Shown here piece by piece: positions 1 to 64,000 of a stretch of 64,000 bases of DNA. This DNA is from Patescibacteria group bacterium. GTDB taxonomy: Bacteria > Patescibacteriota > Microgenomatia > UBA8517. Position 1 is the stretch's first letter, and every line of letters begins with the position of its first letter. Made by a program: the position numbers and the translations under genes. The stretch is from positions 235,773 through 299,772 of the forward strand of contig JBGSJG010000004.1 of NCBI GenBank assembly GCA_041742135.1. Direction: 5' to 3'. The notes under the pieces were generated by a model. That model had not been told where the DNA came from. It made no database searches and worked only from the letters and a program-made list of their open reading frames with translations.

Positions 1-699
1 GCGGGGTGTACTCAAGTGGAGCGAAGAGCGGCACTGGATGCTGCGCTTGAAGCGGGGGCTGCGCATGCGTATTTGATTGACGAGCCCTTGGCGGCAGCAA
101 TTGGAGCTTCCATTCCTGTTTCGGCTCCGGCGGGGCACATGATTTTAGACATGGGCGGGGGAGCAGCTGAGGCCGCAGTTATCTCTTTGGGTGGAGTAGT
201 CGTTCACAACAGCGTTAGAGTTGCTGGCAATAAAATAGATGAATCTATACAAAACTACATAAAAAAGCATCACAATTTGATTGTTGGCGACCAAACAGCC
301 GAGAGCATTAAAATCAAAATTGGCTCGGCGACTGAGCTTCCCAAAGAAGAAAAGTTGGAAGTTTCTGGGCGAGACTTGGTGTTTGGGCTTCCACGCACAG
401 TAGTTGTTACTTCAACAGATGTGACTGAAGCAATAAGGCCGACCTTAATGCAGATAATTGGCACAGTTAAGTCAGTTTTAGAAGAAACACCGCCAGAGTT
501 GGCCAGTGATATTATTGATAAAGGAATAGTTATGAGCGGGGGAACGTCTCTTTTGCGTAATTTTGACAAGTTGTTGACCGAAGAGACGGGAGTTCCAGCT
601 CATGTTGCTGAAGACGCGCTTTACTGTGTAGTCAAAGGAACAGGTATGGTTTTGGAAAACATAGAGCTTTGGAAGCGTAGTTTGACCACCAAAAGGTGA
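1..699 (+). CDS. mreB: Rod-shape protein MreB, paralogue 1; 5'-truncated by the window edge
   Basis: The translation contains the actin-fold motifs ...AYLIDEPLAAAIGA...ILDMGGGAAEAAVISLGG...VGDQTAESIKIKIGSA and GIVMSGGTSLL. It is about 55 % identical to the full MreB at 43399-44448. Confidence 0.85.
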   Translation, partial: AGCTQVERRAALDAALEAGAAHAYLIDEPLAAAIGASIPVSAPAGHMILDMGGGAAEAAVISLGGVVVHNSVRVAGNKIDESIQNYIKKHHNLIVGDQTAESIKIKIGSATELPKEEKLEVSGRDLVFGLPRTVVVTSTDVTEAIRPTLMQIIGTVKSVLEETPPELASDIIDKGIVMSGGTSLLRNFDKLLTEETGVPAHVAEDALYCVVKGTGMVLENIELWKRSLTTKR

Positions 700-903
700 A
701 CAAAGAAATTGTGGATAGTTTGAGGTTAAGTCTGAAAAAACGAGGCTAGTTATTGAATTATTTTTGTACACAAATTTGCTGTTTTTAACAATTAATTTGT
801 CGACGCTGTGTACTCGAAATTCCTCGAGGCCCCGAAAGGGCAGCCAGAATTTCTGCGTTCACAGCTTTTCGCCAAAGGCAGGTTATTGATTTGAGCTTAA
901 AAT

Positions 904-1665
904 ATGGTAAAAGCCCTAAAACATCGCAAGGTTCTTGGAGTTAATATTACTGTCAGTCCTAAAAAGGAAGTGCTGGAATATTTATCCTATTGCCTCAAAA
1001 ATCGGGACAAAATATTTATCGTAACCCCCAACCCAGAAATTTTAGTTGAGAGCAGCAAAGATGAGTCCTTCAAAAAAATCTTAAACAAAGCGGATGTTGC
1101 CATTCCTGACGGTGTCGGCTTAGCCCTCGCGGGAGTACGAGGGCGAATATTGGGTAGAGAATTGTTTCAAGACCTTCTCGATTTGGCTGCATCAAAAAAT
1201 CTCAAAGTATATCTTTTGGGAGCAAAAAACGAAGTTAATGCACTGGCTACCAAAAAAGCAGCTAAAATTTATCCAAATATTTTAATAAAGGGGTGCGGGG
1301 ACTTTATGGTGTCAGAAAATGGAGAAATCGTATCGGAAAGTAATATTAAAATATACAAAGATATAATAAGCGATATCAACTCATTTGCGCCTGATCTTCT
1401 GTTTGTGGCTTTTGGAGCTCCGAAACAGGAAAAGTGGATTTATAACAACTTGGAAAAGCTAAACGTTAAGATCGTGATGGCGGTAGGAGGAACATTTGAT
1501 TACTTTGTAGGCAAAATGGCCAAGCCTCCAGATGTAATGGAGAAACTAGGCTTAGAGTGGCTATGGAGGCTGATCCAAGAGCCTAGCCGAGTGGGAAGAA
1601 TATTTAATGCTCTGGTGGTTTTCCCTCTTTTGGTTTTGAGAGCAAGGATTAGTCGACGGGAATGA
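904..1665 (+). CDS. WecB/TagA/CpsF-family glycosyltransferase (N-acetylmannosaminyltransferase-like)
   Basis: It is 253 aa with family-typical segments GVNITVSPKKEVLEYL, PDGVGLALAG and YLLGAKNEV..A.....YP. Confidence 0.65.
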   Translation: MVKALKHRKVLGVNITVSPKKEVLEYLSYCLKNRDKIFIVTPNPEILVESSKDESFKKILNKADVAIPDGVGLALAGVRGRILGRELFQDLLDLAASKNLKVYLLGAKNEVNALATKKAAKIYPNILIKGCGDFMVSENGEIVSESNIKIYKDIISDINSFAPDLLFVAFGAPKQEKWIYNNLEKLNVKIVMAVGGTFDYFVGKMAKPPDVMEKLGLEWLWRLIQEPSRVGRIFNALVVFPLLVLRARISRRE

Positions 1666-1885
1666 TTGTAGGCCTGCCTTCTTCCATGCAAAGGCAGCTG
1701 TTTGGGGGCCCATATTTGTAACCGCTGGGTGGTAAAGTCTGGCCGTCTGATGTGGTGTCTTTGGCACGAATAATCAGGGAAGAATCTCTACCTTCTTCCA
1801 TCCCCAGATCTCCGCGACCAAATTCATATTCCGGCATGTTAGTTAAGATAACTGATGTTTCCTATCATTACCTCTCAGAAGCATT

Positions 1886-2725
1886 TTATATTACAAAGAC
1901 ATAGATCACACTCAGAATCAACATCGTGACTTGAAGCGGGTAGTGCGAGGCAACAATCATAACTCCAGAGTTTTTATCTCGATCGGCCAGCTTTGGCTTA
2001 AAAAGACTCATCTGTCCTAGTGTCAGTATCACTCCAACAGGTATAAACCAAAGAGGCAGGAGGCTTGCCAAAAAGGAGTAGACGGCGAAAATCAAGGTTG
2101 TTAACGCGGCTATGTACATCAGCATGGTTGCTAGCCTTTTACCTACAAATATCGAAGTATTGTTGAGTTTGGCATTTTTATCTTCTTTGAAGTCTCGGAC
2201 TTGATTGTAAAGTTGTCCATAGATTGAGCCGATTGTTATGGCTAAAAAAAGGATCAAAGCTTGCCCCAGCCTTCCGGCGGAAACATAATACCCAGCCAGA
2301 AAGAGTAGCCCACCAAGCATTAGGCAGTGGCTTGCTATGTCTACCACTGGCCACGATTTTAGCCGTACCAGCTTCCATGAATACAAAAAGCCAAGAATGA
2401 GCGTGCTTAAACCGATAAGAAAAACTAATTGGCCTAAAAGGTAGTAAAAGAGTAGTGCTCCCGCGAAACTCGCGACTGATAGTCTTTTGGCTAAACGTAT
2501 GTCAATTTTTTTACCGTCGTCTTCGTTGTCTTCCAACTCATTAAAAACAAAAGCAAAACCGACCGCCGCGAGATTTGCCAGCACGATGACGATCAGCTTG
2601 GTAGGGTCGATTTTTCCACCTGAAGCCAATACTCCAAGTGTGTAACCAAACAAAGTAACTGGGACGGTGAAAAAGACGTAATCGCTAAATCTATAAAGCT
2701 TGGCGATTCTGCCAATATCTCTCAT
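1886..2725 (-). CDS. UbiA-superfamily membrane prenyltransferase; candidate lycopene elongase (CrtEb/Lye-like) from context
   Basis: It is polytopic. Motif 1 is NELEDNEDD (the N-x3-D-x3-D type) and motif 2 is YNQVRDFKED (the Y-x4-D-x3-D type). The start is taken at the internal Met MRDIG to avoid a divergent overlap with idi. The ORF finder placed the start at 2788. Confidence 0.6.
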   Translation of the reverse strand: MRDIGRIAKLYRFSDYVFFTVPVTLFGYTLGVLASGGKIDPTKLIVIVLANLAAVGFAFVFNELEDNEDDGKKIDIRLAKRLSVASFAGALLFYYLLGQLVFLIGLSTLILGFLYSWKLVRLKSWPVVDIASHCLMLGGLLFLAGYYVSAGRLGQALILFLAITIGSIYGQLYNQVRDFKEDKNAKLNNTSIFVGKRLATMLMYIAALTTLIFAVYSFLASLLPLWFIPVGVILTLGQMSLFKPKLADRDKNSGVMIVASHYPLQVTMLILSVIYVFVI

Positions 2726-2760
2726 CTTTCTATGGTACAGATAAGGTCTATGGATTACCA

Positions 2761-3810
2761 ATGCTATACTTGTGCGTGAGCCCGACAAGCAAAATTTCTG
2801 AGCGCAAAAAGGATCACCTAAGAATTGCTACTTCAGCGGTCTCCCAAACTGGGGAGAACGGTTTTGATAGTTACCGTTTTACTCATAACGCACTTCCTGA
2901 AATAAATTTTGACGACATCGATTTGTCGACAAGCTTTTTGGGCAAAAAAGTAAACTATCCCTTTTTCATTTCTTGTATGACAGGAGGAGTAGCTCAAGGT
3001 TTAAAAATTAACCGCAACCTAGCCGCAGCAGCCGAAAAATACAACATTACCATGGGAGTGGGTTCTCAGCGCGCAGCAGTCGAGCATACGGAGCTCGCCG
3101 GGCTTTTTATGGCACGCGAGGTAGCGCCTAGTATTCCACTCATCGCAAATGTCGGCTTAGTGCAGCTTAATTACGGCTTTACACATAAAGAATATCAAAA
3201 GTGTGTTGATATGATTAAGGCAGACGCTTTGGCTGTTCACATAAACCCAATCCAAGAAGTTATTCAACCAGAAGGGGACCGCAATTTTTCAGGTTTACTT
3301 CCCAAGCTCTCAAAACTAATTAGTAAAGTGTCAGTTCCAATAATCGCAAAAGAGGTCGGGTTTGGAATTAGTGAGAATGTGGCGCGGCGATTGTATAAGT
3401 CTGGAGTCAGAATAATCGACACTGCCGGCTGGGGAGGCACAAGTTGGGCAGTGGTTGAAGGCCGCCGCCGAGATGGCTATAAAGATTTGGGAGACTTGTT
3501 CGGGAGTTGGGGAATTCCGTCAGCTGAGTCTATCGTTCAGGTCGCGAGCTTGGCAAAGACCAAAAAAGATTTAGTTGTTCTTGGTAGCGGAGGAATTAGG
3601 AATGGAATTGAGATTGCAAAGGCTATATCTCTTGGGGCGGACTTGGTTGGCATTGCTATGCCTTTTGCCCGGGCCGCAATGATCTCGCAAGAAGAAGTGG
3701 AGAAGTTGATTGAGCAATATGCGCTAGAGCTTAAGGCTGTGATGTTTGGAGTGGGGGTAAAAAACATCAAAGAACTAAAAGGTCACAAGTCCCTTTCAAC
3801 CATGTACTGA
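2761..3810 (+). CDS. fni: Isopentenyl-diphosphate delta-isomerase, type 2 (FMN-dependent)
   Basis: SERKKDHL...ALPEINFDDIDLSTSFLGKK...FISCMTGG...GGTSWAVVE is the classic IDI-2 motif set. Its 3' end overlaps the convergent crtE-like gene by 28 nt. Confidence 0.85.
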   Translation: MLYLCVSPTSKISERKKDHLRIATSAVSQTGENGFDSYRFTHNALPEINFDDIDLSTSFLGKKVNYPFFISCMTGGVAQGLKINRNLAAAAEKYNITMGVGSQRAAVEHTELAGLFMAREVAPSIPLIANVGLVQLNYGFTHKEYQKCVDMIKADALAVHINPIQEVIQPEGDRNFSGLLPKLSKLISKVSVPIIAKEVGFGISENVARRLYKSGVRIIDTAGWGGTSWAVVEGRRRDGYKDLGDLFGSWGIPSAESIVQVASLAKTKKDLVVLGSGGIRNGIEIAKAISLGADLVGIAMPFARAAMISQEEVEKLIEQYALELKAVMFGVGVKNIKELKGHKSLSTMY

Positions 3811-4949
3811 GCGATACCATCAAGGTAGTCAATTGCTTCTTTATCCCATTTTTTACTAATCATCTCTGGGATTGCCTTTTGAGCCTTTTTGGCCCATCTA
3901 ACCGAAGTTTTAATTGAGTAATCCAAAGAACCTGTGTCTTGTACTATCTTTCTAGCCTCTTGGGCTTCGGCTTCCGTTAGTTCTCTGTTGCCCCAAATTT
4001 CAAGAAGGCGTTTGTGCTGTTTGCTATCAGCTCGTTTAAGAGCTTCGATGATGAGCAGGGTCATCTTTCCTTGGCGCAAATCAGAGTGGGCCGGCTTGCC
4101 GGTTTTTTCTGGATCCCCGTAAAGTCCCAAAATATCGTCTTGCAGCTGAAACGCTACACCTCCCGGGATTGCATACTTTGAAATAATGTCTAGATCCGCC
4201 TCGCTTGCGTGAGCAAGAACCGCGCCAGTGTGCAATGGGTTTTCGTAAGTGTAAATACTCGTCTTTGCATAATGCAAGTCAACAATGTCTTTTTCGCTAG
4301 CTTTACCATGTGCCTCGAGTGTAACATCGTACGCTTGGCCAAAACCTGTGTTGACAACTCCTCTAAGCATCCGGTTTATGGCGTTAAGTTTCAATTTTTC
4401 AGGAAAACGGCTACGGCCTAATATTTCATACCCTGCAAGTAAAGCAATGTCACCTACGTCAACTGCCATGCTGTGGCCGTAATGCTCGCTACTAAATCGC
4501 CAAGAGTTGTTTTTATGTTGCTTGCTAAAGTGCTCGTGGGTTGTTGGTTTGCCGCGACGGGTGTCATCTTGATCCATGAAGTCATCATGCATCAAAAGAG
4601 CAGTGTGGATCAGCTCAATACTTTTTGCTGCATCCAGAGCAGAAGCCTTGTCTTTTCCTCCGAGCAACTGATACCCGTAATAAATAAATGATCCGCGCAA
4701 GCGCTTTGCTGGTCGCAGATTGTGCTCTTTGATATGCCCCCAAATTTTTTTAGCCAAAAGACGTTCCTTATTGCTTACCCCGAATACATTTTTGATCTCT
4801 GAGTCAAAATATATCTTAAAATCTTCGTCGATAATCTTAACAAAAGAGAGAAGTGTTTCTTTTGCTTTTCGAGCTTTATCACTTTTGGTTTTAACCACCA
4901 CCTGGCTTATGGAACTCACAAGAGTTATATTATAACTAATTCGCTTCAT
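3783..4949 (-). CDS. crtE: Polyprenyl (geranylgeranyl) diphosphate synthase
   Basis: The first Asp-rich motif is LMHDDFMDQDDTRRGKPT and the second is FQLQDDILGLYGDPEKTGKP. KRLRG is upstream. The start could be 4949 (MKRISY) or 4964; both abut the crtI start. Confidence 0.8.
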   Translation of the reverse strand: MKRISYNITLVSSISQVVVKTKSDKARKAKETLLSFVKIIDEDFKIYFDSEIKNVFGVSNKERLLAKKIWGHIKEHNLRPAKRLRGSFIYYGYQLLGGKDKASALDAAKSIELIHTALLMHDDFMDQDDTRRGKPTTHEHFSKQHKNNSWRFSSEHYGHSMAVDVGDIALLAGYEILGRSRFPEKLKLNAINRMLRGVVNTGFGQAYDVTLEAHGKASEKDIVDLHYAKTSIYTYENPLHTGAVLAHASEADLDIISKYAIPGGVAFQLQDDILGLYGDPEKTGKPAHSDLRQGKMTLLIIEALKRADSKQHKRLLEIWGNRELTEAEAQEARKIVQDTGSLDYSIKTSVRWAKKAQKAIPEMISKKWDKEAIDYLDGIAQYMVERDL

Positions 4950-4964
4950 ATTATATAAATTCAT

Positions 4965-6434
4965 ATGGGCAAAAACATTGTTGTCATCGGAGCAGGCCTT
5001 TCCGGTCTAAGTGCTGCTGCGTTACTTGCTAAAAAAGGTGATAGTGTAACTGTCCTTGAGAAAAACGGAGAAATAGGCGGTAGGATTGGAATTTGGAGAC
5101 AAAAAGGATTCGTTTTTGACATTGGCCCTTCGTGGTACTTGATGCCGGAAGTGTTTGAAGATTTCTTTTCAAAATTCGGTAAAACGTCTAGTGATTATTT
5201 CAAACTAACAAAGCTTGATCCTTCGTATAGGGCATACTTCGCGAAAGATGATTACTACGATATTCCATCAGACAAAGAAAAAACTGCAAAGCTTTTTGAA
5301 ACCTTTGAAAAAGGTTCCGGACCAAAATTCCTTAGATATCTCTCTGCTTCAGAAAGTTTATACAAAATGGCGATGAAAAATTACATGTACGTAAACAACT
5401 ATCATCTTCGCAATCTCGTGAGTTTGTCTACGATCAAAAACATGCTCGGCTTTCCTTTCTGGCAGAGCATGGAGACTTTTGTCGGCAATAGGTTTTCGTC
5501 AAGTAAGATAAAAAAAATACTTCAGTATAATTTGGTTTTTTTGGGTGGAGCTCCCAAAAACACACCTGCGCTTTATTCCTTAATGGCACATGTTGACTTT
5601 AATCTTGGTGTTTTTTACCCCAAAAGTGGCATGTACGAGCTAGCCCGCGCAATTGCATCAGTTGCTTCGGAGCAAGGTGCAAAAATAAAACTGAGTCATG
5701 AAGTTCTTGGTGTGGTAACAGAAAAGGGCAAGATCAAATCATTGATAACAGATAAAGGCGAAATAAAGGCTGACGTTGTCCTAAACACTTCTGATTATTG
5801 GCACTTTGAGACTAAAGTTTTAGAAAAAAAGGACCGAAGTTATAGCTCGCAATATTGGAAAAAAAGAAAAGTCGCACCTTCAGCATTTGTGATGTGCTTG
5901 GGGGTCTCAAAGAAGCTTCTGAACATCCGCCACCACAGCCTATTCTTTGCCAATAACTGGGACGAGCACTTCGATACAATTTTTGGTTCACCGAAACTAC
6001 CCTCTGAGCCTAGTTTTTATGTATGTGCGCCGTCAGTGACAGACACTACAGTTGCTCCTAAAGGCTATGAAAATTTGTTTTTCTTGGTTCCTTTCGCTCC
6101 GGGGCTTAAACTCACCGAAAAGACCAAGGAGCAGTTTGCCAACAAGATGATCGAGCTGTTCGAAAAATATACGGGCGAGAGCGTGAAGAAGAATGTTGTG
6201 GTTAAGAAAATATTCGCAGTTGACGACTACAGGCGGGAATACAATGCTTTTAAGGGGACTGCTTTTGGCTTGTCGCATACTTTGTTTCAGACTTCGTTTT
6301 TGAGGCCCAATATAAAAAGCAAGAAGCTCTCGAATCTGTATTATGCTGGGCAATACGTCCATCCCGGGATTGGCTTGCCATCAGTTATAATTTCAGCAGA
6401 GATAGCAGCAAATGAGATCCATGCTAAACATTAG
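4965..6434 (+). CDS. crtI: Phytoene desaturase (CrtI family FAD oxidoreductase)
   Basis: The N-terminal Rossmann segment MGKNIVVIGAGLSGLSAAALLAKKGDSVTVLEKNGEIGGR..W...GF.FD.GPS and the 489-aa length are typical of CrtI. Confidence 0.85.
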   Translation: MGKNIVVIGAGLSGLSAAALLAKKGDSVTVLEKNGEIGGRIGIWRQKGFVFDIGPSWYLMPEVFEDFFSKFGKTSSDYFKLTKLDPSYRAYFAKDDYYDIPSDKEKTAKLFETFEKGSGPKFLRYLSASESLYKMAMKNYMYVNNYHLRNLVSLSTIKNMLGFPFWQSMETFVGNRFSSSKIKKILQYNLVFLGGAPKNTPALYSLMAHVDFNLGVFYPKSGMYELARAIASVASEQGAKIKLSHEVLGVVTEKGKIKSLITDKGEIKADVVLNTSDYWHFETKVLEKKDRSYSSQYWKKRKVAPSAFVMCLGVSKKLLNIRHHSLFFANNWDEHFDTIFGSPKLPSEPSFYVCAPSVTDTTVAPKGYENLFFLVPFAPGLKLTEKTKEQFANKMIELFEKYTGESVKKNVVVKKIFAVDDYRREYNAFKGTAFGLSHTLFQTSFLRPNIKSKKLSNLYYAGQYVHPGIGLPSVIISAEIAANEIHAKH

Positions 6435-7254
6435 AGGCGCAAAAGTTTTTGAGATATTCAGAAAGGGTAGTACAACATACTTTTTTAGCTCGTTGTTCTT
6501 TCCTAACCGCGAAAGATGTGACGTCTTTCGTGTCTACGCGTTTGTGAGGGTAATTGATGACTTTGTTGATCAAAAACCACAAAAGCTGTCAGAGTTAAAA
6601 GATTTTTTACAGCTTTATCACAAGGCTAAAAATGGAACTGTCGTGGGTAACGAGGTAATTGATGAGTTTGTGAAGGTTGTGACGCGAAACAAGATCCCGT
6701 ACGAATGGGTTGACGCTTTTATTGGCTCAATGGAAATGGATATTAAAAAGTCCGTTTATAAAACTATGAAAGAGCTGGAGGATTATATGTACGGCTCGGC
6801 TGAAGTGATTGGCTTGTTTATGGCAAAGATCTTGCGCTTGCCCAAAAAGTCTTACCACAGTGCCCAGATGCTTGGCAAAGCCATGCAGCTAGCAAATTTC
6901 GTTCGAGATATCAGCGAAGACACGTATTTAGGCAGGCAATACTTGCCGCTTGAGATAACTCGTAAATATGGATTAGAAGATCTTTCTAAAAGCGAGGCAA
7001 TGAAAAACAAAAAAGCATTTTCATCAATGGTTCAAGAGTGCGCTCAGGTGTATTTTTCTTGGCTCGCTGAAGCCAAAGTGGGTTTTGATTACATTCCAAG
7101 GCGCAATCTGATACCCATAAAAACTGCCACAGACATGTACAGCTGGACGATGAAACAAATTCAAAAAGATCCGTTTTTGGTGTTTGAAAAAAAGCTTAAG
7201 CCGGGCAAAGCTAGGATTCTCGCCAGCATAGTAAAAAACTTAATCACTACATGA
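6412..7254 (+). CDS. crtB: Phytoene/squalene synthase family (phytoene synthase)
   Basis: YFFSSLFFP...VYAFVRVIDDFVD and YLGRQYLPLEITRKYG match the trans-isoprenyl diphosphate synthase head-to-head fold motifs. The gene overlaps the crtI end. Confidence 0.8.
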   Translation: MRSMLNIRGAKVFEIFRKGSTTYFFSSLFFPNRERCDVFRVYAFVRVIDDFVDQKPQKLSELKDFLQLYHKAKNGTVVGNEVIDEFVKVVTRNKIPYEWVDAFIGSMEMDIKKSVYKTMKELEDYMYGSAEVIGLFMAKILRLPKKSYHSAQMLGKAMQLANFVRDISEDTYLGRQYLPLEITRKYGLEDLSKSEAMKNKKAFSSMVQECAQVYFSWLAEAKVGFDYIPRRNLIPIKTATDMYSWTMKQIQKDPFLVFEKKLKPGKARILASIVKNLITT

Positions 7255-7907
7255 GTACTTACGCTACCATCTTGCTAATAATGTTTTTGCCGACTTTTTT
7301 GTTGAGTTTTCTCGCAAGGACCAAATTCGTTCCCAAGTTTATGAGTCGCGCGTCCAATTTGTTGATTCCAATTATCGCTTTTGTGCTCTGGGATATCGCG
7401 TTTACCCAAATTGGTGTGTGGCAGTTTGCCCATAAGCATGTTCACGAGTCACGCTTGATGGGTTTGCCACTTGAGGAGATTTTGTTTTTTCCTGTAGTAG
7501 CATTTTCCATGCTGTTTGTTTACGAGCTACTGCGGCAACGCCTAAAAGGTCAGTTAAATTTTCTAACACAAAGACGGGTTTTCTATTTGTCAGTCTTGTT
7601 CTTTGCAATTGGAATACTTACACACGAACGGCTTTATACCTCAGTTGTTTTATTGGCCGCATCAGGCGTTGTTTTTTGGGCAGGGTATACACAGATAAAA
7701 ATTGTTAGCTCGAAAGCGTTTGTTTTAACTTTACTTGTCAGTTTTGTGCCATTCATGATTTTCAATGGCTTATTGACCTCAATTCCTGTTGTAACTTATG
7801 ACTCGATTTACAATTTAAACTTTAGAATGGGTTCAATCCCAGTTGAAGATTTTGTGTATTCGCTTACGTTTTTAATTTGGATAATGACTGCTTACGAGAA
7901 CCAGTAG
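7251..7907 (+). CDS. Lycopene cyclase domain protein, fused two-repeat (CrtYcd/CrtYe-Yf-like)
   Basis: There are two PxEE-type repeats, GLPLEEILFFPVV...YE and GSIPVEDFVYSLTFLIW..AYE, each in a membrane-helical half. The start overlaps the crtB stop (ATGA). Confidence 0.7.
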   Translation: MSTYATILLIMFLPTFLLSFLARTKFVPKFMSRASNLLIPIIAFVLWDIAFTQIGVWQFAHKHVHESRLMGLPLEEILFFPVVAFSMLFVYELLRQRLKGQLNFLTQRRVFYLSVLFFAIGILTHERLYTSVVLLAASGVVFWAGYTQIKIVSSKAFVLTLLVSFVPFMIFNGLLTSIPVVTYDSIYNLNFRMGSIPVEDFVYSLTFLIWIMTAYENQ

Positions 7908-8343
7908 GGTTTTTGAAGTAGTGGTTTAAGATTTCTTCGACGCCAGGGATCAGTTTGAGTTTCGATGCCTCCTTGTAACTAAACCAGCCAAAATCGGAGT
8001 GCTCTTGGCTGACTGAAATCTTACTTGGCGCTTCAACCAAATAGACATGGCGTACTACAGAAACAAACTGCGTGAGAATTGGATGATTAAATGAAACGGG
8101 GAACTGGCCGATTTCGGATGTGATCATCGGGCTTTCACCTAATTCTTCTTGCATTTCTCGCTGAAGGCATTCCTTGGGTGATTCTTTCGCTTCTGTTTTT
8201 CCTTCTGGAAATTGCCAATAACCACGGAAAGCTAGCTCATTGCGCTTAAGTAGCAACACTTTGTTATCTGAATTCTTAATTAGAGCAGTAACAACATTTA
8301 CGCTTCGGAGAGGCACTTTCATAGTAAGATTATACAACTCCAT
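7864..8343 (-). CDS. NUDIX hydrolase
   Basis: The Nudix box is GYWQFPEGKTEAKESPKECLQREMQEELGE. The start is trimmed to MELYN or MKVPL to avoid an overlap with the divergent uppS. Confidence 0.7.
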   Translation of the reverse strand: MELYNLTMKVPLRSVNVVTALIKNSDNKVLLLKRNELAFRGYWQFPEGKTEAKESPKECLQREMQEELGESPMITSEIGQFPVSFNHPILTQFVSVVRHVYLVEAPSKISVSQEHSDFGWFSYKEASKLKLIPGVEEILNHYFKNPTGSRKQSLSKLKT

Positions 8344-8364
8344 GATATAATTTTTCCTAGACCC

Positions 8365-9645
8365 GTGAAGAAAAGCCAAAAACTTACGCTCCCTAAAGGA
8401 ACCAAAATTCCCAACCACATAGCCATTATTCCAGATGGCAACCGCCGCTGGGCGCGTGCCCGGGGGCTTTACACCCTAGAAGGCCATAGAGTCGGTTTTG
8501 AGCGTGCTGTTGAGCTTGCTCGCGCAGCCCGTAGTTGGGGAGTGCACACAATCACCTTGTGGGGATTTTCTACCGGAAATTGGGACCGCTCACCTAAGGA
8601 AATTCATTATTTGATGAAGCTTTATTCCAAGCTCATTGACGACTATATGAAGGACGCGATGAAGGAAGGAGTCAAAATTATTCACTTGGGCAGAAAAGAC
8701 AGACTGCCTAAAATTTTAATTAGAAAAATTGCTGAGGCTGAAGAAAAGACCAAAAATAACAAAAACTATATTGGCAACATCGCCCTTGATCACGGTGGCC
8801 ATGATGACATTATCCGCGCAGTACGAGGCATGATTGAAGACGGCGTGCCGGCTTCGAAGGTTGACGAGAAGACCTTTGAAAATTATCTTGACACCAAAGG
8901 CCAACCGTATCCGTATGTCGATTTACTCATTCGCACAAGCGGGGAGCAAAGAACTAGTGGGTTGCTTTTGTGGCAGATGGAGTATGCGGAAATGTACTGG
9001 GAGCGAGATCATTTCCCTGACTTTACTCCCGAGAAGCTTCGATGTGCGATTATTGATTTTTCTCGCCGAAGGCGCCGCTTTGGAGGCAATGACGCTGATG
9101 AGCATTTCAAGTTTAAGCCAGAGATTGCCGCAGGGCTTGAGCTTAACTGGTGGAGGCTTTCAAAAATCCCTGGAGACAAAACATTTGAGGATTATGCCAA
9201 GGCTCATATCAAAGAGCAGTGGGGGTTGTCCCTTTCGCTTGCTTCGCAAGCGTCAAAATACATGATACGAGCATTTCGATTTGGAAAGCGAGAGGATTGG
9301 AAAAAGGCAAATAAAAATCTGATGAGTTTTTATAAATTAATTAAAGAAGAAGTTAAGCTTGCTTTTGAGCCGTCACTCGCCGCATCGCTTCAAGTTAAGC
9401 TTTGGCAGAAAACGGAAAATGGTAAGAAGGCGGTACTCACAAGCGAGCTGGAGGACCAAACCCGCGAGCTCTTGACCGAGGTTTACAGGATCTCAGATTA
9501 CCAAGCGGCTAAAGTTGCACATCTTCGAGCTCTCGCCACTGTAGAAAAAAATCTTGCTGAGCATGGTGAGGGTGAAGAGCATTGGGACTTGGCTGAAGAG
9601 TATCTTCACATGTACTACAGAGCTTTGAAGGAAAAAGTTGCTTAA
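8365..9645 (+). CDS. uppS: Isoprenyl transferase (undecaprenyl-diphosphate synthase family) with an about 200-aa C-terminal extension of unknown function
   Basis: It has a GTG start. HIAIIPDGNRRWA, the G.....GF...N and ...RTSGE.R.S..LLWQ.EYAE.YW are cis-prenyltransferase hallmarks. The 426-aa length compares with about 250 aa for a typical UppS. Confidence 0.8.
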   Translation: MKKSQKLTLPKGTKIPNHIAIIPDGNRRWARARGLYTLEGHRVGFERAVELARAARSWGVHTITLWGFSTGNWDRSPKEIHYLMKLYSKLIDDYMKDAMKEGVKIIHLGRKDRLPKILIRKIAEAEEKTKNNKNYIGNIALDHGGHDDIIRAVRGMIEDGVPASKVDEKTFENYLDTKGQPYPYVDLLIRTSGEQRTSGLLLWQMEYAEMYWERDHFPDFTPEKLRCAIIDFSRRRRRFGGNDADEHFKFKPEIAAGLELNWWRLSKIPGDKTFEDYAKAHIKEQWGLSLSLASQASKYMIRAFRFGKREDWKKANKNLMSFYKLIKEEVKLAFEPSLAASLQVKLWQKTENGKKAVLTSELEDQTRELLTEVYRISDYQAAKVAHLRALATVEKNLAEHGEGEEHWDLAEEYLHMYYRALKEKVA

Positions 9646-9648
9646 GCG

Positions 9649-10599
9649 TTAATTTTCGATTCTTTTTTGGCTAACAAATTCATAAATCATTCTGGAAACC
9701 GTGCTTATTTGCTCGTTGGCTTGTTCTTCGCTGCCACGAACCATCGCACACAAGATATATGGTCTTTTGGGGACGTAAACGATTCCACAATCGCTAAATA
9801 TTTTTTCAGGTCTTAGTACTCCTATTTTGTGAGCAACGGGGACATTTTTGGGAATCCCCGCTGGAATTTTGTTGCTGAAGTTTGTGTGCTGAAGTATTTC
9901 GAGTACTTCATTCGAATGCTGTGGAGTAAGGTATGCAGATAGATAAAGCGCCCTAAATATCGAGGCATAATTTTTTGGGGAGACAATCGGAAGTTTGTTG
10001 TCCGAGTCTTTAGGCAGATCAAGATAGTCAAATATTTCGTCAAGAAAGGTGGGGTATTTTGAAAAGAGGACTTTGTAAGCCGTGTTGTCTGAATCGACAA
10101 GCATAGCATCGATTGCTTCTTGGACAGTGAGCGTGAATCCAGGTCCTTTTTTCCAAAGACTGCCAAAAGCGTCGTCGATGTGCTCGTCCTTTATTGTCAG
10201 TTTGTCTGTGAGTTTGATATCTCCCGACTCGACTCGTTTATACATCACCATTGCCATGGGCACTTTGATAAGGCTAGCTTGGTAGAATTCATTACGGTCA
10301 TTTACGCCAATCGAAGTTCCACTTGGGAGATACTCAAAATATATACCAATATCATTTAGTACCTCATCTGTATAACTCTTTATATCATTGCGTAACGGAG
10401 TGAAATTAACTATGACATCGTTTGCATTTTCCTGGAACACTCTAGGCGAGACAAACGCATACTTGTTTTCAAGTTGTCTAATTTTTGTCGTTATTGCTTC
10501 ATCCTTTGATTTGGTAAACAAAACTCTCGAAAGGGCGACATTCGCTCCTATACTTATCACAAGAAGAAACAAGAGTAGTATGCTTTTTGGCGTCAACAT
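9649..10599 (-). CDS. Membrane-anchored serine hydrolase, beta-lactamase class A-like
   Basis: There is an N-terminal TM helix. SLIK matches the S-x-x-K motif and DSDNTAY matches the S-D-N motif. KIG is a K-T/S-G-like variant. Confidence 0.5.
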   Translation of the reverse strand: MLTPKSILLLFLLVISIGANVALSRVLFTKSKDEAITTKIRQLENKYAFVSPRVFQENANDVIVNFTPLRNDIKSYTDEVLNDIGIYFEYLPSGTSIGVNDRNEFYQASLIKVPMAMVMYKRVESGDIKLTDKLTIKDEHIDDAFGSLWKKGPGFTLTVQEAIDAMLVDSDNTAYKVLFSKYPTFLDEIFDYLDLPKDSDNKLPIVSPKNYASIFRALYLSAYLTPQHSNEVLEILQHTNFSNKIPAGIPKNVPVAHKIGVLRPEKIFSDCGIVYVPKRPYILCAMVRGSEEQANEQISTVSRMIYEFVSQKRIEN

Positions 10600-10693
10600 G
10601 AGTAATTATTATAGCAATAGCTTATTGATTTCTAGTGCAAAATCGTGAAAAAATGACCAATGCCTACATATAGTATAGGCTTTTGTCGTTGGT

Positions 10694-13600
10694 ATGAAAT
10701 TGCTTGCCCAAAAAGTATTGTTTGATCAGGTTAAAATGCCCAAGTGGCAGTTTAAAGGTGTCTCAACCTTTATGCTTTTGCTGGGAGCTGTTGTTGGTTC
10801 ATATCTGACTACCACGAAGCTCTTGATTCCTTTGATCCGTGCTGCGGGAGATACTTACACTACTTGGGATTTTTCGGTTGACGAGAGCTTTACTCTGGGA
10901 GATTCGGACCAAGTTGAGGTTGCGAGCGATACCGCGGCAAGGCTCAAAGTAAGAACCTATGTTAGTGACGAAAATACTGCAGCGCTTTACCATCTCGACG
11001 AGACTGAAGGTACAATTGCTTCCGACTCTTCAGATAATGAGCTGAACGCAACAGCTACGGCAGCGAATTGGGAAGATGGAAACTTAAATAACGCATTTCA
11101 TTTTAATGGTAGCTCTGACAATATAACTGTTGCAGACGACGCGGCAATTTCTTTTACCGGGGCACACTCGATTGAAGCTTGGACAAAGTTTGATAACGCT
11201 TTCTCGGCTGGCAGCCATTTAACAAACCAGCCCGTTATTGATAAAGGTGATTACAGAGTTTATTTCAACAAAGAAACAGGAAAAATCAATTACGAGCTGA
11301 CTTCAAATGCACCAGCTTCTTGGGTTCAAACTGGAGGATCTGACTTTAACAATAGCTGGAGTTTTGCTACACACGATGCTGTTAAGTCGATCGCGGGAAG
11401 TAGCAGTAGCAATATCTATGTTGGGCTTGGAGGGGTCGGCCTAACAACTTTAACTCCAGATGAAGCAGAAGTTTGGCATTTTGACGGGACAGTGTGCGAA
11501 AATTGGTGGTGACGGAGTAAATCTTAGCTGGAGTTCCGGATACGACGAAGTTAACGCTTTATTGCTTGACGGCACAATCCTTTACGCGGCTGTGGGTAAT
11601 TCTGCGGGTGAAGCAGAGGTCTGGAAGTATGAAGGTGGTTCTTGGGAAAAGATCGCAGACAGTGCTCAACTTGGCAGCAGTCTTGAAAATGCTATGGCTT
11701 TGGCCCTTTATGATGACGGCGAGGGGGCCGATTTGTATGCCGGGACAGGCTACAGTAACGACGACGGAAGAGTGTTCAGATATCAAGACGACACTTGGAC
11801 TCAGATAGGTGGAAGGTACGCAGATGCCGGATATTCAAGTTGGGGGGATGCGGATAATGTGAATTACGTTTATTCCTTAGTTTCAGATGGCAATTATTTA
11901 TATGCTGGCCTTGGCGGTGCTGTAGATGAAGGGGAGCTTTGGAGATTTGATGGTTCCTTGGGGACAGATGGGCAGTGGGAGCGAATCGCGGGAACTGGGG
12001 CAGAGGCTAATTATCCATCAGGCTGGGGAGCTTCAGATGACATCGAATATGTTTTCTCTTTGGAAGTTGACGCTGATTATCTGTATGCCGGGCTTGGCTC
12101 CAACAATAACGATGGAGAAGTTTGGCGATTTGGCTTAATTTCTGAGACTTGGGAGCGGATTGGTGGGGATGGCGCGACCACTGCTGGTACTTGGGTAGCG
12201 GCAAGCGATAAGGAATCCGTACAAAGCTTGGCCGTTGACGGCAACTATCTTTATGCCGGAATTGGAAGTGGAGATTATGATGGTGAAGTTTGGAGATTTG
12301 ACCTAGTAACTGAGACTTGGGATCAAATTGGCGGTGATGGAACTTATACTAGCTGGAATAATACTCAGCGCGCGAGACGTGTGGATGCCCTAGAGATTAT
12401 CGGCGGCACACTTTACGCAGGAACATACAACTACACAGACAATGGGCAGTTGTGGACTTGGAATGGGGCGGATGATTGGACTCAGGTGGCCGGGGATTAT
12501 TTAGATAAGAGCTGGGGTTACTATGGAATCGATCGCGTAACTTCGATGACTGTAAGTGGGGAATATTTGTATGCTGGTTTGGGAATAACTGCAGGTGAAG
12601 CGCAAGTTTGGGAATATGATGGATCTGAATGGAGCATAATCGGAGGCCAAGGTGTAAACGGTAGCTGGCCTGCCGACACAATAGAGGCCGTTTATTCACT
12701 GACGGGGGGTGGAGGAGATGTTTATGCTGGGCTTGGAAACACCAATGATGATGGCCAGGTTTGGAGATACCAAGAAGGATCTTGGACTCAAATTGCAGGC
12801 AAAGGTGCTGACGCTCAATACACGGGCTGGGGAGACGCGGATAATGTAAATTATGTGTTCGCGCTCACCGAGGATGATACATATGTATATGCCGCGCTTG
12901 GTAACGGGACAAATGAAGGAGATGTGTGGAGATTTCATAAAACAAACGAGCTTTGGGAGCAAATTGCCGGAGCTGGGACAGTACTTGCAAATGGCAAGTG
13001 GACAAGTGGCTATGAAGAGGTCAACACACTTGTTGTGGACAAAAATTATCTGTATGCGGGAGTAGGTAGAAGCACTACCGCGGACAGTGATGTCTGGAGG
13101 TATGACAAAGCTGCTGAGACGTGGCTTCAGATAGGTGGGGATGGCAAAAACAACTGTTGGAGCAGTGGATTTGAGGCGCTTTACTCAATGGCATTTTACG
13201 AGGGAGACTTGTATGTTGGCCTCGGGATAAGCACGGATGATGCTGAAGTTTGGAGATGGGATGGAAGCAGTTGGAATATTGTAGGCGGCCAAGACAATGT
13301 AAATGGGAGCTGGGACAACACCACTTACGAGCGTGTACAGTCTTTGGTTGCTTTCAGTGGCAAGCTTTATGCAGGACTTGGAATGTTTAATACAATGAGC
13401 GTCTCGCTTCTTGAGAGGACACGTGAGGTGGGGCTCATGAAAGCAATGGGGATGAGGAGCCATGAAGTTCGTGAGTTATTTTTGACTGAGTCAATGACGA
13501 TGGGATTTTTTGGAGGACTGCTGGGGATTCTCATGGGAATAGGAATAGGCAAAGGCTTAAGCATATTAATTTCGGTAGTTGCCGTTTCGCGCGGTGTTGG

Positions 13601-13742
13601 CGTCGTAGATATCAGTTATCTCCCTGTTACTTTTTCAACTTTCATCATGGTTTTGTCCATCATCGTTGGCTTGGTTACTGGAATGTACCCTGCAAGGCGT
13701 GCCACAAGAATCTCCGCTTTGGACGCCCTAAGGTACGAATAG
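10694..13742 (+). pseudogene. Frameshifted gene made of two overlapping ORFs (10694-11512 and 11460-13742). It has an N-terminal TM, about 12 tandem ~55-aa repeats (beta-propeller-like) and a C-terminal partial FtsX/MacB permease domain.
   Basis: The C-terminus LLERTREVGLMKAMGMRSHEVRELFLTE...GMYPARRATRISALDALRYE is an FtsX-domain signature. The repeat consensus is YLYAGLG..GEVWRFD...W..IGGDG. The two frames join if one G is removed from gacGGGaca near 11487-11489. Confidence 0.5.
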
Positions 13743-13815
13743 GGTATTGACATCATAATGACTACTTTGATACTCTGTGTTATCAAACGATTAGTTTGAG
13801 TCATAGTAAACTTTA

Positions 13816-14025
13816 ATGTCTGACCCAAAGCAAATTAACCTCGAAAACCTTCCAGATCTTTTAACTGTCCGCGAAGTTGCTGAGATTCTTAGGGTCTCTC
13901 CTTTGACAATTAAAAGGTGGGGTAAAAAGGGCAAACTCCCTCCAATGCGAATAAACTCCCGCGGGGACCGCAGATATAAAAAGGAAGCAGTTTATGCACT
14001 TCTCGGCATGGAGCCAAAAGTGTGA
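13816..14025 (+). CDS. Excisionase/MerR-family helix-turn-helix DNA-binding protein
   Basis: LTVREVAEILRVSPLTIKRWGKKGKLPPMRINSRGDRRY is the HTH_17 (Xis) pattern. Confidence 0.6.
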   Translation: MSDPKQINLENLPDLLTVREVAEILRVSPLTIKRWGKKGKLPPMRINSRGDRRYKKEAVYALLGMEPKV

Positions 14026-14065
14026 TTTTGCGCTCCACGTAGTATAATACCTCAGCTTAGCTACC

Positions 14066-14998
14066 ATGAAGAAGTCCCTCATTTTGTTTCTTAGTATTTT
14101 CATATTGTCAGCTAATGTTGCGTTTGCTCAAACCGCAAGACCAACCGTAATGCCCATAGCCGAGGAGGCAACGGATTCAGCGGAAGCAACCGATTCGGCA
14201 ATTCTTGAAGCCACTGCGACTCCAAGCCCGACACCTGTGCCTTCGCCAAGGGTCGACATTACGCAATCGACAGAAGTTACAGCCGGAAGACTTGAACTTT
14301 TGCTCTACGAGCAGAAACTGGGCCCTGTTTTTCCGTTTAACGTAGTCAAATATGCGATCAGGGCAACAATTGACGCTGGAGTACCGCCTAACACTTTGGT
14401 GCTTCTACTTCTTTTGCCACTTGTCGTCGCGTTAATTGCAGCGGCACGGCACGTCATTGGCCTCCGTGGTTTTGGAATATTTTTACCTGCAGCCTTGGCT
14501 ATTGTGTTTGCGGCTATCGGTCCTGTGGTAGGAATTGGTTTATTCATGGTAATAGTGCTTGTCTCAACGTATTCCAGAATATTGCTTCGCACCCTCAAGC
14601 TTAAGCTTCAGTATTTGCCTCGCATGTCTTTGATGCTTTGGTTTGTAGTGGTTGGGGTCCTCTTGGCACTTTTTATGGCACCAATCATTCGCCATCCTGA
14701 TTTTACGAATGTCTCAATTTTCCCAGTCTTAATTTTGGTACTTTTGGCTGAGGACTTTTCTAAAGTGCAACTGGGCAAGTCTCCAAGAACCGCGATTATG
14801 CTAGCTTCTGAAACAATTGTTCTTTCCTTGGTGGCCTACATATTCTTAACTTTTGAGGGTCTTCAGGAATACGCTTTGATGTACCCGGAGACAATACTAA
14901 TTGGTGTTTTAATATTCGACTTTATAATGGGCCGTTACGTTGGCCTTCGCTTTTTTGAATTTTGGCGCTTTAGGCGGCTTATTATGAAGGAAAAATAG
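14066..14998 (+). CDS. Signal-peptide plus 7TM membrane protein. It resembles the 7TM module found with RimK-like ATP-grasp peptide ligases.
   Basis: An N-terminal signal peptide and a Thr/Pro/Ser linker are followed by 6-7 hydrophobic helices. It sits immediately upstream of the TIGR02291-like ATP-grasp gene. Confidence 0.5.
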   Translation: MKKSLILFLSIFILSANVAFAQTARPTVMPIAEEATDSAEATDSAILEATATPSPTPVPSPRVDITQSTEVTAGRLELLLYEQKLGPVFPFNVVKYAIRATIDAGVPPNTLVLLLLLPLVVALIAAARHVIGLRGFGIFLPAALAIVFAAIGPVVGIGLFMVIVLVSTYSRILLRTLKLKLQYLPRMSLMLWFVVVGVLLALFMAPIIRHPDFTNVSIFPVLILVLLAEDFSKVQLGKSPRTAIMLASETIVLSLVAYIFLTFEGLQEYALMYPETILIGVLIFDFIMGRYVGLRFFEFWRFRRLIMKEK

Positions 14999-15007
14999 AA
15001 AAATCTG

Positions 15008-16357
15008 ATGAAAGCTTCCGCTATTTTAGGGCTTAATGCCCGAGCACAAATTTCGTATAAGTACAATACAAACTGGGGTCGCTCAATTGCCAACTCTAAG
15101 CTTTTAACCAAAAAAGTTCTTAAAAAAGCTGGTATTCCAGCTCCTGAAATTTACAAGAAATTTCTAAAACCCGCTGATGTGCTTAATTACGATTGGGCAA
15201 AGCTGCCTGACTCCTTTGCTCTTAAACCAAGCAGAGGCCTTGGAGGCGAGGGCATTATTGTTATTAAAAAGCGTGCCAAAGACGGGTTAGGCTGGATAAC
15301 TACTTCAAGGAAGCGAATCAGGATTGAAGATTTGAAACTTCACACTCTAGATATTTTTGAAGGCGCGTATAGCTTGGAGCACGCGAGTGACATCGCATTT
15401 GCTGAAGAGTACGTTGGTCGCCACAAAGCTTTCAGAAGATACGCGTACCGCGGCACTCCAGACATTAGAATTGTGGTGTTTAATAAAGTGCCGGTTATGG
15501 CGATGCTTAGGCTTCCTACAAAAGACTCAGGTGGACGCGCAAATTTGCATCAAGGAGCGATCGGGGCGGGGATTGATATAGCAAGCGGTATTACCACAAA
15601 GGCGGTTTGGTACGGCTCACCCATCAAATATAAGCCGGGAACTCAGAGGAAGCTTCATGGTATTAGAATCCCAATGTGGACAAAGATATTGGAAATTGCG
15701 GTTATGTGCTCTGAAGCCAGCGGGCTTGGGTTTTTGGGCGTGGACGTGGTCTTGCATCCCGAGAAAGGCCCGATGATTTTGGAGCTTAATGCTCAGCCGG
15801 GTTTCCAGATTCAGCTGGCTAATGAGGCAGGCTTAAAAAAGCGATTAGACCGGGTAGAGGACTTAGAAGTCCGAGACGCTGAGCATGGAGTAAAAATTGC
15901 CAAGGTTTTATTTGCCGAGCGCTTTGCGGATCGTGTTAAGCTAGAAGAAGGTGTAAAGACCTTGAAGCCAATTGAAAAGGTCTATTTGTACGGATACAAA
16001 AGCAAGAAGAAAATTGCGATCGAGGCGAGAATTGACACGGGAGCCAGAAGAAGCTCGATAGACCGCAAACTTGCGAGCGAACTGGGGCTTTTAAATGATA
16101 ACAACGTTTTACTGCGCCGCGGTTATGCTTACGTTTCAGCCGCTGGAAGACAGTCTCGGCCTGTGATAGGGATTACCATGAGAATTGCGGGAAGAAAGCT
16201 TAATACAAGTGCATCAGTTGCGAATCGGGCAAGTATGTCGACAAAGCTTTTAATTGGCCGCAATGACTTGCAAGGATTTTTAGTTAATCCTGTACACGAT
16301 GAAATTGACGACTTGCCCAGAAAAGTTAAAAAACAAAATGATGCAAAACAATCCTAA
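15008..16357 (+). CDS. Alpha-L-glutamate-ligase-related ATP-grasp enzyme fused to a C-terminal retropepsin-like 'putative ATP-dependent Zn protease' domain
   Basis: The N-terminus ILGLNARAQISYKYN...KLLTKKVLKKAGIPAPEIY...ALKPSRGLGGEGI is a RimK-related ligase signature. The C-terminus IAIEARIDTGARRSSIDRKLASELGL...RIAGRKL is the DUF785/Zn_protease-like fold. Confidence 0.75.
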   Translation: MKASAILGLNARAQISYKYNTNWGRSIANSKLLTKKVLKKAGIPAPEIYKKFLKPADVLNYDWAKLPDSFALKPSRGLGGEGIIVIKKRAKDGLGWITTSRKRIRIEDLKLHTLDIFEGAYSLEHASDIAFAEEYVGRHKAFRRYAYRGTPDIRIVVFNKVPVMAMLRLPTKDSGGRANLHQGAIGAGIDIASGITTKAVWYGSPIKYKPGTQRKLHGIRIPMWTKILEIAVMCSEASGLGFLGVDVVLHPEKGPMILELNAQPGFQIQLANEAGLKKRLDRVEDLEVRDAEHGVKIAKVLFAERFADRVKLEEGVKTLKPIEKVYLYGYKSKKKIAIEARIDTGARRSSIDRKLASELGLLNDNNVLLRRGYAYVSAAGRQSRPVIGITMRIAGRKLNTSASVANRASMSTKLLIGRNDLQGFLVNPVHDEIDDLPRKVKKQNDAKQS

Positions 16358-17237
16358 AATTCTAATTTTTGTAGGTGGGCCAGTTGCAAAACTCGAGCCT
16401 TTCAAAGAGGTGGCAGGAGAGCTAAATGTTGACTTAACTGTAGCTTCTTTTTCGGATATAAGTTATAAGTCTGGGGAGGACAATTACACGCTCTCGGTGG
16501 GAGAGCAAGATATTGCAGATTTTGATGTGATTTATTTTCGAATGGTAGGGCGACGCCTTGAGGACGCGACGCTCGTGGCAAACTATGCCAAAAAGCACGG
16601 CATTAAAGTTTTTGACAGGCTATACCAAGATTCACTTTTAGTTCCCTCAAGTATCTCAAAAGCTCTTGAAACCGCAAAGATGATCGAGGCGGGTGTACCA
16701 ATGCCAAAGACTATTTTTGGTAGCCTTAAGTATCTTAGACATAAAGCACCCGAGCTATTCGGATTTCCATTTGTGCTCAAAAGCACTACCGGCAAAAAAG
16801 CCCGTGAAGTATGGGCGCCGAGTAGTGAAGAGGAGCTGTCCGAGCTTCTGGTTAAGCTACGCGAAATGGAAAAGTCAGGTGTGCGGTTTTTTGCTCAGGC
16901 ATTTACGCAAGCCTCTCAGCGCTACAGAGTATTTGTATTGGGCGGGCAAGTGGTAGCAGCTTTGACTCAGCCGACCAAGTGGAGAAAGCGTTTTAGCGAT
17001 AAGCTTGAGGGAGAAAAGGGCGTGGTGGAGGCTGATTCTCAAATGACTGAGCTTGCACTTGCCGCTGCAAATGCGGTGGACTTGGATATTTCTGGCGTGG
17101 ATATTCTGAAAATTGATAACTCAGGCGAGCTTGTGGTTATCGAGGCCAATGCAGCCCCATCGTGGAATCTTGTCAAAAAATACACAGACATTAACGTCGA
17201 GCGGGAGATCCTTTTATGGTTAGCCAAGCAGATTTAA
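16338..17237 (+). CDS. RimK-like ATP-grasp ligase (second copy)
   Basis: FVLKSTTGKKAREVW, ISGVDIL and LVVIEANAAPSW are ATP-grasp C-domain motifs. The start is taken at MMQNNPKILIF. Confidence 0.65.
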   Translation: MMQNNPKILIFVGGPVAKLEPFKEVAGELNVDLTVASFSDISYKSGEDNYTLSVGEQDIADFDVIYFRMVGRRLEDATLVANYAKKHGIKVFDRLYQDSLLVPSSISKALETAKMIEAGVPMPKTIFGSLKYLRHKAPELFGFPFVLKSTTGKKAREVWAPSSEEELSELLVKLREMEKSGVRFFAQAFTQASQRYRVFVLGGQVVAALTQPTKWRKRFSDKLEGEKGVVEADSQMTELALAAANAVDLDISGVDILKIDNSGELVVIEANAAPSWNLVKKYTDINVEREILLWLAKQI

Positions 17238-17833
17238 CCTTAAAACATTACCAGCGTAACTTTAAAAAGTTTGGGGTGGACCCAAAAGCTTTGTCATGGG
17301 GGAGCCGTGGAGCGGCACACCAACGCTTTCGCCAGATGTGGGCAGAGATAGACTTTAATAATAAGTCAGTTTTGGATGTTGGCTGTGGCTTTGGTGAGAT
17401 GGCGAAGTTTCTTCACAAGCGCTATAAAAACGTAAAATACACTGGAGTAGACATTGTTCCTGAGTTCATAGAAGAAGCACGCAAAGCTCATCCTTATTAC
17501 AATTTTGAGACACGCGATTACTTTAATAACCCAATAAACGCGCAATTTGACGTCGTTATGGCCTCAGGAACATTGAATTCTTATCTGGGGGATAAGAATA
17601 TTTCGTTTAGAAAAAACGCAATTAAGGTGATGTTTGAGCATAGTAAAAAAGTTTGCGTTTTTAACATGCTAGGAGGGCACCCGGCACTCGAGACCCTCGA
17701 AGGCTCAAACGTTTGGTATGCTGATAGTTTAGAAATTTTAGATTACTGCATGAGCTTGACTCGCCGCGTAATCCTTCGAGCAAACTACCACCCGACAGAC
17801 TTTACAATTTTTATGTTTCCTGTTAAAAAGTAG
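17216..17833 (+). CDS. Class I SAM-dependent methyltransferase
   Basis: VLDVGCGFGEM is motif I. It overlaps the preceding gene's end and is the fourth gene of the same plus-strand operon. Confidence 0.65.
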   Translation: MVSQADLTLKHYQRNFKKFGVDPKALSWGSRGAAHQRFRQMWAEIDFNNKSVLDVGCGFGEMAKFLHKRYKNVKYTGVDIVPEFIEEARKAHPYYNFETRDYFNNPINAQFDVVMASGTLNSYLGDKNISFRKNAIKVMFEHSKKVCVFNMLGGHPALETLEGSNVWYADSLEILDYCMSLTRRVILRANYHPTDFTIFMFPVKK

Positions 17834-17835
17834 AC

Positions 17836-18489
17836 ATGGCAAAAGATGGTGAAGGCAGACCTGAACTCGAAGAACGTGTTGCTGTGGTTGACGCATGGTT
17901 TAAACATTTGGCAGAGAATCACGTAGCAGGTGAAATCGATCGCGAGGTGCTCCGTGAAGTCCTCGAATCGTGTGGGGCAAACTTCGACATTGAGCCGTCC
18001 GCGAAAGAAAAGCTGGGCAGAGAGCATTACTCTTCAAATGCTCTAAGAAAGTCTGTGGCTGCGGTCTGGGGAGATAAGTACGACAGATTTGTTAGTTGGG
18101 TGAAAGGATATGTCAATCAAATGCAAGACGAAGGGGATGAAGTCCCAGCTTTGGAATCGGGTAAAAAACACATTGGATTTACTGGACTGCTGGAGGAATT
18201 AACTGCTTATGCTGCAACTGACGAGGAAGAATTTAGCGCTACAGATTTTGCTACGCGAGTCACGGCACGAGCTTGGAATGGCTACATGAGATACGAGCTT
18301 GGAGACAAAAGGAAAGACGTTAGGATGCATATAATTGTCCCAGGATACAACACTGTAGTCTATGAATTTGATGGACAAGAGGGAGACACTCGGACTGGCG
18401 AAATGCCTTTTGCCTCGCTCGGTTTCCCACCTAAATTTGCAACAGCAGCTTGGGAAGAAATAACTTCTTGGGGCACTAAAAAACCCTGA
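17836..18489 (+). CDS. Hypothetical protein, last gene of the ATP-grasp operon
   Basis: It is a 217-aa ORF starting 2 nt after the methyltransferase stop. No recognisable motifs. Confidence 0.4.
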   Translation: MAKDGEGRPELEERVAVVDAWFKHLAENHVAGEIDREVLREVLESCGANFDIEPSAKEKLGREHYSSNALRKSVAAVWGDKYDRFVSWVKGYVNQMQDEGDEVPALESGKKHIGFTGLLEELTAYAATDEEEFSATDFATRVTARAWNGYMRYELGDKRKDVRMHIIVPGYNTVVYEFDGQEGDTRTGEMPFASLGFPPKFATAAWEEITSWGTKKP

Positions 18490-18523
18490 TTTTCATCAGG
18501 GTTTAATTAGCTTCGAAGCTAAA

Positions 18524-18937
18524 TTACTTAACTTCTACTGTTGCACCTGCGGCTTTAAGTTTCTCGGCTGCTTCTTTAACCTCTTCAGGTTTAGCATCTT
18601 TGAGAATTTCTGCCGGTAAGTTTTCAGTCATATCTTTTGCTTCTTTGAGTCCCCAATTTTGGTTGATCTCACGAAGAGCTTTGATGACTGCAATTTTCTG
18701 CTCACCTGCGGCGGTCATAACCAAATTTCCGCCACCTGCGGCTGCTTCGGGCTCTGCATCACCTGCGGCTGCTCCCGCTACTGGGGCTGCGGCGGCCACG
18801 GGCATCGCACTAACTCCGAATTTTTCTTGCAAAGCGGTAACTAGCTCTGAAAGTTCTAACACCGTAAGTGCTGAAACTTCCTCAACTAATTTTTCAACGT
18901 TTTTGCTTAATTTAATTTCCTTTGATTCATCTGCCAT
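18524..18937 (-). CDS. rplL: 50S ribosomal protein L7/L12
   Basis: EKFGVSAMPVAAAAP... Ala-rich hinge ...KIAVIKALREI...GLKEAKD...KLKAAGATVEVK. Confidence 0.9.
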   Translation of the reverse strand: MADESKEIKLSKNVEKLVEEVSALTVLELSELVTALQEKFGVSAMPVAAAAPVAGAAAGDAEPEAAAGGGNLVMTAAGEQKIAVIKALREINQNWGLKEAKDMTENLPAEILKDAKPEEVKEAAEKLKAAGATVEVK

Positions 18938-18953
18938 CTGAAATCACCCCCCT

Positions 18954-19517
18954 TTAACTCGCTTTAATACGAGCTTGATCTAAAATAAAAACTAATTTCT
19001 GTAAATTTGCATTCAAGGTTCCCACCAAGCCATAAAGAGGCGAGGCGATTGCACCAATTGCATTTGCCTGAAGCTGGATTTTGGATGGCAACTGTGAAAT
19101 ACGAACAACTCCGTTTTGATCCTGATAAACGCCATCAACTACACCTGACTTAATTTTTGGAATTTCATTGTCTTTTGCAAACTTGCCGAGTACTTGGATT
19201 GAGGCAACTGCGTCTTCACCGGAGAGGACCATTGCTGTTTGGTTAACCAAAACATCAGGATTTTGAATTTCTTCTGGGAGTTTGGCTTCGGCTGCAGCGA
19301 GCTTGACCAAAGTATTTTTGGCTACGAAAAACTTTCCACCAACCTCACGGAGTTTGGCTTTAAAAGTATCTTGCATTTCCATTCCCATACCTGTGTAGTC
19401 CACAAACACTACAGATTTGGCCTCAGAAAGTTTATCGGCCAAGGTACTTACGTAGTCCTTTTTGTCTTGTTTGATTGTTGCTTTAGGTGTCATTTTTTCA
19501 AAAAAAATCCTCGCCAA
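18954..19517 (-). CDS. rplJ: 50S ribosomal protein L10
   Basis: It is 187 aa with the L10 fold pattern, immediately upstream of rplL. Confidence 0.9.
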   Translation of the reverse strand: MARIFFEKMTPKATIKQDKKDYVSTLADKLSEAKSVVFVDYTGMGMEMQDTFKAKLREVGGKFFVAKNTLVKLAAAEAKLPEEIQNPDVLVNQTAMVLSGEDAVASIQVLGKFAKDNEIPKIKSGVVDGVYQDQNGVVRISQLPSKIQLQANAIGAIASPLYGLVGTLNANLQKLVFILDQARIKAS

Positions 19518-19560
19518 AGCGAGGTTAAAGTAATATTACCTCGGAAGGACTTACCTTTAT
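19518..19560 (-). promoter_or_regulatory. Stem-loop (cctcgc-caaa-gcgagg) in the rplJ 5' leader; possible L10(L12)4 autoregulatory element
   Basis: A perfect 6-bp inverted repeat lies immediately upstream of the rplJ start. Confidence 0.3.
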
Positions 19561-19667
19561 GCCTTCTGTCTTTGGTGTTTGAATTATAACTGATTTGCCT
19601 TAAAATGCAAATACGAGGCAATTTCCAAAATGCCAATACCTTTCGCCACGTCCACTTTTATTCCAGT

Positions 19668-20288
19668 TTACTGAAATATCTTTCGTATTTTTACTTCTTG
19701 GTACAGGAAGTAGCCCAGAAGTGTTCCAGATAAGGAGAGCGAAAATATAGAGAAATAAAGACCCATTGTCCCCAATCGGGTAAACGAAAATATAAAACCA
19801 GACAAAAGCAAATAAATTGATGATAAAAATAAACTGGTCACGAGCTGGTATGGATATGTCCTATTATATATTTGTGCAACTGCAAAAATGATACCCACTG
19901 GTATTGCAGAGAGGGAGATTGGAAGATTAGTTAATAGTTCAAACGTCGAAAGTAATTCTAATAGAGCTAGGCTGAAAAGGGCAGATATATACCCGGAGTA
20001 TATTAAGAAATGGCTAATCGGACTATGAAATAAGTGAGTGGCTATAAATTGTGTTTTAAACGCAGTAACCCTTCGCAGATTTGGTAAGGTAAATGCTTCG
20101 AGGACAACAGATGTTATGTAAATGCCGCTCCCGTAGCAGGTCAATCCTGTGACAAGTAAAAAAAATGAAGAAATTAATATAGAAATTGAAGCAGCTGGAA
20201 ATTTAAAATGCAAGATGCTGATAAACATAATTTGAAACAGCATGTATACAGCTGAAATAAGAAAGATATTGGCAAGAGTTAAAATCAT
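19668..20288 (-). CDS. Hypothetical polytopic membrane protein, about 33 % GC, inserted between rplA and rplJ
   Basis: It is a roughly 207-aa hydrophobic ORF starting from the internal Met MILTLANIFL. The ORF finder's 20477 start overlaps rplA and its first 60 aa look non-coding. Its GC is markedly lower than the flanking genes. Confidence 0.4.
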   Translation of the reverse strand: MILTLANIFLISAVYMLFQIMFISILHFKFPAASISILISSFFLLVTGLTCYGSGIYITSVVLEAFTLPNLRRVTAFKTQFIATHLFHSPISHFLIYSGYISALFSLALLELLSTFELLTNLPISLSAIPVGIIFAVAQIYNRTYPYQLVTSLFLSSIYLLLSGFIFSFTRLGTMGLYFSIFSLSLSGTLLGYFLYQEVKIRKIFQ

Positions 20289-20466
20289 AACTCGCCGTTG
20301 AGAAAACCCTCCCTCGCCATTTACTTGATGCTTCACTGTTTTGTTGCGAAAGTAAATATAAAGCGAGTTCCTATGAGTGTACCTAAAGATAAAATTAAAA
20401 GTACACGCTCGTGAATCAACATATACCTTATTTAAGCATGAAATGCTTTTGATCGTAAGAAGGTGT

Positions 20467-21222
20467 TTACTCAACAACCAGCTTCACAGAAGGGCCCATC
20501 GTGGCTTTTACGTACGCTTTGACGATTTGCTTTCGATTAATTGCATCCAAAAGCGCATTCAGGTTTTCAGTAAGTTCGCTGTCCTTCATGCTCAATTTGC
20601 CAACAACTGTGTGAATTAATGGAGCTGATTTTTCGGTTTTGATAGTGACTTTGCTTACATTAAATTTCGCGGCGTCTTTTTTGTCTTTGATAACAGTTCC
20701 GTTTTTGGGATTAGGCATAAGGCCGCGGGGACCCAAGACTCGGGCGTAGGAAACTAACTTTGGCATCATCTCAGCTGTAGCCAAAAGGATATCAAAATCA
20801 ATCTTTCCACTTTCAAGTTTTTTGATTGTGTTTTCATCCGCCACTTCAACAACTTTAATTCTGCCTGCTTGATGGGGAAGCTCGACGTTTACTGCGAGGC
20901 CTTCTTTTCGGACAACCAAATGTAGCTCAAGTGTTCCATCAAAACTTGATAGGGAAGTCTCGCGAGCTAAAGTAATAGCTTGGCTAATCTGGTAAAGCTT
21001 GGCGTGGTCAACTTTGGCTTTTGCCTCAAGATAATTTTTGCTACGTACTCTTGCTTTTTTGAGCTTTTTTGCGGCTTCAGACTCAGAAATGACTGGAGTT
21101 GCATCGATCATGGCTACACGCTCTCCGCCTTTTTGGCCGGCAACATGAATTTTCTCTTTTTTCTCTTTCTTTTCTTTTTTGGCGTCTAGGTCACCAATGA
21201 ATGCTGTTTTAGTTTTTCCCAT
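20467..21222 (-). CDS. rplA: 50S ribosomal protein L1
   Basis: It shows L1 family similarity throughout, with a K/E-rich N-terminus. Confidence 0.9.
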   Translation of the reverse strand: MGKTKTAFIGDLDAKKEKKEKKEKIHVAGQKGGERVAMIDATPVISESEAAKKLKKARVRSKNYLEAKAKVDHAKLYQISQAITLARETSLSSFDGTLELHLVVRKEGLAVNVELPHQAGRIKVVEVADENTIKKLESGKIDFDILLATAEMMPKLVSYARVLGPRGLMPNPKNGTVIKDKKDAAKFNVSKVTIKTEKSAPLIHTVVGKLSMKDSELTENLNALLDAINRKQIVKAYVKATMGPSVKLVVE

Positions 21223-21223
21223 A

Positions 21224-21649
21224 TTATTGTTCTACTTCCACTCCCATTGAGCGAGCTGTTCCTGCCACTATTTTCATCGCCGCTTCGACGTCATTTGCAT
21301 TCAAATCAGTCATTTTTTCTTTGGCAATTTCTTCGAGTTGGGTGCGAGAAAGCTTACCCACCTTGTCACGGTTCGGTACACCAGATCCTTTGGCCAAGTT
21401 AATTTTCTTTTTAATCATTTCAGAAACTGGAGGAGATTTAAGCTCAAAATCAAACGAGCGGTCTTGATAGATGGTAATGACAGCTGGAATAATCTGACCT
21501 TTTTTGTCAGCGGATTTTTCGTTGTAGGCTTTGACAAATTCCATAATAGCCACACCGTGTTGGCCTAAAATGGGTCCCAAGGGAGGTGCAGGAGTTGCTT
21601 CACCTGCAGGAAGGAGTACTTTTACTTTTGCTTTAATTACTTTTGCCAT
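21224..21649 (-). CDS. rplK: 50S ribosomal protein L11
   Basis: [43 protein letters not shown] is canonical L11. Confidence 0.9.
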
Positions 21650-21731
21650 ATCGATTTATAAATCTCCCTCAAGAAACTCGAAGTTAAGTGAGGTGAAAGT
21701 ATTATAGCTGATTTGGCCAGTAAATCAAACC

Positions 21732-22370
21732 CTATTCTCGTGATTTACTTAAGCTGCGAACCAAATTTGCAAGTTCACTGGAAAAGTTGTTTAGCACCAC
21801 TCTTTTATCATCTTTTGGCATAGTATCCCACGGGCTAGATGTTTCTGGTATTTTAACCTTTTTACCATCCTGATCTTCCATTTCGACAAACCTGCCAGTG
21901 GGTTTGTGAGCGAAATTCGCGTCGTAAATTGATGCTAGTTGGTTTATGTGATCATTATTCTCAACAAACATTGACAGCATATCTATGCCAGAATATGCCT
22001 CGGTAATCGAGCTGGCTTTAGCCTTGTTTTGACCCAAGTATGACTTAAATTGTCTTCCAGCTTGAGATCCATATTTTTCCTGTAGTTCTTTTTCGTTTCG
22101 CTTTACCCAATCTCTTCTTGCGTCATGATTTGGAAAGTCATCTAAAATTATAGGTTTTTCTAGATAATCTACCACGGAGTTCATGACGTCAACTGCGGTC
22201 GGCAACAAATCTTCGGGAATGCTTGTTGAGCTAAAATCAAACTTCCTAGAGACGCCGTACGATACAGCAGGTGTAACTTCAAAACCCGGAGCAGATTTAA
22301 GTGCTAGCTCTATGGCTATTTGCTCTTCGCTTGGTTGAGCATCGGGAGGGGTAGGTATGTCATCTGACAT
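21732..22370 (-). CDS. Hypothetical acidic protein located between nusG and rplK
   Basis: It is a 212-aa ORF that starts 6 nt after the nusG stop. A hairpin gtaaatca...tgatttac follows its stop. Confidence 0.5.
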   Translation of the reverse strand: MSDDIPTPPDAQPSEEQIAIELALKSAPGFEVTPAVSYGVSRKFDFSSTSIPEDLLPTAVDVMNSVVDYLEKPIILDDFPNHDARRDWVKRNEKELQEKYGSQAGRQFKSYLGQNKAKASSITEAYSGIDMLSMFVENNDHINQLASIYDANFAHKPTGRFVEMEDQDGKKVKIPETSSPWDTMPKDDKRVVLNNFSSELANLVRSLSKSRE

Positions 22371-22376
22371 AGCTAA

Positions 22377-23006
22377 TTAAACCTTTTGTACCTGAAGAAA
22401 GTCAAGCTCTACTGGAGTTTCTCGGCCAAAGATACTGACCAAGACTTTTACTTTTCCTTTTGTTTCATCTACTTCATTAATTGTTCCCAAGAAATCACTG
22501 AAAGGTCCGTCTGTAATTTTGACAGCTTCGCCAACTGACAATTTTGTTTTAAATCTTGGAGCCGGGGAGCTTATAAATTTCTGGATGTTACTAACTTCAA
22601 GCTCGGAAAGGGGAGTTGGTTTATCGCCAATACCCACGAAGCCTGTGATTCCCGGAGTTGTACGCACAGCGAGCCAAGTATTATCATCCAAAAGCATTTT
22701 AATTAACATGTAGCCGGGGAAAATCTTTTCTTTGATCGTGGCTTTTTTGCCTCCACGAACGATGATTTTGTCTTGGGTTGGAACCAAAAGCTCAAAAACA
22801 CGCTCGGTGAGGCCCATGGTTTCCACCCTTTGGCGCAAAGTTTCAGACACACGAGCTTCGTGGCCACTTATTGTGTGGACCACAAACCACTTGGCGTTTT
22901 CATCAAAATTTTTATTGATGATGATGTGGCCGGGAATTTTTTTCTTGCCCATGCCTTTTTCATCAACGCCTTCAGGCTTTTCTGTGTTATGTATGTTTTT
23001 GTCCAT
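22377..23006 (-). CDS. nusG: Transcription termination/antitermination factor NusG with an N-terminal extension
   Basis: [15 protein letters not shown] is the NGN domain. A KOW-like C-terminus follows: [22 protein letters not shown]. Confidence 0.85.
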
Positions 23007-23019
23007 ATTTTAGGGCTGC

Positions 23020-23205
23020 TTAGCGCGACAAGAGCAATTCTAATGCACGAGCGAACGTATAGTCAAGCGCACCGACATAAGCACTCACCAAAATCGAAAT
23101 TGCAACCACAGTGCCTGTGAGCTTTAGCACCTCTGCACGCTTCGGCCAAACTACTTTTAAGAGCTCTTCACGTACACCGCGAAAATAACTAGTTACCGCG
23201 TTCAT
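23020..23205 (-). CDS. secE: Preprotein translocase subunit SecE
   Basis: It is 61 aa with a single TM. VREELLKVVWPKRAEV is SecE-like, and it sits directly upstream of nusG. Confidence 0.7.
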   Translation of the reverse strand: MNAVTSYFRGVREELLKVVWPKRAEVLKLTGTVVAISILVSAYVGALDYTFARALELLLSR

Positions 23206-23280
23206 CTGAATGAGGGTATTTTAACATAGTGGTTGTGCAAATCCAACATCATAAGATATTTGCTGTGATAATATATATTT

Positions 23281-24390
23281 ATGTCTGAAACTGGGTTGGA
23301 AGAAGCTATGGGGATGCGGTCCGCTGAAACAGTGCTTGTACCGGAAAATCCGTCACCTTTGGCAATTAATGCCTTAAATTCTGTTTATTACGGATCATGT
23401 CCTGAGGCTTTCGATGGTGGCGGTGTGGCAACTTTCTACAATCGCCCTGAAATACAAACCGCTATAGCCAGAACCATTGAAGAAAAGGCTGGTCGTGGTG
23501 ATGCTATCCGCGTTAAGGAAATTATGGCCGGGAGTAACACTGACAAGGTGCGCGCATTGGCTCAGGGATTTAGCTCAGACAGTAACGTAGAAATTGTTGT
23601 AACTGATTTCTCTACTAATTCCTTGCCGACAGTTGACAATATTCCGAATTTGAACGTTACAGTTCGAGGTGAGCAGTTGAATATTTTTTCTCCTTTACCT
23701 GAACTTCCACCCGAGCAGCGGGTAGACGCAATGATTGCGTCCTATGGATTTGACAGTGTATGGTTGCCAGGAGATACGAGATTGGTTAAGCGTTCAGGTA
23801 CATGGTACCAATCCAATTACCAAATTGAAGTTCCAGTGGATGACCCAGATCTTGTTAATGCCATTCGTTCTGGTTCATCGGCCAGCGAGATCTCGTTGAG
23901 CCGTTTTGCAGGCGTAGGCGTTGTTGAGACAGAATCCCCAGTTGAAATTTCTTCTGTGCCTTTCGGAGCTGAGGTTGAGGCAAGATACGATGTAGCCAGA
24001 AATCGGCATAGCGTGCCTTACGTTAACATCCCCGGTGGATTAATATCTAAAGTCCAAGAAGCGTTTGACACTCAACTGAAGCCCGACGGCATTTTTATTA
24101 TTGGTGACACAGCGGTTGATGACCCCCGAGGCTTTGAGGGTTTTAGCCCTGAGACAGGTGACTTTTCTGCACCGAAGGTTATGGGCATCGAGCCGACGGG
24201 TATGGTTGCTAGGTATAAAACAGAAGATTGGGGCGTCGCTCGCGAGGTTTTGGAAAACAAAGGATTTGCAGTAGAAGTCCAAACTGTTAATGAGTTTACC
24301 GCTAGTGCTGGGGTCGCCATGGAGAGAGTCCCTGCTAGTCAAAAAATTATGATTATCTCAAAGAATCAATCAAACACACGCCAGTCTTAA
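23281..24390 (+). CDS. Hypothetical protein (369 aa)
   Basis: It is a long ORF with a soluble, Asp/Glu-rich composition. No motif recognised. Confidence 0.45.
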   Translation: MSETGLEEAMGMRSAETVLVPENPSPLAINALNSVYYGSCPEAFDGGGVATFYNRPEIQTAIARTIEEKAGRGDAIRVKEIMAGSNTDKVRALAQGFSSDSNVEIVVTDFSTNSLPTVDNIPNLNVTVRGEQLNIFSPLPELPPEQRVDAMIASYGFDSVWLPGDTRLVKRSGTWYQSNYQIEVPVDDPDLVNAIRSGSSASEISLSRFAGVGVVETESPVEISSVPFGAEVEARYDVARNRHSVPYVNIPGGLISKVQEAFDTQLKPDGIFIIGDTAVDDPRGFEGFSPETGDFSAPKVMGIEPTGMVARYKTEDWGVAREVLENKGFAVEVQTVNEFTASAGVAMERVPASQKIMIISKNQSNTRQS

Positions 24391-24403
24391 GCCTAAAAAC
24401 GGC

Positions 24404-24498
24404 TTTTGGGACGAAGGCCTTCAGTTTGCAGCTGGTACATATGAAGTGGGAAGGGGAGTTTTGGCAGGGCCAGTTGTGGTGGGTTGGGACTACCTGTG
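24404..24498 (+). pseudogene. Start-less fragment duplicating the rnhB N-terminus (about 31 codons)
   Basis: It reads FWDEGLQFAAGTYEVGRGVLAGPVVVGWDYL*, against genuine RnhB FWNKSLNIIAGADEVGRGALAGPVVAAAVVF. It contains an exact 19-nt DNA match, ttggcagggccagttgtgg. Confidence 0.5.
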
Positions 24499-24836
24499 AA
24501 TTACTATAAAAGGATAATTTATGGTAAAATGACACGATGAGTGAAGGACAAGATCAAAATCCAAATTCAGGTTGGGAAAATTACAATGGCCCAGACAGGC
24601 CGTTATCTGAACCTGTTTCGTCTGCCCAGAGTCAAGGTGACCAACAGCAAGAAAGGCCTTGGGGTGGAAGGCACAACAATTTAACAGCAAGAATAGCCAG
24701 CGATGAACAGACACAATCAGTGCCGTTGGCTGAAGTTCCAATCGGACCAGTAAGGAGAATGCCCGGTGACAGGGGGGTTGGGGATGATGTTCTTAAAGCA
24801 GTTGAGGGTTTTGACCCAGATACTTTCGAATAGGCT

Positions 24837-25532
24837 ATGCAGCCTAACTTCACTTTTGAATCCTCATTTTGGAATAAATCTTTAAATATTATCGCGGGGG
24901 CAGATGAAGTGGGTAGAGGTGCCTTGGCAGGGCCAGTTGTGGCAGCGGCAGTTGTCTTTGATCCATCGTCGTTCTCGTTTTCCTCGGGGCCCTTCCAGGG
25001 CAGCCAGAAAACTGCGAGCGACTGGATGGATCAAATTGTAATCCGAGACTCCAAGAAAATGACCGCAAGGCAGAGAGAAATTTCTTCAGTTTGGATAAAA
25101 GAGAACGCTCGGGCATTTGGAATTGGAGAGGCGAGTGTGAATGAAATAAATACGCTTGGAATCGTAGGTGCGACTAATCGAGCTTATAGGCGTGCAATAG
25201 CTAAAATGAGTTGTAAAATTGATCATTTAATTGTTGACGCATTTTATGTGCCGCGCCTTCCGGGACTTCCAAAAAAGAACCAAACAGCTATTGTCCGAGG
25301 AGATAGTTTAATCTTCTCAATTTCAGCAGCTTCGATAATTGCAAAAGTTTACCGTGATAACCTGATGTGCGAGCTTTCAGAAAGATTCACAAGTTATCTT
25401 TGGGATAAAAATAAAGGTTATGGGACAGCAGAGCACACAAAAGCAATCCAGAGTATTGGAACTTGCAAACACCACAGGAGAGACTTTGTAAAAATGAGCC
25501 TACGGCTTAAGCCTTTTGCTTTTCGAGAGTAA
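24837..25532 (+). CDS. rnhB: Ribonuclease HII
   Basis: IAGADEVGRGALAGPVVAAAVVF is the catalytic DEDD N-terminal motif. Confidence 0.85.
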   Translation: MQPNFTFESSFWNKSLNIIAGADEVGRGALAGPVVAAAVVFDPSSFSFSSGPFQGSQKTASDWMDQIVIRDSKKMTARQREISSVWIKENARAFGIGEASVNEINTLGIVGATNRAYRRAIAKMSCKIDHLIVDAFYVPRLPGLPKKNQTAIVRGDSLIFSISAASIIAKVYRDNLMCELSERFTSYLWDKNKGYGTAEHTKAIQSIGTCKHHRRDFVKMSLRLKPFAFRE

Positions 25533-25698
25533 TCAAATGCCTGATTCTGTACTTTTTCTCTTTGCGTTTTTCGGAATTACTTTTAAAGCGCTCGCGCTCG
25601 CGATACTCCAAAAGTAGCCCGCTTGAAAGAACTTTTTTACGAAATCTTGCAATAAGCTTGTCATCACTCTCGCCTTTTAGTTTTTTAACTGAAACCAT
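25507..25698 (-). CDS. rpsU: 30S ribosomal protein S21
   Basis: MVSVKKLKGESDDKLIARFRKKV...EKRKEKKYRIRH. It overlaps the rnhB 3' end by 26 nt, convergently. Confidence 0.8.
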   Translation of the reverse strand: MVSVKKLKGESDDKLIARFRKKVLSSGLLLEYRERERFKSNSEKRKEKKYRIRHLITLEKQKA

Positions 25699-25840
25699 AA
25701 TAAAAAAATCGCCCCCCTTCGCTGAAGCTTCGGAGGGGTAAACCTCCTTGGCTTACTCATAATAGAGTTGCCGCAATTATATCATAATTCTTAGGATTTC
25801 TGGACTATCAAAAGTGTGATATAGTTTGTTTGTGAAAGCC

Positions 25841-26839
25841 ATGCGCGCCTTGATTACAGGAATAACTGGCCAGGATGGCTCGTACTTGGCAGAGCTTTTG
25901 CTCGAAAAGGGTTATGAGGTAAGCGGCATCGTTCGCAAAACCAGCCACTTCCAATACGCCAACATTGGCCATATTCAAGATGAGCTTCAGCTTGTGTATG
26001 CAGATTTACTCGATCCGGTTTCCATCACCTCGGCCGTAAAGCTTGTAAAACCTGATGAAGTTTACAATTTAGCCTCACAAAGTGCCCCCGGGGAAAGCTT
26101 TAAGCAGCCAATTCATACTGCAGAAATTACAGCTATTGGAGCTCATCGTGTGCTTGAGGCCGTTCGCGATGTGGTCCCTGAAGCAAAATTTTACCAGGCC
26201 AGCTCGAGCGAAATGTTTGGCTGGGTACGCGAAATTCCCCAAACAGAGGAAACGCCAATGAATCCGGCAAACCCATATGCGGCCGCCAAACTGTACGCTC
26301 ACAATATTTCAAGAATTTATCGCAAAAGCTACAACATGAAGATTTCTTGTGGAATTTTATTTAATCACGAATCGCCCCGCCGAGGCTTGGGGTTTGTGAC
26401 CCAAAAAGTTGCCTACGCTGCAGCTTGTGCCAAGCTTGGGATTAAAACCTCGGAGCACTTAAACGAAGAAGGCGAGCCAATTATCAAAAATGGCAAGGTG
26501 GCCATGGGGAATCTTGAAGCTAAGCGCGATTGGGGCTTTGCTGGGGATTATGTTGAGGCCATGTGGGCAATGCTGGCAAAGGATAAATTTGAAGATTTCA
26601 TTGTGGCGACTGGTGAGGTCCATAGCATCAAAGAGCTTTGCGATGCGGCTTTTGGCTACGTTGGCAAAAATTGGGAAGATCATGTTTTTGTCGACGAGCG
26701 CTTTGTACGCCCTACGGAAACAGGTCCTTTGGTGGGAGATGCCAGTAAAGCCAAAAAAGAACTTGGCTGGGAGCCTAAGACAAAGTTTCCTGAGCTCGTG
26801 AAGATGATTGTAGATGCAAATATTGCTCGCCTGAAATAA
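25841..26839 (+). CDS. gmd: GDP-mannose 4,6-dehydratase
   Basis: MRALITGITGQDGSYLAELLLEKGYEV.G and the NHESPRRG segment are GMD hallmarks. Confidence 0.85.
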   Translation: MRALITGITGQDGSYLAELLLEKGYEVSGIVRKTSHFQYANIGHIQDELQLVYADLLDPVSITSAVKLVKPDEVYNLASQSAPGESFKQPIHTAEITAIGAHRVLEAVRDVVPEAKFYQASSSEMFGWVREIPQTEETPMNPANPYAAAKLYAHNISRIYRKSYNMKISCGILFNHESPRRGLGFVTQKVAYAAACAKLGIKTSEHLNEEGEPIIKNGKVAMGNLEAKRDWGFAGDYVEAMWAMLAKDKFEDFIVATGEVHSIKELCDAAFGYVGKNWEDHVFVDERFVRPTETGPLVGDASKAKKELGWEPKTKFPELVKMIVDANIARLK

Positions 26840-27082
26840 CTACAGCACAAACGCAATTAGCGCTCCACCGGCAATTAGAATGCCAAAGATAATGTAGAAA
26901 AATCCCCATGCGATGAGCTCGTCAATTTTTCGCACGTTATGGTGAGAGAGGTTATATTCCCGAAGCTCTTTGAGGGTTACGTTTTTGACTCCAATTAAAA
27001 TGAGGATGACTCCAGTCATTACGAAGCCGCCGACCCAAAGCTCGTTTTGGTTTTCAAGTTTTGATAAGAGTTCCATCAGCAT
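26840..27082 (-). CDS. Small two-helix membrane protein (hypothetical)
   Basis: 80-aa hydrophobic ORF. Confidence 0.3.
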   Translation of the reverse strand: MLMELLSKLENQNELWVGGFVMTGVILILIGVKNVTLKELREYNLSHHNVRKIDELIAWGFFYIIFGILIAGGALIAFVL

Positions 27083-27146
27083 TCTTTGTACATATCAAGT
27101 ATATCGCGATTTTCTTACCTTTGTATAACAGTACTATCACACATGC

Positions 27147-27527
27147 ATGGGAAGCTGTTGTATGGAAATAGTTAAGCCTTTAGACAAAATCAGAACTGTC
27201 GTTAAAAATATAAGTTTATTGGGAGTGGTTTTGGTGTTTTTCTTTTTGGGCATGAGGTTTATTTTGCGCCTTGCAGGAGCAGAAGAAAGCAATATTTTTA
27301 CTGTTACAATTTACGCTGTTGCGGCCGCTCTAAAAGTGCCGTTTTTGGGAATATTTCCCAACCTTCGGCTTTACGAAGATGCATCCATAGATTTTGTCTC
27401 CCTGTTTTCAATTTTTGGTTACTGGGCAACTTTCGCGGTTATCTATGTGGCATTTGAAATTGTGACAAGAACTTTTATTCGGCTACGCAATATTGATAAC
27501 AATTACAGTCAGATGGAAAGGGGGTGA
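27147..27527 (+). CDS. Small membrane protein, possibly YggT-like
   Basis: It is 126 aa, and its IDFVSLFSIFGYW segment resembles the YggT D-F-S-P motif region. Confidence 0.3.
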   Translation: MGSCCMEIVKPLDKIRTVVKNISLLGVVLVFFFLGMRFILRLAGAEESNIFTVTIYAVAAALKVPFLGIFPNLRLYEDASIDFVSLFSIFGYWATFAVIYVAFEIVTRTFIRLRNIDNNYSQMERG

Positions 27528-27531
27528 TTAC

Positions 27532-27969
27532 ATGGCATTAACAAAATGGAATCCGTATCAGAGTTCGCCGTGGCCGCTTTGGCCCTTTTATCCTAAGGAT
27601 GATTGGGTAAGAGGTGACTCGGCGGATGGGCTTGACGTTTACGAAACAGATGGCGAGGTGGTAGTAGAAGCCGCAATTCCTGGGCTTCGCGACCGCGATG
27701 TTAACGTGAGCTTTGAGGACGGCATTTTGCGCGTCTGGGGAGAACGGGACATAAGTGATGGGGATCGTAAAAAGCGCAAGAACGTCTACCGTGAGTCCAC
27801 ATACACCAGCTTTGATTACATGACGACTCTTCCTAGAACAGTCGATCCAGACAAAATCTCAGCAGATGTTGAAGATGGCATTGTGTATGTGACGGCGCCC
27901 ATTGCGCGCGAAAGTAGGCCGAAACGTATTGAGGCAAAAAAACGGGCGGGTAAAAAGGATAATAAATAA
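27532..27969 (+). CDS. Hsp20/alpha-crystallin family small heat-shock protein
   Basis: DVYETDGEVVVEAAIPGL...VNVSFEDGILRVWGER. An RBS aagggggtg precedes the ATG at 27532. Confidence 0.8.
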   Translation: MALTKWNPYQSSPWPLWPFYPKDDWVRGDSADGLDVYETDGEVVVEAAIPGLRDRDVNVSFEDGILRVWGERDISDGDRKKRKNVYRESTYTSFDYMTTLPRTVDPDKISADVEDGIVYVTAPIARESRPKRIEAKKRAGKKDNK

Positions 27970-28123
27970 AGTTTCACCCCCTGATCATAACAACTTATGA
28001 AAGGGGGGTGTTACTATCTTGTGCCTTGGGGACAACTTCACACAAAGGATAATTATAGACCTCTTGGGAGAACAAGAAAATATTTAATAATTGGCCACAA
28101 AGAATATAATTTTGCTATAGGAG

Positions 28124-28393
28124 GTGATGTTTATTATGGTAGAAAATCAATGTGCATTGTTGAATCGAGGGCGCGAATTAGCACAAAGGCAAGGTCTGGA
28201 TGCAAGCCGTGTGACTTGTTGGTTAACAGACCCAAGTACGTGCGATGGGAGAAGATGTCCATTTGTGGCACCGGTTCGGCCGTTTATTAACGATACAGAT
28301 GCCTTTATTCAAGCAGTCGAAGCAGTAAAGGCTCCTGAGCAGGCGAAGTTTCTTGATGTACTGGAAAGGCATGAGGAGATTGTTGCAAAGTGA
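28124..28393 (+). CDS. Hypothetical small protein
   Basis: An aggagg RBS lies 7-10 nt upstream. The ORF is 89 aa. Confidence 0.35.
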   Translation: MMFIMVENQCALLNRGRELAQRQGLDASRVTCWLTDPSTCDGRRCPFVAPVRPFINDTDAFIQAVEAVKAPEQAKFLDVLERHEEIVAK

Positions 28394-28432
28394 TCTTAGA
28401 GGTACACTGGTGTTCATGCGATTTTTCATTTT

Positions 28433-28954
28433 ATGAGATACCTTCTAAACACAGAAATAGGGATGTTTGGTGTGTGGGACATGCATGCACTCGATTTTAT
28501 TGTCGACAAAGCAACATATAACGCAAATTTAGTTAATGACCGCGATATTGTCAGCCTAATCAACAATAAAGCAGTGGTGCTTTGGGGAACAGGTGGGGAT
28601 GGTCATAGACCTGTTGAAGTCAGAATTAACCCAGAAGCAGATCTGAGCGATGAGGAAAAGGAATACGAGGAGGTGGCGAGTGATGAGTATAAACTTGAGG
28701 TAAATTCTGGCAAGGTCATTATTGGTTCACCCGAGTGGGCAGGAAGTGTTCAGGAAGAGGGCTTAGCTGATGAATATACAGGAATAAAATCATTTGAATT
28801 GCCAAATGGGGTGTATTTGGTAAAAGTATATTTTTTAGCTTGGGATTTTGATAACCCGGATTTTGAGGATAAGCCTGAATATGTGATTGTTATTAATAAA
28901 GCTTCGGAGGGGCACGCCTTCAAAGAGCAAACTCAGTTTGCGGTACTGGGGTAA
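28433..28954 (+). CDS. Hypothetical protein
   Basis: 173-aa ORF. Confidence 0.4.
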   Translation: MRYLLNTEIGMFGVWDMHALDFIVDKATYNANLVNDRDIVSLINNKAVVLWGTGGDGHRPVEVRINPEADLSDEEKEYEEVASDEYKLEVNSGKVIIGSPEWAGSVQEEGLADEYTGIKSFELPNGVYLVKVYFLAWDFDNPDFEDKPEYVIVINKASEGHAFKEQTQFAVLG

Positions 28955-28956
28955 TC

Positions 28957-30138
28957 TTACAAATCGGCTTTAGGAGCACTTGTGTGCACGATCTTTTTTG
29001 CAAAAATAAGCGAGCCTGTCATGATTGCGCCAGAAGCAAGAAAAGCAAAATTGGCAGATACACCCGCAGATATGCCTCCGATGATTGGCCCTCCGATTTG
29101 CCCGAGTGAAGTAATTGATTGGTTAACTCCCAGAATTCCTCCCTGATCCTCGGCCTTGGTACGCTCAGAAATTAGCGAGGATAAAATTGGACCAATTGGG
29201 GAGGACACAATTGCATAAAACAGCAAAATTACAAAAAATGGCACAAAGCTGTGTACGAAAAATAAAGGCAAAATAAATGCAACTGAAAGCACAAGAGAAA
29301 TTAAAAGAATTTTGGGCTTGTTATGAAAGCGCGCCAAAAGCAGCCTGATCCCAACAGCTTGCATAATCACGGAAATAAGCCCGAAGGAAGCATAAAGCAG
29401 GCCAATGTCGCGAGCTGAAAGTGTTAGAACATCGTTACTAAAAGCTTGAAAGCCGATTATCCAGCAGTTTAGAGCAGTGGTGAAAATAAATGTGGCAATA
29501 AAGATGTTGCTAGTGCTTGAGTGAGTAAGCGCATTTTTGATCTTGTTTATGTCAAAATATGGCTCTCGGCTTGGTTGGCGCGAGCTTTTTTTGAGAGTTT
29601 CTCTTAAGAAGAAAGTACCCGCTACTGTTCCCGCCAGAGCCAGAAATGATGAAAACCAAAACGGGGCAGATAGGGAAATGGTACTAAGAAGCCCTCCTAA
29701 TGCTGGGCCAAATAGGAATCCAAAGCCAAATGCTGCTCCAAGTAATCCGAATGCTGCTGCTCGCTCGTGTCCTTCGGTGCTGTCTGCAATTACGGCCTGA
29801 GCCACCGAGATATTTCCTCCTGTGATTCCGTCAAGAATGCGAGCGACAAAAAGCATTGCCAAGCTTTGGGCAGATGCAAATAATGCCAAAGAAAGGCTAG
29901 TGCCGCCAAGGCACAAAAGTAGCAGAGGCTTCCTGCCATATTTATCAGACAGTCTGCCGATAATCGGAGTTGCCACAAGCTGAGCCAGTGAAAAGCTGGC
30001 AAAAAGAAGGCTAAGCCCCAAAGGATTAATTCCAAATCTCGAAGCGTACGGATACAAGAGTGGAATAATTGTGCCATAGCTTAAGGCATTAATAAGCATA
30101 ATGGCCATGAGAACTAAAAGAGCAGGATTTTTGCGCAT
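28957..30138 (-). CDS. MFS transporter
   Basis: It has 12 predicted helices and the MFS motif region GRLSDKYGRKPLLL. Confidence 0.75.
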   Translation of the reverse strand: MRKNPALLVLMAIMLINALSYGTIIPLLYPYASRFGINPLGLSLLFASFSLAQLVATPIIGRLSDKYGRKPLLLLCLGGTSLSLALFASAQSLAMLFVARILDGITGGNISVAQAVIADSTEGHERAAAFGLLGAAFGFGFLFGPALGGLLSTISLSAPFWFSSFLALAGTVAGTFFLRETLKKSSRQPSREPYFDINKIKNALTHSSTSNIFIATFIFTTALNCWIIGFQAFSNDVLTLSARDIGLLYASFGLISVIMQAVGIRLLLARFHNKPKILLISLVLSVAFILPLFFVHSFVPFFVILLFYAIVSSPIGPILSSLISERTKAEDQGGILGVNQSITSLGQIGGPIIGGISAGVSANFAFLASGAIMTGSLIFAKKIVHTSAPKADL

Positions 30139-30188
30139 ACGAAAGGAAATTATACCAGATTAGTTATATAATTCGCGCAGAGGCTACT

Positions 30189-30779
30189 ATGGATCTGGTT
30201 AGTTCCTTGGATCTTTTTGTAAACACTATATCGCTATTTGCGCTAGCTGTCTCCCTGTATGTTTTCTTCTCTGACACTATCCGCCGGTGGATATTTTTGG
30301 GCTTTAAACCAACGGCAATAATAATTATTTTTGATAGCAAAAGCGACCGAGTGCTTTTGGTTAATAAACCCTTAGTCCATAGTTCAAAAACAGATTACCC
30401 GTGGTTTTTCCCACAAGGAGGGATTTATTCTTCTGACTTAAATAATGTGGTAAATACTGTACTCGAGCGGGAATTTTCTCAAACGCCGAGCAGTTTTGAT
30501 TTTCATAGAGTAGTCACATTAGGGACAAAGATCACTCGACGCCGAGTTGAATCTAAACAATTTTACGGTTCGGTGAGTATATTTAGCAATCTTCGTGGAA
30601 AAGGGTATCTTGCATGCATAGTAGAGACAGATATCGATAAATTCGCAAAAAAGTCCAAGTTAGGTTTTGGTTTGAAACAGGTGAAAATTGCTAGTTTTGA
30701 TAAAGCTTTAACTATGATCGACCCCGTCAAGGCGAAGATGCTTAACGCGCACAAGGCACTGATAAGACATATAGATTAA
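30189..30779 (+). CDS. Hypothetical N-terminally anchored protein
   Basis: 196 aa, with one N-terminal TM. Confidence 0.4.
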   Translation: MDLVSSLDLFVNTISLFALAVSLYVFFSDTIRRWIFLGFKPTAIIIIFDSKSDRVLLVNKPLVHSSKTDYPWFFPQGGIYSSDLNNVVNTVLEREFSQTPSSFDFHRVVTLGTKITRRRVESKQFYGSVSIFSNLRGKGYLACIVETDIDKFAKKSKLGFGLKQVKIASFDKALTMIDPVKAKMLNAHKALIRHID

Positions 30780-31928
30780 TAGTGCCACCCCCAAGATAAA
30801 GGCAGTGTTTTTGGCAGATATTTGATCAGATATTGAGCCTATAAAATACGCAGCCAAAACGTATGGAACATTTTTTATCATATTAAAAGTCGAGATTGTT
30901 GTGGCCCTGTATTTGGACTCGGTATGTGCGTTTATGACGCTTGAGCTAAGATTGCCAAAAATTCCCTCAAATGAAGTTCTAACAATTAAAGAAAGGCCGC
31001 CAATAGCTAATCCCAAGAATGGAGAAACTAGAAGAGTTAAAGCAATAACAATCCCAACAAAGAGAATGGAAAAATTGTTTTTGAAGTACTTCGTTAATAT
31101 TGGAGTTGCCTGAGAAGACACGGCGGAAGTCAAATATATCACAGACCACAGTACTCCAAGTTCTGTTTCTTTAAAGCCAAATTCGACTCCTAGAAAACTG
31201 TTTAGCATCTCGCTTCCGATAACCACAACAAACCCAATAGACAGTAAAAGTATGGTTTTATTTTTCACTTCACCGATGCTAAATAATTGCTTGATACCTT
31301 GTTTTGTTTGATTAATAAAACTACTAATTGAAAACTTTATTGAATCGACACGCGGCTCAATCAGAAAAAACGCGGCAATGAGACCGACTGTGTAGCCAAC
31401 GCCGTTGGCGAAAAAGGGAAGCGTGGGATCAATTTTATACATAAAACCGCCGAGTACGCCACACATGGCTGGTGCAATCAAAGAAAGAGTATTGATGTTT
31501 GCGATTTTTTTGATGTAGCTATCTTCTTTGCCGTCTTGCTTTAAGCTATCAAACACTAAAGCATCAATAGTGCCCGAATACAGTGCGCCTCCGATGCACA
31601 TAACAAAAACAGAAGACAGTAATACTAAAAAACTGGGGGCGGTGGCCATCATGAATGCGCCGATTGCTTCAAACAGAAATGCTGCGATTAAAGTCTTCTT
31701 CTTGCCAAGTAAATCAGCAATTGCTCCAGTGGGGATTTCTGCGAGAGTTAGCGTGATGACAAGTGTCGTTTCAATAAGGCCAATGCCTGAATAATTTGTA
31801 AATCGAAGATAATAAAAAATCCAAATACCAAGCCAAAACCAAGTGTTTTTGGCAAAAGCCAAAACGTAGGCGATGCGAATGTTGTGATTAGCCACATCCA
31901 GATTATATTCTTTTTGGACTATTTTCAC
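30708..31928 (-). CDS. MFS transporter
   Basis: It has 12 predicted helices and GAIADLLGKKKT as a motif-A-like loop. Confidence 0.75.
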   Translation of the reverse strand: MKIVQKEYNLDVANHNIRIAYVLAFAKNTWFWLGIWIFYYLRFTNYSGIGLIETTLVITLTLAEIPTGAIADLLGKKKTLIAAFLFEAIGAFMMATAPSFLVLLSSVFVMCIGGALYSGTIDALVFDSLKQDGKEDSYIKKIANINTLSLIAPAMCGVLGGFMYKIDPTLPFFANGVGYTVGLIAAFFLIEPRVDSIKFSISSFINQTKQGIKQLFSIGEVKNKTILLLSIGFVVVIGSEMLNSFLGVEFGFKETELGVLWSVIYLTSAVSSQATPILTKYFKNNFSILFVGIVIALTLLVSPFLGLAIGGLSLIVRTSFEGIFGNLSSSVINAHTESKYRATTISTFNMIKNVPYVLAAYFIGSISDQISAKNTAFILGVALLIYMSYQCLVRVKHLRLDGVDHS

Positions 31929-32650
31929 TTAATGAAGTCAAGATTAATTTCCCTTCGATAACTCGAGTGTTTTCGTAGCCACTTTTGAGTCTGAATCATA
32001 ACGCTTTCCCACTTATTGATATAACTTTGGTAAGTCATTGGCTCCTCGCTGAGCGATAGATAGAGATCTTTACGCGTCTTTGGAGGTTTGTAAACAACAA
32101 TCAATTTTAACGTGTTCTTTCTCTCAAGGATTTCTTTTGACACGGATCTGACATGTTGAATTTCTAGTTCCTTAAGTGTTCGAGCAATCGATTTAGGGAA
32201 GAAAGGGTTATTAATATAGCTAAGAACCGGGGCAAGCATTGTTAGGTATTCCTTCTGAAAGACTACTGTGTTGTCTTGGTCGAGACTCTTCTCTTTACGA
32301 TAGAAATCTTTTTGAGAAGGGGTAAACGGAATAAGCTGGTTATCTGAATCAAATAATAATCTTATATTGCTAACCTCTTTGAGAAATTCAGTTACGGTCT
32401 GTAAATTCTTGTTTAGTAATTTGTTTTCTATTCCAAACTTATTGTAAAGAAGTAATGCTAAAAATAGCGTTGTCAAAGCGGCTAGTGAAGAAATGATGTT
32501 TGCCAAACTGTCAATTTTTTGCAAAGCTTGGCCTTCAGAATAAAAAACGACACTAAAAGCCAGACTGGCTAGAATTATTGTAGAAATGAGTAGTAAACTC
32601 TTCATGTAGTATTTGTATTGCAGGCCCGGAGGGAATCGAACCCCCAACAA
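31925..32650 (-). CDS. Hypothetical membrane-anchored protein
   Basis: 241 aa, with an N-terminal TM. Its 5' end abuts tRNA-Trp. Confidence 0.35.
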   Translation of the reverse strand: MLGVRFPPGLQYKYYMKSLLLISTIILASLAFSVVFYSEGQALQKIDSLANIISSLAALTTLFLALLLYNKFGIENKLLNKNLQTVTEFLKEVSNIRLLFDSDNQLIPFTPSQKDFYRKEKSLDQDNTVVFQKEYLTMLAPVLSYINNPFFPKSIARTLKELEIQHVRSVSKEILERKNTLKLIVVYKPPKTRKDLYLSLSEEPMTYQSYINKWESVMIQTQKWLRKHSSYRREINLDFIK

Positions 32651-32691
32651 AGGTTTTGGAGACCTCCGTTATACCATTTAACTACGGGCCT
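32621..32691 (-). tRNA. tRNA-Trp (anticodon CCA)
   Basis: It has the cloverleaf fold AGGCCCG/CGGGCCT acceptor, D-arm GTTA/TAAC, anticodon loop CTCCAAA, T-loop TTCGATT and discriminator G. No CCA is encoded. Confidence 0.85.
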
Positions 32692-32718
32692 AGGTAAAAC
32701 TAGTCTATTTTACCTTAT

Positions 32719-33114
32719 TTATTCTTCTGACGGAAATTGGTACACATAGTTCAGGGATTGAATTTGATTAGCAAATTTTTCTGCCTGCTTTTCTGAAATC
32801 AGGGCACTACTCACACCCATTTCCAAAAACCAAAGAAGTTTATTGGTTATGGCGCGCCGAACAACGGGATCTGTAATCATCGGGTCAGCTAGTACGGACA
32901 TTCCTTTACTGCAATGAAATTCTCTGCAAGTTTCGGGCTGATCAGAGGAGCCGTGTAAATCACAGCCCTCTGGTGTCATATGCTTACATTTTCCTATCTC
33001 AGGAGGCGGGGGTTCGAAACAGCACAAGTTGCACCTCTTGGCATCTTCTGTCAGACATCCAAGCCCACCAACAATATTGGGTACATTTGGGTGTTGAGAC
33101 TCAACCATCAGCAT
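32719..33114 (-). CDS. Cys-rich protein, YkgJ-like (C-x2-CC) putative metal-binding domain
   Basis: GCLTEDAKRCNLCCF...CKHMTPEGCDLHG...CREFHCS. Confidence 0.4.
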   Translation of the reverse strand: MLMVESQHPNVPNIVGGLGCLTEDAKRCNLCCFEPPPPEIGKCKHMTPEGCDLHGSSDQPETCREFHCSKGMSVLADPMITDPVVRRAITNKLLWFLEMGVSSALISEKQAEKFANQIQSLNYVYQFPSEE

Positions 33115-33134
33115 CTGTTATAATACTCTTCCTT

Positions 33135-33656
33135 ATGTCAGGAGAAAGAGGAATATTTTATGTGCCGCTATCAGCGGTTCCAAACACGGAGCGTCCTTCT
33201 AAAGATGAGTTTCGCCAAGTGCATTACCGAGGGGCAGGAGAAATACTTGCAATCAGACATCTGATTAATACTACGCGTAGCCCTCAGTACCCTATAGATT
33301 CTGAGCAGATTGAGCGAATCGTTGCCGCATCGACTAACCCTGATTGCGTGGTGGTAATGTCTGCTCAAAACAATGTAATGACTGGGCTTGGAGTAGGAGA
33401 AAAGCATGGAGACTCGGTCCTTTTGACTGACTTGGTTTTAAACCCTGGGCGACAAGGCTCTGGGGCAAGGGCGAAAGGGATAATTAACGAAATGGTGGCT
33501 GCAGCGGATGCGCAGGTGTCAGCAATTGTTTGTACAGATGCTTACATACAATTCTTTACCGAGCTTTATCCTGATAGTCAGCCCGTGACATTTGAAAGTG
33601 ATGAAGGGGATATGTTCATGATTTTTTGCAAAACTACCTCCAACCATGTCAGCTGA
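33135..33656 (+). CDS. GNAT-family N-acetyltransferase
   Basis: VLNPGRQGSGARAKGIINEM matches the GNAT motif A (Q/R-x-x-G-x-G/A). The start is moved to the internal ATG at 33135 to remove an opposite-strand overlap. Confidence 0.5.
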   Translation: MSGERGIFYVPLSAVPNTERPSKDEFRQVHYRGAGEILAIRHLINTTRSPQYPIDSEQIERIVAASTNPDCVVVMSAQNNVMTGLGVGEKHGDSVLLTDLVLNPGRQGSGARAKGIINEMVAAADAQVSAIVCTDAYIQFFTELYPDSQPVTFESDEGDMFMIFCKTTSNHVS

Positions 33657-34269
33657 ACACGACAAACGTCCTCGGAGACATCAAACGCCAATATTAAGTA
33701 AAATTGCTGAATCATTTGGGCGTATTGATACTGTTGTGAGTGAATCCGGAGCGCCAGTGTATACGACACCTAAGGACGCAGAGTCTGTTGCTATTGCCCT
33801 TGAAAGTTCTTTGTTTCGGGATTGGTACAGAGCACCTTCAATGGATGGTGGAGCCATTCTTATAGCTGTAGAGAATCTATCAGAATACGAGCCTTTCGAT
33901 TCTTTACGTGCTTTGGGGGAGAGCTTTGTCGATGGAAATATTGCACCTGATTTATCAGGAAAATTTTTTGCCCATCGAGTAAACGATCTTTGTCGAGAGA
34001 TTTCTGTCGACTGGAAATACAACGGGGGGTTGCAGGCATTAAACATAATAGGTAACTTGCAAAAGCGTGCGGTGGAGGCGGTTGTACTTAACCCAATGGC
34101 CATGGAATGGTTGTTTACTGATCAGCCCAACCCAAGCAAGGAGGATATTGAGCCGTTAGTCGCTGAGGCTACGATTCTCTTTGCGGCCGCAGCGCTAACT
34201 GAAGCGATGATGAATAAAATGGGTAGACAAATGGATGAGGAAGATCATCCAGGGGCGGGTGAAAACTAG
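33646..34269 (+). CDS. Hypothetical protein
   Basis: 207-aa ORF. Confidence 0.4.
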   Translation: MSAEHDKRPRRHQTPILSKIAESFGRIDTVVSESGAPVYTTPKDAESVAIALESSLFRDWYRAPSMDGGAILIAVENLSEYEPFDSLRALGESFVDGNIAPDLSGKFFAHRVNDLCREISVDWKYNGGLQALNIIGNLQKRAVEAVVLNPMAMEWLFTDQPNPSKEDIEPLVAEATILFAAAALTEAMMNKMGRQMDEEDHPGAGEN

Positions 34270-34281
34270 GAGGGATTTGTG

Positions 34282-34863
34282 TTAATCGTCTTTTTCGTCA
34301 ATCTCCAAATCTGAAACAATTCCACAAACATCTGTGATTACCAATGTATTCCCGTCTTGCTTGAAAACTGGTTTTACGTTCCAATTAATAACCGATATAT
34401 TGTTAGCACCAGTTTCTTCTCTCCACCTGCGGCCCAAGTCAGTTAGCGGGTCAGGTTCAGATAAATCCCGAGGGTGCTCTTGGCGATATTCATATTCTGC
34501 TTTAAAGAGCGTGTCTCCTTCAACAAATTCAGACACGGTGCAAGGGCATGTTTCGCCTTTGGTCGACATAGGCATTGGCGAGATCCCCACTTTTTCGATT
34601 CTCACTATCTTGATTGCAAAATCAAATTCTTGGCCGTTTACGCTCATTCTGATCATGTCGCCATCATGCTTTTCAGCTAATGCATTCGTCAAATCGGCAT
34701 ATTGTCTTAATTTTTCCATAGGGACTTCTTTGTAAGCTTTTAACGCTACTCTTCTGCTTGTCTCGGGTTCAATTCCTAAATACAAGCGAGACTCCGAGGC
34801 TTCAAGGGGCGCATATCGAAAATCAGAAGAATATTGACTTGGATCTATGTCTGTTTCAGACAT
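34282..34863 (-). CDS. Hypothetical protein
   Basis: 193-aa ORF ending at the rpmG stop. Confidence 0.4.
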   Translation of the reverse strand: MSETDIDPSQYSSDFRYAPLEASESRLYLGIEPETSRRVALKAYKEVPMEKLRQYADLTNALAEKHDGDMIRMSVNGQEFDFAIKIVRIEKVGISPMPMSTKGETCPCTVSEFVEGDTLFKAEYEYRQEHPRDLSEPDPLTDLGRRWREETGANNISVINWNVKPVFKQDGNTLVITDVCGIVSDLEIDEKDD

Positions 34864-35033
34864 TACTTAAGCTTAACGCTCTCTTTGTGGTCAGTTTGTT
34901 TTTTGCAAACTTTGCACCATTTTTTGAGGACCAACTTTTCCTCCATATTAACCTTGTTGCGAGTTGTGACGTAGTTTTGGTTTTTGCACCCAGCGCAAAC
35001 CATTGCTACTATTTCTCGATTTCCTTTTGCCAT
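34863..35033 (-). CDS. rpmG: 50S ribosomal protein L33
   Basis: MAKGNREIVAMVCAGCKNQNYVTTRNK...KKWCKVCKKQTDHKE has paired CxxC zinc-ribbon motifs. Confidence 0.8.
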   Translation of the reverse strand: MAKGNREIVAMVCAGCKNQNYVTTRNKVNMEEKLVLKKWCKVCKKQTDHKESVKLK

Positions 35034-35075
35034 AAGCGGTATTGTAGCAGAAAAGTCTGAAGCTAGCAAAAGTGA

Positions 35076-35146
35076 GCCTGGAAGTGGAATCGAACCACCG
35101 ACCCCTTTCTTACCAAGAAAGTGCTCTGCCCCTGAGCTATCCAGGC
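35076..35146 (-). tRNA. tRNA-Thr (anticodon GGT)
   Basis: Acceptor GCCTGGA/TCCAGGC and anticodon loop TTGGTAA. Confidence 0.85.
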
Positions 35147-35168
35147 TAGTAGCTGCTATTATAACATT

Positions 35169-36059
35169 ATGAAGTCAGTTCTTTTCTTCCTATTTTCCTT
35201 CGTATCGCTTGCGTTATTGGCGGTTTTATTTACACCCATTGGTCAGGTCGATGTGGATAAACCAGAAAGTGTAAGTGTAATTTTTGGCGGCGATGTAATG
35301 CTTGGCCGCAGTGTAATGACTACAGCTCTTCGGGCCAACGACCCAACTTATCCATTTCATAATATTGCCGATACGTTGTCAGAAGTTGATATCGCTTTTG
35401 TTAATCTGGAGAACCCAGTTGTAGACAACTGTCCTGAGCGTGTCGAAGGACTGGTTTTTTGTGCTGATCCCAAAATGACCCAAGGATTGGTTTATTCTGG
35501 GGTTGATATTGTAAATTTGGCAAACAACCACACGCTAAATTACGCCAAAGCCGGTTTTGAATCTACCAAGGCATATCTTTCAGATCAAAATATTAAATAC
35601 ACCGGAGACGGACAGCTGGTTGTCGTGAGCAAAAATGGCACGAGCTTTGGTTTTCTGGGCTTTGAAAAATCCCAGCAAGCAAGCCCTGCGCTAAGCCCCA
35701 CTGAAAGAAACTTAATTGAAGACTCAAATCAAAAAGTTGATGTACTAATCGTAGCCATGCACTGGGGAGTGGAATACAAAGATACTGCTTTGCCGGGAGT
35801 TACAAAACTGGCATACGAACTGGTCGATTTGGGAGCCGATGTGGTGGTTGGCCACCATCCGCACTGGGTTCAGAACATCGAAACGTACAAAGGCAAAAGA
35901 ATATATTACAGTTTGGGCAACTTAGTGTTCGATCAGATGTGGAGCGAGGAAACGAAGAAAGGCTTGTTGGTAAAATTGACTTTTGAAGGTGGGGAAGTGG
36001 TAGGGGAAGAATTAATAAATACTTATACCCACAAACTGGGCCAACCAGTCATTCGATAA
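35169..36059 (+). CDS. CapA-family (poly-gamma-glutamate biosynthesis-type) metallophosphoesterase
   Basis: N-terminal TM, IFGGDVMLGRSV, GHHPH. Confidence 0.7.
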   Translation: MKSVLFFLFSFVSLALLAVLFTPIGQVDVDKPESVSVIFGGDVMLGRSVMTTALRANDPTYPFHNIADTLSEVDIAFVNLENPVVDNCPERVEGLVFCADPKMTQGLVYSGVDIVNLANNHTLNYAKAGFESTKAYLSDQNIKYTGDGQLVVVSKNGTSFGFLGFEKSQQASPALSPTERNLIEDSNQKVDVLIVAMHWGVEYKDTALPGVTKLAYELVDLGADVVVGHHPHWVQNIETYKGKRIYYSLGNLVFDQMWSEETKKGLLVKLTFEGGEVVGEELINTYTHKLGQPVIR

Positions 36060-37119
36060 ACATCGCATCTCCAAAGCTATAAAATCTATATTTGTTTTCA
36101 ATGGCTTCTTTGTAAGCTATTCCTGCCACCGAGGAGTTGAAATCGATAAATTCATTGTCTGTGCCTGTCTGCGCAGGCAGGTTTGGTTTAGAAACAAAAG
36201 CACTGATAAGGGCCAAGAGGGTGGAGTGCGGAAGATGAAAGTTGGTAATTAGGCCATCAACAAATTTAAATTTGTACGGTGGGTAAATAAATATATCTGT
36301 TTCACCTGTTTTTGGCGTTAATTTGTTATTAACGGCAGCACTTTCGAGAACTCTTGTTGTAGTAGTTCCGACTGATATTATTCGTTTGCCGGCAGCCTTA
36401 GCTGCGTTTAGGCGGCTAGCTGTTTTTGGGTCTAAACTGAACCATTCAGAGTGCATTTTGTGATTAGCTAGGCTTTTCTCCTTGATAGGCAAAAATGTTC
36501 CAGCACCAACGTGGAGTGTTACGTATTCCATCTCTACGCCCTTATTTTTAAGTTTATCAATAAGTTCAGGTGTAAAATGAAACCCAGCAGTAGGAGCTGC
36601 GGCACTTCCTGATTCTTTGGCATAAACGGTTTGGTATTTCTCTCTCACTTGGTTTTCGCTAAGTTTTGTATCAATGTAGGGAGGAAGAGGTGTCAGCCCG
36701 CTTTTGGCAAGAATATCCATGAGCTCTTGCCCTTCAGTAAACACCTCTATTTGTACCGAATCAAAGGACTTTTTCGTAACTATTGCGTAAAAATTAGGGA
36801 ATAAGATAGTTCCACCAATTGGGGGTATGCCTTTCCCCAATATTTCCCAAACATTATTGCCAAGATTTTTAAGAAAGAGGACTTCAACTTTGCCACCACT
36901 TTCTTTTTTTCCGATTGCGCGCGCGGGAAACACTTTGGTGTTATTGAATACCAAAACGTCACGCGATGTCAGTAAATCACTGACATCTAAGAAATGTTTG
37001 TGCGAGATTGATGCAGTTTCGCGGTTTATGACAAGTAGTTTCGAATGATCCCTGGGAGACACAGGAGAGTTGGCAATTAATTCGCGAGGCAGATCGTAAT
37101 TAAGCTGAGAAAGAAGCAT
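36049..37119 (-). CDS. queA: S-adenosylmethionine:tRNA ribosyltransferase-isomerase
   Basis: LNYDLPRELIANSPVSPRDHSKLLV and the 356-aa length. Confidence 0.85.
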   Translation of the reverse strand: MLLSQLNYDLPRELIANSPVSPRDHSKLLVINRETASISHKHFLDVSDLLTSRDVLVFNNTKVFPARAIGKKESGGKVEVLFLKNLGNNVWEILGKGIPPIGGTILFPNFYAIVTKKSFDSVQIEVFTEGQELMDILAKSGLTPLPPYIDTKLSENQVREKYQTVYAKESGSAAAPTAGFHFTPELIDKLKNKGVEMEYVTLHVGAGTFLPIKEKSLANHKMHSEWFSLDPKTASRLNAAKAAGKRIISVGTTTTRVLESAAVNNKLTPKTGETDIFIYPPYKFKFVDGLITNFHLPHSTLLALISAFVSKPNLPAQTGTDNEFIDFNSSVAGIAYKEAIENKYRFYSFGDAMFIE

Positions 37120-37126
37120 CTATCTA

Positions 37127-37387
37127 CTAGTGCCGCTCGCCATAGCCAAAAGTACGAATTTCCTCTCTGCGAGTTGCTGCAGTTTTAACTTCAATCAAGG
37201 TCATGGCTCTTTCTTGGGCGGGCGTAACAGTGTCCACTGGACGTGGGTTTGGCTCGCCAATCCACACCCGTGCCGCTTCTATGCGCGCTTGTCTTTTTTC
37301 TTCGTCGGTCATGACAACCTCAACTGGTTCTTGCGCAACATGAGCGTTGGTTCTACTAAAACGGCCAATAACTCGTCCGAATTCCAT
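37127..37387 (-). CDS. Hypothetical small protein
   Basis: 86 aa. Confidence 0.3.
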   Translation of the reverse strand: MEFGRVIGRFSRTNAHVAQEPVEVVMTDEEKRQARIEAARVWIGEPNPRPVDTVTPAQERAMTLIEVKTAATRREEIRTFGYGERH

Positions 37388-37438
37388 TATGGCTCGAATT
37401 ATACCAAATTGCTGGTTTTATATCAAAATATCGTCAGT

Positions 37439-38041
37439 TTATTGCTTTTGCTTTGGAAATACTGCATGCAAATTTTCGGCAAGAAATTGCTCTACGCATG
37501 ATAGTTGCAGACACGTGAGTACGGTGCTGCTTGGCGCGCTTAGCCTTTCGTACTGTCCTTGTAATCTTTTTTGAAGCTCGCGCTCTACTGTCTCCCAGGT
37601 TTCCATTCTGCCAAGATCGTCTAGGTCTTCACGGTAGATCTGCACCATGTGTGAGGCTGCTTGAGATTCTACGATTTTAAGAGCAACCTCGCCCGATGGT
37701 TTTTCGTGTCTGATTATCCAATCTCTAAAAGCTCGATATTGATGGTCTTCGGGTAATGAGTCGAAATATGAAATTCTCTCCATGATCGCTACTTTAAAAA
37801 ACGGGGGCATGCAAGCAGCCGGTGTGTTATTAAACATTATTGGTTCTAAATTCTGAAGAGTGGGGCATGAACAAAGTGATTGGGATATTGCAAAAAGCAT
37901 ACTGTTGATACTTCCGGGCGCGCAATCTTCCATTTCAGCGACAGCCAACGTACTCCAGGTGCTCATTGCTGTTTTTATCTGTACGGCAGCATAAAGATCT
38001 ACGGCAGCCAAACTATCGATTGATGGAATCTCGATGCTCAT
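37439..38041 (-). CDS. Hypothetical protein
   Basis: 200 aa. Confidence 0.4.
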   Translation of the reverse strand: MSIEIPSIDSLAAVDLYAAVQIKTAMSTWSTLAVAEMEDCAPGSINSMLFAISQSLCSCPTLQNLEPIMFNNTPAACMPPFFKVAIMERISYFDSLPEDHQYRAFRDWIIRHEKPSGEVALKIVESQAASHMVQIYREDLDDLGRMETWETVERELQKRLQGQYERLSAPSSTVLTCLQLSCVEQFLAENLHAVFPKQKQ

Positions 38042-38066
38042 ATTAACAATAAAAAGGAGGGCAGTT

Positions 38067-38087
38067 GTGTGCCGAGATTAGGATTCG
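38067..38087. repeat. 21-bp direct repeat copying the 3' end of tRNA-Tyr (the second copy is 38143-38163, inside the tRNA)
   Basis: The exact string gtgtgccgagattaggattcg occurs twice, 76 nt apart. The upstream copy lacks the rest of a tRNA. Confidence 0.7.
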
Positions 38088-38145
38088 CCGTGCAAAACAA
38101 ACTCCCGATGCGCTATCGAATCATAATAAGGCACGAGCAAAGCGT

Positions 38146-38231
38146 GTGCCGAGATTAGGATTCGAACCTAAGCAGGCCTTTCGGCCGCCAGATTTACAGT
38201 CTGGTGCGATTGTCCACTCCGCCATCTCGGC
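38146..38231 (-). tRNA. tRNA-Tyr (anticodon GTA), type II with a long variable arm
   Basis: Acceptor GCCGAGA/TCTCGGC, anticodon loop CTGTAAA and variable arm GCGGCCGAAAGGCCTGC. Confidence 0.85.
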
Positions 38232-38258
38232 CCTTCAAGTTCTTCAGGGTAAACTTTG

Positions 38259-38331
38259 AGCCTTCCTTGGGATTCGAACCCAAGACCCCCTGTTTACAAA
38301 ACAGGTGCTCTAACCGCTGAGCTAGGAAGGC
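38259..38331 (-). tRNA. tRNA-Thr (anticodon TGT)
   Basis: Acceptor GCCTTCC/GGAAGGC and anticodon loop TTTGTAA. Confidence 0.85.
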
Positions 38332-38600
38332 AAGCAAAAGAATTATACCAGATTTGAGGCAAAACCATCAAAGAAGCTTGTGACCCCGCCTAGGGGTTTT
38401 CGGACGTCTTTTCCTGGAAAAAACCAGGTGGGCTAAGCTATTCCAGCGCTTTCGCAACCGGAAACGCGCTTCCCGACACCAGGCCGAGGTTTGGGCTTTC
38501 CCCAAACTCCCAAAAGTGACGTAGTCAGGAAAAGTCTACCGATCACCCTTTAGCAGGGTCATGTATATTTTACCATTGTGAAGCAATGGAAGTAGTGGCA
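38332..38600. other. ORF-free hairpin-rich segment; candidate structured ncRNA or tRNA-operon leader
   Basis: There are five consecutive GC-rich stem-loops, listed in the matching finding. Confidence 0.25.
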
Positions 38601-38602
38601 AT

Positions 38603-39238
38603 TTATATGCCCGGGATATAAACAGAAAGCAAAAAGTCGATAATTGGGGATAATATTGCAAAAACTGGTGAGCTTCCAAAGACTGGGAAAATTAAGATTA
38701 TAAGTATAAACATGCCATAGCGATGCATTATCGCGTCTACCTGTGCGGCTTCTTTTGGAGGCAAAAGGGCGACTAAAATTTTGCCTCCATCCAGAGGGTG
38801 AACGGGAACTAAGTTAAAAATTGCCAGCACTACGTTAAGCATTATAAAGGGAGGAATAAAAGGTGCTAAAAATGCGATCCCTGAAAAAGGCATTAGGCTT
38901 ATGCGAAGAATTACAGACAAAGCGCTTGCCAAAATTAAATTTGAGGCAGGACCAGCAAGGGAGATTATAGCAGTGTCACGTCTAGGGTTTTCCAAATTGA
39001 ACGGATCAAATTGTACAGGGCGCCCCCAGCCAAAGCGAACCAATAGAAGCATCAGAGTGCCCAATGGATCCAGATGTGCCAAAGGATTTAAGGTCAAGCG
39101 GCCTTGAAGGCGTGGGGTTGGGTCTCCGAGCCGTACAGCAGTCCAGGCGTGAGCAAATTCGTGCACAGTCACAGCAGAAACTAAGGCTGCTGCCCAAAAA
39201 AGGAATTGAAGTGGATCAGAAAAAAGATAGCCAATCAT
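38603..39238 (-). CDS. Site-2 protease family (peptidase M50) membrane metalloprotease
   Basis: The HExxH motif is VHEFAHAWTA. NPLAHLDPLG follows. Confidence 0.7.
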   Translation of the reverse strand: MIGYLFSDPLQFLFWAAALVSAVTVHEFAHAWTAVRLGDPTPRLQGRLTLNPLAHLDPLGTLMLLLVRFGWGRPVQFDPFNLENPRRDTAIISLAGPASNLILASALSVILRISLMPFSGIAFLAPFIPPFIMLNVVLAIFNLVPVHPLDGGKILVALLPPKEAAQVDAIMHRYGMFILIILIFPVFGSSPVFAILSPIIDFLLSVYIPGI

Positions 39239-39282
39239 TAAAGTCTTAATATTATACTAAATCTGTGCTACAATACCTAGCA

Positions 39283-39522
39283 ATGTCAATGGTTTGTTAC
39301 ATATGCGGAAAGAGGTCGGTTTTTGGTAGTTCCCAGAAGCACCGAAGGGGTGTTGCTGGAAAACGATGGAAAAACCGCGTTACACCAACTCCTCGTCTTT
39401 TTAAGCCTAATTTACAGGTTGCCAGTGTTCAAGTGGAAGGCCGTGAAGTCCGAGTGAAGACTTGTGCAAAGTGCCTTAAAAGAATTAAGAAAAATAAGTC
39501 CGAAGCCTTCATGCAAGCTTAG
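39283..39522 (+). CDS. rpmB: 50S ribosomal protein L28
   Basis: MSMVCYICGKRSVFGSSQKH...KPNLQ is the L28 signature. An extended -10 TGcTACAAT sits 9 nt upstream of the ATG. Confidence 0.7.
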   Translation: MSMVCYICGKRSVFGSSQKHRRGVAGKRWKNRVTPTPRLFKPNLQVASVQVEGREVRVKTCAKCLKRIKKNKSEAFMQA

Positions 39523-40273
39523 TACTAAATCCTTCAATATTTGCATCAGACTTCACGAATTTGCCATCTAGGTCAAAGAATACAATTTCTGGCTTACCGA
39601 AAGTGGAGTGTCTTTGTTGTCGGATATTGTGGTATTCACCAAGACCACCCAAAGCGTTTTGAAAATTAGACAAGCTAAGAAGATCGCTCGGTTCAAGGCC
39701 GTAAATTTCGCGACTGTCAATTTTTTTCATGGCCAAACCGAATGGAATTGACCCAGAAGGTGTTTCTAGGGCCAAAATCGTGTTAACAGGATATGTGGAA
39801 ATTACCATACCTTTAAATTCGGCTGGCCCTCTCCTGAAGGCCGAGTTGTGATTGGCGGCTCTAGCGAATATGTCTGCCTCGCATGCTTTATCCGTCCTGC
39901 CTAGTTTGGACATTTCCAGATCCAATATTGCAGATTGTAGTTGAGCTATGTTGCGTACCATACTCGGATAATTTTCCGCTTCGGGACTCAAGATAGCATA
40001 AATCCCGCTCATAATTTCCAGAAGTATTTCGGTATTTTGAGTTACAGGTAGGGGCAGGTCGAACGGAATTAACACTACGTTGTCTGTGGGTTTGCTTACT
40101 CCATCCTCCTTATCTACATAATGTTCATCAAAGCACATCATGTAATTCCCGCACTCCATTAGTCTTTCCGGAGATGTAATTTGTCGAAGTTGCTCTACTG
40201 TTAAGGACTTCACATCCACGTTTCGAAGACCGTCTTCTATGCTCAAAACATGAGGCAATTCAGCTCCTTCCAT
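39509..40273 (-). CDS. Hypothetical protein
   Basis: 254 aa. Confidence 0.4.
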   Translation of the reverse strand: MEGAELPHVLSIEDGLRNVDVKSLTVEQLRQITSPERLMECGNYMMCFDEHYVDKEDGVSKPTDNVVLIPFDLPLPVTQNTEILLEIMSGIYAILSPEAENYPSMVRNIAQLQSAILDLEMSKLGRTDKACEADIFARAANHNSAFRRGPAEFKGMVISTYPVNTILALETPSGSIPFGLAMKKIDSREIYGLEPSDLLSLSNFQNALGGLGEYHNIRQQRHSTFGKPEIVFFDLDGKFVKSDANIEGFSTKLA

Positions 40274-40279
40274 ATAGTT

Positions 40280-41131
40280 TTAACTAGATAATTCAAAGCC
40301 GGAATGGCCTCTTTGAAACTCTTCCCAACTAACGGGATTTTTGCCTTCAAGCTGAACTTCGTCCAAAACGAGTTTGTCGTTCTCTAAGTGGCATTTTAAG
40401 ATCTTTAGTCTTAACACTTCGTTGTTAATTTTCACCTTAGTCCAAATTCCAGGCCAAGGATCATAAGCTCTAAATTTGTTGAAAGTTGTAGTCGGGTCTT
40501 CAAAAATGTTTTCAATATAGCCATCGTCTTTTTTAAGAATTTTAGTAAATGTTGCCTCATCATGATTTTGTTCTTTTAGGTTTATTTTGCCATTAACATA
40601 ATTTGGAATTAGCGCGACCAAAAAATCGACAGTTCGCTCAAATAATTTGTTGCGCAGTGTATCGTTGCTGTCATCCGGCAAAATATCTTCACGGAAACTG
40701 GAAACAATTGGGCCGTGATCCATAAGCTCATCCATTTTTATAATTGTTACTCCAGTTTGAGTCTCTCCCGCGGCGATCGCGCCTTGAATTGGGGAAGCTC
40801 CGCGATATTTGGGAAGAAGTGAGGGATGGACATTCAAAATTCCATGAGGGAAATGCTTAATTACTGAATTTGGAATTATTCTGCCATAAGCCGCCACGAC
40901 ACCAAGATCTGCCTCGGGAAGATCTGCAAAATCATGAAGGATTTGAATATTGCGATCAAAAGCCCATTTGTCGATAGGCGAGTATTCAAGAAGCTGCTTT
41001 CTGCCTGTTGGCTTGGGTGGTTGGGTGACAACAGCCACAACACCTTTTTCTCGGGTTGTCCGAAAAGCTTTGTAAAGGCCTTCGGCTATTGGGACTACGA
41101 AATCTGGTGTGCCAAAAAATATAATTTTCAT
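40280..41131 (-). CDS. fmt: Methionyl-tRNA formyltransferase
   Basis: MKIIFFGTPDFVVPIAEGL; N-terminal formyltransferase domain SLLPKYRGASPIQ. There is a 4-nt gap to the def stop. Confidence 0.85.
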   Translation of the reverse strand: MKIIFFGTPDFVVPIAEGLYKAFRTTREKGVVAVVTQPPKPTGRKQLLEYSPIDKWAFDRNIQILHDFADLPEADLGVVAAYGRIIPNSVIKHFPHGILNVHPSLLPKYRGASPIQGAIAAGETQTGVTIIKMDELMDHGPIVSSFREDILPDDSNDTLRNKLFERTVDFLVALIPNYVNGKINLKEQNHDEATFTKILKKDDGYIENIFEDPTTTFNKFRAYDPWPGIWTKVKINNEVLRLKILKCHLENDKLVLDEVQLEGKNPVSWEEFQRGHSGFELSS

Positions 41132-41135
41132 ACTT

Positions 41136-41657
41136 CTACGCCAGCTCAACTTCCTCGAACTCATCTCCATCAAATTTATACAAAGGTGCGTTTTGGCCCA
41201 AGATGTGATCAATAAAAAGCACGCCTTTTAAGTGATCAGTTTCGTGGGCGATGATATGGGCCATGAAGCCTTTGAAAGTTTCTCTTTTTTTGGTACCTTT
41301 TTCGTCCAAATAGTCAATTGTAATTTCCTCGGGTCGCTTAATCGGGCCGTAGTAATGAGGCAAAGATAGGCATCCTTCCAGCGTTTTTTCTTTCCTTTTG
41401 GTTTTGGGCAAGTCAGCAACGGAAATTATTTTGGGATTAATTACAACAAGTTCTGTGCCTTCAAAGTTAACCAAAAAAATCTGCAACGACTTGCCGATTT
41501 GAGGTGCCGCAAGACCAATACCCTCAGGGTCGTTAGCCGCTGTTAAAGTTTCCTTCATGTCTGAAATCAGACCAAGAACTTTTTTATCGATCACGCCGAC
41601 GGCTTTAGCTTTTTGCCGCAAGATCGGGTCTTTTATATCAACAAATTTAAGAATCAT
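41136..41657 (-). CDS. def: Peptide deformylase
   Basis: GIGLAAPQIG, EGCLSLP and HETDHL are the three PDF motifs. Confidence 0.9.
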   Translation of the reverse strand: MILKFVDIKDPILRQKAKAVGVIDKKVLGLISDMKETLTAANDPEGIGLAAPQIGKSLQIFLVNFEGTELVVINPKIISVADLPKTKRKEKTLEGCLSLPHYYGPIKRPEEITIDYLDEKGTKKRETFKGFMAHIIAHETDHLKGVLFIDHILGQNAPLYKFDGDEFEEVELA

Positions 41658-42148
41658 ATCTGTAGTATACCAAAAGTGGCATGTAAACTCTTTGCTTTTT
41701 CGTAATCCGGCTTTAGCTCTAGTGTTTTGAGCAGAGTTTTTTTGGCCAATTCTTTGTGGCCGAGCTTAAGATAATTAAGCGTTAGTTGATAAGTGACCCA
41801 AGGGTCTGTGGGTGCAAGTTGCCGGAGACGCATGAGGACTTCGTTTTCGCGCCCGAGATACTCTGGATTATTTTCTGCCAAGTCAGAATAAGTAAGGCTA
41901 ATGGATTTAAGAAGTTTTATGTTTCTGGGGGAGGCGGAACTGGCCTTTTCCAAAAGACTTACCGCGTTTGAGGGCAGCTGGGCTGCATAGCCAATTTTGT
42001 AAAGCGGTTCACTCGAAAGTGCAATTGCCCGTTCGTAGTCTTTTTGCGAATAAAAATAATCAGCAAGCACGTAGCGCACAAGTGCGATGAGTAGGTAGCC
42101 AGTAGTGAATATGCAGGCAAGAGTTAATATTTTTTGCTTTAAGCTCAT
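41654..42148 (-). CDS. TPR-repeat protein with an N-terminal TM
   Basis: Tetratricopeptide-like 34-aa periodicity (A..Y......Y..A). Confidence 0.5.
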   Translation of the reverse strand: MSLKQKILTLACIFTTGYLLIALVRYVLADYFYSQKDYERAIALSSEPLYKIGYAAQLPSNAVSLLEKASSASPRNIKLLKSISLTYSDLAENNPEYLGRENEVLMRLRQLAPTDPWVTYQLTLNYLKLGHKELAKKTLLKTLELKPDYEKAKSLHATFGILQI

Positions 42149-43380
42149 TTTAATTTTAATGAAATTGCAGGGTATAGGAAAAACAAGAGCCCGATCGTAA
42201 CAGTCGAGAAGCCAAAAAAGTTAGTGACTAAAATGCTTGTGAATCCCGCTAGTAGTGCCCAACCGATGGCGGTTTTATTTTTCAAAAGCGTTTTAAGCAT
42301 TGCGAGAATCAAGATTGCATATGCTGCCAACCCAACGGTCCCTGTTGTTGCCGCGAAGTTAAGATACTCATTGTGAGCTTTGTTGTATAAAAAATTCCAT
42401 TCAGAAGTTGTGTTGTGTGAAGCTGGGCGAGTTTCATAGTAAGAAAACGCAAATGTTTCAACCCCTGTTCCCAGGATTGGATATTTTTTCCAAAGATCAA
42501 ATGCCCCTTCCCAGACAATTCGGCGAATGTCACCTGATTCAGTAACGCCCTCCACAGGTGGAGTGTCGGAAGCTTTAAATGGATTCCAAACAAAGACAGT
42601 AGCCAGCAGGCAATAGGTGGCTGTTAAAAGAAGTAGTGAGAAATGTTTTTTTAAACTTGGTAGCCAAAAAATTACGAAAGCGACTGCAAAGCCCAAAAGC
42701 CCTGAACGGGATTTTGTAAACAGAAGAGCAATAAACAGTAACAAAGAAAGCGCTACGTAGGTTCTGTCGTTTTTTGCGCGCATGGCAAATGCCCAACTTA
42801 CGGGGATTGCGGCGACTAAAACTGCGGCCAACCAATTTGGCTGGCCGAGTGTAGAAAATACACGTTCCTGCACATTTTGCACAAAACAATTGGTATCAAA
42901 TGCGCCTGATATTAATAAACACGACGGGCTTGCTCCTATGTGCTCAAACCCTGCCCACACTGCGACTATGCTAACTGAAATCAACAATGTTTTAATTATT
43001 CCTTTCGCTTGCTTTGTGTTAATAAAAGTAACTATCGCAAAGTATAAAATCGCGTAGGAAACCCACGACAAAAGCCCGCCATGAAATCGGCCATAATAGC
43101 CCAGTATCGAAGTTCTAGGGTCAATGGAAATGATTGTGGCGATAGTTTGTGAAAGCAAAAAAATTACAATTGGCAGAGTTAGGGGAGATTTTTTAAATAC
43201 GAATTTTTTTTGTTTTATGGATTCCAAGCTCCAAAAAAAGACAATAAGAATAGTAAATGCATAAACTAAAATAATCTTGGGAAACTCGAATATTTCAGAA
43301 AATTTTGGAAAAAAAGTTAGAGGTAAGACAAAAACAAGAAGATGGATTAAAAATGCGACGGTTTTCATTTGACTGCTCAA
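42145..43380 (-). CDS. O-antigen ligase/polymerase-like polytopic membrane protein
   Basis: It has 10+ helices and KAHNEYLNFAATTGTVGL, a Wzy_C-type motif. Confidence 0.55.
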   Translation of the reverse strand: MSSQMKTVAFLIHLLVFVLPLTFFPKFSEIFEFPKIILVYAFTILIVFFWSLESIKQKKFVFKKSPLTLPIVIFLLSQTIATIISIDPRTSILGYYGRFHGGLLSWVSYAILYFAIVTFINTKQAKGIIKTLLISVSIVAVWAGFEHIGASPSCLLISGAFDTNCFVQNVQERVFSTLGQPNWLAAVLVAAIPVSWAFAMRAKNDRTYVALSLLLFIALLFTKSRSGLLGFAVAFVIFWLPSLKKHFSLLLLTATYCLLATVFVWNPFKASDTPPVEGVTESGDIRRIVWEGAFDLWKKYPILGTGVETFAFSYYETRPASHNTTSEWNFLYNKAHNEYLNFAATTGTVGLAAYAILILAMLKTLLKNKTAIGWALLAGFTSILVTNFFGFSTVTIGLLFFLYPAISLKLK

Positions 43381-43398
43381 TGATATACTCTAGGCACG

Positions 43399-44448
43399 AT
43401 GTTTCATAGACTTTGGGGACTTTTTTCGGATGATATAGGGATAGATTTGGGAACTGCCAACACACTAGTTTTTGTTCGCGGCAAAGGAATCATGATTCGC
43501 GAGCCCTCGGCAGTGGCTCGAAACAAAAAAACTAAAGAAATCTTGGCGATTGGAAGTGCGGCTAAAAAAATGGTTGGCAGAACGCCTGCTAATATCGAGG
43601 CCATCCGCCCGCTCAAAGATGGAGTTGTTGCAGATTTTGATGCAGCCGCGGCAATGCTTACCCATTATGTCAAACAAGTTCACCAATCTGGCGGGCTAGT
43701 TCCCAAAATTCCCCGCCCCAGAGTGGTAATTGGCATCCCATCGGGAGTTACTGAAGTGGAGAGACGGGCAGTTGCTGACGCTGCAATTGCTGCGGGTGCC
43801 AGAAAAGCTTATCTGGTGGAGGAGCCGATGGCTGCGGCGATTGGCGTTGGGCTTCCGATTTCAGAGCCTAAAGGAAATTTTATCGTAGACATTGGCGGCG
43901 GGACTACTGAGATTGCGGTGATTTCTTTGGGGGGAATCGTTATCGGCCGCTCAGTGCGAACAGCGGGAGATGAGATGGATGAGGCAATAATGAATTATCT
44001 TCGGCTAAAATACGCGCTACTTCTGGGCCAGCCTACCGCTGAGAATGTAAAGATAGAGATAGGCTCTGTGTCTCCTCACGAGAAGGGCGAGAAATTTGCA
44101 GTGGTTCGTGGAAGGGATTTGGAAACCGGCTTGCCTAAATCCATGAAAATTAGTAGTAGCGAAGTGCGTGAGGCCTTGCTGCCGATCGTTCAAGAGTTGG
44201 TGGGCAACATTAAAGATACTCTTGAGGAGGCACCGCCCGAGCTAGTGAGTGATGTAATGCGAGACGGCATTGTTTTGGCGGGAGGAGGCGCTTTGATTGA
44301 GGGCATCGACAAAGTGATCGCGGAAGCTACAAAAACAAAAGTCATAGTTGCAGAGGACGCAATGAGTGCAGTGGCCCGTGGGTGTGGCAAACTTCTTGAT
44401 GATCCCGCGCTTTTGGCACAAGTAAATGTGACAGCAGGGCTTCGCTAG
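43399..44448 (+). CDS. mreB: Rod-shape protein MreB (paralogue 2, full length)
   Basis: DIGIDLGTANTLVFV...DIGGGTTEIAVISLGG. An extended -10 TGaTATACT sits 9 nt upstream of the ATG. Confidence 0.9.
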   Translation: MFHRLWGLFSDDIGIDLGTANTLVFVRGKGIMIREPSAVARNKKTKEILAIGSAAKKMVGRTPANIEAIRPLKDGVVADFDAAAAMLTHYVKQVHQSGGLVPKIPRPRVVIGIPSGVTEVERRAVADAAIAAGARKAYLVEEPMAAAIGVGLPISEPKGNFIVDIGGGTTEIAVISLGGIVIGRSVRTAGDEMDEAIMNYLRLKYALLLGQPTAENVKIEIGSVSPHEKGEKFAVVRGRDLETGLPKSMKISSSEVREALLPIVQELVGNIKDTLEEAPPELVSDVMRDGIVLAGGGALIEGIDKVIAEATKTKVIVAEDAMSAVARGCGKLLDDPALLAQVNVTAGLR

Positions 44449-44470
44449 CTCGTGGTAAACTGAGCTTGTC

Positions 44471-46072
44471 ATGATGCATAACGCTGCGACTCGCCCAGAA
44501 CAGAGTTGGCTTTCTTGGTTCTTCCGAGGTCTTTTGATTCTTGGGGCCTTGATAATTTTTGCGAGGCTTGCAGAGCTTCAGGTAATTAAAGGCGCATATT
44601 TTCGATCCCTTGCCGAGGGAAACCGTATCCGCCACGTTCCAATAGTTGCGGCTCGGGGAAAAATTCTTGATCGAAATGGAGTTGTCATCGTAGATAACAC
44701 TCCTGTTAAAAAAACTGCAAAATTTGATCCCTTGGAAGGCTATACAAAAATTGACGCAGGAGATGCTCCTGAAAACGAAGTCATTACTGAATGGAAGCGA
44801 GAGTATGTGTATGGAGAAGTTTTTGGACACATAACTGGTTATCTAAACGAGGTCGACGCTAATGAAGTAAACAAGGTAGATGTGTCATGCCCGCAAAAAG
44901 GCTCAAGGCCATTGGGCTCATCTGTGGGGCGTGTGGGATTGGAACAATATTACGATTGTACATTGCGAGGAATTGATGGCGAAGAACTTGTAGAGGTGGA
45001 CACAATGGGAAACCGCATTCGCACACTGGGCCGCAAACAGCCAATTCCGGGCACTGATGTTAAAACTTCACTCGACTACAAACTTCAAAGGAAACTTGCT
45101 GAATCTATGAAAGACGTGGCAGGGGTTTCTGTTGTGAGTACTCCTGATGGTGAAGTTCTGGCCATGTACTCAGCGCCAAGTTTTGACCCAAATGTTTTTA
45201 TTGATCAAGACAATGAAGCGATTGGGGAGCTTTTGATAGATGAAAATTTACCAATGTTTAATCGCGCGATAGCTGGAACTTATCACCCCGGGTCAATCTA
45301 CAAGATAGTGACGGTAGCTGCGGCTGTAAACGAGGGCACGATTGATGAGGATTATACATATGTTGATACGGGGAGAATCACCATCGACGAGTTTGAATAC
45401 AGGAATTGGTATCTGACACAGTATGGCGGAGTTGAGGGCGAGATAAACGTTGTCCGGGCTTTTGCACGCTCTACGGACACATTTTTCTACGAAATAGGGG
45501 ACAAACTTGGGGCGGAGAAATTAGCCGAGTGGTCAAAAAAGTATGGTCTTGATAAACCGACTGGACTAGATTTGCCCGGTGAGGTTTCGGGACTTGTGCC
45601 ATCTCCAGAATGGAAAAAAGCTGTGAAGGGTGAGAGGTGGTTTTTGGGCAACACTTATCACATGGCGATTGGCCAGGGGGACTTGGCCGTGACGCCTTTG
45701 GAAAATCATAGGCTTGCCATGTCTGTGGCAAATGGCGGCAGCATTTGTAGTTTGGGTCTTGCGAAAGAGAGCAGTTGTACATTTTTGGGCCTTGAAGACA
45801 CTTCGATGGAGCTACTTAAAAAAGGTATGAAAGCTGCGTGCGATCCGGGAGGAACCGGTTCGCCATTTTTTGATTTTGAGCCCGATGTAGCTTGCAAAAC
45901 CGGAACTGCAGAAACAGGGCGGGAAGACGAGACTCATGCCTGGTTTAGTGTTTATGGCCCAATAGACGAGCCCAAATATGTTGTTACTGTTTTAGTTGAA
46001 AAAGGTGGGGAGGGTAGTAAAGTCGCAGCTCCAATCGCCCGTGAAGTTATGGACTTTATTTTTCATCCGTGA
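44471..46072 (+). CDS. mrdA: Penicillin-binding protein 2 (peptidoglycan D,D-transpeptidase)
   Basis: N-terminal TM, RGKILDRNGVV, S-x-x-K as PGSIYKI, and KTGTAE. Confidence 0.85.
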   Translation: MMHNAATRPEQSWLSWFFRGLLILGALIIFARLAELQVIKGAYFRSLAEGNRIRHVPIVAARGKILDRNGVVIVDNTPVKKTAKFDPLEGYTKIDAGDAPENEVITEWKREYVYGEVFGHITGYLNEVDANEVNKVDVSCPQKGSRPLGSSVGRVGLEQYYDCTLRGIDGEELVEVDTMGNRIRTLGRKQPIPGTDVKTSLDYKLQRKLAESMKDVAGVSVVSTPDGEVLAMYSAPSFDPNVFIDQDNEAIGELLIDENLPMFNRAIAGTYHPGSIYKIVTVAAAVNEGTIDEDYTYVDTGRITIDEFEYRNWYLTQYGGVEGEINVVRAFARSTDTFFYEIGDKLGAEKLAEWSKKYGLDKPTGLDLPGEVSGLVPSPEWKKAVKGERWFLGNTYHMAIGQGDLAVTPLENHRLAMSVANGGSICSLGLAKESSCTFLGLEDTSMELLKKGMKAACDPGGTGSPFFDFEPDVACKTGTAETGREDETHAWFSVYGPIDEPKYVVTVLVEKGGEGSKVAAPIAREVMDFIFHP

Positions 46073-46665
46073 GCCAAACACAGGATATCTACACAAAAGG
46101 AAAATTACTTAAAAGGGACGGCTTGGCTGTCGCAATAGTTGGAACTCGAACCCCAACTCGCTACGGGCGCGAAACTGCCTATAAATTTGCTTTCGAGTTA
46201 GCTAAGCATAAAGTGACAATTGTATCGGGGCTAGCTCGTGGCATTGATAGCGTTGCCCACAATGCAGCACTTGAGGCGGGCGGCCGCACAATTGCAGTGT
46301 TGGGAAGTGGGCTTGATATTATTTATCCGCCTGAGAACGCTGGCTTGGCAGAAAGGATTGCAAAACAGGGGGCAATAGTTACTCAATTTCCGCTAGGGAC
46401 CAAGCCTTTGGGTAAAAATTTTCTGGCTAGAAACCAACTTATTGCAAAACTTTCCAAAGCTATTTTGGTAGTTGAAGGGCGCGGCCGAAGCGGGACAATT
46501 TCAACTGCCAATCACGCTGCCAATTTGGGTGTGGAAGTGTTTGCGGTTCCAGGACCGATAAATTCTCCAATGTCTGAAGCTCCAAATTATTTAATTGGCG
46601 AAGGCGCGCGAATTGCCAAAAGCCCTGAAGATATTTTAGAGTATTTGGCCGAGTTCATGGTATAA
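46069..46665 (+). CDS. dprA: DNA-processing protein DprA (Rossmann-domain-only short form)
   Basis: VAIVGTRTPTRYGRETAYKFAFELAKHKVTIVSGLARGIDSVAH. Confidence 0.8.
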   Translation: MSQTQDIYTKGKLLKRDGLAVAIVGTRTPTRYGRETAYKFAFELAKHKVTIVSGLARGIDSVAHNAALEAGGRTIAVLGSGLDIIYPPENAGLAERIAKQGAIVTQFPLGTKPLGKNFLARNQLIAKLSKAILVVEGRGRSGTISTANHAANLGVEVFAVPGPINSPMSEAPNYLIGEGARIAKSPEDILEYLAEFMV

Positions 46666-46674
46666 TTCCCGACT

Positions 46675-47781
46675 ATGCAGGATCGGGATCGCGGGCTAAC
46701 CAGACGTGGGTTTATTAAGGCCGCAGCCATACTGTCTCTTGCGCCTCTTGTTGTGGGCTTTCCCTCAGAATCCACGCCACAGACACCAGAAAAGAAACTC
46801 TTAAGTGATAACGAACTAACTGAGCTATTGTTAACAACGAACAATTCTACTAACAGCTTTGAGCGACGCGAAGCTATTGCAAAGAATATGGGGAACACAC
46901 AGAATATTGCTGAGCTTGTAAATCGAGATGGACTGAACAGATTTTTTTTGGGGGTTGGTTCAGAACAAAATGGCTCATATCTAAATGAAATAGTTGTCAA
47001 AATTAACAGAATTCCAGATGGCTCTCGTACAAGCCCCGAGGCAAATAATATTTCCACAGAATCGGCGCGAGTTAACTATGAAGTAACATTGGGCCCTAGT
47101 TTGGCACCGCCAATTTGGGCTGAACTGCTTTATGGTGAAACCCAGCCTAACGGTGGTTATACAAATAGCCGTATTGTTTCAAGAGAAACTTTGCTTAACA
47201 TTCTTGAAAATATTAAGCAAGATTCGAAGTGCGGTCTAATATTGGGCGCTAATTTTGGTAGCGAGTCTACTTTTGGCTTAACTTGCGTAAGCGAGCAAAT
47301 TGACCCACATTCAATAGAAACATACGACCATATGCTGGGCTTATTGTCGGCGCCCAATTTTACACAAACCAGTGTTACCCGGCCGTATCGAGGATCTGAC
47401 CATGTGTTGATTGGCGGTGTTGTCCGCGAAAGCCTACCTAGCCAGGTCGAGATTCAAAATGTGCCTGTGTTAATTGACGGAAGGCTCCCCAGGATGGCGC
47501 CGTTTTCGAGCTTTAAAGCCGTTCACGAAATAGATACACGGCCGCAGTATATTGCCAATAGTACAAGAGTTGGTTTGGAAACTCACGATTTTGAACAGCA
47601 GTTCATGCAGCTAACCTTAGATCATGGTTATGCTTCTGTAGTTGATAGCCCACACGGTATATACATCGATGCTTCAAAGCCTGTGCCTTGTGGTGCTTAC
47701 TCGGTTTTTGATTATGACTTAACGCGCGCTGCGGTCTCGGCGTTTAATTCACCAGCCAGGCTTAGCGGCGTTTTGGCATAA
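46675..47781 (+). CDS. Hypothetical secreted protein with a twin-arginine-type signal
   Basis: GLTRRGFIKAAAILSLAPLVVGF matches S/T-R-R-x-F-L-K followed by an H-region. Confidence 0.45.
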   Translation: MQDRDRGLTRRGFIKAAAILSLAPLVVGFPSESTPQTPEKKLLSDNELTELLLTTNNSTNSFERREAIAKNMGNTQNIAELVNRDGLNRFFLGVGSEQNGSYLNEIVVKINRIPDGSRTSPEANNISTESARVNYEVTLGPSLAPPIWAELLYGETQPNGGYTNSRIVSRETLLNILENIKQDSKCGLILGANFGSESTFGLTCVSEQIDPHSIETYDHMLGLLSAPNFTQTSVTRPYRGSDHVLIGGVVRESLPSQVEIQNVPVLIDGRLPRMAPFSSFKAVHEIDTRPQYIANSTRVGLETHDFEQQFMQLTLDHGYASVVDSPHGIYIDASKPVPCGAYSVFDYDLTRAAVSAFNSPARLSGVLA

Positions 47782-47846
47782 TAGCCACAACTTCTTATCA
47801 TTACTTGACAGTACTGGTAAACTTCATGTTTAGTAAAGGAACTAGA

Positions 47847-49823
47847 ATGGACCTAATAATAGTCGAGTCGCCAACGAAAGCTAAGACCTTGGGAAAGTTT
47901 TTGGGCAAGGGATATTCAGTGGAAGCCACGATGGGCCACATCAAAGATCTGCCCAAAAGCAAGCTTGGGGTCGATGTGGAAAAAAACTTCAAACCTGATT
48001 ACTTGGTGGTTGAGCGCCAAGCCAAGACAATAAAAACTCTCTTAACAGAGGCAAAAAAGGCCAAGATAATTTATCTAGCTACAGATCCTGATCGTGAAGG
48101 CGAGGCTATAAGTGCTCATGTAGCTGAAATTTTGGAAGAAAACAAACTCAAAGATAAAGTAACTAAGCGCATAGTTTTCCATGAAATTACAAAAAGCGCC
48201 GTGGAAGAAGCGCTCGCGCACCCTCGAAAAGTTGATAAAAATTTGGTGGATGCACAAATTGCGCGCCGTGTTTTGGACCGCTTGGTCGGGTATAAGCTTT
48301 CCCCGCTTTTATGGAAAAAAGTTCGCCGCGGGCTTTCTGCAGGGCGTGTTCAATCCGTTGCGGTTCGCTTAATTGTTGAGCGGGAAGACGAGATCGCGAA
48401 ATTTAAACCAGTCGAGTACTGGGAAATCGGCTCAACTGTCAAAGCTGCGAAAGGGCCCTTTGACGTGGCGTTAGCAAAAATTGACGATAAAAAAGCCGAG
48501 GTGCACACAGAAGTTGAAGCTCAAAAAATCGTAGCTGATTTAGAAAAATCTGGGTACAGCGTATCTGACGTTCGCAAAAAAGAAGTCAAAAAACATCCGT
48601 ACCCTCCTTTTACTACTTCCACCATGACTCAGGCTGCGGCGCGCCTTTTTGGATGGTCGGCCAAAAAAACCATGACTATGGCCCAGATTCTTTATGAAAA
48701 CGGTCTTATTACTTATCACAGAACGGATTCGCTTAATTTGGCCGCGAGCGCTATTGAATCGGTTCGTGGAATGATAACTTCAGATTACGGAGCGGCGTAT
48801 CTCCCACAAGACGCAAGGTTTTATAAAAACCGCTCAAAAAATGCTCAAGAAGCGCACGAGGCAATTCGCCCTACTGATGTAGCTGTTAAAAAAGATGATG
48901 AGAAACTTGAGAAGCTCGATGGCAATGACACCAAAAAACTTTACGATTTAATCTGGAAGCGTTTTGTAAGTTGCCAAATGACGGAGTCGATTTATGATCA
49001 GACTTCAGTAGATGTAGTAGCTGACAAATATTTACTGCGTGCCAGTGGCCAGATTATGAAGTTTGATGGTTGGCGAAAGCTTTTCCCCAAAGCTGTCGAA
49101 GAAGGCGAGATCACGCTTCCGGAAATCCAAAAAGGGGAAAAGCTTGATTTAATCAAGGTCAATTCAACACAAAAGTTCACTCAACCGCCAGCCAGATTTA
49201 ACGAAGCTTCTTTGATTAAAACTCTCGAGGCTTTGGGAATTGGAAGACCGTCCACTTACGCGCCAACAATTTCTACGATTCAGATTAGAAATTATGTGGA
49301 GAAAAAAGATGGCAAATTTTTCGCGACTCCCATTGGTTCAGCTGTTACGGAATTTTTAGTTAAAAATTTCGCTGACACTTTTGAATATGATTTTACTGCA
49401 GCCATGGAGGATGATTTGGACCGAGTCGCAAATGGCAAAGCTGTTTGGGAGCGCGAGCTGGGGATATTTTGGAAACCCTTTGAAAAGAAACTAAAAAGTG
49501 TAGAAAAAAATGCCGAGCGCGTCAAAATCGAAACTGAAAAGCTTAACCTTCCATGCCCAGATTGCGGGAAAGAACATAAAGGTGAATTGGTTATTCGAAT
49601 TGGAAGATTTGGAAAATTTATAAGTTGCAGCCGCTTCCCGGATTGCAAATACACGGCCAAGTATATAGAAAAAATTGATATGGAATGCCCCAAATGCGGC
49701 GAGGGCGATGTGATTGTTAAAAAGACAGGCAAAGGCAGAACTTTTTTTGGTTGTTCCCGTTATCCAGAGTGTGATTGGGCTAGCTGGAAAAATCCTCAAA
49801 AAGAAGTGGCAACAGCTTCGTAA
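47847..49823 (+). CDS. topA: DNA topoisomerase I
   Basis: MDLIIVESPTKAKTLGKFLG is the TOPRIM domain. The C-terminal zinc ribbons are CPDCG and CPKCG...CSRYPEC. Confidence 0.9.
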   Translation: MDLIIVESPTKAKTLGKFLGKGYSVEATMGHIKDLPKSKLGVDVEKNFKPDYLVVERQAKTIKTLLTEAKKAKIIYLATDPDREGEAISAHVAEILEENKLKDKVTKRIVFHEITKSAVEEALAHPRKVDKNLVDAQIARRVLDRLVGYKLSPLLWKKVRRGLSAGRVQSVAVRLIVEREDEIAKFKPVEYWEIGSTVKAAKGPFDVALAKIDDKKAEVHTEVEAQKIVADLEKSGYSVSDVRKKEVKKHPYPPFTTSTMTQAAARLFGWSAKKTMTMAQILYENGLITYHRTDSLNLAASAIESVRGMITSDYGAAYLPQDARFYKNRSKNAQEAHEAIRPTDVAVKKDDEKLEKLDGNDTKKLYDLIWKRFVSCQMTESIYDQTSVDVVADKYLLRASGQIMKFDGWRKLFPKAVEEGEITLPEIQKGEKLDLIKVNSTQKFTQPPARFNEASLIKTLEALGIGRPSTYAPTISTIQIRNYVEKKDGKFFATPIGSAVTEFLVKNFADTFEYDFTAAMEDDLDRVANGKAVWERELGIFWKPFEKKLKSVEKNAERVKIETEKLNLPCPDCGKEHKGELVIRIGRFGKFISCSRFPDCKYTAKYIEKIDMECPKCGEGDVIVKKTGKGRTFFGCSRYPECDWASWKNPQKEVATAS

Positions 49824-49877
49824 CACTTTCTTCATATTGCTTTTGTTAAATTGCTCTGTTAAAACTTATATGCTTTC

Positions 49878-50441
49878 ATGATTTTGTCTGACCGCGATAT
49901 AAAAAAAGAAATTAAAAACAAGCGGCTTACTATCACTCCTTATAATTCAAATTTTGTCCAACCGGCAAGCTACGATGTTACATTAGGCTCTGAAGTTAGG
50001 GTCTTTAAAAATACCCAGAAGGCATATTTGGATGTAAAAGAAGATGCTTCTGGTTTTATGGAGCTTATTAAAATTCCAAAATCTAAACCACTGATTGTGC
50101 ACCCCGGAGAATTTATGTTGGGTACAACGCTCGAGAGAGTCAGTTTGCCTGACGATATCGTTGGACAACTAAATGGGCGAAGCTCTCTTGGAAGATTGGG
50201 ACTTATAATTCATGCAACAGCGGGCTATGTTGACCCGGGTTTTGAAGGATTTCTAACTCTGGAAATGACAAATGTATCTAATATTCCAATTGCACTTTAT
50301 CCCGGGATGAGAATTGGCCAAATTGCATTTTTAAAATTATCATCTCCGTCTGAAAAACCATATGGACCGGCCAAAGGCAGTAAATATAAAGGGCAAAAAG
50401 GCCCAACTGAGAGCCGTATTTGGAAGGATTTTACAAAATGA
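49878..50441 (+). CDS. dcd: dCTP deaminase
   Basis: MILSDRDIKKEI and the dUTPase-like fold. Confidence 0.85.
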   Translation: MILSDRDIKKEIKNKRLTITPYNSNFVQPASYDVTLGSEVRVFKNTQKAYLDVKEDASGFMELIKIPKSKPLIVHPGEFMLGTTLERVSLPDDIVGQLNGRSSLGRLGLIIHATAGYVDPGFEGFLTLEMTNVSNIPIALYPGMRIGQIAFLKLSSPSEKPYGPAKGSKYKGQKGPTESRIWKDFTK

Positions 50442-51322
50442 AATTAATTACACCGAAAGCCTTTCCGGCTATCCACGCCAAAGTTTTCTCCACCAAAGCC
50501 GGCACACTTTATACCAAAGAACCCGGGGTTGTTATGGTTGCAGGGCCAGCTATTAACCTTGAAGGAATGCTGCCCTTTTTGAAAGGTTTTCCAAAAGAAT
50601 ATGAATTTGATAGTTACTTAAGTGATCGCAAAAAATTGCCTCCGGCGGAAGCGCTTGTAAAAGTCTCAGGCCAAGTTTGCTACGCCAGTTACGGCCCTAA
50701 AAGAACTTACAATAAAGATGTCGAGCGCTATATTGGAAACCTTATTTCTTCAGGGCACGGATCAGTTTTAGAGCATCCTAATTTTTCATTATTAATGTAT
50801 GGGGTATCTCGAAGCATGACCCACGAGCTTGTTCGCCACAGGGCCGGCATGGCTTACTCAATGCTTTCCCAAAGATATGTTTCTGGCCGGGTGCTTAGAT
50901 TTGTGGAGAGACCAGAATATCAAGACAATAAGAAACTGCACAAACTTTTTGAAAATCGCATTGATCGTGCAAGGCTAGAATATGAAGCGATGGCGCAAGA
51001 ACTTCTTAAACTTCAAGGCGAGGGAGATAAAAAATTAACTGCTGAGGCAGCAACAGATGCCAGAAAAAGAGTTCAGCAAACTGCACGCTCGATTTTGCCC
51101 AATGAAACTGAGACTGTAATTATGGTTACGGGGAATGCGCGGGCTTGGAGGCATATTATCAATATGCGCGCGAGTGATCATGCAGAGGTGGAAATAAGAA
51201 AGGTGGCTTTTGCAGCTTATAAGATCCTAAAAGAAGTCTCGCCGGTAATTTTTTCAGATTATAAAGAGGAAAAACTTCCAGATGGAACTTGGTGTGTGAA
51301 GACGGAATATCCAAAGGTGTGA
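50438..51322 (+). CDS. thyX: Flavin-dependent thymidylate synthase
   Basis: The ThyX motif is RHRAGMAYSMLSQRY (R-H-R-x7-S). An ATGA overlap links it to dcd. Confidence 0.85.
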   Translation: MKLITPKAFPAIHAKVFSTKAGTLYTKEPGVVMVAGPAINLEGMLPFLKGFPKEYEFDSYLSDRKKLPPAEALVKVSGQVCYASYGPKRTYNKDVERYIGNLISSGHGSVLEHPNFSLLMYGVSRSMTHELVRHRAGMAYSMLSQRYVSGRVLRFVERPEYQDNKKLHKLFENRIDRARLEYEAMAQELLKLQGEGDKKLTAEAATDARKRVQQTARSILPNETETVIMVTGNARAWRHIINMRASDHAEVEIRKVAFAAYKILKEVSPVIFSDYKEEKLPDGTWCVKTEYPKV

Positions 51323-51324
51323 GT

Positions 51325-51972
51325 ATGACAGAAGTTCTAAGACGAAGAGGGGAAATTAACGTTACTACTGGAACAATGAGTAGCGGGAAGACAGAAGAGT
51401 TGATCCGAAGACTTCGTCGCGGGGTTATTGCTCGACAAAAAGTTCAAGCATTTTATCCTGACATGTCAGAAAGAAGGCACCCCGGTACTATCAATTCTGC
51501 GAACTGGGCTTCCTTTCCCGCTGAACCCTTTGATGCTACTGATCCTGCAGTGCTTCTTGAAATGATCGATGAAGATACTACGATGGTTGGCGTTGATGAA
51601 ATACAATTCTTGCCAGTTGAATATGTTAAAGTATGCATGGAGTTAAGAGCTATGGGGGTCACTGTCCACAACAGTTCTCTGGATATGAATTTTAGAGGAG
51701 AGCCTTTTGGCGAAACACCTGGGCGGCTTATGTCTGTGGCTTTTGATGTACAAAAATTACACGCTGTGTGCGTACAATGTGGCGAAGATGCCACAGTTCC
51801 TCAGAGATTGGTGAAAAATCACAACGGAAGGTGGGTGCCCGCACCTGCGTCGTCTGGAGTTGTAGCAGTCGCGGGTGTAACTACAGAGGGAAACGGAGGG
51901 TCTTCTGGGGTTATCTATGAAGCGCGATGCTGGGAGTGCCATCAGCTTCCTGATGAAATTGATGAAAATTAA
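51325..51972 (+). CDS. tdk: Thymidine kinase
   Basis: P-loop GTMSSGKTEELIRR and C-terminal zinc ribbon CVQCGEDAT. Confidence 0.8.
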   Translation: MTEVLRRRGEINVTTGTMSSGKTEELIRRLRRGVIARQKVQAFYPDMSERRHPGTINSANWASFPAEPFDATDPAVLLEMIDEDTTMVGVDEIQFLPVEYVKVCMELRAMGVTVHNSSLDMNFRGEPFGETPGRLMSVAFDVQKLHAVCVQCGEDATVPQRLVKNHNGRWVPAPASSGVVAVAGVTTEGNGGSSGVIYEARCWECHQLPDEIDEN

Positions 51973-52595
51973 TGAAGGGTAAATTCATAGTCATTGAAGG
52001 AGTTGGGGGATCTGGGAAAACCGAACAACTTAAAAAAATCTCCGAATACTTAAAATCTAAAAAAATTAAATTTATTGCTACTCGTGAACCGGGGGGAGTC
52101 CCCGAAGCAGAGTTTATACGAAGCCTTATTTTTGATCTTAAAGCCAAAGGCTTAAGTAATTCCGATCATGAAATTGCGCTTTTTTCTGCCGCCCGCAAAA
52201 TCTGGATGGAGCGGGTTGTCATCCCGAATCTTGAAAAAGGAATCCATGTAATTTCCGACCGCACTTATTTTTCAACCGCTGCCTATCAGGGATTTGGGGA
52301 AGCTGGCGATATCGACAAAATCGAAAAAATATCTGAAGTGGTACTCGGCAAATATAAGCCCGATAAAGTCATTCTTCTGGATGTTTCAGTGGCTACCGCA
52401 ATGAAGAGAAACTCGCAAAACAAAGACGGAGATCCATTCGATGATTTGGAAAAGGCATTTTTTGGCCGCGTAACTCGCGGCTATCGCAAAATGGCAAAAG
52501 AGGCTTGGGGAGGGGTGGATTGGGTAGTGGTGGATGGGGAGCGCGATATTGACGGCGTTTTTGCGCAAATCACGAAAGTAGTACAATACTTGTAA
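51972..52595 (+). CDS. tmk: Thymidylate kinase
   Basis: GKFIVIEGVGGSGKTEQ. A TAATG overlap links it to tdk. Confidence 0.85.
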   Translation: MKGKFIVIEGVGGSGKTEQLKKISEYLKSKKIKFIATREPGGVPEAEFIRSLIFDLKAKGLSNSDHEIALFSAARKIWMERVVIPNLEKGIHVISDRTYFSTAAYQGFGEAGDIDKIEKISEVVLGKYKPDKVILLDVSVATAMKRNSQNKDGDPFDDLEKAFFGRVTRGYRKMAKEAWGGVDWVVVDGERDIDGVFAQITKVVQYL

Positions 52596-53908
52596 TGGAC
52601 CGTATACTTCAACTCATTAAACAGGAAAAAAAGAGGCAGCAGGAAACTTTAATGATGATTCCTTCTGAAAATTATACTTATCCGGAGGTTCGAGAGGCAG
52701 TCGGGTCGGTACTCATGCATAAGTATTCTGAGGGGTATCCCAAAAAAAGATATTATCAGGGCAATACCAATGTCGATGAGATTGAGCTTCTTTGCCAAAA
52801 GCGTGCTCTTGAGGCTTTTGGTTTACGCGAAGATAAATGGCATGTAAATGTTCAGGGCTATTCTGGAACGCCCGCGAATGTGGCGGTTTTTAACGCGCTA
52901 CTTAATCCGGGGGACAAAATAATGGCTATGTTTTTGCCGGAGGGCGGACATCTTTCCCACGGCTGGATGTATAAAGACAAAAAAATTACTTTCACCTCCA
53001 AAGTTTTCAACATTAGTTATTATCATGTTGATCCAAAAACTAATGTATTTAATTATGAGCAAATTGCGAAAGTAGCGAAAAAAGTTAAGCCAAAATTAAT
53101 TATTTCCGGAGGCACGGCATATCCCCGCCAAATAAATTACAAAAAAATGGCAGCAATTGCCAGGTCGGTTAACGCATATTATTTGGCTGACATCGCTCAC
53201 GAAGCGGGGCTTGTGGCGGGCGGTGCGAACGACTCGCCATTTCCACATGCGGACGTAGTTACCATGACTACCCACAAGACGTTAAGGGGACCAAGAGGTG
53301 CGATTATTATTTGCAAAAAAGATTTGGGGGACGCGATCGATGCATCGATTTTCCCCGGCCTTCAGGGTGGTCCGCATAATCACACAATCGCAGGAATTGC
53401 GATTGCTTTAGAAAAAACCAAAAGCGCGGCATTCAAAAAATATGCAAGGCAAACAGTTAAAAATGCCAAGACATTGGCTGCTGAGCTATCGCGCCTTGGC
53501 TTTGAAATTGTCTCGGGGGGCACTGAAAAACATTTGGTGCTTGTTGATTTACGGACGAAAAACATTAGCGGCTGGTATGTGGGTTGGGCCTTGGAGGCCG
53601 CAGGCATTATTGCCAATAGAAACACTATTCCAAACGATCCTGCCTCGCCGTACTATCCTTCGGGACTTCGGCTTGGGACTCCGGCTTTGACAGCTCGTGG
53701 AATGGGTGAGGTTGAAATGAAAAAGATCGCCAAGTGGATTGCCAGCGTTGTAGAAAAAGTTGGGGAGCGAACAATGCCAACGGATCCAGAAGAGAGACTT
53801 AAAAGTCTTAAAGCATTTAAGCAAGAGGTTGCAGGAGGTGCTTTTTATAAAAGCATTAATAAAGAAGTCCGCGCTCTGTGTAAAAAATTCCCCATAGATC
53901 TGGCTTAA
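52595..53908 (+). CDS. glyA: Serine hydroxymethyltransferase
   Basis: SHMT family throughout, with PLP-lysine region TTHKTLRGPRG. A TAATG overlap links it to tmk. Confidence 0.9.
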   Translation: MDRILQLIKQEKKRQQETLMMIPSENYTYPEVREAVGSVLMHKYSEGYPKKRYYQGNTNVDEIELLCQKRALEAFGLREDKWHVNVQGYSGTPANVAVFNALLNPGDKIMAMFLPEGGHLSHGWMYKDKKITFTSKVFNISYYHVDPKTNVFNYEQIAKVAKKVKPKLIISGGTAYPRQINYKKMAAIARSVNAYYLADIAHEAGLVAGGANDSPFPHADVVTMTTHKTLRGPRGAIIICKKDLGDAIDASIFPGLQGGPHNHTIAGIAIALEKTKSAAFKKYARQTVKNAKTLAAELSRLGFEIVSGGTEKHLVLVDLRTKNISGWYVGWALEAAGIIANRNTIPNDPASPYYPSGLRLGTPALTARGMGEVEMKKIAKWIASVVEKVGERTMPTDPEERLKSLKAFKQEVAGGAFYKSINKEVRALCKKFPIDLA

Positions 53909-54183
53909 GTTATTTTCTTTGGAGAGCCTGTGGTGTACGGTGTTGCTCCTGAATAAGTGATATTGCACCCCGTAATCGCCTCGTCGCTACATCTGCGCCT
54001 GCCGTCTTTTGCGTTTCCACTTGTATTGGCAAGAGGGCAAAATTTACAAACCCAGTAGCCGAGAAATTTCCCGTTCTGCCGATTATATCTTTCTATTGGT
54101 CCGTTAATTCCTTCGTGGCTTCGCTCAGGCATATGTTATTTTATCAGTTCGTTGCCACCCTTATCTCGATTGTGGCTGATTTT

Positions 54184-54197
54184 TGGTACAATAGCGC
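54184..54197 (+). promoter_or_regulatory. Extended -10 promoter (TGgTACAAT) ending 5 nt before the folD ATG; leaderless-mRNA signature
   Basis: tggtacaat is at 54184-54192 and the ATG is at 54198. No Shine-Dalgarno is present. Confidence 0.4.
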
Positions 54198-54998
54198 ATG
54201 GCTACAATCTTTGATGGTCGAGCTTTTGCGAGGGCTCGTGAAGACGCGCTTTATCATAAAATCGCGCATAGTGGCAAAATGCCTATTATGGCCACAATTT
54301 TGGTTGGACAGGATCCAGCAAGCAAGCTCTATGTGGGACTAAAACAAAAAGCTGCTGCGAGGGTTGGCGCTCAAATGGACATCTATGAATATCCCGAGGC
54401 TATTTCTAAAGAAGAGTTAGAAAGAAAAATCGAGGACTTGGCGGCGGATGCAACTCTTCACGGCATAATGATTCAGTTGCCACTTCCCAAAAGTCTTCGA
54501 GTTTTTACGAGCGAAATTATAAATAAAATTCCAAAACATTTGGACGTTGATGGCCTGCGTGAGGATTCTCCGTTTGTTCCGGCTACCGCCCGCGCGGTGA
54601 TGTCAATTTTAGAAGAAGCCGGGAAGAGGCGAAAGATTTCAAAAGATTCTTATTTTGTTGTTGTCGGGGCAAGGGGTGTCATTGGGTCTCAGATTGTAAA
54701 GGTGCTAAGCGACTCGGGCTATGAAGTGGGTGAAGTAATTCACAAGATGACTCCTGATGTGTTTATCAAAGAAACTCAGGCTGCAGATGTTTTAATAAGC
54801 GCCACAGGTAGGCCGGGAATAATTCGCGGGCAGCACATCAAAAAAGGCGCAATAGTAATAGATGTTGGCTCGCCTCGTGGAGATGTTGATTTTGATGAAG
54901 TCGTAAAGTTAGCTTCATTTATTACTCCCGTTCCCGGAGGCGTTGGCCCAGTGACTGTGGTGAGTTTACTGGAGAATCTTGTTGAGAGTTCTTCTTAG
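54198..54998 (+). CDS. folD: Bifunctional methylene-THF dehydrogenase/methenyl-THF cyclohydrolase
   Basis: ILVGQDPASKLYV, GIMIQLPLP and VVVGARGVIG. Confidence 0.85.
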   Translation: MATIFDGRAFARAREDALYHKIAHSGKMPIMATILVGQDPASKLYVGLKQKAAARVGAQMDIYEYPEAISKEELERKIEDLAADATLHGIMIQLPLPKSLRVFTSEIINKIPKHLDVDGLREDSPFVPATARAVMSILEEAGKRRKISKDSYFVVVGARGVIGSQIVKVLSDSGYEVGEVIHKMTPDVFIKETQAADVLISATGRPGIIRGQHIKKGAIVIDVGSPRGDVDFDEVVKLASFITPVPGGVGPVTVVSLLENLVESSS

Positions 54999-55088
54999 TG
55001 TTCAAATTTGCTTTATATATCTGAATTCAGACGCTAAGAAAGCACAGTATTTGATTATCGGAAATGAACCGTCTATAATCCCGAGACC

Positions 55089-55829
55089 ATGGGAAAAGAC
55101 GTGTTAAGAAACGCGGGGATAGCTGCGCTGGCGCTCGGAGCCGGAGCCACGGAGGTCGTATCTCAAGATGTTCCAGGATGTTTGGTTCAGAGTGGAAGTA
55201 CTACAATTGAAGTCCCCGAGAGCTGCTTTGGAAATATGGTGGAAGTGGGGATCGCAACCAACAGGTATGGTCAGGATTTAGAAAATGCAGTATCAATTTT
55301 GGTTGACCACAATCGTGAAAGTGGCATAAACGATTTTTCGCTTTCTGTTCAAAGAAACACCGGAAATTTCGCGCTGGTTACTCGCGATGAGTCACAAGCT
55401 AGTGATGTGCAAGTGGGTATTTATGACTCTCATGAAAGTTCATACGATATATACACTGTTGATTTAAGTGAGGCTGTGGAGGCCAATGTAACGGAGGTTG
55501 AATCGGCTCGTGGGTTTGTGTGGGGAGCCAACGAACAAATCTTCGCATTTACTTACGTCTTTCGCACCCCAGAGGGACACGCCAAGTCTGGAGCTGCCGC
55601 TGTGATGCTGGGTGAGCAGTATGTAACGACCGTTCGATTCAATATACCCGATGGTAATTATGTCGCGAGGATTGATACTATCCCAGAACAAGTTGAGGGC
55701 CAAGACATTAACACTTTTTACCTCACAATTCAGGAGCCTAATGGTGACACTTTTGTCTCAGTCCAACGTTTTGCATTTGGCGAGCGTCCACTAGAAGATC
55801 CAGCTCCGCTTGAAGGAGCACGCGCTTAG
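55089..55829 (+). CDS. Hypothetical secreted protein
   Basis: 246 aa with an Ala/Gly-rich signal-like N-terminus. Confidence 0.4.
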   Translation: MGKDVLRNAGIAALALGAGATEVVSQDVPGCLVQSGSTTIEVPESCFGNMVEVGIATNRYGQDLENAVSILVDHNRESGINDFSLSVQRNTGNFALVTRDESQASDVQVGIYDSHESSYDIYTVDLSEAVEANVTEVESARGFVWGANEQIFAFTYVFRTPEGHAKSGAAAVMLGEQYVTTVRFNIPDGNYVARIDTIPEQVEGQDINTFYLTIQEPNGDTFVSVQRFAFGERPLEDPAPLEGARA

Positions 55830-56145
55830 TATGAATCAAGAAAGAAAAGGTGTTATAGGTGTTATTTGCCCTAAAACTAAGGATCATCGGTGCAAAAACC
55901 AATCCGCATGCATCTTGATTGGTCCGTGCCTAAAAGATCTGACTTTGTTTCAAAGAACAAGGCAACCTCAGGCCGTCGAGGACCCGTGCGCGGAAACTTC
56001 ACTTAAAATATTATCTGTGGATTTTGAGGGTTGGAATAAAGATTGAAATTTGAGTTGGTAGGCCTTATAATAGCTCATCACACATTTGTCAGGTTCTCCC
56101 TGCTAACTTCTGACAAATGGCGGAACAAGGGAGACACTAAATATA

Positions 56146-56913
56146 ATGGTTAACGTTGATCTAGAAAAACTACTCGAAGCTGGTGCTCATTTTGGCCATC
56201 AAACAAAAAGATGGAATCCAAAGATGAGCGAATTTATCTATGGCGTCAAAGACGGTGTAAGTATTTTTGATTTAATTAAAACCAAAGCATATCTCGAGGA
56301 AGCTTTGAAAGTGCTGTCCGAGGCCGCAGCCAACAAAAAGTTGATTTTGTTTTTGGGAACCAAGCGCCAAGTTCAAGACAAGCTTATCGAAGTTGCTTCC
56401 GCGGTTGGTGCTCCTTATGTCTCTATGCGTTGGCTTGGGGGAACTCTTACCAACTTTGATCAAATCAAAAAATCAGTCAGAAATTTAAACGAATCCAAAA
56501 GAGCCCGTGAAGCTGGTGAATATCGAGAATATACCAAGAAAGAAAGACTTCTTATTGACCGCGATATCGACAAACTTGAGCAAACGGTTGGAGGATTAAA
56601 TAATTTGGATCGCATTCCCGATCTTATGTTTATTATTGATACCCACAAAGAGCAAAGCGCCGTGGCTGAAGCTAAGAGAATGGGCGTGACCATCATGGGT
56701 GTGGTTGACTCAAATGCAGACCCAAGCGATATCGATTATCCAATTCCAATGAACGATGACGCTGCGGCATCGCTGGAATATTTACTGGATCTGGTGCATG
56801 AGGCAATGACTCAAAAACCCGAAGTTGATAAGAAGGCTAAAGTAGAAAAGAAAGCAAAAGTCGAAAAAAAAGTTAAAAAAGAAGCAGCACCTAAAAAGGC
56901 AAAGAAAAAATAA
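56146..56913 (+). CDS. rpsB: 30S ribosomal protein S2 with a Lys-rich C-terminal tail
   Basis: [19 protein letters not shown]. Confidence 0.9.
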
Positions 56914-56914
56914 T

Positions 56915-57376
56915 ATGGCCAAAGTTACAGCACAATTAATTCGTGAAGTTAAAGATGAAACGGGAGCTCCTATGCTTCGTGCCAAAAAAGTTCTGGATGA
57001 GTTTAATGGAGACCGAGATAAAGCTATTGAGGTTCTTAAAAAAGAAGGTTTTGAGAAAATGGCTAAAAGAGCCGATCGCGAAACGGCAAATGGTATTGTA
57101 GTAACTTACGCTCATCACACAGGGAAAGTCGGAAGCTTGGTTGAGCTTTTGTGCGAGACTGATTTCGTGGCTAGAAACGAGCTTTTTGTCGAGCTGGCCA
57201 AAAGCATTGCAATGCAAGTGGCTTCAATGAACCCAACTGATGCCGAAGAACTTTTGGCACAGGAATTTATCAAAGAACCAAGCAAAACAATTAAAGACTT
57301 GATCGCCGAGGTTACTTCTAAAACCGGCGAGAATATCCGCCTTGGCAAATTCAGCCGTCTTGAAGTAGGTAAATGA
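56915..57376 (+). CDS. tsf: Elongation factor Ts (short form, about 150 aa)
   Basis: MAKVTAQLIREVKDETGAPMLRAKKVL. Confidence 0.85.
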   Translation: MAKVTAQLIREVKDETGAPMLRAKKVLDEFNGDRDKAIEVLKKEGFEKMAKRADRETANGIVVTYAHHTGKVGSLVELLCETDFVARNELFVELAKSIAMQVASMNPTDAEELLAQEFIKEPSKTIKDLIAEVTSKTGENIRLGKFSRLEVGK

Positions 57377-57424
57377 CATTTGTCATCCTGAGCGAAGTCG
57401 AAGGATCTTTGATATAATAACTTC

Positions 57425-57976
57425 ATGGACGAGCGCGTCAGAACCCAAATGGACGAAGTGCTTCGAGTACTTGCGACTGGTTTGGCACAAATTAGAACAG
57501 GCCGAGCCATGCCTTCTTTGGTCGAGAATATTATTGTCTCAGCTTATGGTGGAGCCCAACGCCTTAAAGTTTTGGAGCTGGCTACAATATCAGCACCAGA
57601 TACACAAACACTTACAATCGACCCTTGGGACAAAAGCGTGATTGGTGAAATCAAAAAAGCAATTGAGGCAGCCAACGTGGGAATGAACCCCAATATCGAC
57701 GGCGAAATTATCCGAATTACGATGCCCCCAATGACTGCAGAAGACCGCGAAAAATACGTGAAGCTTTTGGGTACCAAACTTGAAGCCGCGAAAGTGTCTG
57801 TGAGGCAGGTTCGAGGAGATGCCATGAAGGAGATTAAAACTCGCTTTGAGGACAAAGTAATTACTGAAGATGAAAAGTTCAGTGAAGAAAAACGCCTTCA
57901 AGAGTTGACTGATGAATATATCGTAAAAATTGACGAGCGCGGAAAAATTAAAGAAACTGAACTTAGAACTCTCTAG
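57425..57976 (+). CDS. frr: Ribosome recycling factor
   Basis: RTGRAMPSLVENIIVSAYG. Confidence 0.9.
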   Translation: MDERVRTQMDEVLRVLATGLAQIRTGRAMPSLVENIIVSAYGGAQRLKVLELATISAPDTQTLTIDPWDKSVIGEIKKAIEAANVGMNPNIDGEIIRITMPPMTAEDREKYVKLLGTKLEAAKVSVRQVRGDAMKEIKTRFEDKVITEDEKFSEEKRLQELTDEYIVKIDERGKIKETELRTL

Positions 57977-59086
57977 ATGCATCCAATAATTCTTATTATC
58001 CTTGCTGTTTTAGTGCTGTCACTTTTGGTGGTGGTTCACGAGTTCGGCCACTACATGGCCGCGCGCATAATTGGCGTGTGGGTTGAAGAATTCGGAGTTG
58101 GCCTTCCTCCTCGTGCTTGGGGCAAAAAGATAGGCGAGACTATTTATTCAATCAACTGGCTTCCGTTGGGTGGATTTGTACGTCTTCATGGGGAAACTCC
58201 CGATTCAAAGATTAGTATTCCCAAGCGCGCTTTTGTAAACCAGAGTAAGTTAAAGCGGGCCTTTGTTGCTATGGCCGGGATATTCATGAACTTTTGGTTT
58301 GCATGGGTTTGTTTTAGCTTGATGTTTGTTCTTTCTGGTATTCCACGAGGAATTTCAGTTGTGGAAGTGGAAGAAGGCTCTCCGGCTGAGCTGTCAGGAG
58401 TAATGGCAGGAGATGTGATTAATTCAATGAATAACTTGGAGATTGTGGGAACAGAAGAGTTTTTACTTGGGATTAGAAAAAATTTGGGCCAAGAGGTGAC
58501 GTTCGGAGCGACACGGGATGGAGCGGAATTGTCGTATAACATTAACGTTCGAAGTGAGGTCGCCGAGGGGCAGGGCTTTACTGGTATTACTTATGACATA
58601 AGGCCTGCTGCAATTGAACGGCCGGGAATGATCATCGCTCCCGTAAAGTATGCATATTACGGAGGCCGTGAGACAGTTAAGTGGACCAAGTTTACTGTTG
58701 AGGCATTGGGAACACTGTTTAGCTCTCTTGGGAAGGGCCAAGTGCCAGAAGGCTTGACTGGGCCTTTTGGAGTAACTCTTACAATAGCTGAAGTTATTAA
58801 ATACGGCATTGTCGCGGTCTTAAGCTTCGCAGGCATAATTTCTGTTAATTTGGCTTTGGTAAATGTGATCCCGTTTCCTCCGCTTGATGGCTCACGAGTA
58901 TTATTTTTGGGCATTGAAAGCCTCATCGGAAAAAAGAAACTCGAAAAAATTGAGCCCAAAATCCTAACTGGTGGAATGGTCTTCTTGCTTATTTTGATTG
59001 GACTGCTTACACTATCGGAAATTCCTAAATTAATCCAAGCCGGGTCAATTTCAGGATTTGTAGATTCGCTTCTGCCACAGGAATAA
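57977..59086 (+). CDS. rseP: RIP metalloprotease RseP (M50 with a PDZ domain)
   Basis: HEFGHYMAARIIGV, the PDZ stretch and a C-terminal LDG motif. Confidence 0.8.
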   Translation: MHPIILIILAVLVLSLLVVVHEFGHYMAARIIGVWVEEFGVGLPPRAWGKKIGETIYSINWLPLGGFVRLHGETPDSKISIPKRAFVNQSKLKRAFVAMAGIFMNFWFAWVCFSLMFVLSGIPRGISVVEVEEGSPAELSGVMAGDVINSMNNLEIVGTEEFLLGIRKNLGQEVTFGATRDGAELSYNINVRSEVAEGQGFTGITYDIRPAAIERPGMIIAPVKYAYYGGRETVKWTKFTVEALGTLFSSLGKGQVPEGLTGPFGVTLTIAEVIKYGIVAVLSFAGIISVNLALVNVIPFPPLDGSRVLFLGIESLIGKKKLEKIEPKILTGGMVFLLILIGLLTLSEIPKLIQAGSISGFVDSLLPQE

Positions 59087-59091
59087 TTGTT

Positions 59092-59577
59092 ATGAGAATC
59101 GAAGCCATTGATCAAGGATTTAATTTAAGGCTGTTGCCCCAACAATTGGGTGATCCAGAAGTGGTGGCTGCTAATGTTGCCATTCGAAGGGATTTGAGAA
59201 CTAAGATGAGCGCCTTACACGATGCTGCCATACGTAGAGAGTCAGATAAGGCACACCTTCAAGCATTTCTTGCGAGAGCCGAGTCGCTTGGTCTGCCCAG
59301 TGAAATTAACCCAGAACTTCTATATGCAATGAACTTTGCCTATGCAACCGCAGTTTACGCTGTGGAGTCACTATTGGCAGAGACGCGCAAAGCTCGCAGC
59401 AATGATTATGAATACCAAATTCATCGAGATATGGCCGATAGAGCACGCCTAAATTTCCAAGAATACCATGATAATAGTACACTTTCTGAGGAGCGAAGGG
59501 CTGAGCTTGCTGCGATTGTAAATGATCACGATTTTGCCGTGACAGTGATACAGGTGTTTGAAGAACGTCGTGGCTAA
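59092..59577 (+). CDS. Hypothetical protein
   Basis: 161 aa. Confidence 0.4.
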   Translation: MRIEAIDQGFNLRLLPQQLGDPEVVAANVAIRRDLRTKMSALHDAAIRRESDKAHLQAFLARAESLGLPSEINPELLYAMNFAYATAVYAVESLLAETRKARSNDYEYQIHRDMADRARLNFQEYHDNSTLSEERRAELAAIVNDHDFAVTVIQVFEERRG

Positions 59578-60256
59578 TACAGAACTTGATTCAATTCAGA
59601 GGATGGCGGTTGATTATGCCCATGACTCGATTTCGACTGGCTATGGGAATCTTTCGACTATTCGTCCTCCAGATAGAGATAAGCATCCGGGTGCAATAAT
59701 CTCCGACATGCTTCCGCACGATGGAATTACAACACCTTTTGAGTTCAAGAGGCTGGCAGTTTGGCATGCACACTTATTGCGCGTATCCTCATATGCAGTT
59801 GGGATTCAAAGTGATTTTGTAGATAGCCGCGCTGAGGGTGATTATTCTGATTTTTTGAATGAAGCACCGGCAGATTTCCGAGCACTCTGTAAGTCTCCGG
59901 CCGGGCAAACATATGCTTTTAGTTACGTAAGGTTCGTTTCCAGTAAAACATATTATGAAACTTTAGCGAATTACGCGAAATATGCGCGATTTACACTTGA
60001 CTGGAAGGGGATTGATAAAGGAATCGCGATTGGTAAATACGTTGATCTTTTGGCAAGTGAGTTTTTGAGTTTTGAGGAAAGATTGTTAAGCACTGATAGT
60101 TTGGACGTATTTCTAATGTCGAGGATTAAAGAGGCTGCCGATGCAGCCATTGCAGGTTTTGTTCGCCAGGACCTCTTACTTAGCGAGGAAGAATTTGGAC
60201 TTAAGTATGCATATTTGGCGAGAACAAGTGGTGATGTGGGCGAAAACGATGGATGA
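59558..60256 (+). CDS. Hypothetical protein
   Basis: 232 aa, overlapping the upstream ORF by 20 nt. Confidence 0.4.
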   Translation: MKNVVANTELDSIQRMAVDYAHDSISTGYGNLSTIRPPDRDKHPGAIISDMLPHDGITTPFEFKRLAVWHAHLLRVSSYAVGIQSDFVDSRAEGDYSDFLNEAPADFRALCKSPAGQTYAFSYVRFVSSKTYYETLANYAKYARFTLDWKGIDKGIAIGKYVDLLASEFLSFEERLLSTDSLDVFLMSRIKEAADAAIAGFVRQDLLLSEEEFGLKYAYLARTSGDVGENDG

Positions 60257-60294
60257 TTGCCGCGCGAGGCGTAAACTGCTAAAATTGCCTCAGC

Positions 60295-61527
60295 GTGAAA
60301 CAATCACAGCTTCTTATTAAAACCCTAAATCAGCCTCCCAAGGACGCGGAGACTGTGAATCATAAATTATTGGTTCAGGCGGGGTATGTGCGGCAAGTTA
60401 TGGCTGGGGTTTACACTTATTTACCTCTTGGCCTTCGGGTTCTTCGAAATATCTCAAATATTATTCGCGAGGAAATGGACGGACTGGGAAGCCAAGAAAT
60501 CCTCATGCCGCTTTTGCACCCTGCGGCGCTGTGGAAACAAACCGGCGGTTGGGACGGCATTGACGTGCTGTTTAAGATAAAAAGTAGGACAGACAAGGAC
60601 TATGCCCTTGCTCAAAGCAACGAAGAAACAGTAACTCCTTTGATCCGCGAGATGGTCAATAGCTACAAAGATTTGCCAATTTCGGTTTATCACATTAATG
60701 CAAAGTTTCGAGATGAACTTCGTGCCAAGTCTGGGATCTTGCGTGGCCGAGAGTTTTTAATGAAAGATTTGTACAGCTTTCATGCAACTCAGGAAGATTT
60801 TGATGATTATTACCAAAAGGTAAAACAGGCTTACATTAGAATTTTTAAGCGCTGTGGGTTAAGCGCAAAAGTAACTGAGGCTAGTGGGGGAAGCTTCAGT
60901 GAAAAAATATCTTACGAATTTGAAGTTTTGACTGATGCTGGGGAGGCCAATATTTTATACTGCGATGCTTGCGACTGGTGTGTGAATGTAGACGACATAG
61001 CCAAATACCACGAAGGTGAAGAGTGCCCCGCATGCCACAAATCAAAGCTCTTGGCTTCACTTGCCAGTGAGGTGGGAAATGTGTTTGATTTGGGCCAAAA
61101 ATATACCAAGGCATTTGACTTAACTTTCATTGATCAAGACGGGGAAAAGAAATTTCCAATCATGGGGTGCTATGGGATCGGCATATCCCGTACGATGGGA
61201 GTAATCGTTGAGAAATTCCACGATGAGCGTGGAATAATCTGGCCAACAGAATTGGCTCCTTTTGATGTTCATCTTATTGAACTGCCCGGTGCTAAAAATG
61301 CCGAAGAGGTTTACGAGAAGTTGACCAAGGCAGGAATTGAGGTCTTGTGGGATGAGCGTAACGCTCCTGCTGGAGCTAAGTTTGCCGATGCAGATTTGAT
61401 TGGCATTCCAGTGCGCTTGGTTATTTCTGAAAAAACTGGGAACAAGATTGAGTTTAAGAAAAGAGATAGCGAGAAAGCTGAACTTTTGGATTTTGATGAG
61501 GTTCTTGGGAAAATAAATAATGAGTGA
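60295..61527 (+). CDS. proS: Prolyl-tRNA synthetase (bacterial type without the INS editing domain)
   Basis: The N-terminus LLIKTLNQPPKDAETVNHKLLVQAGYVRQVMAGVYTYLPLGLRVL aligns to ProRS class II motifs. There is a zinc cluster CDACDWC...CPACHK. Confidence 0.85.
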   Translation: MKQSQLLIKTLNQPPKDAETVNHKLLVQAGYVRQVMAGVYTYLPLGLRVLRNISNIIREEMDGLGSQEILMPLLHPAALWKQTGGWDGIDVLFKIKSRTDKDYALAQSNEETVTPLIREMVNSYKDLPISVYHINAKFRDELRAKSGILRGREFLMKDLYSFHATQEDFDDYYQKVKQAYIRIFKRCGLSAKVTEASGGSFSEKISYEFEVLTDAGEANILYCDACDWCVNVDDIAKYHEGEECPACHKSKLLASLASEVGNVFDLGQKYTKAFDLTFIDQDGEKKFPIMGCYGIGISRTMGVIVEKFHDERGIIWPTELAPFDVHLIELPGAKNAEEVYEKLTKAGIEVLWDERNAPAGAKFADADLIGIPVRLVISEKTGNKIEFKKRDSEKAELLDFDEVLGKINNE

Positions 61528-61831
61528 ACCCGGAGACTGGAACGAACCAAGAGGCCGTGTTGAAGCACCAATTGATGTTAGATTCGTAGGTGATCCCGGT
61601 AAACCTAAAGGGCTGAGCGCACAATCCGTTGATTTGTCTACCCAAACGGTACCAGCTGTGCCAAAAGAAGAACACAGCGAGAGGGCCGGAGACCCCAATT
61701 TTGAAGTATCTGAGAACCCACTAATAAGTGTACCGATGGTGCCACAAACCGGCAGAGCACCTGCCCGGCATGCAACCCAAGGAGACATTGACTTTACACA
61801 TCCAGACTACCGTGACGAGGGCGGTTTTTGA
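61520..61831 (+). CDS. Hypothetical small protein
   Basis: 103 aa. Confidence 0.3.
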   Translation: MSEPGDWNEPRGRVEAPIDVRFVGDPGKPKGLSAQSVDLSTQTVPAVPKEEHSERAGDPNFEVSENPLISVPMVPQTGRAPARHATQGDIDFTHPDYRDEGGF

Positions 61832-61855
61832 GCAATTCTGCTACAATATACTTCG

Positions 61856-62845
61856 ATGCACTCCAAAAGAGTTGTAGTCATAGGAGGGGGAACAGGAACA
61901 TATACTGTTTTAAGTGGGCTTAAGAAATACCCTCTGGATTTGTCTGTAATTGTCTCCATGATGGACTCAGGTGGCAGTAATCGCGTGCTTCGTGATGAAT
62001 TTGGAATACTTCCCACCTCGGATTTGCGGCAGTGCATAGTTGCCTTGGCAGGCAAAAACGCTAACGGCATAATCCGTAATTTGTTCACATATCGCTATAC
62101 CAAAGGTGTTGGGATTGAAGGCATGACTTTTGGCAACCTTTTCATGGCAGCTTTGGCGGATATTTATGGAAGCCAAGAGCGGGCTATTGAAAAAACGTGC
62201 GAGCTTTTGGAAGTCACTGGCAAAATTATCCCAGTCACTTTTGACGATGCGCATTTGATTGCAACTTACGACAACGGAACACGAGTCCTCGGTGAGCATT
62301 ATATTGACGAGCCTGATGATAAAAATGCCAAAAGGCGGATAGTTGAGCTTTCTATTATTCCTGACGCAAGAGCCACCAAAAGTGCCGTGAATGCGATATC
62401 GTCAGCTGATTTAATCGTGATTGGTCCGGGGGATTTATACACAAGCGTCATTTGTAATTTTGTGGTGAGCGGCATAGCTCACGCTATTAAAAAATCAAAG
62501 GCCAAGAAAGTCTATGTTATGAACCTTATGACTAAAACTGGCCAAACATACGGCTTTTCTGCGAACGATCATATCCGTGAAATTGAAAAATATATTGGTG
62601 AGGGCGTCTTGGATTATGTGATCGTTGATAGTACTAACAAACTGCCTAGCGGAACTTTAAAGAGATATAAAGAAGCCAAGACCTCAAGAGTTGTGGATGA
62701 CTTAGCAAATACAAAAATAAAAGTAATCAGAAAGAGTTTGTTATCCAAAAATGTTTACGAGAAGTCCAAAAGTGACAAACTGATTCGTAGCTTGATTCGT
62801 CACGATTCAAATAAACTCGCCCACGCGATTGTGGATTTACTTTAA
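61856..62845 (+). CDS. YvcK/CofD-family gluconeogenesis factor (UPF0052)
   Basis: VVVIGGGTGTYTVLSGLK...VIVSMMDSGGS. Confidence 0.8.
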   Translation: MHSKRVVVIGGGTGTYTVLSGLKKYPLDLSVIVSMMDSGGSNRVLRDEFGILPTSDLRQCIVALAGKNANGIIRNLFTYRYTKGVGIEGMTFGNLFMAALADIYGSQERAIEKTCELLEVTGKIIPVTFDDAHLIATYDNGTRVLGEHYIDEPDDKNAKRRIVELSIIPDARATKSAVNAISSADLIVIGPGDLYTSVICNFVVSGIAHAIKKSKAKKVYVMNLMTKTGQTYGFSANDHIREIEKYIGEGVLDYVIVDSTNKLPSGTLKRYKEAKTSRVVDDLANTKIKVIRKSLLSKNVYEKSKSDKLIRSLIRHDSNKLAHAIVDLL

Positions 62846-62857
62846 ACTGACTATACT

Positions 62858-63199
62858 ATGCCCATGAGTGATTGTATTTTTTGCAAAATTGCCAAGAAAG
62901 AATCTCCGGCTTCAATAGAAGCTGAGACTGATAGTGTTATCGCTTTTGCAAATATTAATCCAGTTTCAGAGACGCATATATTAATAATTCCCAAAAAGCA
63001 CGTAGAAACCTTTTTGGATTTGGATGATTTGCTGCTTGAGATGAAAAGTGTAGCTGACGGATTAATCAAGTCTAACGGCATAGAAAGCGCATACAAACTA
63101 GTTTTTAATGGCGGGAAATATCAAGCAGTTCCTCATGCTCATTGGCATCTTTTAGGTGGAAAACTTGAAGATAACGAAGATGTATTAAACAAATTATGA
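62858..63199 (+). CDS. HIT-family hydrolase
   Basis: CIFCKI...HAHWHLLGG is the histidine triad. Confidence 0.8.
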   Translation: MPMSDCIFCKIAKKESPASIEAETDSVIAFANINPVSETHILIIPKKHVETFLDLDDLLLEMKSVADGLIKSNGIESAYKLVFNGGKYQAVPHAHWHLLGGKLEDNEDVLNKL

Positions 63200-63642
63200 T
63201 ATCGACCAATATGTCGCAACTAATTGCCGAAGCCATGAAGGCGCGGGATGTGGTGCGTTTGTCTACGCTTCGCATGCTTTCTTCTGAATTTAACTATGCA
63301 AAAATTGAGAAGCAACACGACTTGACCGAAGAAGAGGAGATGGTGGTAATTCAGAAAGAAGCCAAAAAGCGTCGTGAATCAATCGAAGCTTATGGCAAGG
63401 CTGGAAGAGCTGACTTGGTCGACTCCGAGACTGCGGAGCTTAAAATATTAGAAGAATTTTTGCCAACGCAAATTAGTGATGAGGAATTGGAAAAAATTAT
63501 CGCTGATGCAATTACCCAAACTTCGGCTAACACCATGGCTGATATGGGCAAGGTAATTGGGATTGTGATGCAAAAAACGAAAGGGACCGCAGATGGCGGC
63601 AAAGTTGCTTCAAAGGTCCGGGAGAAACTCGGGAATGGTTAA
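63196..63642 (+). CDS. GatB/YqeY-domain protein
   Basis: LIAEAMKARDVVRLSTLRMLSSEF. Confidence 0.7.
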   Translation: MISTNMSQLIAEAMKARDVVRLSTLRMLSSEFNYAKIEKQHDLTEEEEMVVIQKEAKKRRESIEAYGKAGRADLVDSETAELKILEEFLPTQISDEELEKIIADAITQTSANTMADMGKVIGIVMQKTKGTADGGKVASKVREKLGNG

Positions 63643-64000
63643 AGTATCAATCAACAAACCAGATAATTACGTTGTTTCAAATTTGAAAGTAAAGCAGGTG
63701 CTGTCTAACGCTCTTCGTGAAGGCGGAATTACATCAGATTGTTCTGTAAGCGTTGCTTTTGTGGGGGAGCAGCAAATGGAGGAATTGGTGGATAAGTACT
63801 ACAAAGGAGATCCTCAAAAAAAATATGTTCATCCAATTTTAACTTTCCCCTCACTTGAAACAAAAGGGAAATTTGTATTACCAAAAGGGCAAAGCGCCGA
63901 GCTTGGAGAGATTATCATAAGCTATCCCGAAGCTATTAGATTTGCCCGTGAATCTGGGGAGACAGTCGAGAAGCGAATCTTGTTTTTGCTGCAGCATGGA
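63635..64000 (+). CDS. ybeY: Endoribonuclease YbeY; 3'-truncated by the window edge
   Basis: VSVAFVGEQQMEELVDKYYKGDPQKKYVHPILTFP...LGEIIISYPEA...LLQHG aligns to the YbeY N-terminus and central region. Confidence 0.6.
   Translation, partial: MVKVSINKPDNYVVSNLKVKQVLSNALREGGITSDCSVSVAFVGEQQMEELVDKYYKGDPQKKYVHPILTFPSLETKGKFVLPKGQSAELGEIIISYPEAIRFARESGETVEKRILFLLQHG

What the first reader, a model, noticed from the sequence alone, without database searches (positions are those of the whole stretch)
1886..9645. Complete-looking carotenoid and isoprenoid cluster, possibly C50-type, in a small-genome CPR-like bacterium
Ten kilobases carry, divergently arranged, a UbiA prenyltransferase, type-2 IDI, a GGPP-synthase-like gene, crtI, crtB and a fused two-repeat lycopene-cyclase-domain protein. 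A NUDIX hydrolase and an extended UppS follow. A UbiA-family enzyme sitting next to crtE/B/I with a heterodimer-type (CrtYcd/CrtYe-Yf) cyclase is the arrangement known for C50 carotenoids in Corynebacterium, Micrococcus and haloarchaea. It is also the cyclase type that supplies beta-carotene to rhodopsin-bearing Actinobacteria. Carotenoid pathways are not expected in reduced Patescibacteria-like genomes, where rhodopsins have been reported without retinal synthesis, so this would be a notable gain.
Basis: partly seen in the sequence, partly recalled or inferred. Interest (0 to 1): 0.75.

Follow-up and report, generated by a model that had tools for sequence, protein, structure and literature searches.

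The report
Carotenoid gene cassette in a CPR bacterium
A small-genome Microgenomates (CPR) bacterium carries an intact five-gene cassette for an ordinary 40-carbon cyclic carotene. The neighbouring UbiA gene that suggested an exotic 50-carbon pigment is an older resident of the site and does not belong to the pathway.

Summary
The contig is from a CPR bacterium of the Microgenomates group.

The C50 reading fails. The UbiA scores 25.8 bits on the NCBIfam model (cutoff 205) that recognises the UbiA genes embedded in crt clusters of Saccharibacteria and Woesearchaeota, which score 236-322. In five related contigs without crt genes, its orthologue sits directly beside the same extended UppS. In two crt-bearing relatives, the gene on that side is a sigma factor instead.

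So a cassette (IDI2, IDS, CrtI, CrtB, cyclase; 2761-7907) lies inside an ancestral UbiA|UppS gene pair. Two relatives carry the core (IDS, CrtI, CrtB, cyclase) against UppS. Its base composition matches the host, which argues against recent transfer or contamination.

The predicted product is a C40 cyclic carotene (beta- or gamma-carotene, possibly torulene). No rhodopsin, blh, cruF or elongase is present in the 64 kb.

Carotenoid genes in Patescibacteria are already published, so this is a new member of a known kind. Interest is moderate to low.

The parts
2761..3810 (+). Type-2 (FMN-dependent) isopentenyl-diphosphate isomerase. It is the left end of the cassette in this genome.
   Evidence: TIGR02151 scores 401.8 bits against a cutoff of 281.3. 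It is not seen next to the crt genes in relatives L049 and L050.
3783..4964 (-). GGPP-synthase-like trans-prenyl diphosphate synthase (CrtE role), divergent from crtI. The true start is probably about 13 codons inside this ORF.
   Evidence: PF00348 scores 182.7 bits. The best solved relative is Corynebacterium glutamicum GGPP synthase 3LK5, at 7.5e-44. It shares the DDxxD...RRG motif and the DDxLG..GD second motif. It is 68-76% identical to the IDS beside crtI in L048 and L049.
4965..6434 (+). CrtI-family phytoene desaturase of the 'CrtID' clade.
   Evidence: TIGR02734 scores 452 bits against a cutoff of 238. NF058655 scores 637.9 against a cutoff of 640. Closest solved structures are 4REP and 4DGK. 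It is 55-61% identical to the CrtI of L048-L051.
6412..7254 (+). Phytoene synthase (CrtB), assigned by family and context.
   Evidence: PF00494 scores 180.3 bits. Both Asp-rich motifs are present (VIDDFVD, RDISED..GRQYLP). No NCBIfam equivalog cutoff is reached. The same score pattern is seen for the crtB of Lewinella and Pedobacter.
7251..7907 (+). Fused two-domain (CrtYc-Yd type) lycopene cyclase.
   Evidence: PF18916 scores 83 bits over two stretches, and TIGR03462 scores 79 bits against a cutoff of 39. Each half has a PxE(E/D) motif (GLPLEEILFF, GSIPVEDFVY). It is 44-46% identical to the cyclases of L048 and L049.
1886..2725 (-). UbiA-superfamily intramembrane prenyltransferase of an uncharacterised clade. 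It is an ancestral neighbour of UppS, not a carotenoid gene.
   Evidence: PF01040 scores 71.5 bits. Every NCBIfam subfamily model scores 34 bits or less, and NF009516 scores 25.8 against a cutoff of 205. Orthologues at 49-57% identity sit next to UppS in L043, L045, L053, L054 and L055 with no crt genes. The AF2 model has pLDDT 93.5, and its nearest solved structures are AfUbiA and DGGGPS.
7864..8343 (-). MutT-like Nudix hydrolase lying between the cyclase and UppS. It is not a conserved part of the cassette.
   Evidence: PF00293 scores 64.9 bits. It is absent between the cyclase and UppS in L048 and L049. L054 has a Nudix gene between UppS and UbiA, but only the Nudix box aligns with this one.
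8365..9645 (+). Undecaprenyl-diphosphate synthase with a conserved 186-aa helical C-terminal extension. It forms the right border of the cassette.
   Evidence: PF01255 scores 221.7 bits on residues 22-240. The extension is conserved in five genomes (A1). The extension has no Pfam or PDB match. UppS directly follows the cyclase in L048 and L049.

Best explanation
A Microgenomates (CPR/Patescibacteria) genome carries an intact C40 carotenoid cassette. It lies inside what is, in relatives, a divergent gene pair made of an orphan UbiA prenyltransferase and an extended UppS.

Inferred pathway:
1. IDI2 balances IPP and DMAPP.
2. The IDS makes GGPP.
3. CrtB condenses two GGPP molecules to phytoene.
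4. The CrtI-family desaturase makes lycopene, possibly 3,4-didehydrolycopene.
5. The fused CrtYc-Yd cyclase closes one or both ends, giving gamma- or beta-carotene (or torulene).

The pigment most likely serves the cell's own membrane, for photo- or oxidative protection or for rigidity.

UbiA, Nudix and UppS belong to a separate, older polyprenyl/envelope neighbourhood (UppS | [Nudix] UbiA-HAD, WecG, MreB), not to the pathway.

Shown here: gene identities, host taxonomy, the position of the cassette, its presence or absence in relatives, and the non-membership of UbiA in the crt-linked family. Inferred only: chain length, end product and physiological role.
For: Gene families.

IDS: closest to C. 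glutamicum GGPP synthase.

Host: TopA's named relatives are all Microgenomates, Woesebacteria or Patescibacteria at 67-74% identity. The source contig is 453,693 bp.

Synteny with L045: MreB 81%, UppS 56%, ATP-grasp 64%, L11 65%.

UppS|UbiA adjacency without crt genes: five loci.

Cassette against UppS in relatives: L048 and L049, with IDS 68-76%, CrtI 55-60%, CrtB 58-65% and cyclase 44-46% identity to the window.

Left flank: a sigma factor, not UbiA, in L049 and L050.

Composition: the tetranucleotide distance of the cassette region (2761-8418) is 0.1295, against 0.1318 +/- 0.014 for other stretches of the window.

UbiA family: NF009516 scores 25.8 for the window's UbiA, against 236-322 for the crt-embedded UbiAs of L004-L006. 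Identity to those is only 23-33%.
Against: - No pigment or enzyme activity has been measured.
- CrtB reaches no equivalog cutoff, and CrtI sits 2 bits below the NF058655 cutoff.
- IDS chain length cannot be read from the sequence.
- Only 64 kb of a contig of at least 454 kb was visible, so modifying enzymes (blh, cruF, crtZ, a true elongase) could lie elsewhere.
- UppS-based and ribosomal-protein-based similarity rank the relatives differently. Whether the patchy distribution reflects one gain with losses or lateral spread within the group is therefore unresolved.
- That NF009516 and its sister models represent lycopene elongases rests on my recollection and on genomic context, not on a curated name.
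Confidence: 0.72

Rival explanations
1. C50 carotenoid pathway. The adjacent UbiA acts as a lycopene elongase and the fused cyclase-domain protein acts on a C50 backbone, as in Corynebacterium, Micrococcus or haloarchaea.
For: UbiA lies within 40 bp of the cassette, divergent from IDI2. Both Asp-rich motifs of UbiA are intact. True crt-embedded UbiA genes do exist in other CPR and DPANN genomes (PMC9948471).
Against: The window's UbiA scores 25.8 bits on NF009516 (cutoff 205) and 21.4 on NF009608 (cutoff 217). The crt-embedded UbiAs score 236-322 on NF009516. It lacks their ISRPRFWLY and SAVPDI..D signatures. Its orthologues sit next to UppS in five loci that lack crt genes. In crt-bearing relatives L049 and L050, the gene on that side of the crt genes is a sigma factor, not UbiA. 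No cruF is present in the window.
Confidence: 0.05
2. Provitamin-A supply. The cassette makes beta-carotene that a blh/brp oxygenase elsewhere in the genome cleaves to retinal for a rhodopsin, which would give a CPR cell an autonomous chromophore supply.
For: The cassette has what is needed up to a cyclic carotene. Some CPR do have rhodopsins without retinal synthesis (PMC9296517). Most of the genome was not visible.
Against: No Bac_rhodopsin, heliorhodopsin or BCD Pfam hit was found on any ORF of 100 aa or more in the 64 kb, including at relaxed thresholds. tblastn with bacteriorhodopsin and proteorhodopsin found nothing in the window or in about 55 fetched loci. The published CPR rhodopsins are in Saccharibacteria, not Microgenomates.
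Confidence: 0.1
3. The genes make a C30 product or squalene (a CrtM/CrtN or HpnCDE-like route) rather than a C40 carotenoid.
For: The best NCBIfam hit of the SQS_PSY protein is HpnD, at 126.9 bits, ahead of the CrtB models at 98. Its closest solved structures include CrtM-type enzymes. IDS product length is unknown.
Against: All those hits are far below cutoff, and the same ranking is seen for the crtB of Lewinella and Pedobacter. The desaturase is CrtI-type (452 bits), and HpnE matches only the FAD-binding N-terminus at 43 bits. A lycopene-cyclase-domain gene follows in the same operon. Only one SQS_PSY gene is present.
Confidence: 0.05
4. Artefact. The crt genes come from another organism through mis-assembly or mis-binning, or they are a decaying remnant.
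For: Carotenoid genes are unusual in CPR. The crtI of Woesebacteria Ch104a is split across reading frames.
Against: The cassette is flanked on both sides, on one contig, by genes syntenic with other CPR contigs. An independent assembly, L001, reproduces the IDI2-IDS-CrtI-CrtB stretch at 100% protein identity. Composition equals that of the host. All five ORFs are full length, and the core four are conserved in L048 and L049.
Confidence: 0.03

Closest known systems
CrtE/CrtB/CrtI plus CrtYc-Yd (heterodimer-type or fused) C40 carotene clusters, in particular those with an NF058655-type CrtI in Bacteroidota (Lewinella, Pedobacter) and Thermoplasmatota
   Same: The crtI-crtB(-cyclase) order is the same. 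The CrtI clade is the same, at 38-48% identity, with NF058655 as best model. The cyclase is the same fused two-domain type, at 29-34% identity.
   Different: The host is a CPR bacterium. CrtI scores just below the family cutoff (637.9 against 640). No hydroxylase, ketolase, hydratase or CrtD gene is nearby. The cassette includes IDI2 and abuts UppS.
C50 carotenoid clusters with a lycopene elongase: haloarchaeal lyeJ-crtD-cruF, actinobacterial crtEb-crtYe/Yf, and the lyeJ/crtD loci reported in Baikal Patescibacteria (PMC9948471)
   Same: A UbiA-family gene lies beside IDS, crtB and a CrtI-family gene. The CrtI-family protein is 45-48% identical to those in the crt clusters of Saccharibacteria L006 and Woesearchaeota L004, which carry an embedded UbiA gene.
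   Different: The window's UbiA is not of that family (25.8 bits against 236-322 on NF009516) and is not linked to crt genes in relatives. A cyclase is present instead of an elongase, and there is no cruF.
crtI-crtB-cyclase loci in related Microgenomates contigs (L048, L049) and in Candidatus Woesebacteria Ch104a (CP055308.1, L035)
   Same: The gene order IDS | CrtI-CrtB-cyclase is the same, followed by the extended UppS in L048 and L049. Identity is 44-76%.
   Different: The window also has IDI2, a Nudix gene between the cyclase and UppS, and UbiA on the left flank. L049 and L050 have a sigma-70 gene there instead. The Ch104a crtI is frame-split, and that locus is only 31-48% identical to the window's genes.
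Archaeoglobus fulgidus UbiA homologue (PDB 4TQ3) and DGGGP synthase (PDB 6M31), compared with the UbiA gene only
   Same: The UbiA fold is the same, with both Asp-rich motifs. These are the best profile and structure matches (7e-21 and 2e-8; TM 0.66-0.71).
   Different: Identity is 17-22%. The window's UbiA scores 28 bits on DGGGPS models whose cutoffs are 296-353. The acceptor substrate is unknown.

Membership tests
C50 carotenoid pathway (LyeJ/CrtEb lycopene elongase type) | The UbiA-family gene belongs to the crt-linked elongase clade | tested here: not met
   NF009516 scores 25.8 bits (cutoff 205), and NF009608 scores 21.4 (cutoff 217). NF010119 gave no hit at E <= 0.01. The crt-embedded UbiAs of L004, L005 and L006 score 322, 288 and 236 on NF009516. 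Identity to them is 23-33%. That these models correspond to elongases is inferred from context and my own recollection.
C50 carotenoid pathway (LyeJ/CrtEb lycopene elongase type) | The UbiA gene stays linked to crt genes across related genomes | tested here: not met
   Five relatives have UbiA next to UppS with no crt genes. In L049 and L050, the gene on that side of the crt genes is a sigma factor, not UbiA.
C50 carotenoid pathway (LyeJ/CrtEb lycopene elongase type) | Accessory C50 genes are present (cruF hydratase, or separate crtYe/crtYf C50 cyclase subunits) | tested here: inconclusive
   No Caroten_synth/CruF hit was found anywhere in the window. The cyclase is a single fused protein, and C40 and C50 cyclase specificity could not be told apart without reference sequences. 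The rest of the genome was not visible.
C40 CrtE-CrtB-CrtI-CrtYcd carotene pathway | CrtI-family phytoene desaturase | tested here: met
   TIGR02734 scores 452 bits against a cutoff of 238.1. The narrower equivalog NF058655 scores 637.9 against 640, marginally unmet.
C40 CrtE-CrtB-CrtI-CrtYcd carotene pathway | Phytoene synthase | tested here: inconclusive
   PF00494 scores 180 bits against a cutoff of 26, and both Asp-rich motifs are present. No CrtB equivalog cutoff is reached (98, 84 and 80 bits against 480-550). Bacteroidota crtB genes behave the same way.
C40 CrtE-CrtB-CrtI-CrtYcd carotene pathway | Lycopene cyclase with two CarR/CrtYc-Yd domains, each with a PxE(E/D) motif | tested here: met
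   TIGR03462 scores 79.2 bits against a cutoff of 39.4 over two stretches, and PF18916 scores 83 bits. The motifs GLPLEE and SIPVED are read directly from the translation.
C40 CrtE-CrtB-CrtI-CrtYcd carotene pathway | The GGPP (C20) synthase produces C20 | not testable with these tools
   The family is met (PF00348, 182.7 bits), and the closest solved relative is C. glutamicum GGPPS. Product chain length needs an assay.
Retinal/rhodopsin system | [quoted passage not shown] | tested here: not met
   No such Pfam hit was found in the 64 kb, and there was no tblastn hit to bacteriorhodopsin or proteorhodopsin.
Squalene route HpnC/HpnD/HpnE | Three genes are present, with an HpnE-type amine oxidase | tested here: not met
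   HpnE scores 43 bits (cutoff 283), on the N-terminal FAD motif only. There is a single SQS_PSY gene. HpnD scores 126.9 (cutoff 278.6) and HpnC 100.5 (cutoff 250.45).
CPR / Patescibacteria (Microgenomates) host | Housekeeping genes are closest to CPR genomes, and the contig is syntenic with CPR contigs | tested here: met
   The named relatives of TopA among the best 120 listed hits are Microgenomates, Woesebacteria and Patescibacteria, plus one 'uncultured bacterium' record. The UbiA orthologue carries the locus tag BH10PAT1. Synteny holds across MreB-WecG-UbiA...UppS-7TM-ATPgrasp-L12-L10-L1-L11. No 16S rRNA gene or full marker set was available.

The most novel reading that the evidence does not exclude
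A sublineage of Microgenomates makes its own cyclic carotene from a cassette fixed at, and in relatives probably co-transcribed with, its unusual extended UppS. The pigment would then be an integral part of the envelope or membrane of cells that cannot make their own lipids. Alternatively it would be the missing provitamin-A source for a CPR rhodopsin encoded elsewhere in the genome. Either case would be a first example of autonomous carotenoid-dependent physiology in this group.
Probability: 0.12. Interest if true: 0.6.

Novelty: new member of a known kind. Interest (0 to 1): 0.33.

Why it matters
CPR bacteria are regarded as biosynthetically minimal episymbionts. An intact, conserved carotenoid cassette shows that some Microgenomates keep a self-sufficient pigment pathway, which bears on their exposure to light or oxygen and on their membrane biology.

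There is also a practical lesson for annotation. A UbiA gene next to crt genes is not enough to call a C50 pathway. Here comparison with relatives shows that the adjacency is a by-product of where the cassette lies. Real crt-embedded UbiA genes in Saccharibacteria and Woesearchaeota are recognisable by a specific family model.

The finding does not change what is known about carotenoid biochemistry.

Tried and rejected
- **Reference elongases from plasmids.** tblastn of the cyclase and of UbiA against PLSDB plasmids, to obtain annotated C50 clusters as references, found no match.
- **More UbiA loci.** A metagenome-contig scan with the UbiA alignment returned only one 1.7-kb locus.
- **The rest of the source contig.** The NCBI 453-kb contig could not be retrieved through the look-up of encoding contigs. 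The exact UbiA is not on record, and CrtI returned only a 3-kb Logan contig.
- **Literature.** Searches for 'CrtID', PRK12875/PRK13105/PRK13595 and 'Ch104a' found nothing useful.
- **UppS structure.** The single-sequence AlphaFold model of the extended UppS was unusable (pLDDT 40.5). An alignment with locus-derived homologues was not accepted by the tool. The extension has no Pfam or PDB sequence match.
- **Insertion mechanism.** Repeat and promoter/terminator scans of 1500-9800 gave only chance-level matches. There are no flanking direct repeats, integrase or tRNA gene.
- **HAD remnant.** A remnant of the HAD gene that follows UbiA in relatives was sought and not found.
- **Candidate rhodopsin.** The unannotated membrane protein at 19668-20477 was considered as a possible rhodopsin and rejected. 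It has about 6 TM segments and no Pfam hit.
- **Other CrtI relatives.** L038/L052 and L056 sit in unrelated gene neighbourhoods with no synteny to the window, so they say nothing about this lineage.

Full report

- UbiA prenyltransferase, 1886-2788(-): PF01040, 71.5 bits. NCBI's own call of 279 aa puts the start at 2725.
- Type-2 IDI, 2761-3810(+): TIGR02151, 401.8 bits against a cutoff of 281.
- Trans-prenyl diphosphate synthase, 3783-4964(-): PF00348, 182.7 bits.
- CrtI, 4965-6434(+): TIGR02734, 452 bits against a cutoff of 238.
- SQS_PSY/CrtB, 6412-7254(+): PF00494, 180 bits.
- A 218-aa protein with two lycopene-cyclase domains, 7251-7907(+): PF18916 and TIGR03462. Each half carries a PxE(E/D) motif.
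- MutT-like Nudix, 7864-8418(-).
- UppS, 8365-9645(+): the catalytic domain ends at residue 240 and is followed by a further 186 residues.

The span is 7.8 kb rather than ten.

**Host.** The window also carries NusG-L11-L1-L10-L7/L12, S2, RRF, TopA, two MreB genes, PBP2, ThyX and similar housekeeping genes. TopA's closest relatives that carry an organism name are 'Candidatus Microgenomates bacterium' (74%), 'Patescibacteria group bacterium' (69%), 'Candidatus Woesebacteria bacterium RIFCSPHIGHO2_01_FULL_41_10' (67%) and 'Microgenomates group bacterium' (68%). Apart from one record labelled only 'uncultured bacterium', no named hit among the 120 best is outside the CPR. The exact CrtI, UbiA, cyclase and TopA proteins are recorded on one NCBI contig of 453,693 bp. 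The refutation criterion 'bins to Actinobacteria or Bacteroidetes' is not triggered.

**The UbiA gene is not a carotenoid gene.** Three lines of evidence agree.

1. Family models. On the NCBIfam UbiA-subfamily models the protein reaches at most 34 bits (MenA-like, cutoff 277). It scores 25.8 bits on NF009516 (cutoff 205) and 21.4 on NF009608 (cutoff 217).
   - A local HMM scan of the loci fetched with CrtI found UbiA-family genes truly embedded in crt clusters. These are in a Woesearchaeota MAG (L004), a MAG labelled Gammaproteobacteria (L005) and a Saccharibacteria MAG (L006).
   - Those three score 322, 288 and 236 bits on NF009516, all above cutoff, with NF010119 and NF009608 next.
   - They share signatures (ISRPRFWLY, YG.ND..D..TD, SAVPDI..D) that the window's protein lacks. 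It is only 23-33% identical to them.
   - The Saccharibacteria arrangement matches the lyeJ-crtD adjacency reported for Baikal Patescibacteria (PMC9948471).
   - That these NCBIfam models are the lycopene-elongase clade is my inference from that context and from memory. The models are named only 'prenyltransferase'.
2. Orthologues in relatives that lack crt genes at this site. Proteins 49-57% identical to the window's UbiA lie directly beside the same extended UppS, divergently, in five independent contigs without crt genes. These are L043 (NCBI GCA_965610445.1, locus tag BH10PAT1), L045, L053, L054 and L055.
   - Where the contig extends far enough (L043, L045, L054, L055), UbiA is followed by a HAD phosphatase. 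WecG follows in L045, L054 and L055, and MreB as well in L045.
   - L045 continues through 7TM-transglutaminase-like, ATP-grasp, RimK and L12-L10-L1-L11. That is the same order as the window, with MreB 81%, UppS 56%, ATP-grasp 64% and L11 65% identical.
3. Relatives that do have the crt genes.
   - L048 and L049 carry IDS | CrtI-CrtB-cyclase-UppS.
   - Identity to the window is IDS 68-76%, CrtI 55-60%, CrtB 58-65% and cyclase 44-46%.
   - The left neighbour in L049 and L050 is a sigma-70 gene, not UbiA or IDI2.

The adjacency that suggested a C50 pathway is therefore a by-product of the cassette lying between UbiA and UppS.

**What the UbiA might be.** The gene itself looks functional. Both Asp-rich motifs are present, and an AlphaFold model built on 49 homologues is confident (pLDDT 93.5). 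By profile and by structure it is nearest to the A. fulgidus UbiA homologue 4TQ3 and to DGGGP synthase. Its acceptor substrate is unknown. Its conserved partners (UppS, HAD, WecG) point to polyprenyl or envelope chemistry, but this is speculation.

**Nature of the cassette.** In this genome it runs from 2761 to 7907.
- The Nudix gene is absent between the cyclase and UppS in L048 and L049. L054 has a Nudix gene between UppS and UbiA, but only the Nudix box aligns with the window's. I treat it as flank.
- The HAD gene that follows UbiA in relatives is missing from the window, with no remnant.
- No direct repeats, tRNA gene or integrase mark the borders.
- GC content, GC3 and tetranucleotide composition match the rest of the window. 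The tetranucleotide distance is 0.1295, against 0.1318 +/- 0.014 for other stretches.
- An independent Logan assembly reproduces the IDI2-IDS-CrtI-CrtB stretch at 100% protein identity.

Contamination, chimerism and very recent transfer are therefore unlikely.

**Distribution among relatives.** The distribution is patchy, and the markers disagree. By ribosomal proteins, L048 (cassette present) is closer to the window than L045 (cassette absent). By the UppS catalytic domain, the cassette-less L054 is closest at 74%, and L048 and L049 are furthest at 56-60%. I cannot decide between one gain followed by losses and lateral spread within the group.

**Which pathway.**
- The desaturase is CrtI-type, not HpnE. 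HpnE scores 43 bits, on the FAD motif only.
- Its best model is NF058655, 'bifunctional phytoene desaturase/3,4-desaturase', at 637.9 bits against a cutoff of 640.
  - That model scores highest on Bacteroidota (Lewinella 777, Pedobacter 719).
  - It scores 655-698 on Thermoplasmatota, Woesearchaeota, L005 and L038.
  - It scores 612-615 on Saccharibacteria and L048.
  - The window's enzyme is thus a divergent member of that clade.
- The SQS_PSY protein's best NCBIfam hit is HpnD (126.9 bits), ahead of the CrtB models (98). All are far below cutoff. The crtI-adjacent homologues of Lewinella cohaerens, Pedobacter yulinensis and four MAGs show the same ranking, so that ranking says nothing.
- The IDS is closest to C. 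glutamicum GGPP synthase (3LK5, 7.5e-44) and shares its variant second Asp-rich motif.

With a fused CrtYc-Yd cyclase in the same operon, the best-supported product is a C40 cyclic carotene. That would be beta- or gamma-carotene, or torulene if the desaturase performs a fifth step. Chain length, number of desaturations and number of rings are inferred, not shown.

**What is absent.** No ORF of 100 aa or more in the 64 kb hits a rhodopsin, heliorhodopsin, blh/BCD, CruF, CrtZ or CrtW family, even at E <= 1 for ten of the largest unannotated ORFs. tblastn with bacteriorhodopsin and proteorhodopsin found nothing in the window or in any fetched locus. The rest of the contig could not be read, so a retinal link is neither supported nor excluded.

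**Comparison with what is known.** Carotenoid genes in Patescibacteria are already published.
- lyeJ, crtD and cruF are reported in Baikal Saccharibacteria and 'Baikalibacteria' (PMC9948471).
- crtB, crtE, crtYf and ubiA are reported in a Saccharimonas MAG (PMC11484240).
- The complete Woesebacteria genome Ch104a carries a crtI-crtB-cyclase locus with a frame-split crtI.
- I found no paper describing a cyclase-type C40 cassette in Microgenomates.

The finding is a new member of a known kind. It is a standard CrtE/B/I/Ycd pathway in an unusual host, with a well-defined position in the genome.

**Verdict.** Interest is 0.33.

Noticed in passing
window 8365-9645 (residues 241-426 of UppS); also L043 8675-9910, L045 8696-9886, L048 4168-5439, L049 4882-6156: UppS carries a 186-aa all-helical C-terminal extension. 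It has many invariant residues across five Microgenomates genomes (WWRL..IP, EVKLAFEPS, YRIS..QA.K.AHL) and no Pfam or PDB sequence match. Its function is unknown.
   Followed up: partly
L043, L045, L053, L054, L055; window 904-2725 and 8365-9645: These Microgenomates share a conserved gene neighbourhood: extended UppS, divergent from [Nudix]-UbiA-HAD, then WecG/TagA-type glycosyltransferase and MreB. The orphan UbiA clade is nearest to AfUbiA and DGGGPS. It may act on the polyprenyl product of UppS. The HAD gene is missing from the window.
   Followed up: partly
L006 11497-12399(-), L004 6031-6945(+), L005 12232-13104(+): UbiA genes scoring above the NF009516 cutoff lie inside IDS/crtB/CrtI-family clusters without a cyclase. 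The hosts are a Saccharibacteria MAG, a Woesearchaeota MAG and a MAG labelled Gammaproteobacteria. This is the arrangement expected for a minimal C50 (bacterioruberin-like) route in small-genome organisms.
   Followed up: partly
window 19668-20477 (-): An unannotated membrane protein (about 6 TM segments, no Pfam hit even at E <= 1) is wedged between rplA and rplJ in the L11-L1-L10-L12 operon. L045 has no gene called between rplA and rplJ.
   Followed up: partly
L035 10001-11470 (Candidatus Woesebacteria Ch104a, CP055308.1): The crtI of this 'complete' genome is split over at least two reading frames (32 stops in the single-frame translation), while crtB and the cyclase are intact. It is either a pseudogene or a sequencing error.
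   Followed up: no
L049 2-463(-), L050 1784-2509(-), L051 440-1165(-): A 241-aa sigma-70 (regions 2 and 4) gene lies directly upstream of the crt genes in two related lineages. It may be a dedicated regulator. There is no counterpart beside the window's cassette.
   Followed up: no
window 9649-13742: A class-A beta-lactamase-like gene (PF13354, 142.9 bits) is followed by two large repeat-rich ORFs (272 and 760 aa, rich in Tyr, Gly, Asp and Trp). The second ends in a cluster of predicted TM segments. These genes sit between UppS and the 7TM/ATP-grasp genes only in this genome.
   Followed up: no
window 4964/4965, 2725-2761 and 3783-3810: The cassette is extremely compact. The maximal IDS and crtI ORFs start back to back, with 0 bp between them (about 40 bp if the IDS start is corrected). 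UbiA and IDI2 starts are about 35 bp apart. IDI2 and IDS overlap tail to tail by 28 bp. The promoter scan found nothing above chance.
   Followed up: partly

Follow-up and report, generated by a model that had tools for sequence, protein, structure and literature searches.

Gene content of the locus

Positions 13816 to 18489 of the window (the whole 64,000-nucleotide stretch of DNA analyzed here), from a Woesebacteria-like member of the Patescibacteria (CPR) with a tiny genome, harbor six genes in a single orientation, separated by gaps of 40, 9, and 2 nt and otherwise overlapping by 20 and 22 nt (Table 1). An ORF check reproduced all open reading frames of a preliminary description of this DNA as well as both overlaps. 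The ORF of the second ligase opens at 16299 and its start was set at 16338 by alignment with homologs, which yields the 20-nt overlap with the fusion gene; the 22-nt overlap, at 17216 to 17237, joins this ligase gene to the methyltransferase gene. The 73-nt gap 5' of the first gene contains a promoter-like site that is a possible operon promoter; the call is a consensus match, in a region where six sites were found against 8.1 expected from shuffled sequence. At the opposite end, an inverted repeat spans the stop codon of the 217-aa gene and sits between the convergent operon and rplL. Although absent from the consensus-scan list, it is probably a terminator shared by the operon and the rplL side.

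Table 1. Features of the locus, in coordinates of the window
Feature	Position	Strand	Remarks
Promoter-like site	13747–13774	+	TTGACA-16 nt-GATACT; 10 of 12 consensus matches
HTH gene	13816–14025	+	69 aa, pI 10.2; MerR/excisionase/BldC-like
7TM gene	14066–14998	+	310 aa; RloB-like
Fusion gene	15008–16357	+	449 aa
Fusion N-domain	15008–15922	+	RloC-type ATP-grasp amidoligase; aa 1 to ~305
Fusion C-domain	15974–16306	+	RloA/RimB-type retropepsin; aa ~323–433
Second ATP-grasp ligase gene	16338–17237	+	RimK/LysX/MptN family; 299 aa counted from 16338
Methyltransferase gene	17216–17833	+	Class I, SAM-dependent; 205 aa
217-aa protein gene	17836–18489	+	Acidic, pI 4.9; uncharacterized family
Inverted repeat	18481–18504		Perfect 9-bp repeat AAACCCTGA, loop TTTTCA, TCAGGGTTT; read off the sequence

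The small HTH protein scores 44.3 bits on HTH_17 and 43.3 bits on MerR_1, also matches excisionase models, and reaches 45.7 bits on the BldC model, under the cut-off of 77. Its gene is tied only loosely to the cluster, with homologs (76% identity) directly 5' of the 7TM gene in two related loci and 2 to 3 kb upstream in two others (L008 and L009, and L006 and L007, respectively); the product may be a local regulator.

The ligase–retropepsin fusion and its membrane partner

The preliminary description viewed the fusion gene as joining a glutamate-ligase-related ATP-grasp domain to a retropepsin-like domain, and both halves of this assignment hold. The N-terminal domain matches PF14397 (213 bits) and is 42% identical (E 7e-76) to RloC of a bona fide rloA-rloB-rloC operon from Pseudomonas (L035), whose three products all score over the cut-offs of their NCBIfam models. 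Its score on TIGR02291 is 264.8 bits, below the curated cut-off of 314.2, and the RimK family model gives it no more than 46 bits. All 139 fusions examined have the ATP-grasp catalytic residues K73, D246, and E259, 137 have N261, and all four are intact here. The C-terminal domain, at 27.4 bits, barely exceeds the PF05618 (Zn_protease) cut-off of 27, and no individual stretch of it passes; retropepsin homology was thus established by a separate route: hhalign against an RloA profile containing PDB 9g58 reports a probability of 99.5% (E 1.1e-22), and a search with the C-domain profile recovers RloA as a stand-alone gene in 39 rlo loci of proteobacteria. Among the Pfam and TIGRFAM models proposed earlier as checks, PF14402 and PF08443 match the cluster (see below), while TIGR02291 falls short and PF05618 is marginal.

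The retropepsin domain conserves a D343-T-G-A motif (D343 codon at 16034–16036), a G417-R418-N motif, and the basic residues R341, R384, and R407. Across 139 fusions, D343 is retained in 136, T/S344 in 139, G345 in 138, and G417 in 139, and the basic positions R/K341, R384, and R407 in 135, 135, and 136, respectively. With the ATP-grasp residues and the DTG/GR motifs persisting in 135 or more of these 139 proteins, both enzyme domains are under selection. R341, D343, R384, and R407 align with K46, D48, R114, and R137 of Pseudomonas aeruginosa RloA, in which mutation of R114 or R137 abolishes both poly-Glu cleavage and complementation (PMC12239564). The three arginines thus match poly-glutamate-binding positions of RloA, which suggests an acidic substrate; the CPR retropepsin lacks the ~20-residue insert that bears several of the asymmetric poly-Glu contacts of RloA (R92, K95, K97, and R99). 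The fusion protein is strongly basic (pI 10; 79 Lys plus Arg vs. 45 Asp plus Glu) and has no signal peptide or transmembrane segment, and its retropepsin is cytoplasmic.

The 7TM protein, for which an unrelated transporter family had been considered as the outcome that would weigh against the earlier assignment, matches PF14402 (7TM_transglut; 76.7 bits, cut-off 25) over residues 112 to 305 only. The RloB model aligns solely across positions 312 to 506 of 508, and identity to RloB residues 312 to 508 is 29% (E 4e-17). The protein corresponds to the membrane half of RloB, without any transglutaminase domain. Hydropathy and an AF2 model (pLDDT 73.7) place an N-terminal signal/anchor helix and a ~90-aa low-complexity Thr/Pro/Ala linker ahead of seven transmembrane helices, and the basic cytoplasmic tail, GRYxGLRxxExxRFR, is conserved across 78 homologs. 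CPR versions range from 214 to 336 aa, with one exception of 512 aa (L027), vs. ~510 aa for RloB; the top 120 homologs measure 285 to 335 aa and carry PF14402 as their sole domain.

Conservation of the core pair and the accessory module

The same fusion architecture recurs in more than 100 protein clusters (63–89% identity), and the proposed comparison of gene order places a 7TM gene directly 5' of the fusion gene in 31 of 31 loci spanning Woese-, Levy-, Kaiser-, and Peregrinibacteria-type genomes. The number of clusters and the retained gene order show this arrangement to be more than chance. In line with the preliminary description, ligase and retropepsin are separate genes flanking a 7TM-inactive-transglutaminase protein in proteobacteria, which we checked on the Pseudomonas operon. 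Other loci rearrange these same activities. In three CPR loci (L026, L077, and L027), a MATCAP/QEGLA metallocarboxypeptidase is appended to give a tri-domain protein with a degraded retropepsin motif (Asp to Asn in L026 and L077, DTG to DTT in L027), and a profile built from the appended domain finds a separate MATCAP-related gene after the fusion gene in two further loci and none in the window. In a Rubrobacteraceae locus, the 7TM protein instead carries the retropepsin, fused at its extracellular N-terminus. Together with the invariant pairing, these rearrangements argue that coupling of ligase to hydrolase is itself a feature under selection.

The remaining genes do not form a uniform unit with this pair, as had been assumed for five genes: the RimK-like ligase, the methyltransferase, and the 217-aa gene are an add-on limited to one subclade. 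The second ligase matches PF08443 (RimK, 66.6 bits) and reaches 103.3 bits on TIGR00768, below the cut-off of 143.4; its best PDB matches are the RimK entries 5zct and 4iwx (E ~2.5e-9). It resembles the ligase domain of the fusion at E 0.001 only, and is thus not a recent duplicate of it. Members of its family sit directly 3' of the fusion gene in 14 of 31 loci. The methyltransferase, which matches the Pfam models Methyltransf_25, _31, _12, _11, and _23, shows weak similarity in PDB to small-molecule methyltransferases of the 5jdy type and to BamL, a peptide N-methyltransferase, and is present in six of 31 fusion loci and in nine of 11 loci seeded by the 217-aa protein.

The 217-aa protein, previously put forward as a candidate substrate or partner, represents a family with 79 representative homologs and has no Pfam or PDB match in sequence. 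Its AF2 model (pLDDT 94.6, pTM 0.90) consists mostly of helices, plus a small sheet at the C-terminus, and Foldseek finds no match to this fold in PDB (best E 0.5) or BFVD (best E 0.7). Its gene adjoins a methyltransferase and/or RimK-like gene in three related loci (L007–L009), and homologs searched by this protein alone do so in 10 of 11 loci; the three accessory genes stay adjacent although the order of methyltransferase and RimK-like gene is swapped in most. The RimK-like ligase and the methyltransferase thus appear to have a dedicated partner in this protein. That it is the substrate is not supported, as its C-terminus is variable and non-acidic, unlike the RimK acceptor, which ends in glutamate.

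A proposed peptide-making and -trimming system

The earlier statement that such systems have no experimentally defined function is out of date. The RloABC stress-tolerance system was named and characterized genetically in P. aeruginosa. There, RloA cleaves runs of at least eight glutamates, and a triple rloA mutant has osmotic, antibiotic, biofilm, and cell-shape defects that are suppressed when rloB or rloC is deleted, implying that RloA removes the RloB/RloC product; Proteobacteria account for 96% of RloB hits (Lormand et al. 2025, mBio, PMC12239564). The locus studied here shares with that system an RloC-type ATP-grasp ligase, the 7TM module of RloB with its tail motif, an RloA-type retropepsin with DTG motif and basic pocket and, in all likelihood, the logic of a protease that counteracts the product of ligase and membrane protein. 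It differs in its CPR host, in a 7TM protein that lacks the periplasmic inactive transglutaminase domain, in the extra ATP-grasp ligases, methyltransferase, and novel-fold protein attached to it, and in a protease fused to the C-terminus of a cytoplasmic ligase rather than secreted as a stand-alone enzyme. In Pseudomonas and in the Rubrobacteraceae locus the retropepsin is extracytoplasmic, so that cleavage takes place at another site here and may serve another purpose.

A second precedent is the Rim system, in which a cytoplasmic α-L-glutamate ligase is likewise paired or fused with a retropepsin-like endopeptidase that cuts poly-Glu and tunes ligase output: RimB binds RimK and boosts poly-α-Glu synthesis, and proteolytic activity is present in a RimBK hybrid (Little et al. 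2025, J Biol Chem, PMC11957791). The second ligase of the window belongs to the RimK family. In RimBK, however, the protease is N-terminal to a true RimK, whereas here it is C-terminal to an RloC-type ligase, which points to an independent fusion event. Moreover, the Rim system has no membrane partner, its substrate S6 is not implicated here, and D. psychrophila RimBK did not glutamylate RpsF of Pseudomonas fluorescens SBW25 when tested (PMC11957791), so that a fused ligase need not act like RimK.

On this basis we favor, with a probability of roughly 0.55, a CPR version of the Rlo system, extended by a lineage-specific add-on, which would make and trim an acidic peptide in the cytoplasm at the membrane. 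This reading builds on homology, domain order, conservation of catalytic and pocket residues, and gene linkage, with glutamate the likely substrate by extrapolation from RimK and from the cleavage preference of RloA. The TIGR02291 score, the cytoplasmic location of the retropepsin, and its missing insert weigh against this reading. The basic fusion enzyme would dock on the 7TM protein at the conserved cytoplasmic tail, which is basic and amphipathic, and the ligase domain of the enzyme would use ATP to form an acidic α-linked peptide, most likely poly-α-L-glutamate, either free or extended from the C-terminus of an acceptor. The retropepsin domain may then dimerize and cut the chain endoproteolytically, thereby setting its length, freeing the product, and averting toxic build-up; RimB acting on the output of RimK is a precedent for such trimming, as is RloA by genetic implication. 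The 7TM protein might hand the product to the cell surface or link synthesis to the state of the membrane; its model resembles no known transporter or channel in Foldseek (best E 1.5), so that export finds no structural support. The accessory module would probably act on this product, by extending or decorating it, or else modify a second acceptor. With ligase and counteracting protease in one protein, this locus could ease testing of Rlo chemistry.

Two further systems offer looser parallels. In the tubulin tail cycle, acidic C-terminal tails gain residues through TTL/TTLL ATP-grasp ligases and lose them to dedicated peptidases, MATCAP and CCP. MATCAP-family (PF08014) domains accompany the CPR fusion gene in relatives, where the TTL Pfam model gives marginal matches only, but the window has neither a MATCAP gene nor a known tubulin-like substrate, and the parallel is one of analogy. 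PgsBCA/CapBCA carries out membrane-linked, export-coupled, ATP-dependent poly-Glu synthesis with its own degrading enzyme. Its ligase has a Mur-ligase-type rather than an ATP-grasp fold, the linkage is γ rather than the α presumed here, and no gene of the cluster is homologous to it.

The interpretation first given to the locus, modification of a peptide or protein, is partly supported, and its protein-directed form is a tentative alternative of appreciably lower probability. Here, the two ligases would add glutamates or other residues to the C-terminus of one particular protein, for instance a ribosomal protein, a membrane protein, or the 217-aa protein, and the retropepsin erase them, a writer–eraser switch akin to a membrane-tethered version of RimK, which polyglutamylates ribosomal protein S6, and RimB, which strips the tail (PMC11957791). 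The RimK-like structural matches of the second ligase, the MATCAP-type C-terminal carboxypeptidases fused or adjacent in five CPR loci, a SET-domain protein methyltransferase that stands in for the 217-aa gene in one locus (L081), and a position convergent to rplL-rplJ in 10 loci are consistent with this. However, the cluster encodes no acceptor with an acidic C-terminus, the 7TM ends, like those of the 217-aa protein, being variable and non-acidic; the ribosomal genes are convergent rather than cotranscribed, such that adjacency may be plain synteny; and rpsF was not found within the window.

We consider it unlikely that a wall, glycan, or lipid intermediate at the membrane receives amino acids from the ATP-grasp enzymes, with the 7TM protein as flippase or scaffold and the protease maturing an envelope protein. 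Pfam names PF14397 a "sugar-transfer associated ATP-grasp," the Pseudomonas phenotypes include cell shape, sensitivity to wall-targeting antibiotics, and hypo-osmotic lysis (PMC12239564), and an undecaprenyl-diphosphate synthase gene lies upstream in four loci. The upstream neighbors are nonetheless variable and housekeeping-like (DsbA, ABC transporter, UppS), a linked glycosyltransferase or Mur-type gene occurs in none of 31 loci, and the retropepsin retains the basic pocket residues linked to poly-Glu recognition.

A RiPP or graspetide-type pathway, in which a ribosomal precursor peptide would be cross-linked by the ATP-grasps, lose its leader to the protease, undergo tailoring by the methyltransferase, and leave through the 7TM protein, is very improbable. 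It would account for the combination of these four activities and for the likeness to BamL, a plantazolicin N-methyltransferase, but that match covers a generic SAM-binding region (E ~1e-5), the ligases belong to the RimK/RloC branch rather than to graspetide ligases, and, as the preliminary description noted, there is no precursor-peptide ORF, nor room for one in intergenic gaps of at most 40 nt. Least probable, and effectively refuted by conserved synteny, is cargo of a mobile element or anti-phage defense island: excisionase and MADS-MAD1 models match the HTH protein, and MAD2 gives a weak match to the methyltransferase, but these matches cover generic domains only, integrase, transposase, flanking tRNA, and repeats were not seen, GC content over the cluster (0.44–0.45) shows no compositional break from the window (0.39–0.48), and the cluster adjoins the same rplL-rplJ neighborhood in relatives whose fusion proteins are only ~58 to 66% identical.

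The six-gene cluster and its ligase–retropepsin fusion

The cluster comprises six co-oriented genes, all on the plus strand in the ORF listing, and encodes the three Rlo functions in one operon. Alignment with homologs places the start of the second ligase gene at 16338, which gives the 20-nt and 22-nt overlaps reported in the preliminary description; the remaining spacers are 40, 9, and 2 nt. Promoter-like sites in the region around the one listed ahead of the HTH gene show no excess over shuffled sequence.

Coordinates of the cluster genes, adjacent sequence features, and three-domain relatives of the fusion in other loci
Feature	Position	Strand	Evidence or remark
Promoter-like site (TTGACA, 16 nt, GATACT)	13747–13774		Ahead of HTH gene; consensus match
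HTH gene	13816–14025	+	ORF listing; HTH_17, MerR, and excisionase models match, BldC model below cut-off
7TM protein gene	14066–14998	+	ORF listing; PF14402
Fusion gene, 449 aa	15008–16357	+	ORF listing; PF14397 and retropepsin-like C-domain
Second ligase gene	16299/16338–17237	+	ORF listing; PF08443 (RimK)
Methyltransferase gene	17216–17833	+	ORF listing; class I SAM-dependent models
217-aa protein gene	17836–18489	+	ORF listing; no model match
Perfect 9-bp inverted repeat	18481–18504		Between last gene of cluster and convergent rplL
Tri-domain proteins, 790–801 aa	L026 5947–8319; L027 4817–7222; L077 7989–10361		

The N-terminal part of the fusion matches PF14397 at 213 bits (cut-off 31.4; residues 13–284). 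Over residues 1 to 304, it shares 42% identity (E = 7e-76) with RloC of L035, a Pseudomonas hunanensis locus with separate rloA, rloB, and rloC genes that is a verified rloABC locus, exceeding all three curated cut-offs (score/cut-off: RloA1, 342/280; RloB, 1071.7/900; TIGR02291, 564/314.2). On TIGR02291 the fusion scores 264.8 bits, under the curated equivalog cut-off. The ATP-grasp residues K73, D246, and E259 are each kept in 139/139 fusions, and N261 is kept in 137. The same domain reaches 46 bits on TIGR00768 (cut-off 143.4), a model on which the second ligase scores 103.3 bits; the latter matches PF08443 at 66.6 bits (cut-off 21) and has as its best PDB matches RimK (5zct and 4iwx, E = 2.5e-9) and then LysX. 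Since the two ATP-grasp enzymes of the window are barely alike (E = 0.001), they represent different families rather than duplicates.

The retropepsin domain occupies residues ≈323 to 433 of the ligase polypeptide. Pfam support for it is marginal (Zn_protease/RimB-like, 27.4 bits against a cut-off of 27; gag-asp_proteas; Asp_protease_2; RloA3), a PDB sequence search with this domain alone gave no match at E values up to 10, and phmmer with the whole protein against the PDB found nothing beyond a 40-residue RimK stretch; we therefore tested homology through profiles. We made a profile of the 139 fusion C-domains; in 39 proteobacterial loci it picks up stand-alone RloA (E = 1e-6 to 1e-16), encoded ≈1.5 kb upstream of RloC, and hhalign pairs it with an RloA alignment containing PDB 9g58 at 99.5% probability (E = 1.1e-22). 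These profiles bear out the retropepsin-like C-terminus proposed in the preliminary description, and the outcome that it had named as refuting did not occur: besides this match, the 7TM protein matches PF14402. The aligned motifs (C-domain profile/RloA) are ARIDTGARRSS/AKLDTGAKTAS, QSRPVI/TARPVI, and VANRASMSTKLLIGRNDL/LTDRSAFQYPLLIGSEAL, and the same alignment equates R341, D343, R384, and R407 of the fusion with K46, D48, R114, and R137 of Pseudomonas aeruginosa RloA, where mutation of D48, R114, or R137 abolishes activity or complementation (PMC12239564). Among the 139 fusions, D343 is kept in 136, Thr or Ser at 344 in 139, G345 in 138, Arg or Lys at 341 in 135, R384 in 135, R407 in 136, G417 in 139, and R418 in 135. 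Because catalytic residues are conserved in this way across the 139 fusions, both halves of the protein appear capable of catalysis. Compared with RloA, the CPR domain is compact and lacks a ≈20-residue insert that bears several of the asymmetric substrate contacts of RloA. The fusion, whose N-terminus aligns with that of RloC, contains no signal peptide or hydrophobic segment and is strongly basic overall (pI 10.05).

The 7TM protein matches PF14402 at 76.7 bits (cut-off 25) over residues 112 to 305 only. It covers just positions 312 to 506 (of 508) of the NCBIfam RloB model and aligns with residues 312 to 508 only of the L035 RloB (29% identity, E = 4e-17). By RloB model coverage and an AF2 model, the window protein has no transglutaminase domain N-terminal to the 7TM module; its first 108 residues form a signal or anchor helix and a low-complexity linker, with pLDDT <50 at residues 19 to 56. 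Every one of its best 120 homologs is 285 to 335 residues long, and CPR 7TM proteins mostly span 214 to 336 residues versus ≈510 for RloB. The cytoplasmic tail motif G[RK]YxG[LY]RxxExxRF[RK] is common to the CPR proteins and RloB.

Relation to the Rlo and Rim systems and domain rearrangements

The system was reportedly first predicted computationally by Iyer et al. in 2009. The statement in the preliminary description that it has no experimentally defined function has been overtaken by two studies from 2025. Lormand et al. (PMC12239564) define the rloA-rloB-rloC operon of P. aeruginosa, in which RloA is a secreted retropepsin cleaving runs of at least eight glutamates, RloC is a cytoplasmic ATP-grasp protein, and a triple rloA mutant is suppressed by deletion of rloB or rloC. 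Little et al. (PMC11957791) describe RimB as a poly-Glu-specific retropepsin that stimulates poly-α-Glu synthesis by RimK, together with a proteolytically active RimB–RimK hybrid in which the protease is N-terminal. Neither PMC12239564 nor PMC11957791 mentions the CPR fusion or Patescibacteria, and we found no literature linking Woesebacteria with these enzymes.

The window system belongs to the Rlo/Rim kind. It shares with RloABC the PF14397 ligase, the RloB 7TM module with its tail motif, a DTG retropepsin, and the arrangement in one operon, but differs in having neither a transglutaminase domain nor a secreted stand-alone protease and in falling under the TIGR02291 equivalog cut-off. Relative to RimBK, where the protease sits N-terminal on a RimK-family ligase, the window fusion is reversed, with a ligase of another family at the N-terminus.

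Fusion homologs fall into more than 100 clusters (63–89% identity, 425–466 residues, the same Pfam domain pair), several of which, at 63 to 79% identity, are named Candidatus Woesebacteria and are the basis for calling the window Woesebacteria-like; an identical copy of the fusion protein is present in NCBI on a 453,693-bp contig. A locus scan limited to a single genome for each species yielded loci of two kinds: full-length fusions, from Woese-, Levy-, Kaiser-, and Peregrinibacteria, Altimarinota, and a goat-gut bacterium, and unfused RloC, from Pseudomonas and many other proteobacteria. We compared gene order in 31 loci (L001–L028, L077, L081, and the window; in L028 the same domains are split over three genes). 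The 7TM gene lies immediately upstream of the fusion gene in all 31, at a distance of 9 nt in the window. Downstream of the fusion, a RimK-like ligase of the window family is found in 14 loci, seven of which carry two copies, and other ATP-grasp ligases are found in four further loci; the methyltransferase is present in six of the 31. Many of the MAGs with CPR-type fusions (39–62% identity), namely L002–L004, L009–L013, L015–L017, L020, L024, and L025, are labeled "uncultured Gammaproteobacteria" or "Pseudomonadales"; several of them share a Woesebacteria-like rplL-rplJ synteny, and the taxonomic labels look unreliable.

In some relatives the domains are arranged differently. Three loci (L026, L027, and L077) encode tri-domain proteins that begin with an RloC-type ligase, continue with a retropepsin-like domain, and end in a MATCAP/QEGLA HExxH carboxypeptidase (PF08014, 215 bits; TIGR02421). 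Their retropepsin motif is degraded (INTAK, VDTTK, INTTR), having Asn instead of Asp in L026 and L077 and DTT instead of DTG in L027, and the hydrolase appears to have switched from an aspartic endopeptidase to a metallocarboxypeptidase. A profile of the appended C-terminus found a separate MATCAP-related gene after the fusion in L014 and L024, followed by two or three more ATP-grasp genes; a search of the window found no MATCAP gene. Beyond the extra ATP-grasp genes of these two loci lies a family of ≈260 residues with no Pfam match (L014 12320–13872; L024 13235–14026), which may be another uncharacterized accessory component. In L028 (6796–9377), a Rubrobacteraceae MAG, the 7TM protein begins with a signal peptide and a retropepsin, occupying the place of the transglutaminase domain of RloB; a stand-alone RloC-type ligase and a second, secreted retropepsin follow.

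Judging from predicted domains, evolution has thus more than once attached a hydrolase to the ligase or to the membrane protein, inside the membrane or outside it. A natural "Rosetta stone" is provided by the CPR RloC–RloA, Rubrobacteraceae RloA–RloB, and Peregrinibacteria-type RloC–retropepsin–MATCAP fusions: they argue that ligase, hydrolase, and 7TM protein would form a physical unit acting on a single molecule and show that either side of the membrane can be the site of hydrolysis.

The 217-residue protein, for which a word-indexed search returned a single homolog, has 79 representative homologs of ≈200 residues by exhaustive HMMER. AF2 predicts its structure with very high confidence (pLDDT 94.6, pTM 0.90); no match to the fold was found by Foldseek in the PDB or BFVD, none to the sequence profile in the PDB, and none in Pfam among 43 family members. 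Most of the conserved positions hold W, G, A, or F, not residues typical of catalysis, and the protein is acidic (pI 4.9). The family HMM places members directly after the methyltransferase gene in three of the fusion loci (L007, L008, and L009). We also carried out a metagenome scan seeded on this family alone, using a 10-sequence alignment because the 43-sequence alignment was too diverse as a seed, and recovered 11 loci, in 10 of which a methyltransferase and/or RimK-like gene adjoins. Where upstream sequence sufficed, the order read 7TM, fusion, RimK-like ligase, 217-aa homolog, methyltransferase (L085, L086, L088, and partly L091); compared with the window, the final two genes have traded places and are still adjacent. 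That the genes stay linked though their order swaps argues for a functional trio of RimK-like ligase, methyltransferase, and 217-residue protein. In L081 (8961–9371) and L082 (7625–8035), a 136-residue SET-domain protein, likely a protein lysine methyltransferase, takes the place of the 217-aa gene directly after the 205-residue methyltransferase.

Proposed mechanism and alternatives

In the reading that we prefer, with a probability of about 0.55, the cytoplasmic ligase–protease would dock on the 7TM protein, build an acidic α-peptide, probably poly-α-Glu, and trim that peptide itself, and the 7TM protein would export the product or gate its synthesis. The RimK-like ligase, methyltransferase, and 217-residue protein might lengthen or further modify the product, or they might work on a second acceptor. 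The scheme starts from observed homology, conserved residues, patterns of domain fusion, and linked genes and adds glutamate specificity, docking, export, and accessory roles that we infer.

The main rival, that the enzymes tag the tail of a specific acceptor protein, is possible but on present evidence unlikely. We found no acidic-tailed protein within the cluster and identified no rpsF in the window, the gene for ribosomal protein S6, whose glutamate end is the acceptor for RimK. The C-terminus of the 7TM protein is ruled out as the acceptor, since its extreme end, beyond the tail motif, is variable and its conserved part is basic, and the 217-residue protein is ruled out as a RimK-type acceptor, its C-terminus being variable and non-acidic. 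Of the two roles suggested for the latter protein in the preliminary description, that of partner is upheld by the linkage in 10 of 11 loci, and that of substrate is not. The very small proteomes of the host organisms ease the search for an acceptor.

More speculatively, and with a low likelihood, the cluster could be a self-contained, membrane-anchored writer–eraser for acidic tails or polymers. The RloC–retropepsin enzyme and the RimK-type ligase would build and trim α-glutamyl chains, the methyltransferase would cap or neutralize them, and the 217-residue protein, with a predicted fold that has no match, would be a new kind of chain carrier or adaptor. If true, the system would parallel, in bacteria, the tubulin-tail code of eukaryotes, and it might yield a modified poly-glutamate surface layer in organisms without a periplasm.

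Modification of an envelope precursor is a doubtful alternative. A graspetide or other RiPP pathway is very improbable: no precursor-peptide gene lies by the ligase, as had been noted from the sequence at the outset, and no intergenic space in the cluster exceeds 40 nt. Least credible is mobile-element or defense cargo, which we reject because the PADLOC matches are generic, comprising only the HTH protein (mad1, 38 bits) and the methyltransferase core (mad2, 34 bits) and none for the 7TM protein, fusion, RimK-like ligase, or 217-residue protein, and because no GC break is seen across the cluster.

The window system is of value mainly because it offers a tractable model, in a single polypeptide, of Rlo chemistry: the CPR enzyme joins synthesis and cleavage in one soluble 449-residue polypeptide and direct in vitro reconstitution is therefore realistic. 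The analysis also defines a tightly linked family of ≈200-residue proteins with a confident predicted fold and no detectable relatives.

Genomic neighborhood

In relatives, the genes upstream of the cluster (DsbA, UppS, an ABC transporter, and T4SS-pilin arrays) vary and look like unrelated housekeeping genes, and we did not count them as parts of the system. Two window ORFs of 272 and 760 residues (10694–13742, plus strand), each in its own frame, have 53 nt in common; the longer carries Kelch-type β-propeller repeats followed by only a C-terminal FtsX permease module, and the pair may be one large ABC permease with an extracytoplasmic domain, split by a frameshift. A homolog of the FtsX end lies at the same place upstream of the 7TM gene in another fusion locus, L001. 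Tandem arrays of four to six small paralogs (110–206 residues) directly precede the 7TM gene in two MAGs (L015, 1589–3956; L016, 4662–6895 (−)), and the one array member scanned matches the T4SS_pilin Pfam model.

Downstream, a convergent rplL-rplJ pair is found in 10 of the 31 loci. In the window, a hydrophobic, apparently multi-pass ORF of 269 residues that starts with TTG and has no Pfam match (19668–20477, minus strand) sits between rplJ and rplA, breaking the usually contiguous rplK-rplA-rplJ-rplL cluster; the same spot in L081 is taken by a 468-residue gene of opposite orientation, for which no Pfam match is on record. Farther along (32620–38331, minus strand), tRNAs Trp-CCA, Thr-GGT, Tyr-GTA, and Thr-TGT are the sole Rfam/ARAGORN matches in the 64 kb.
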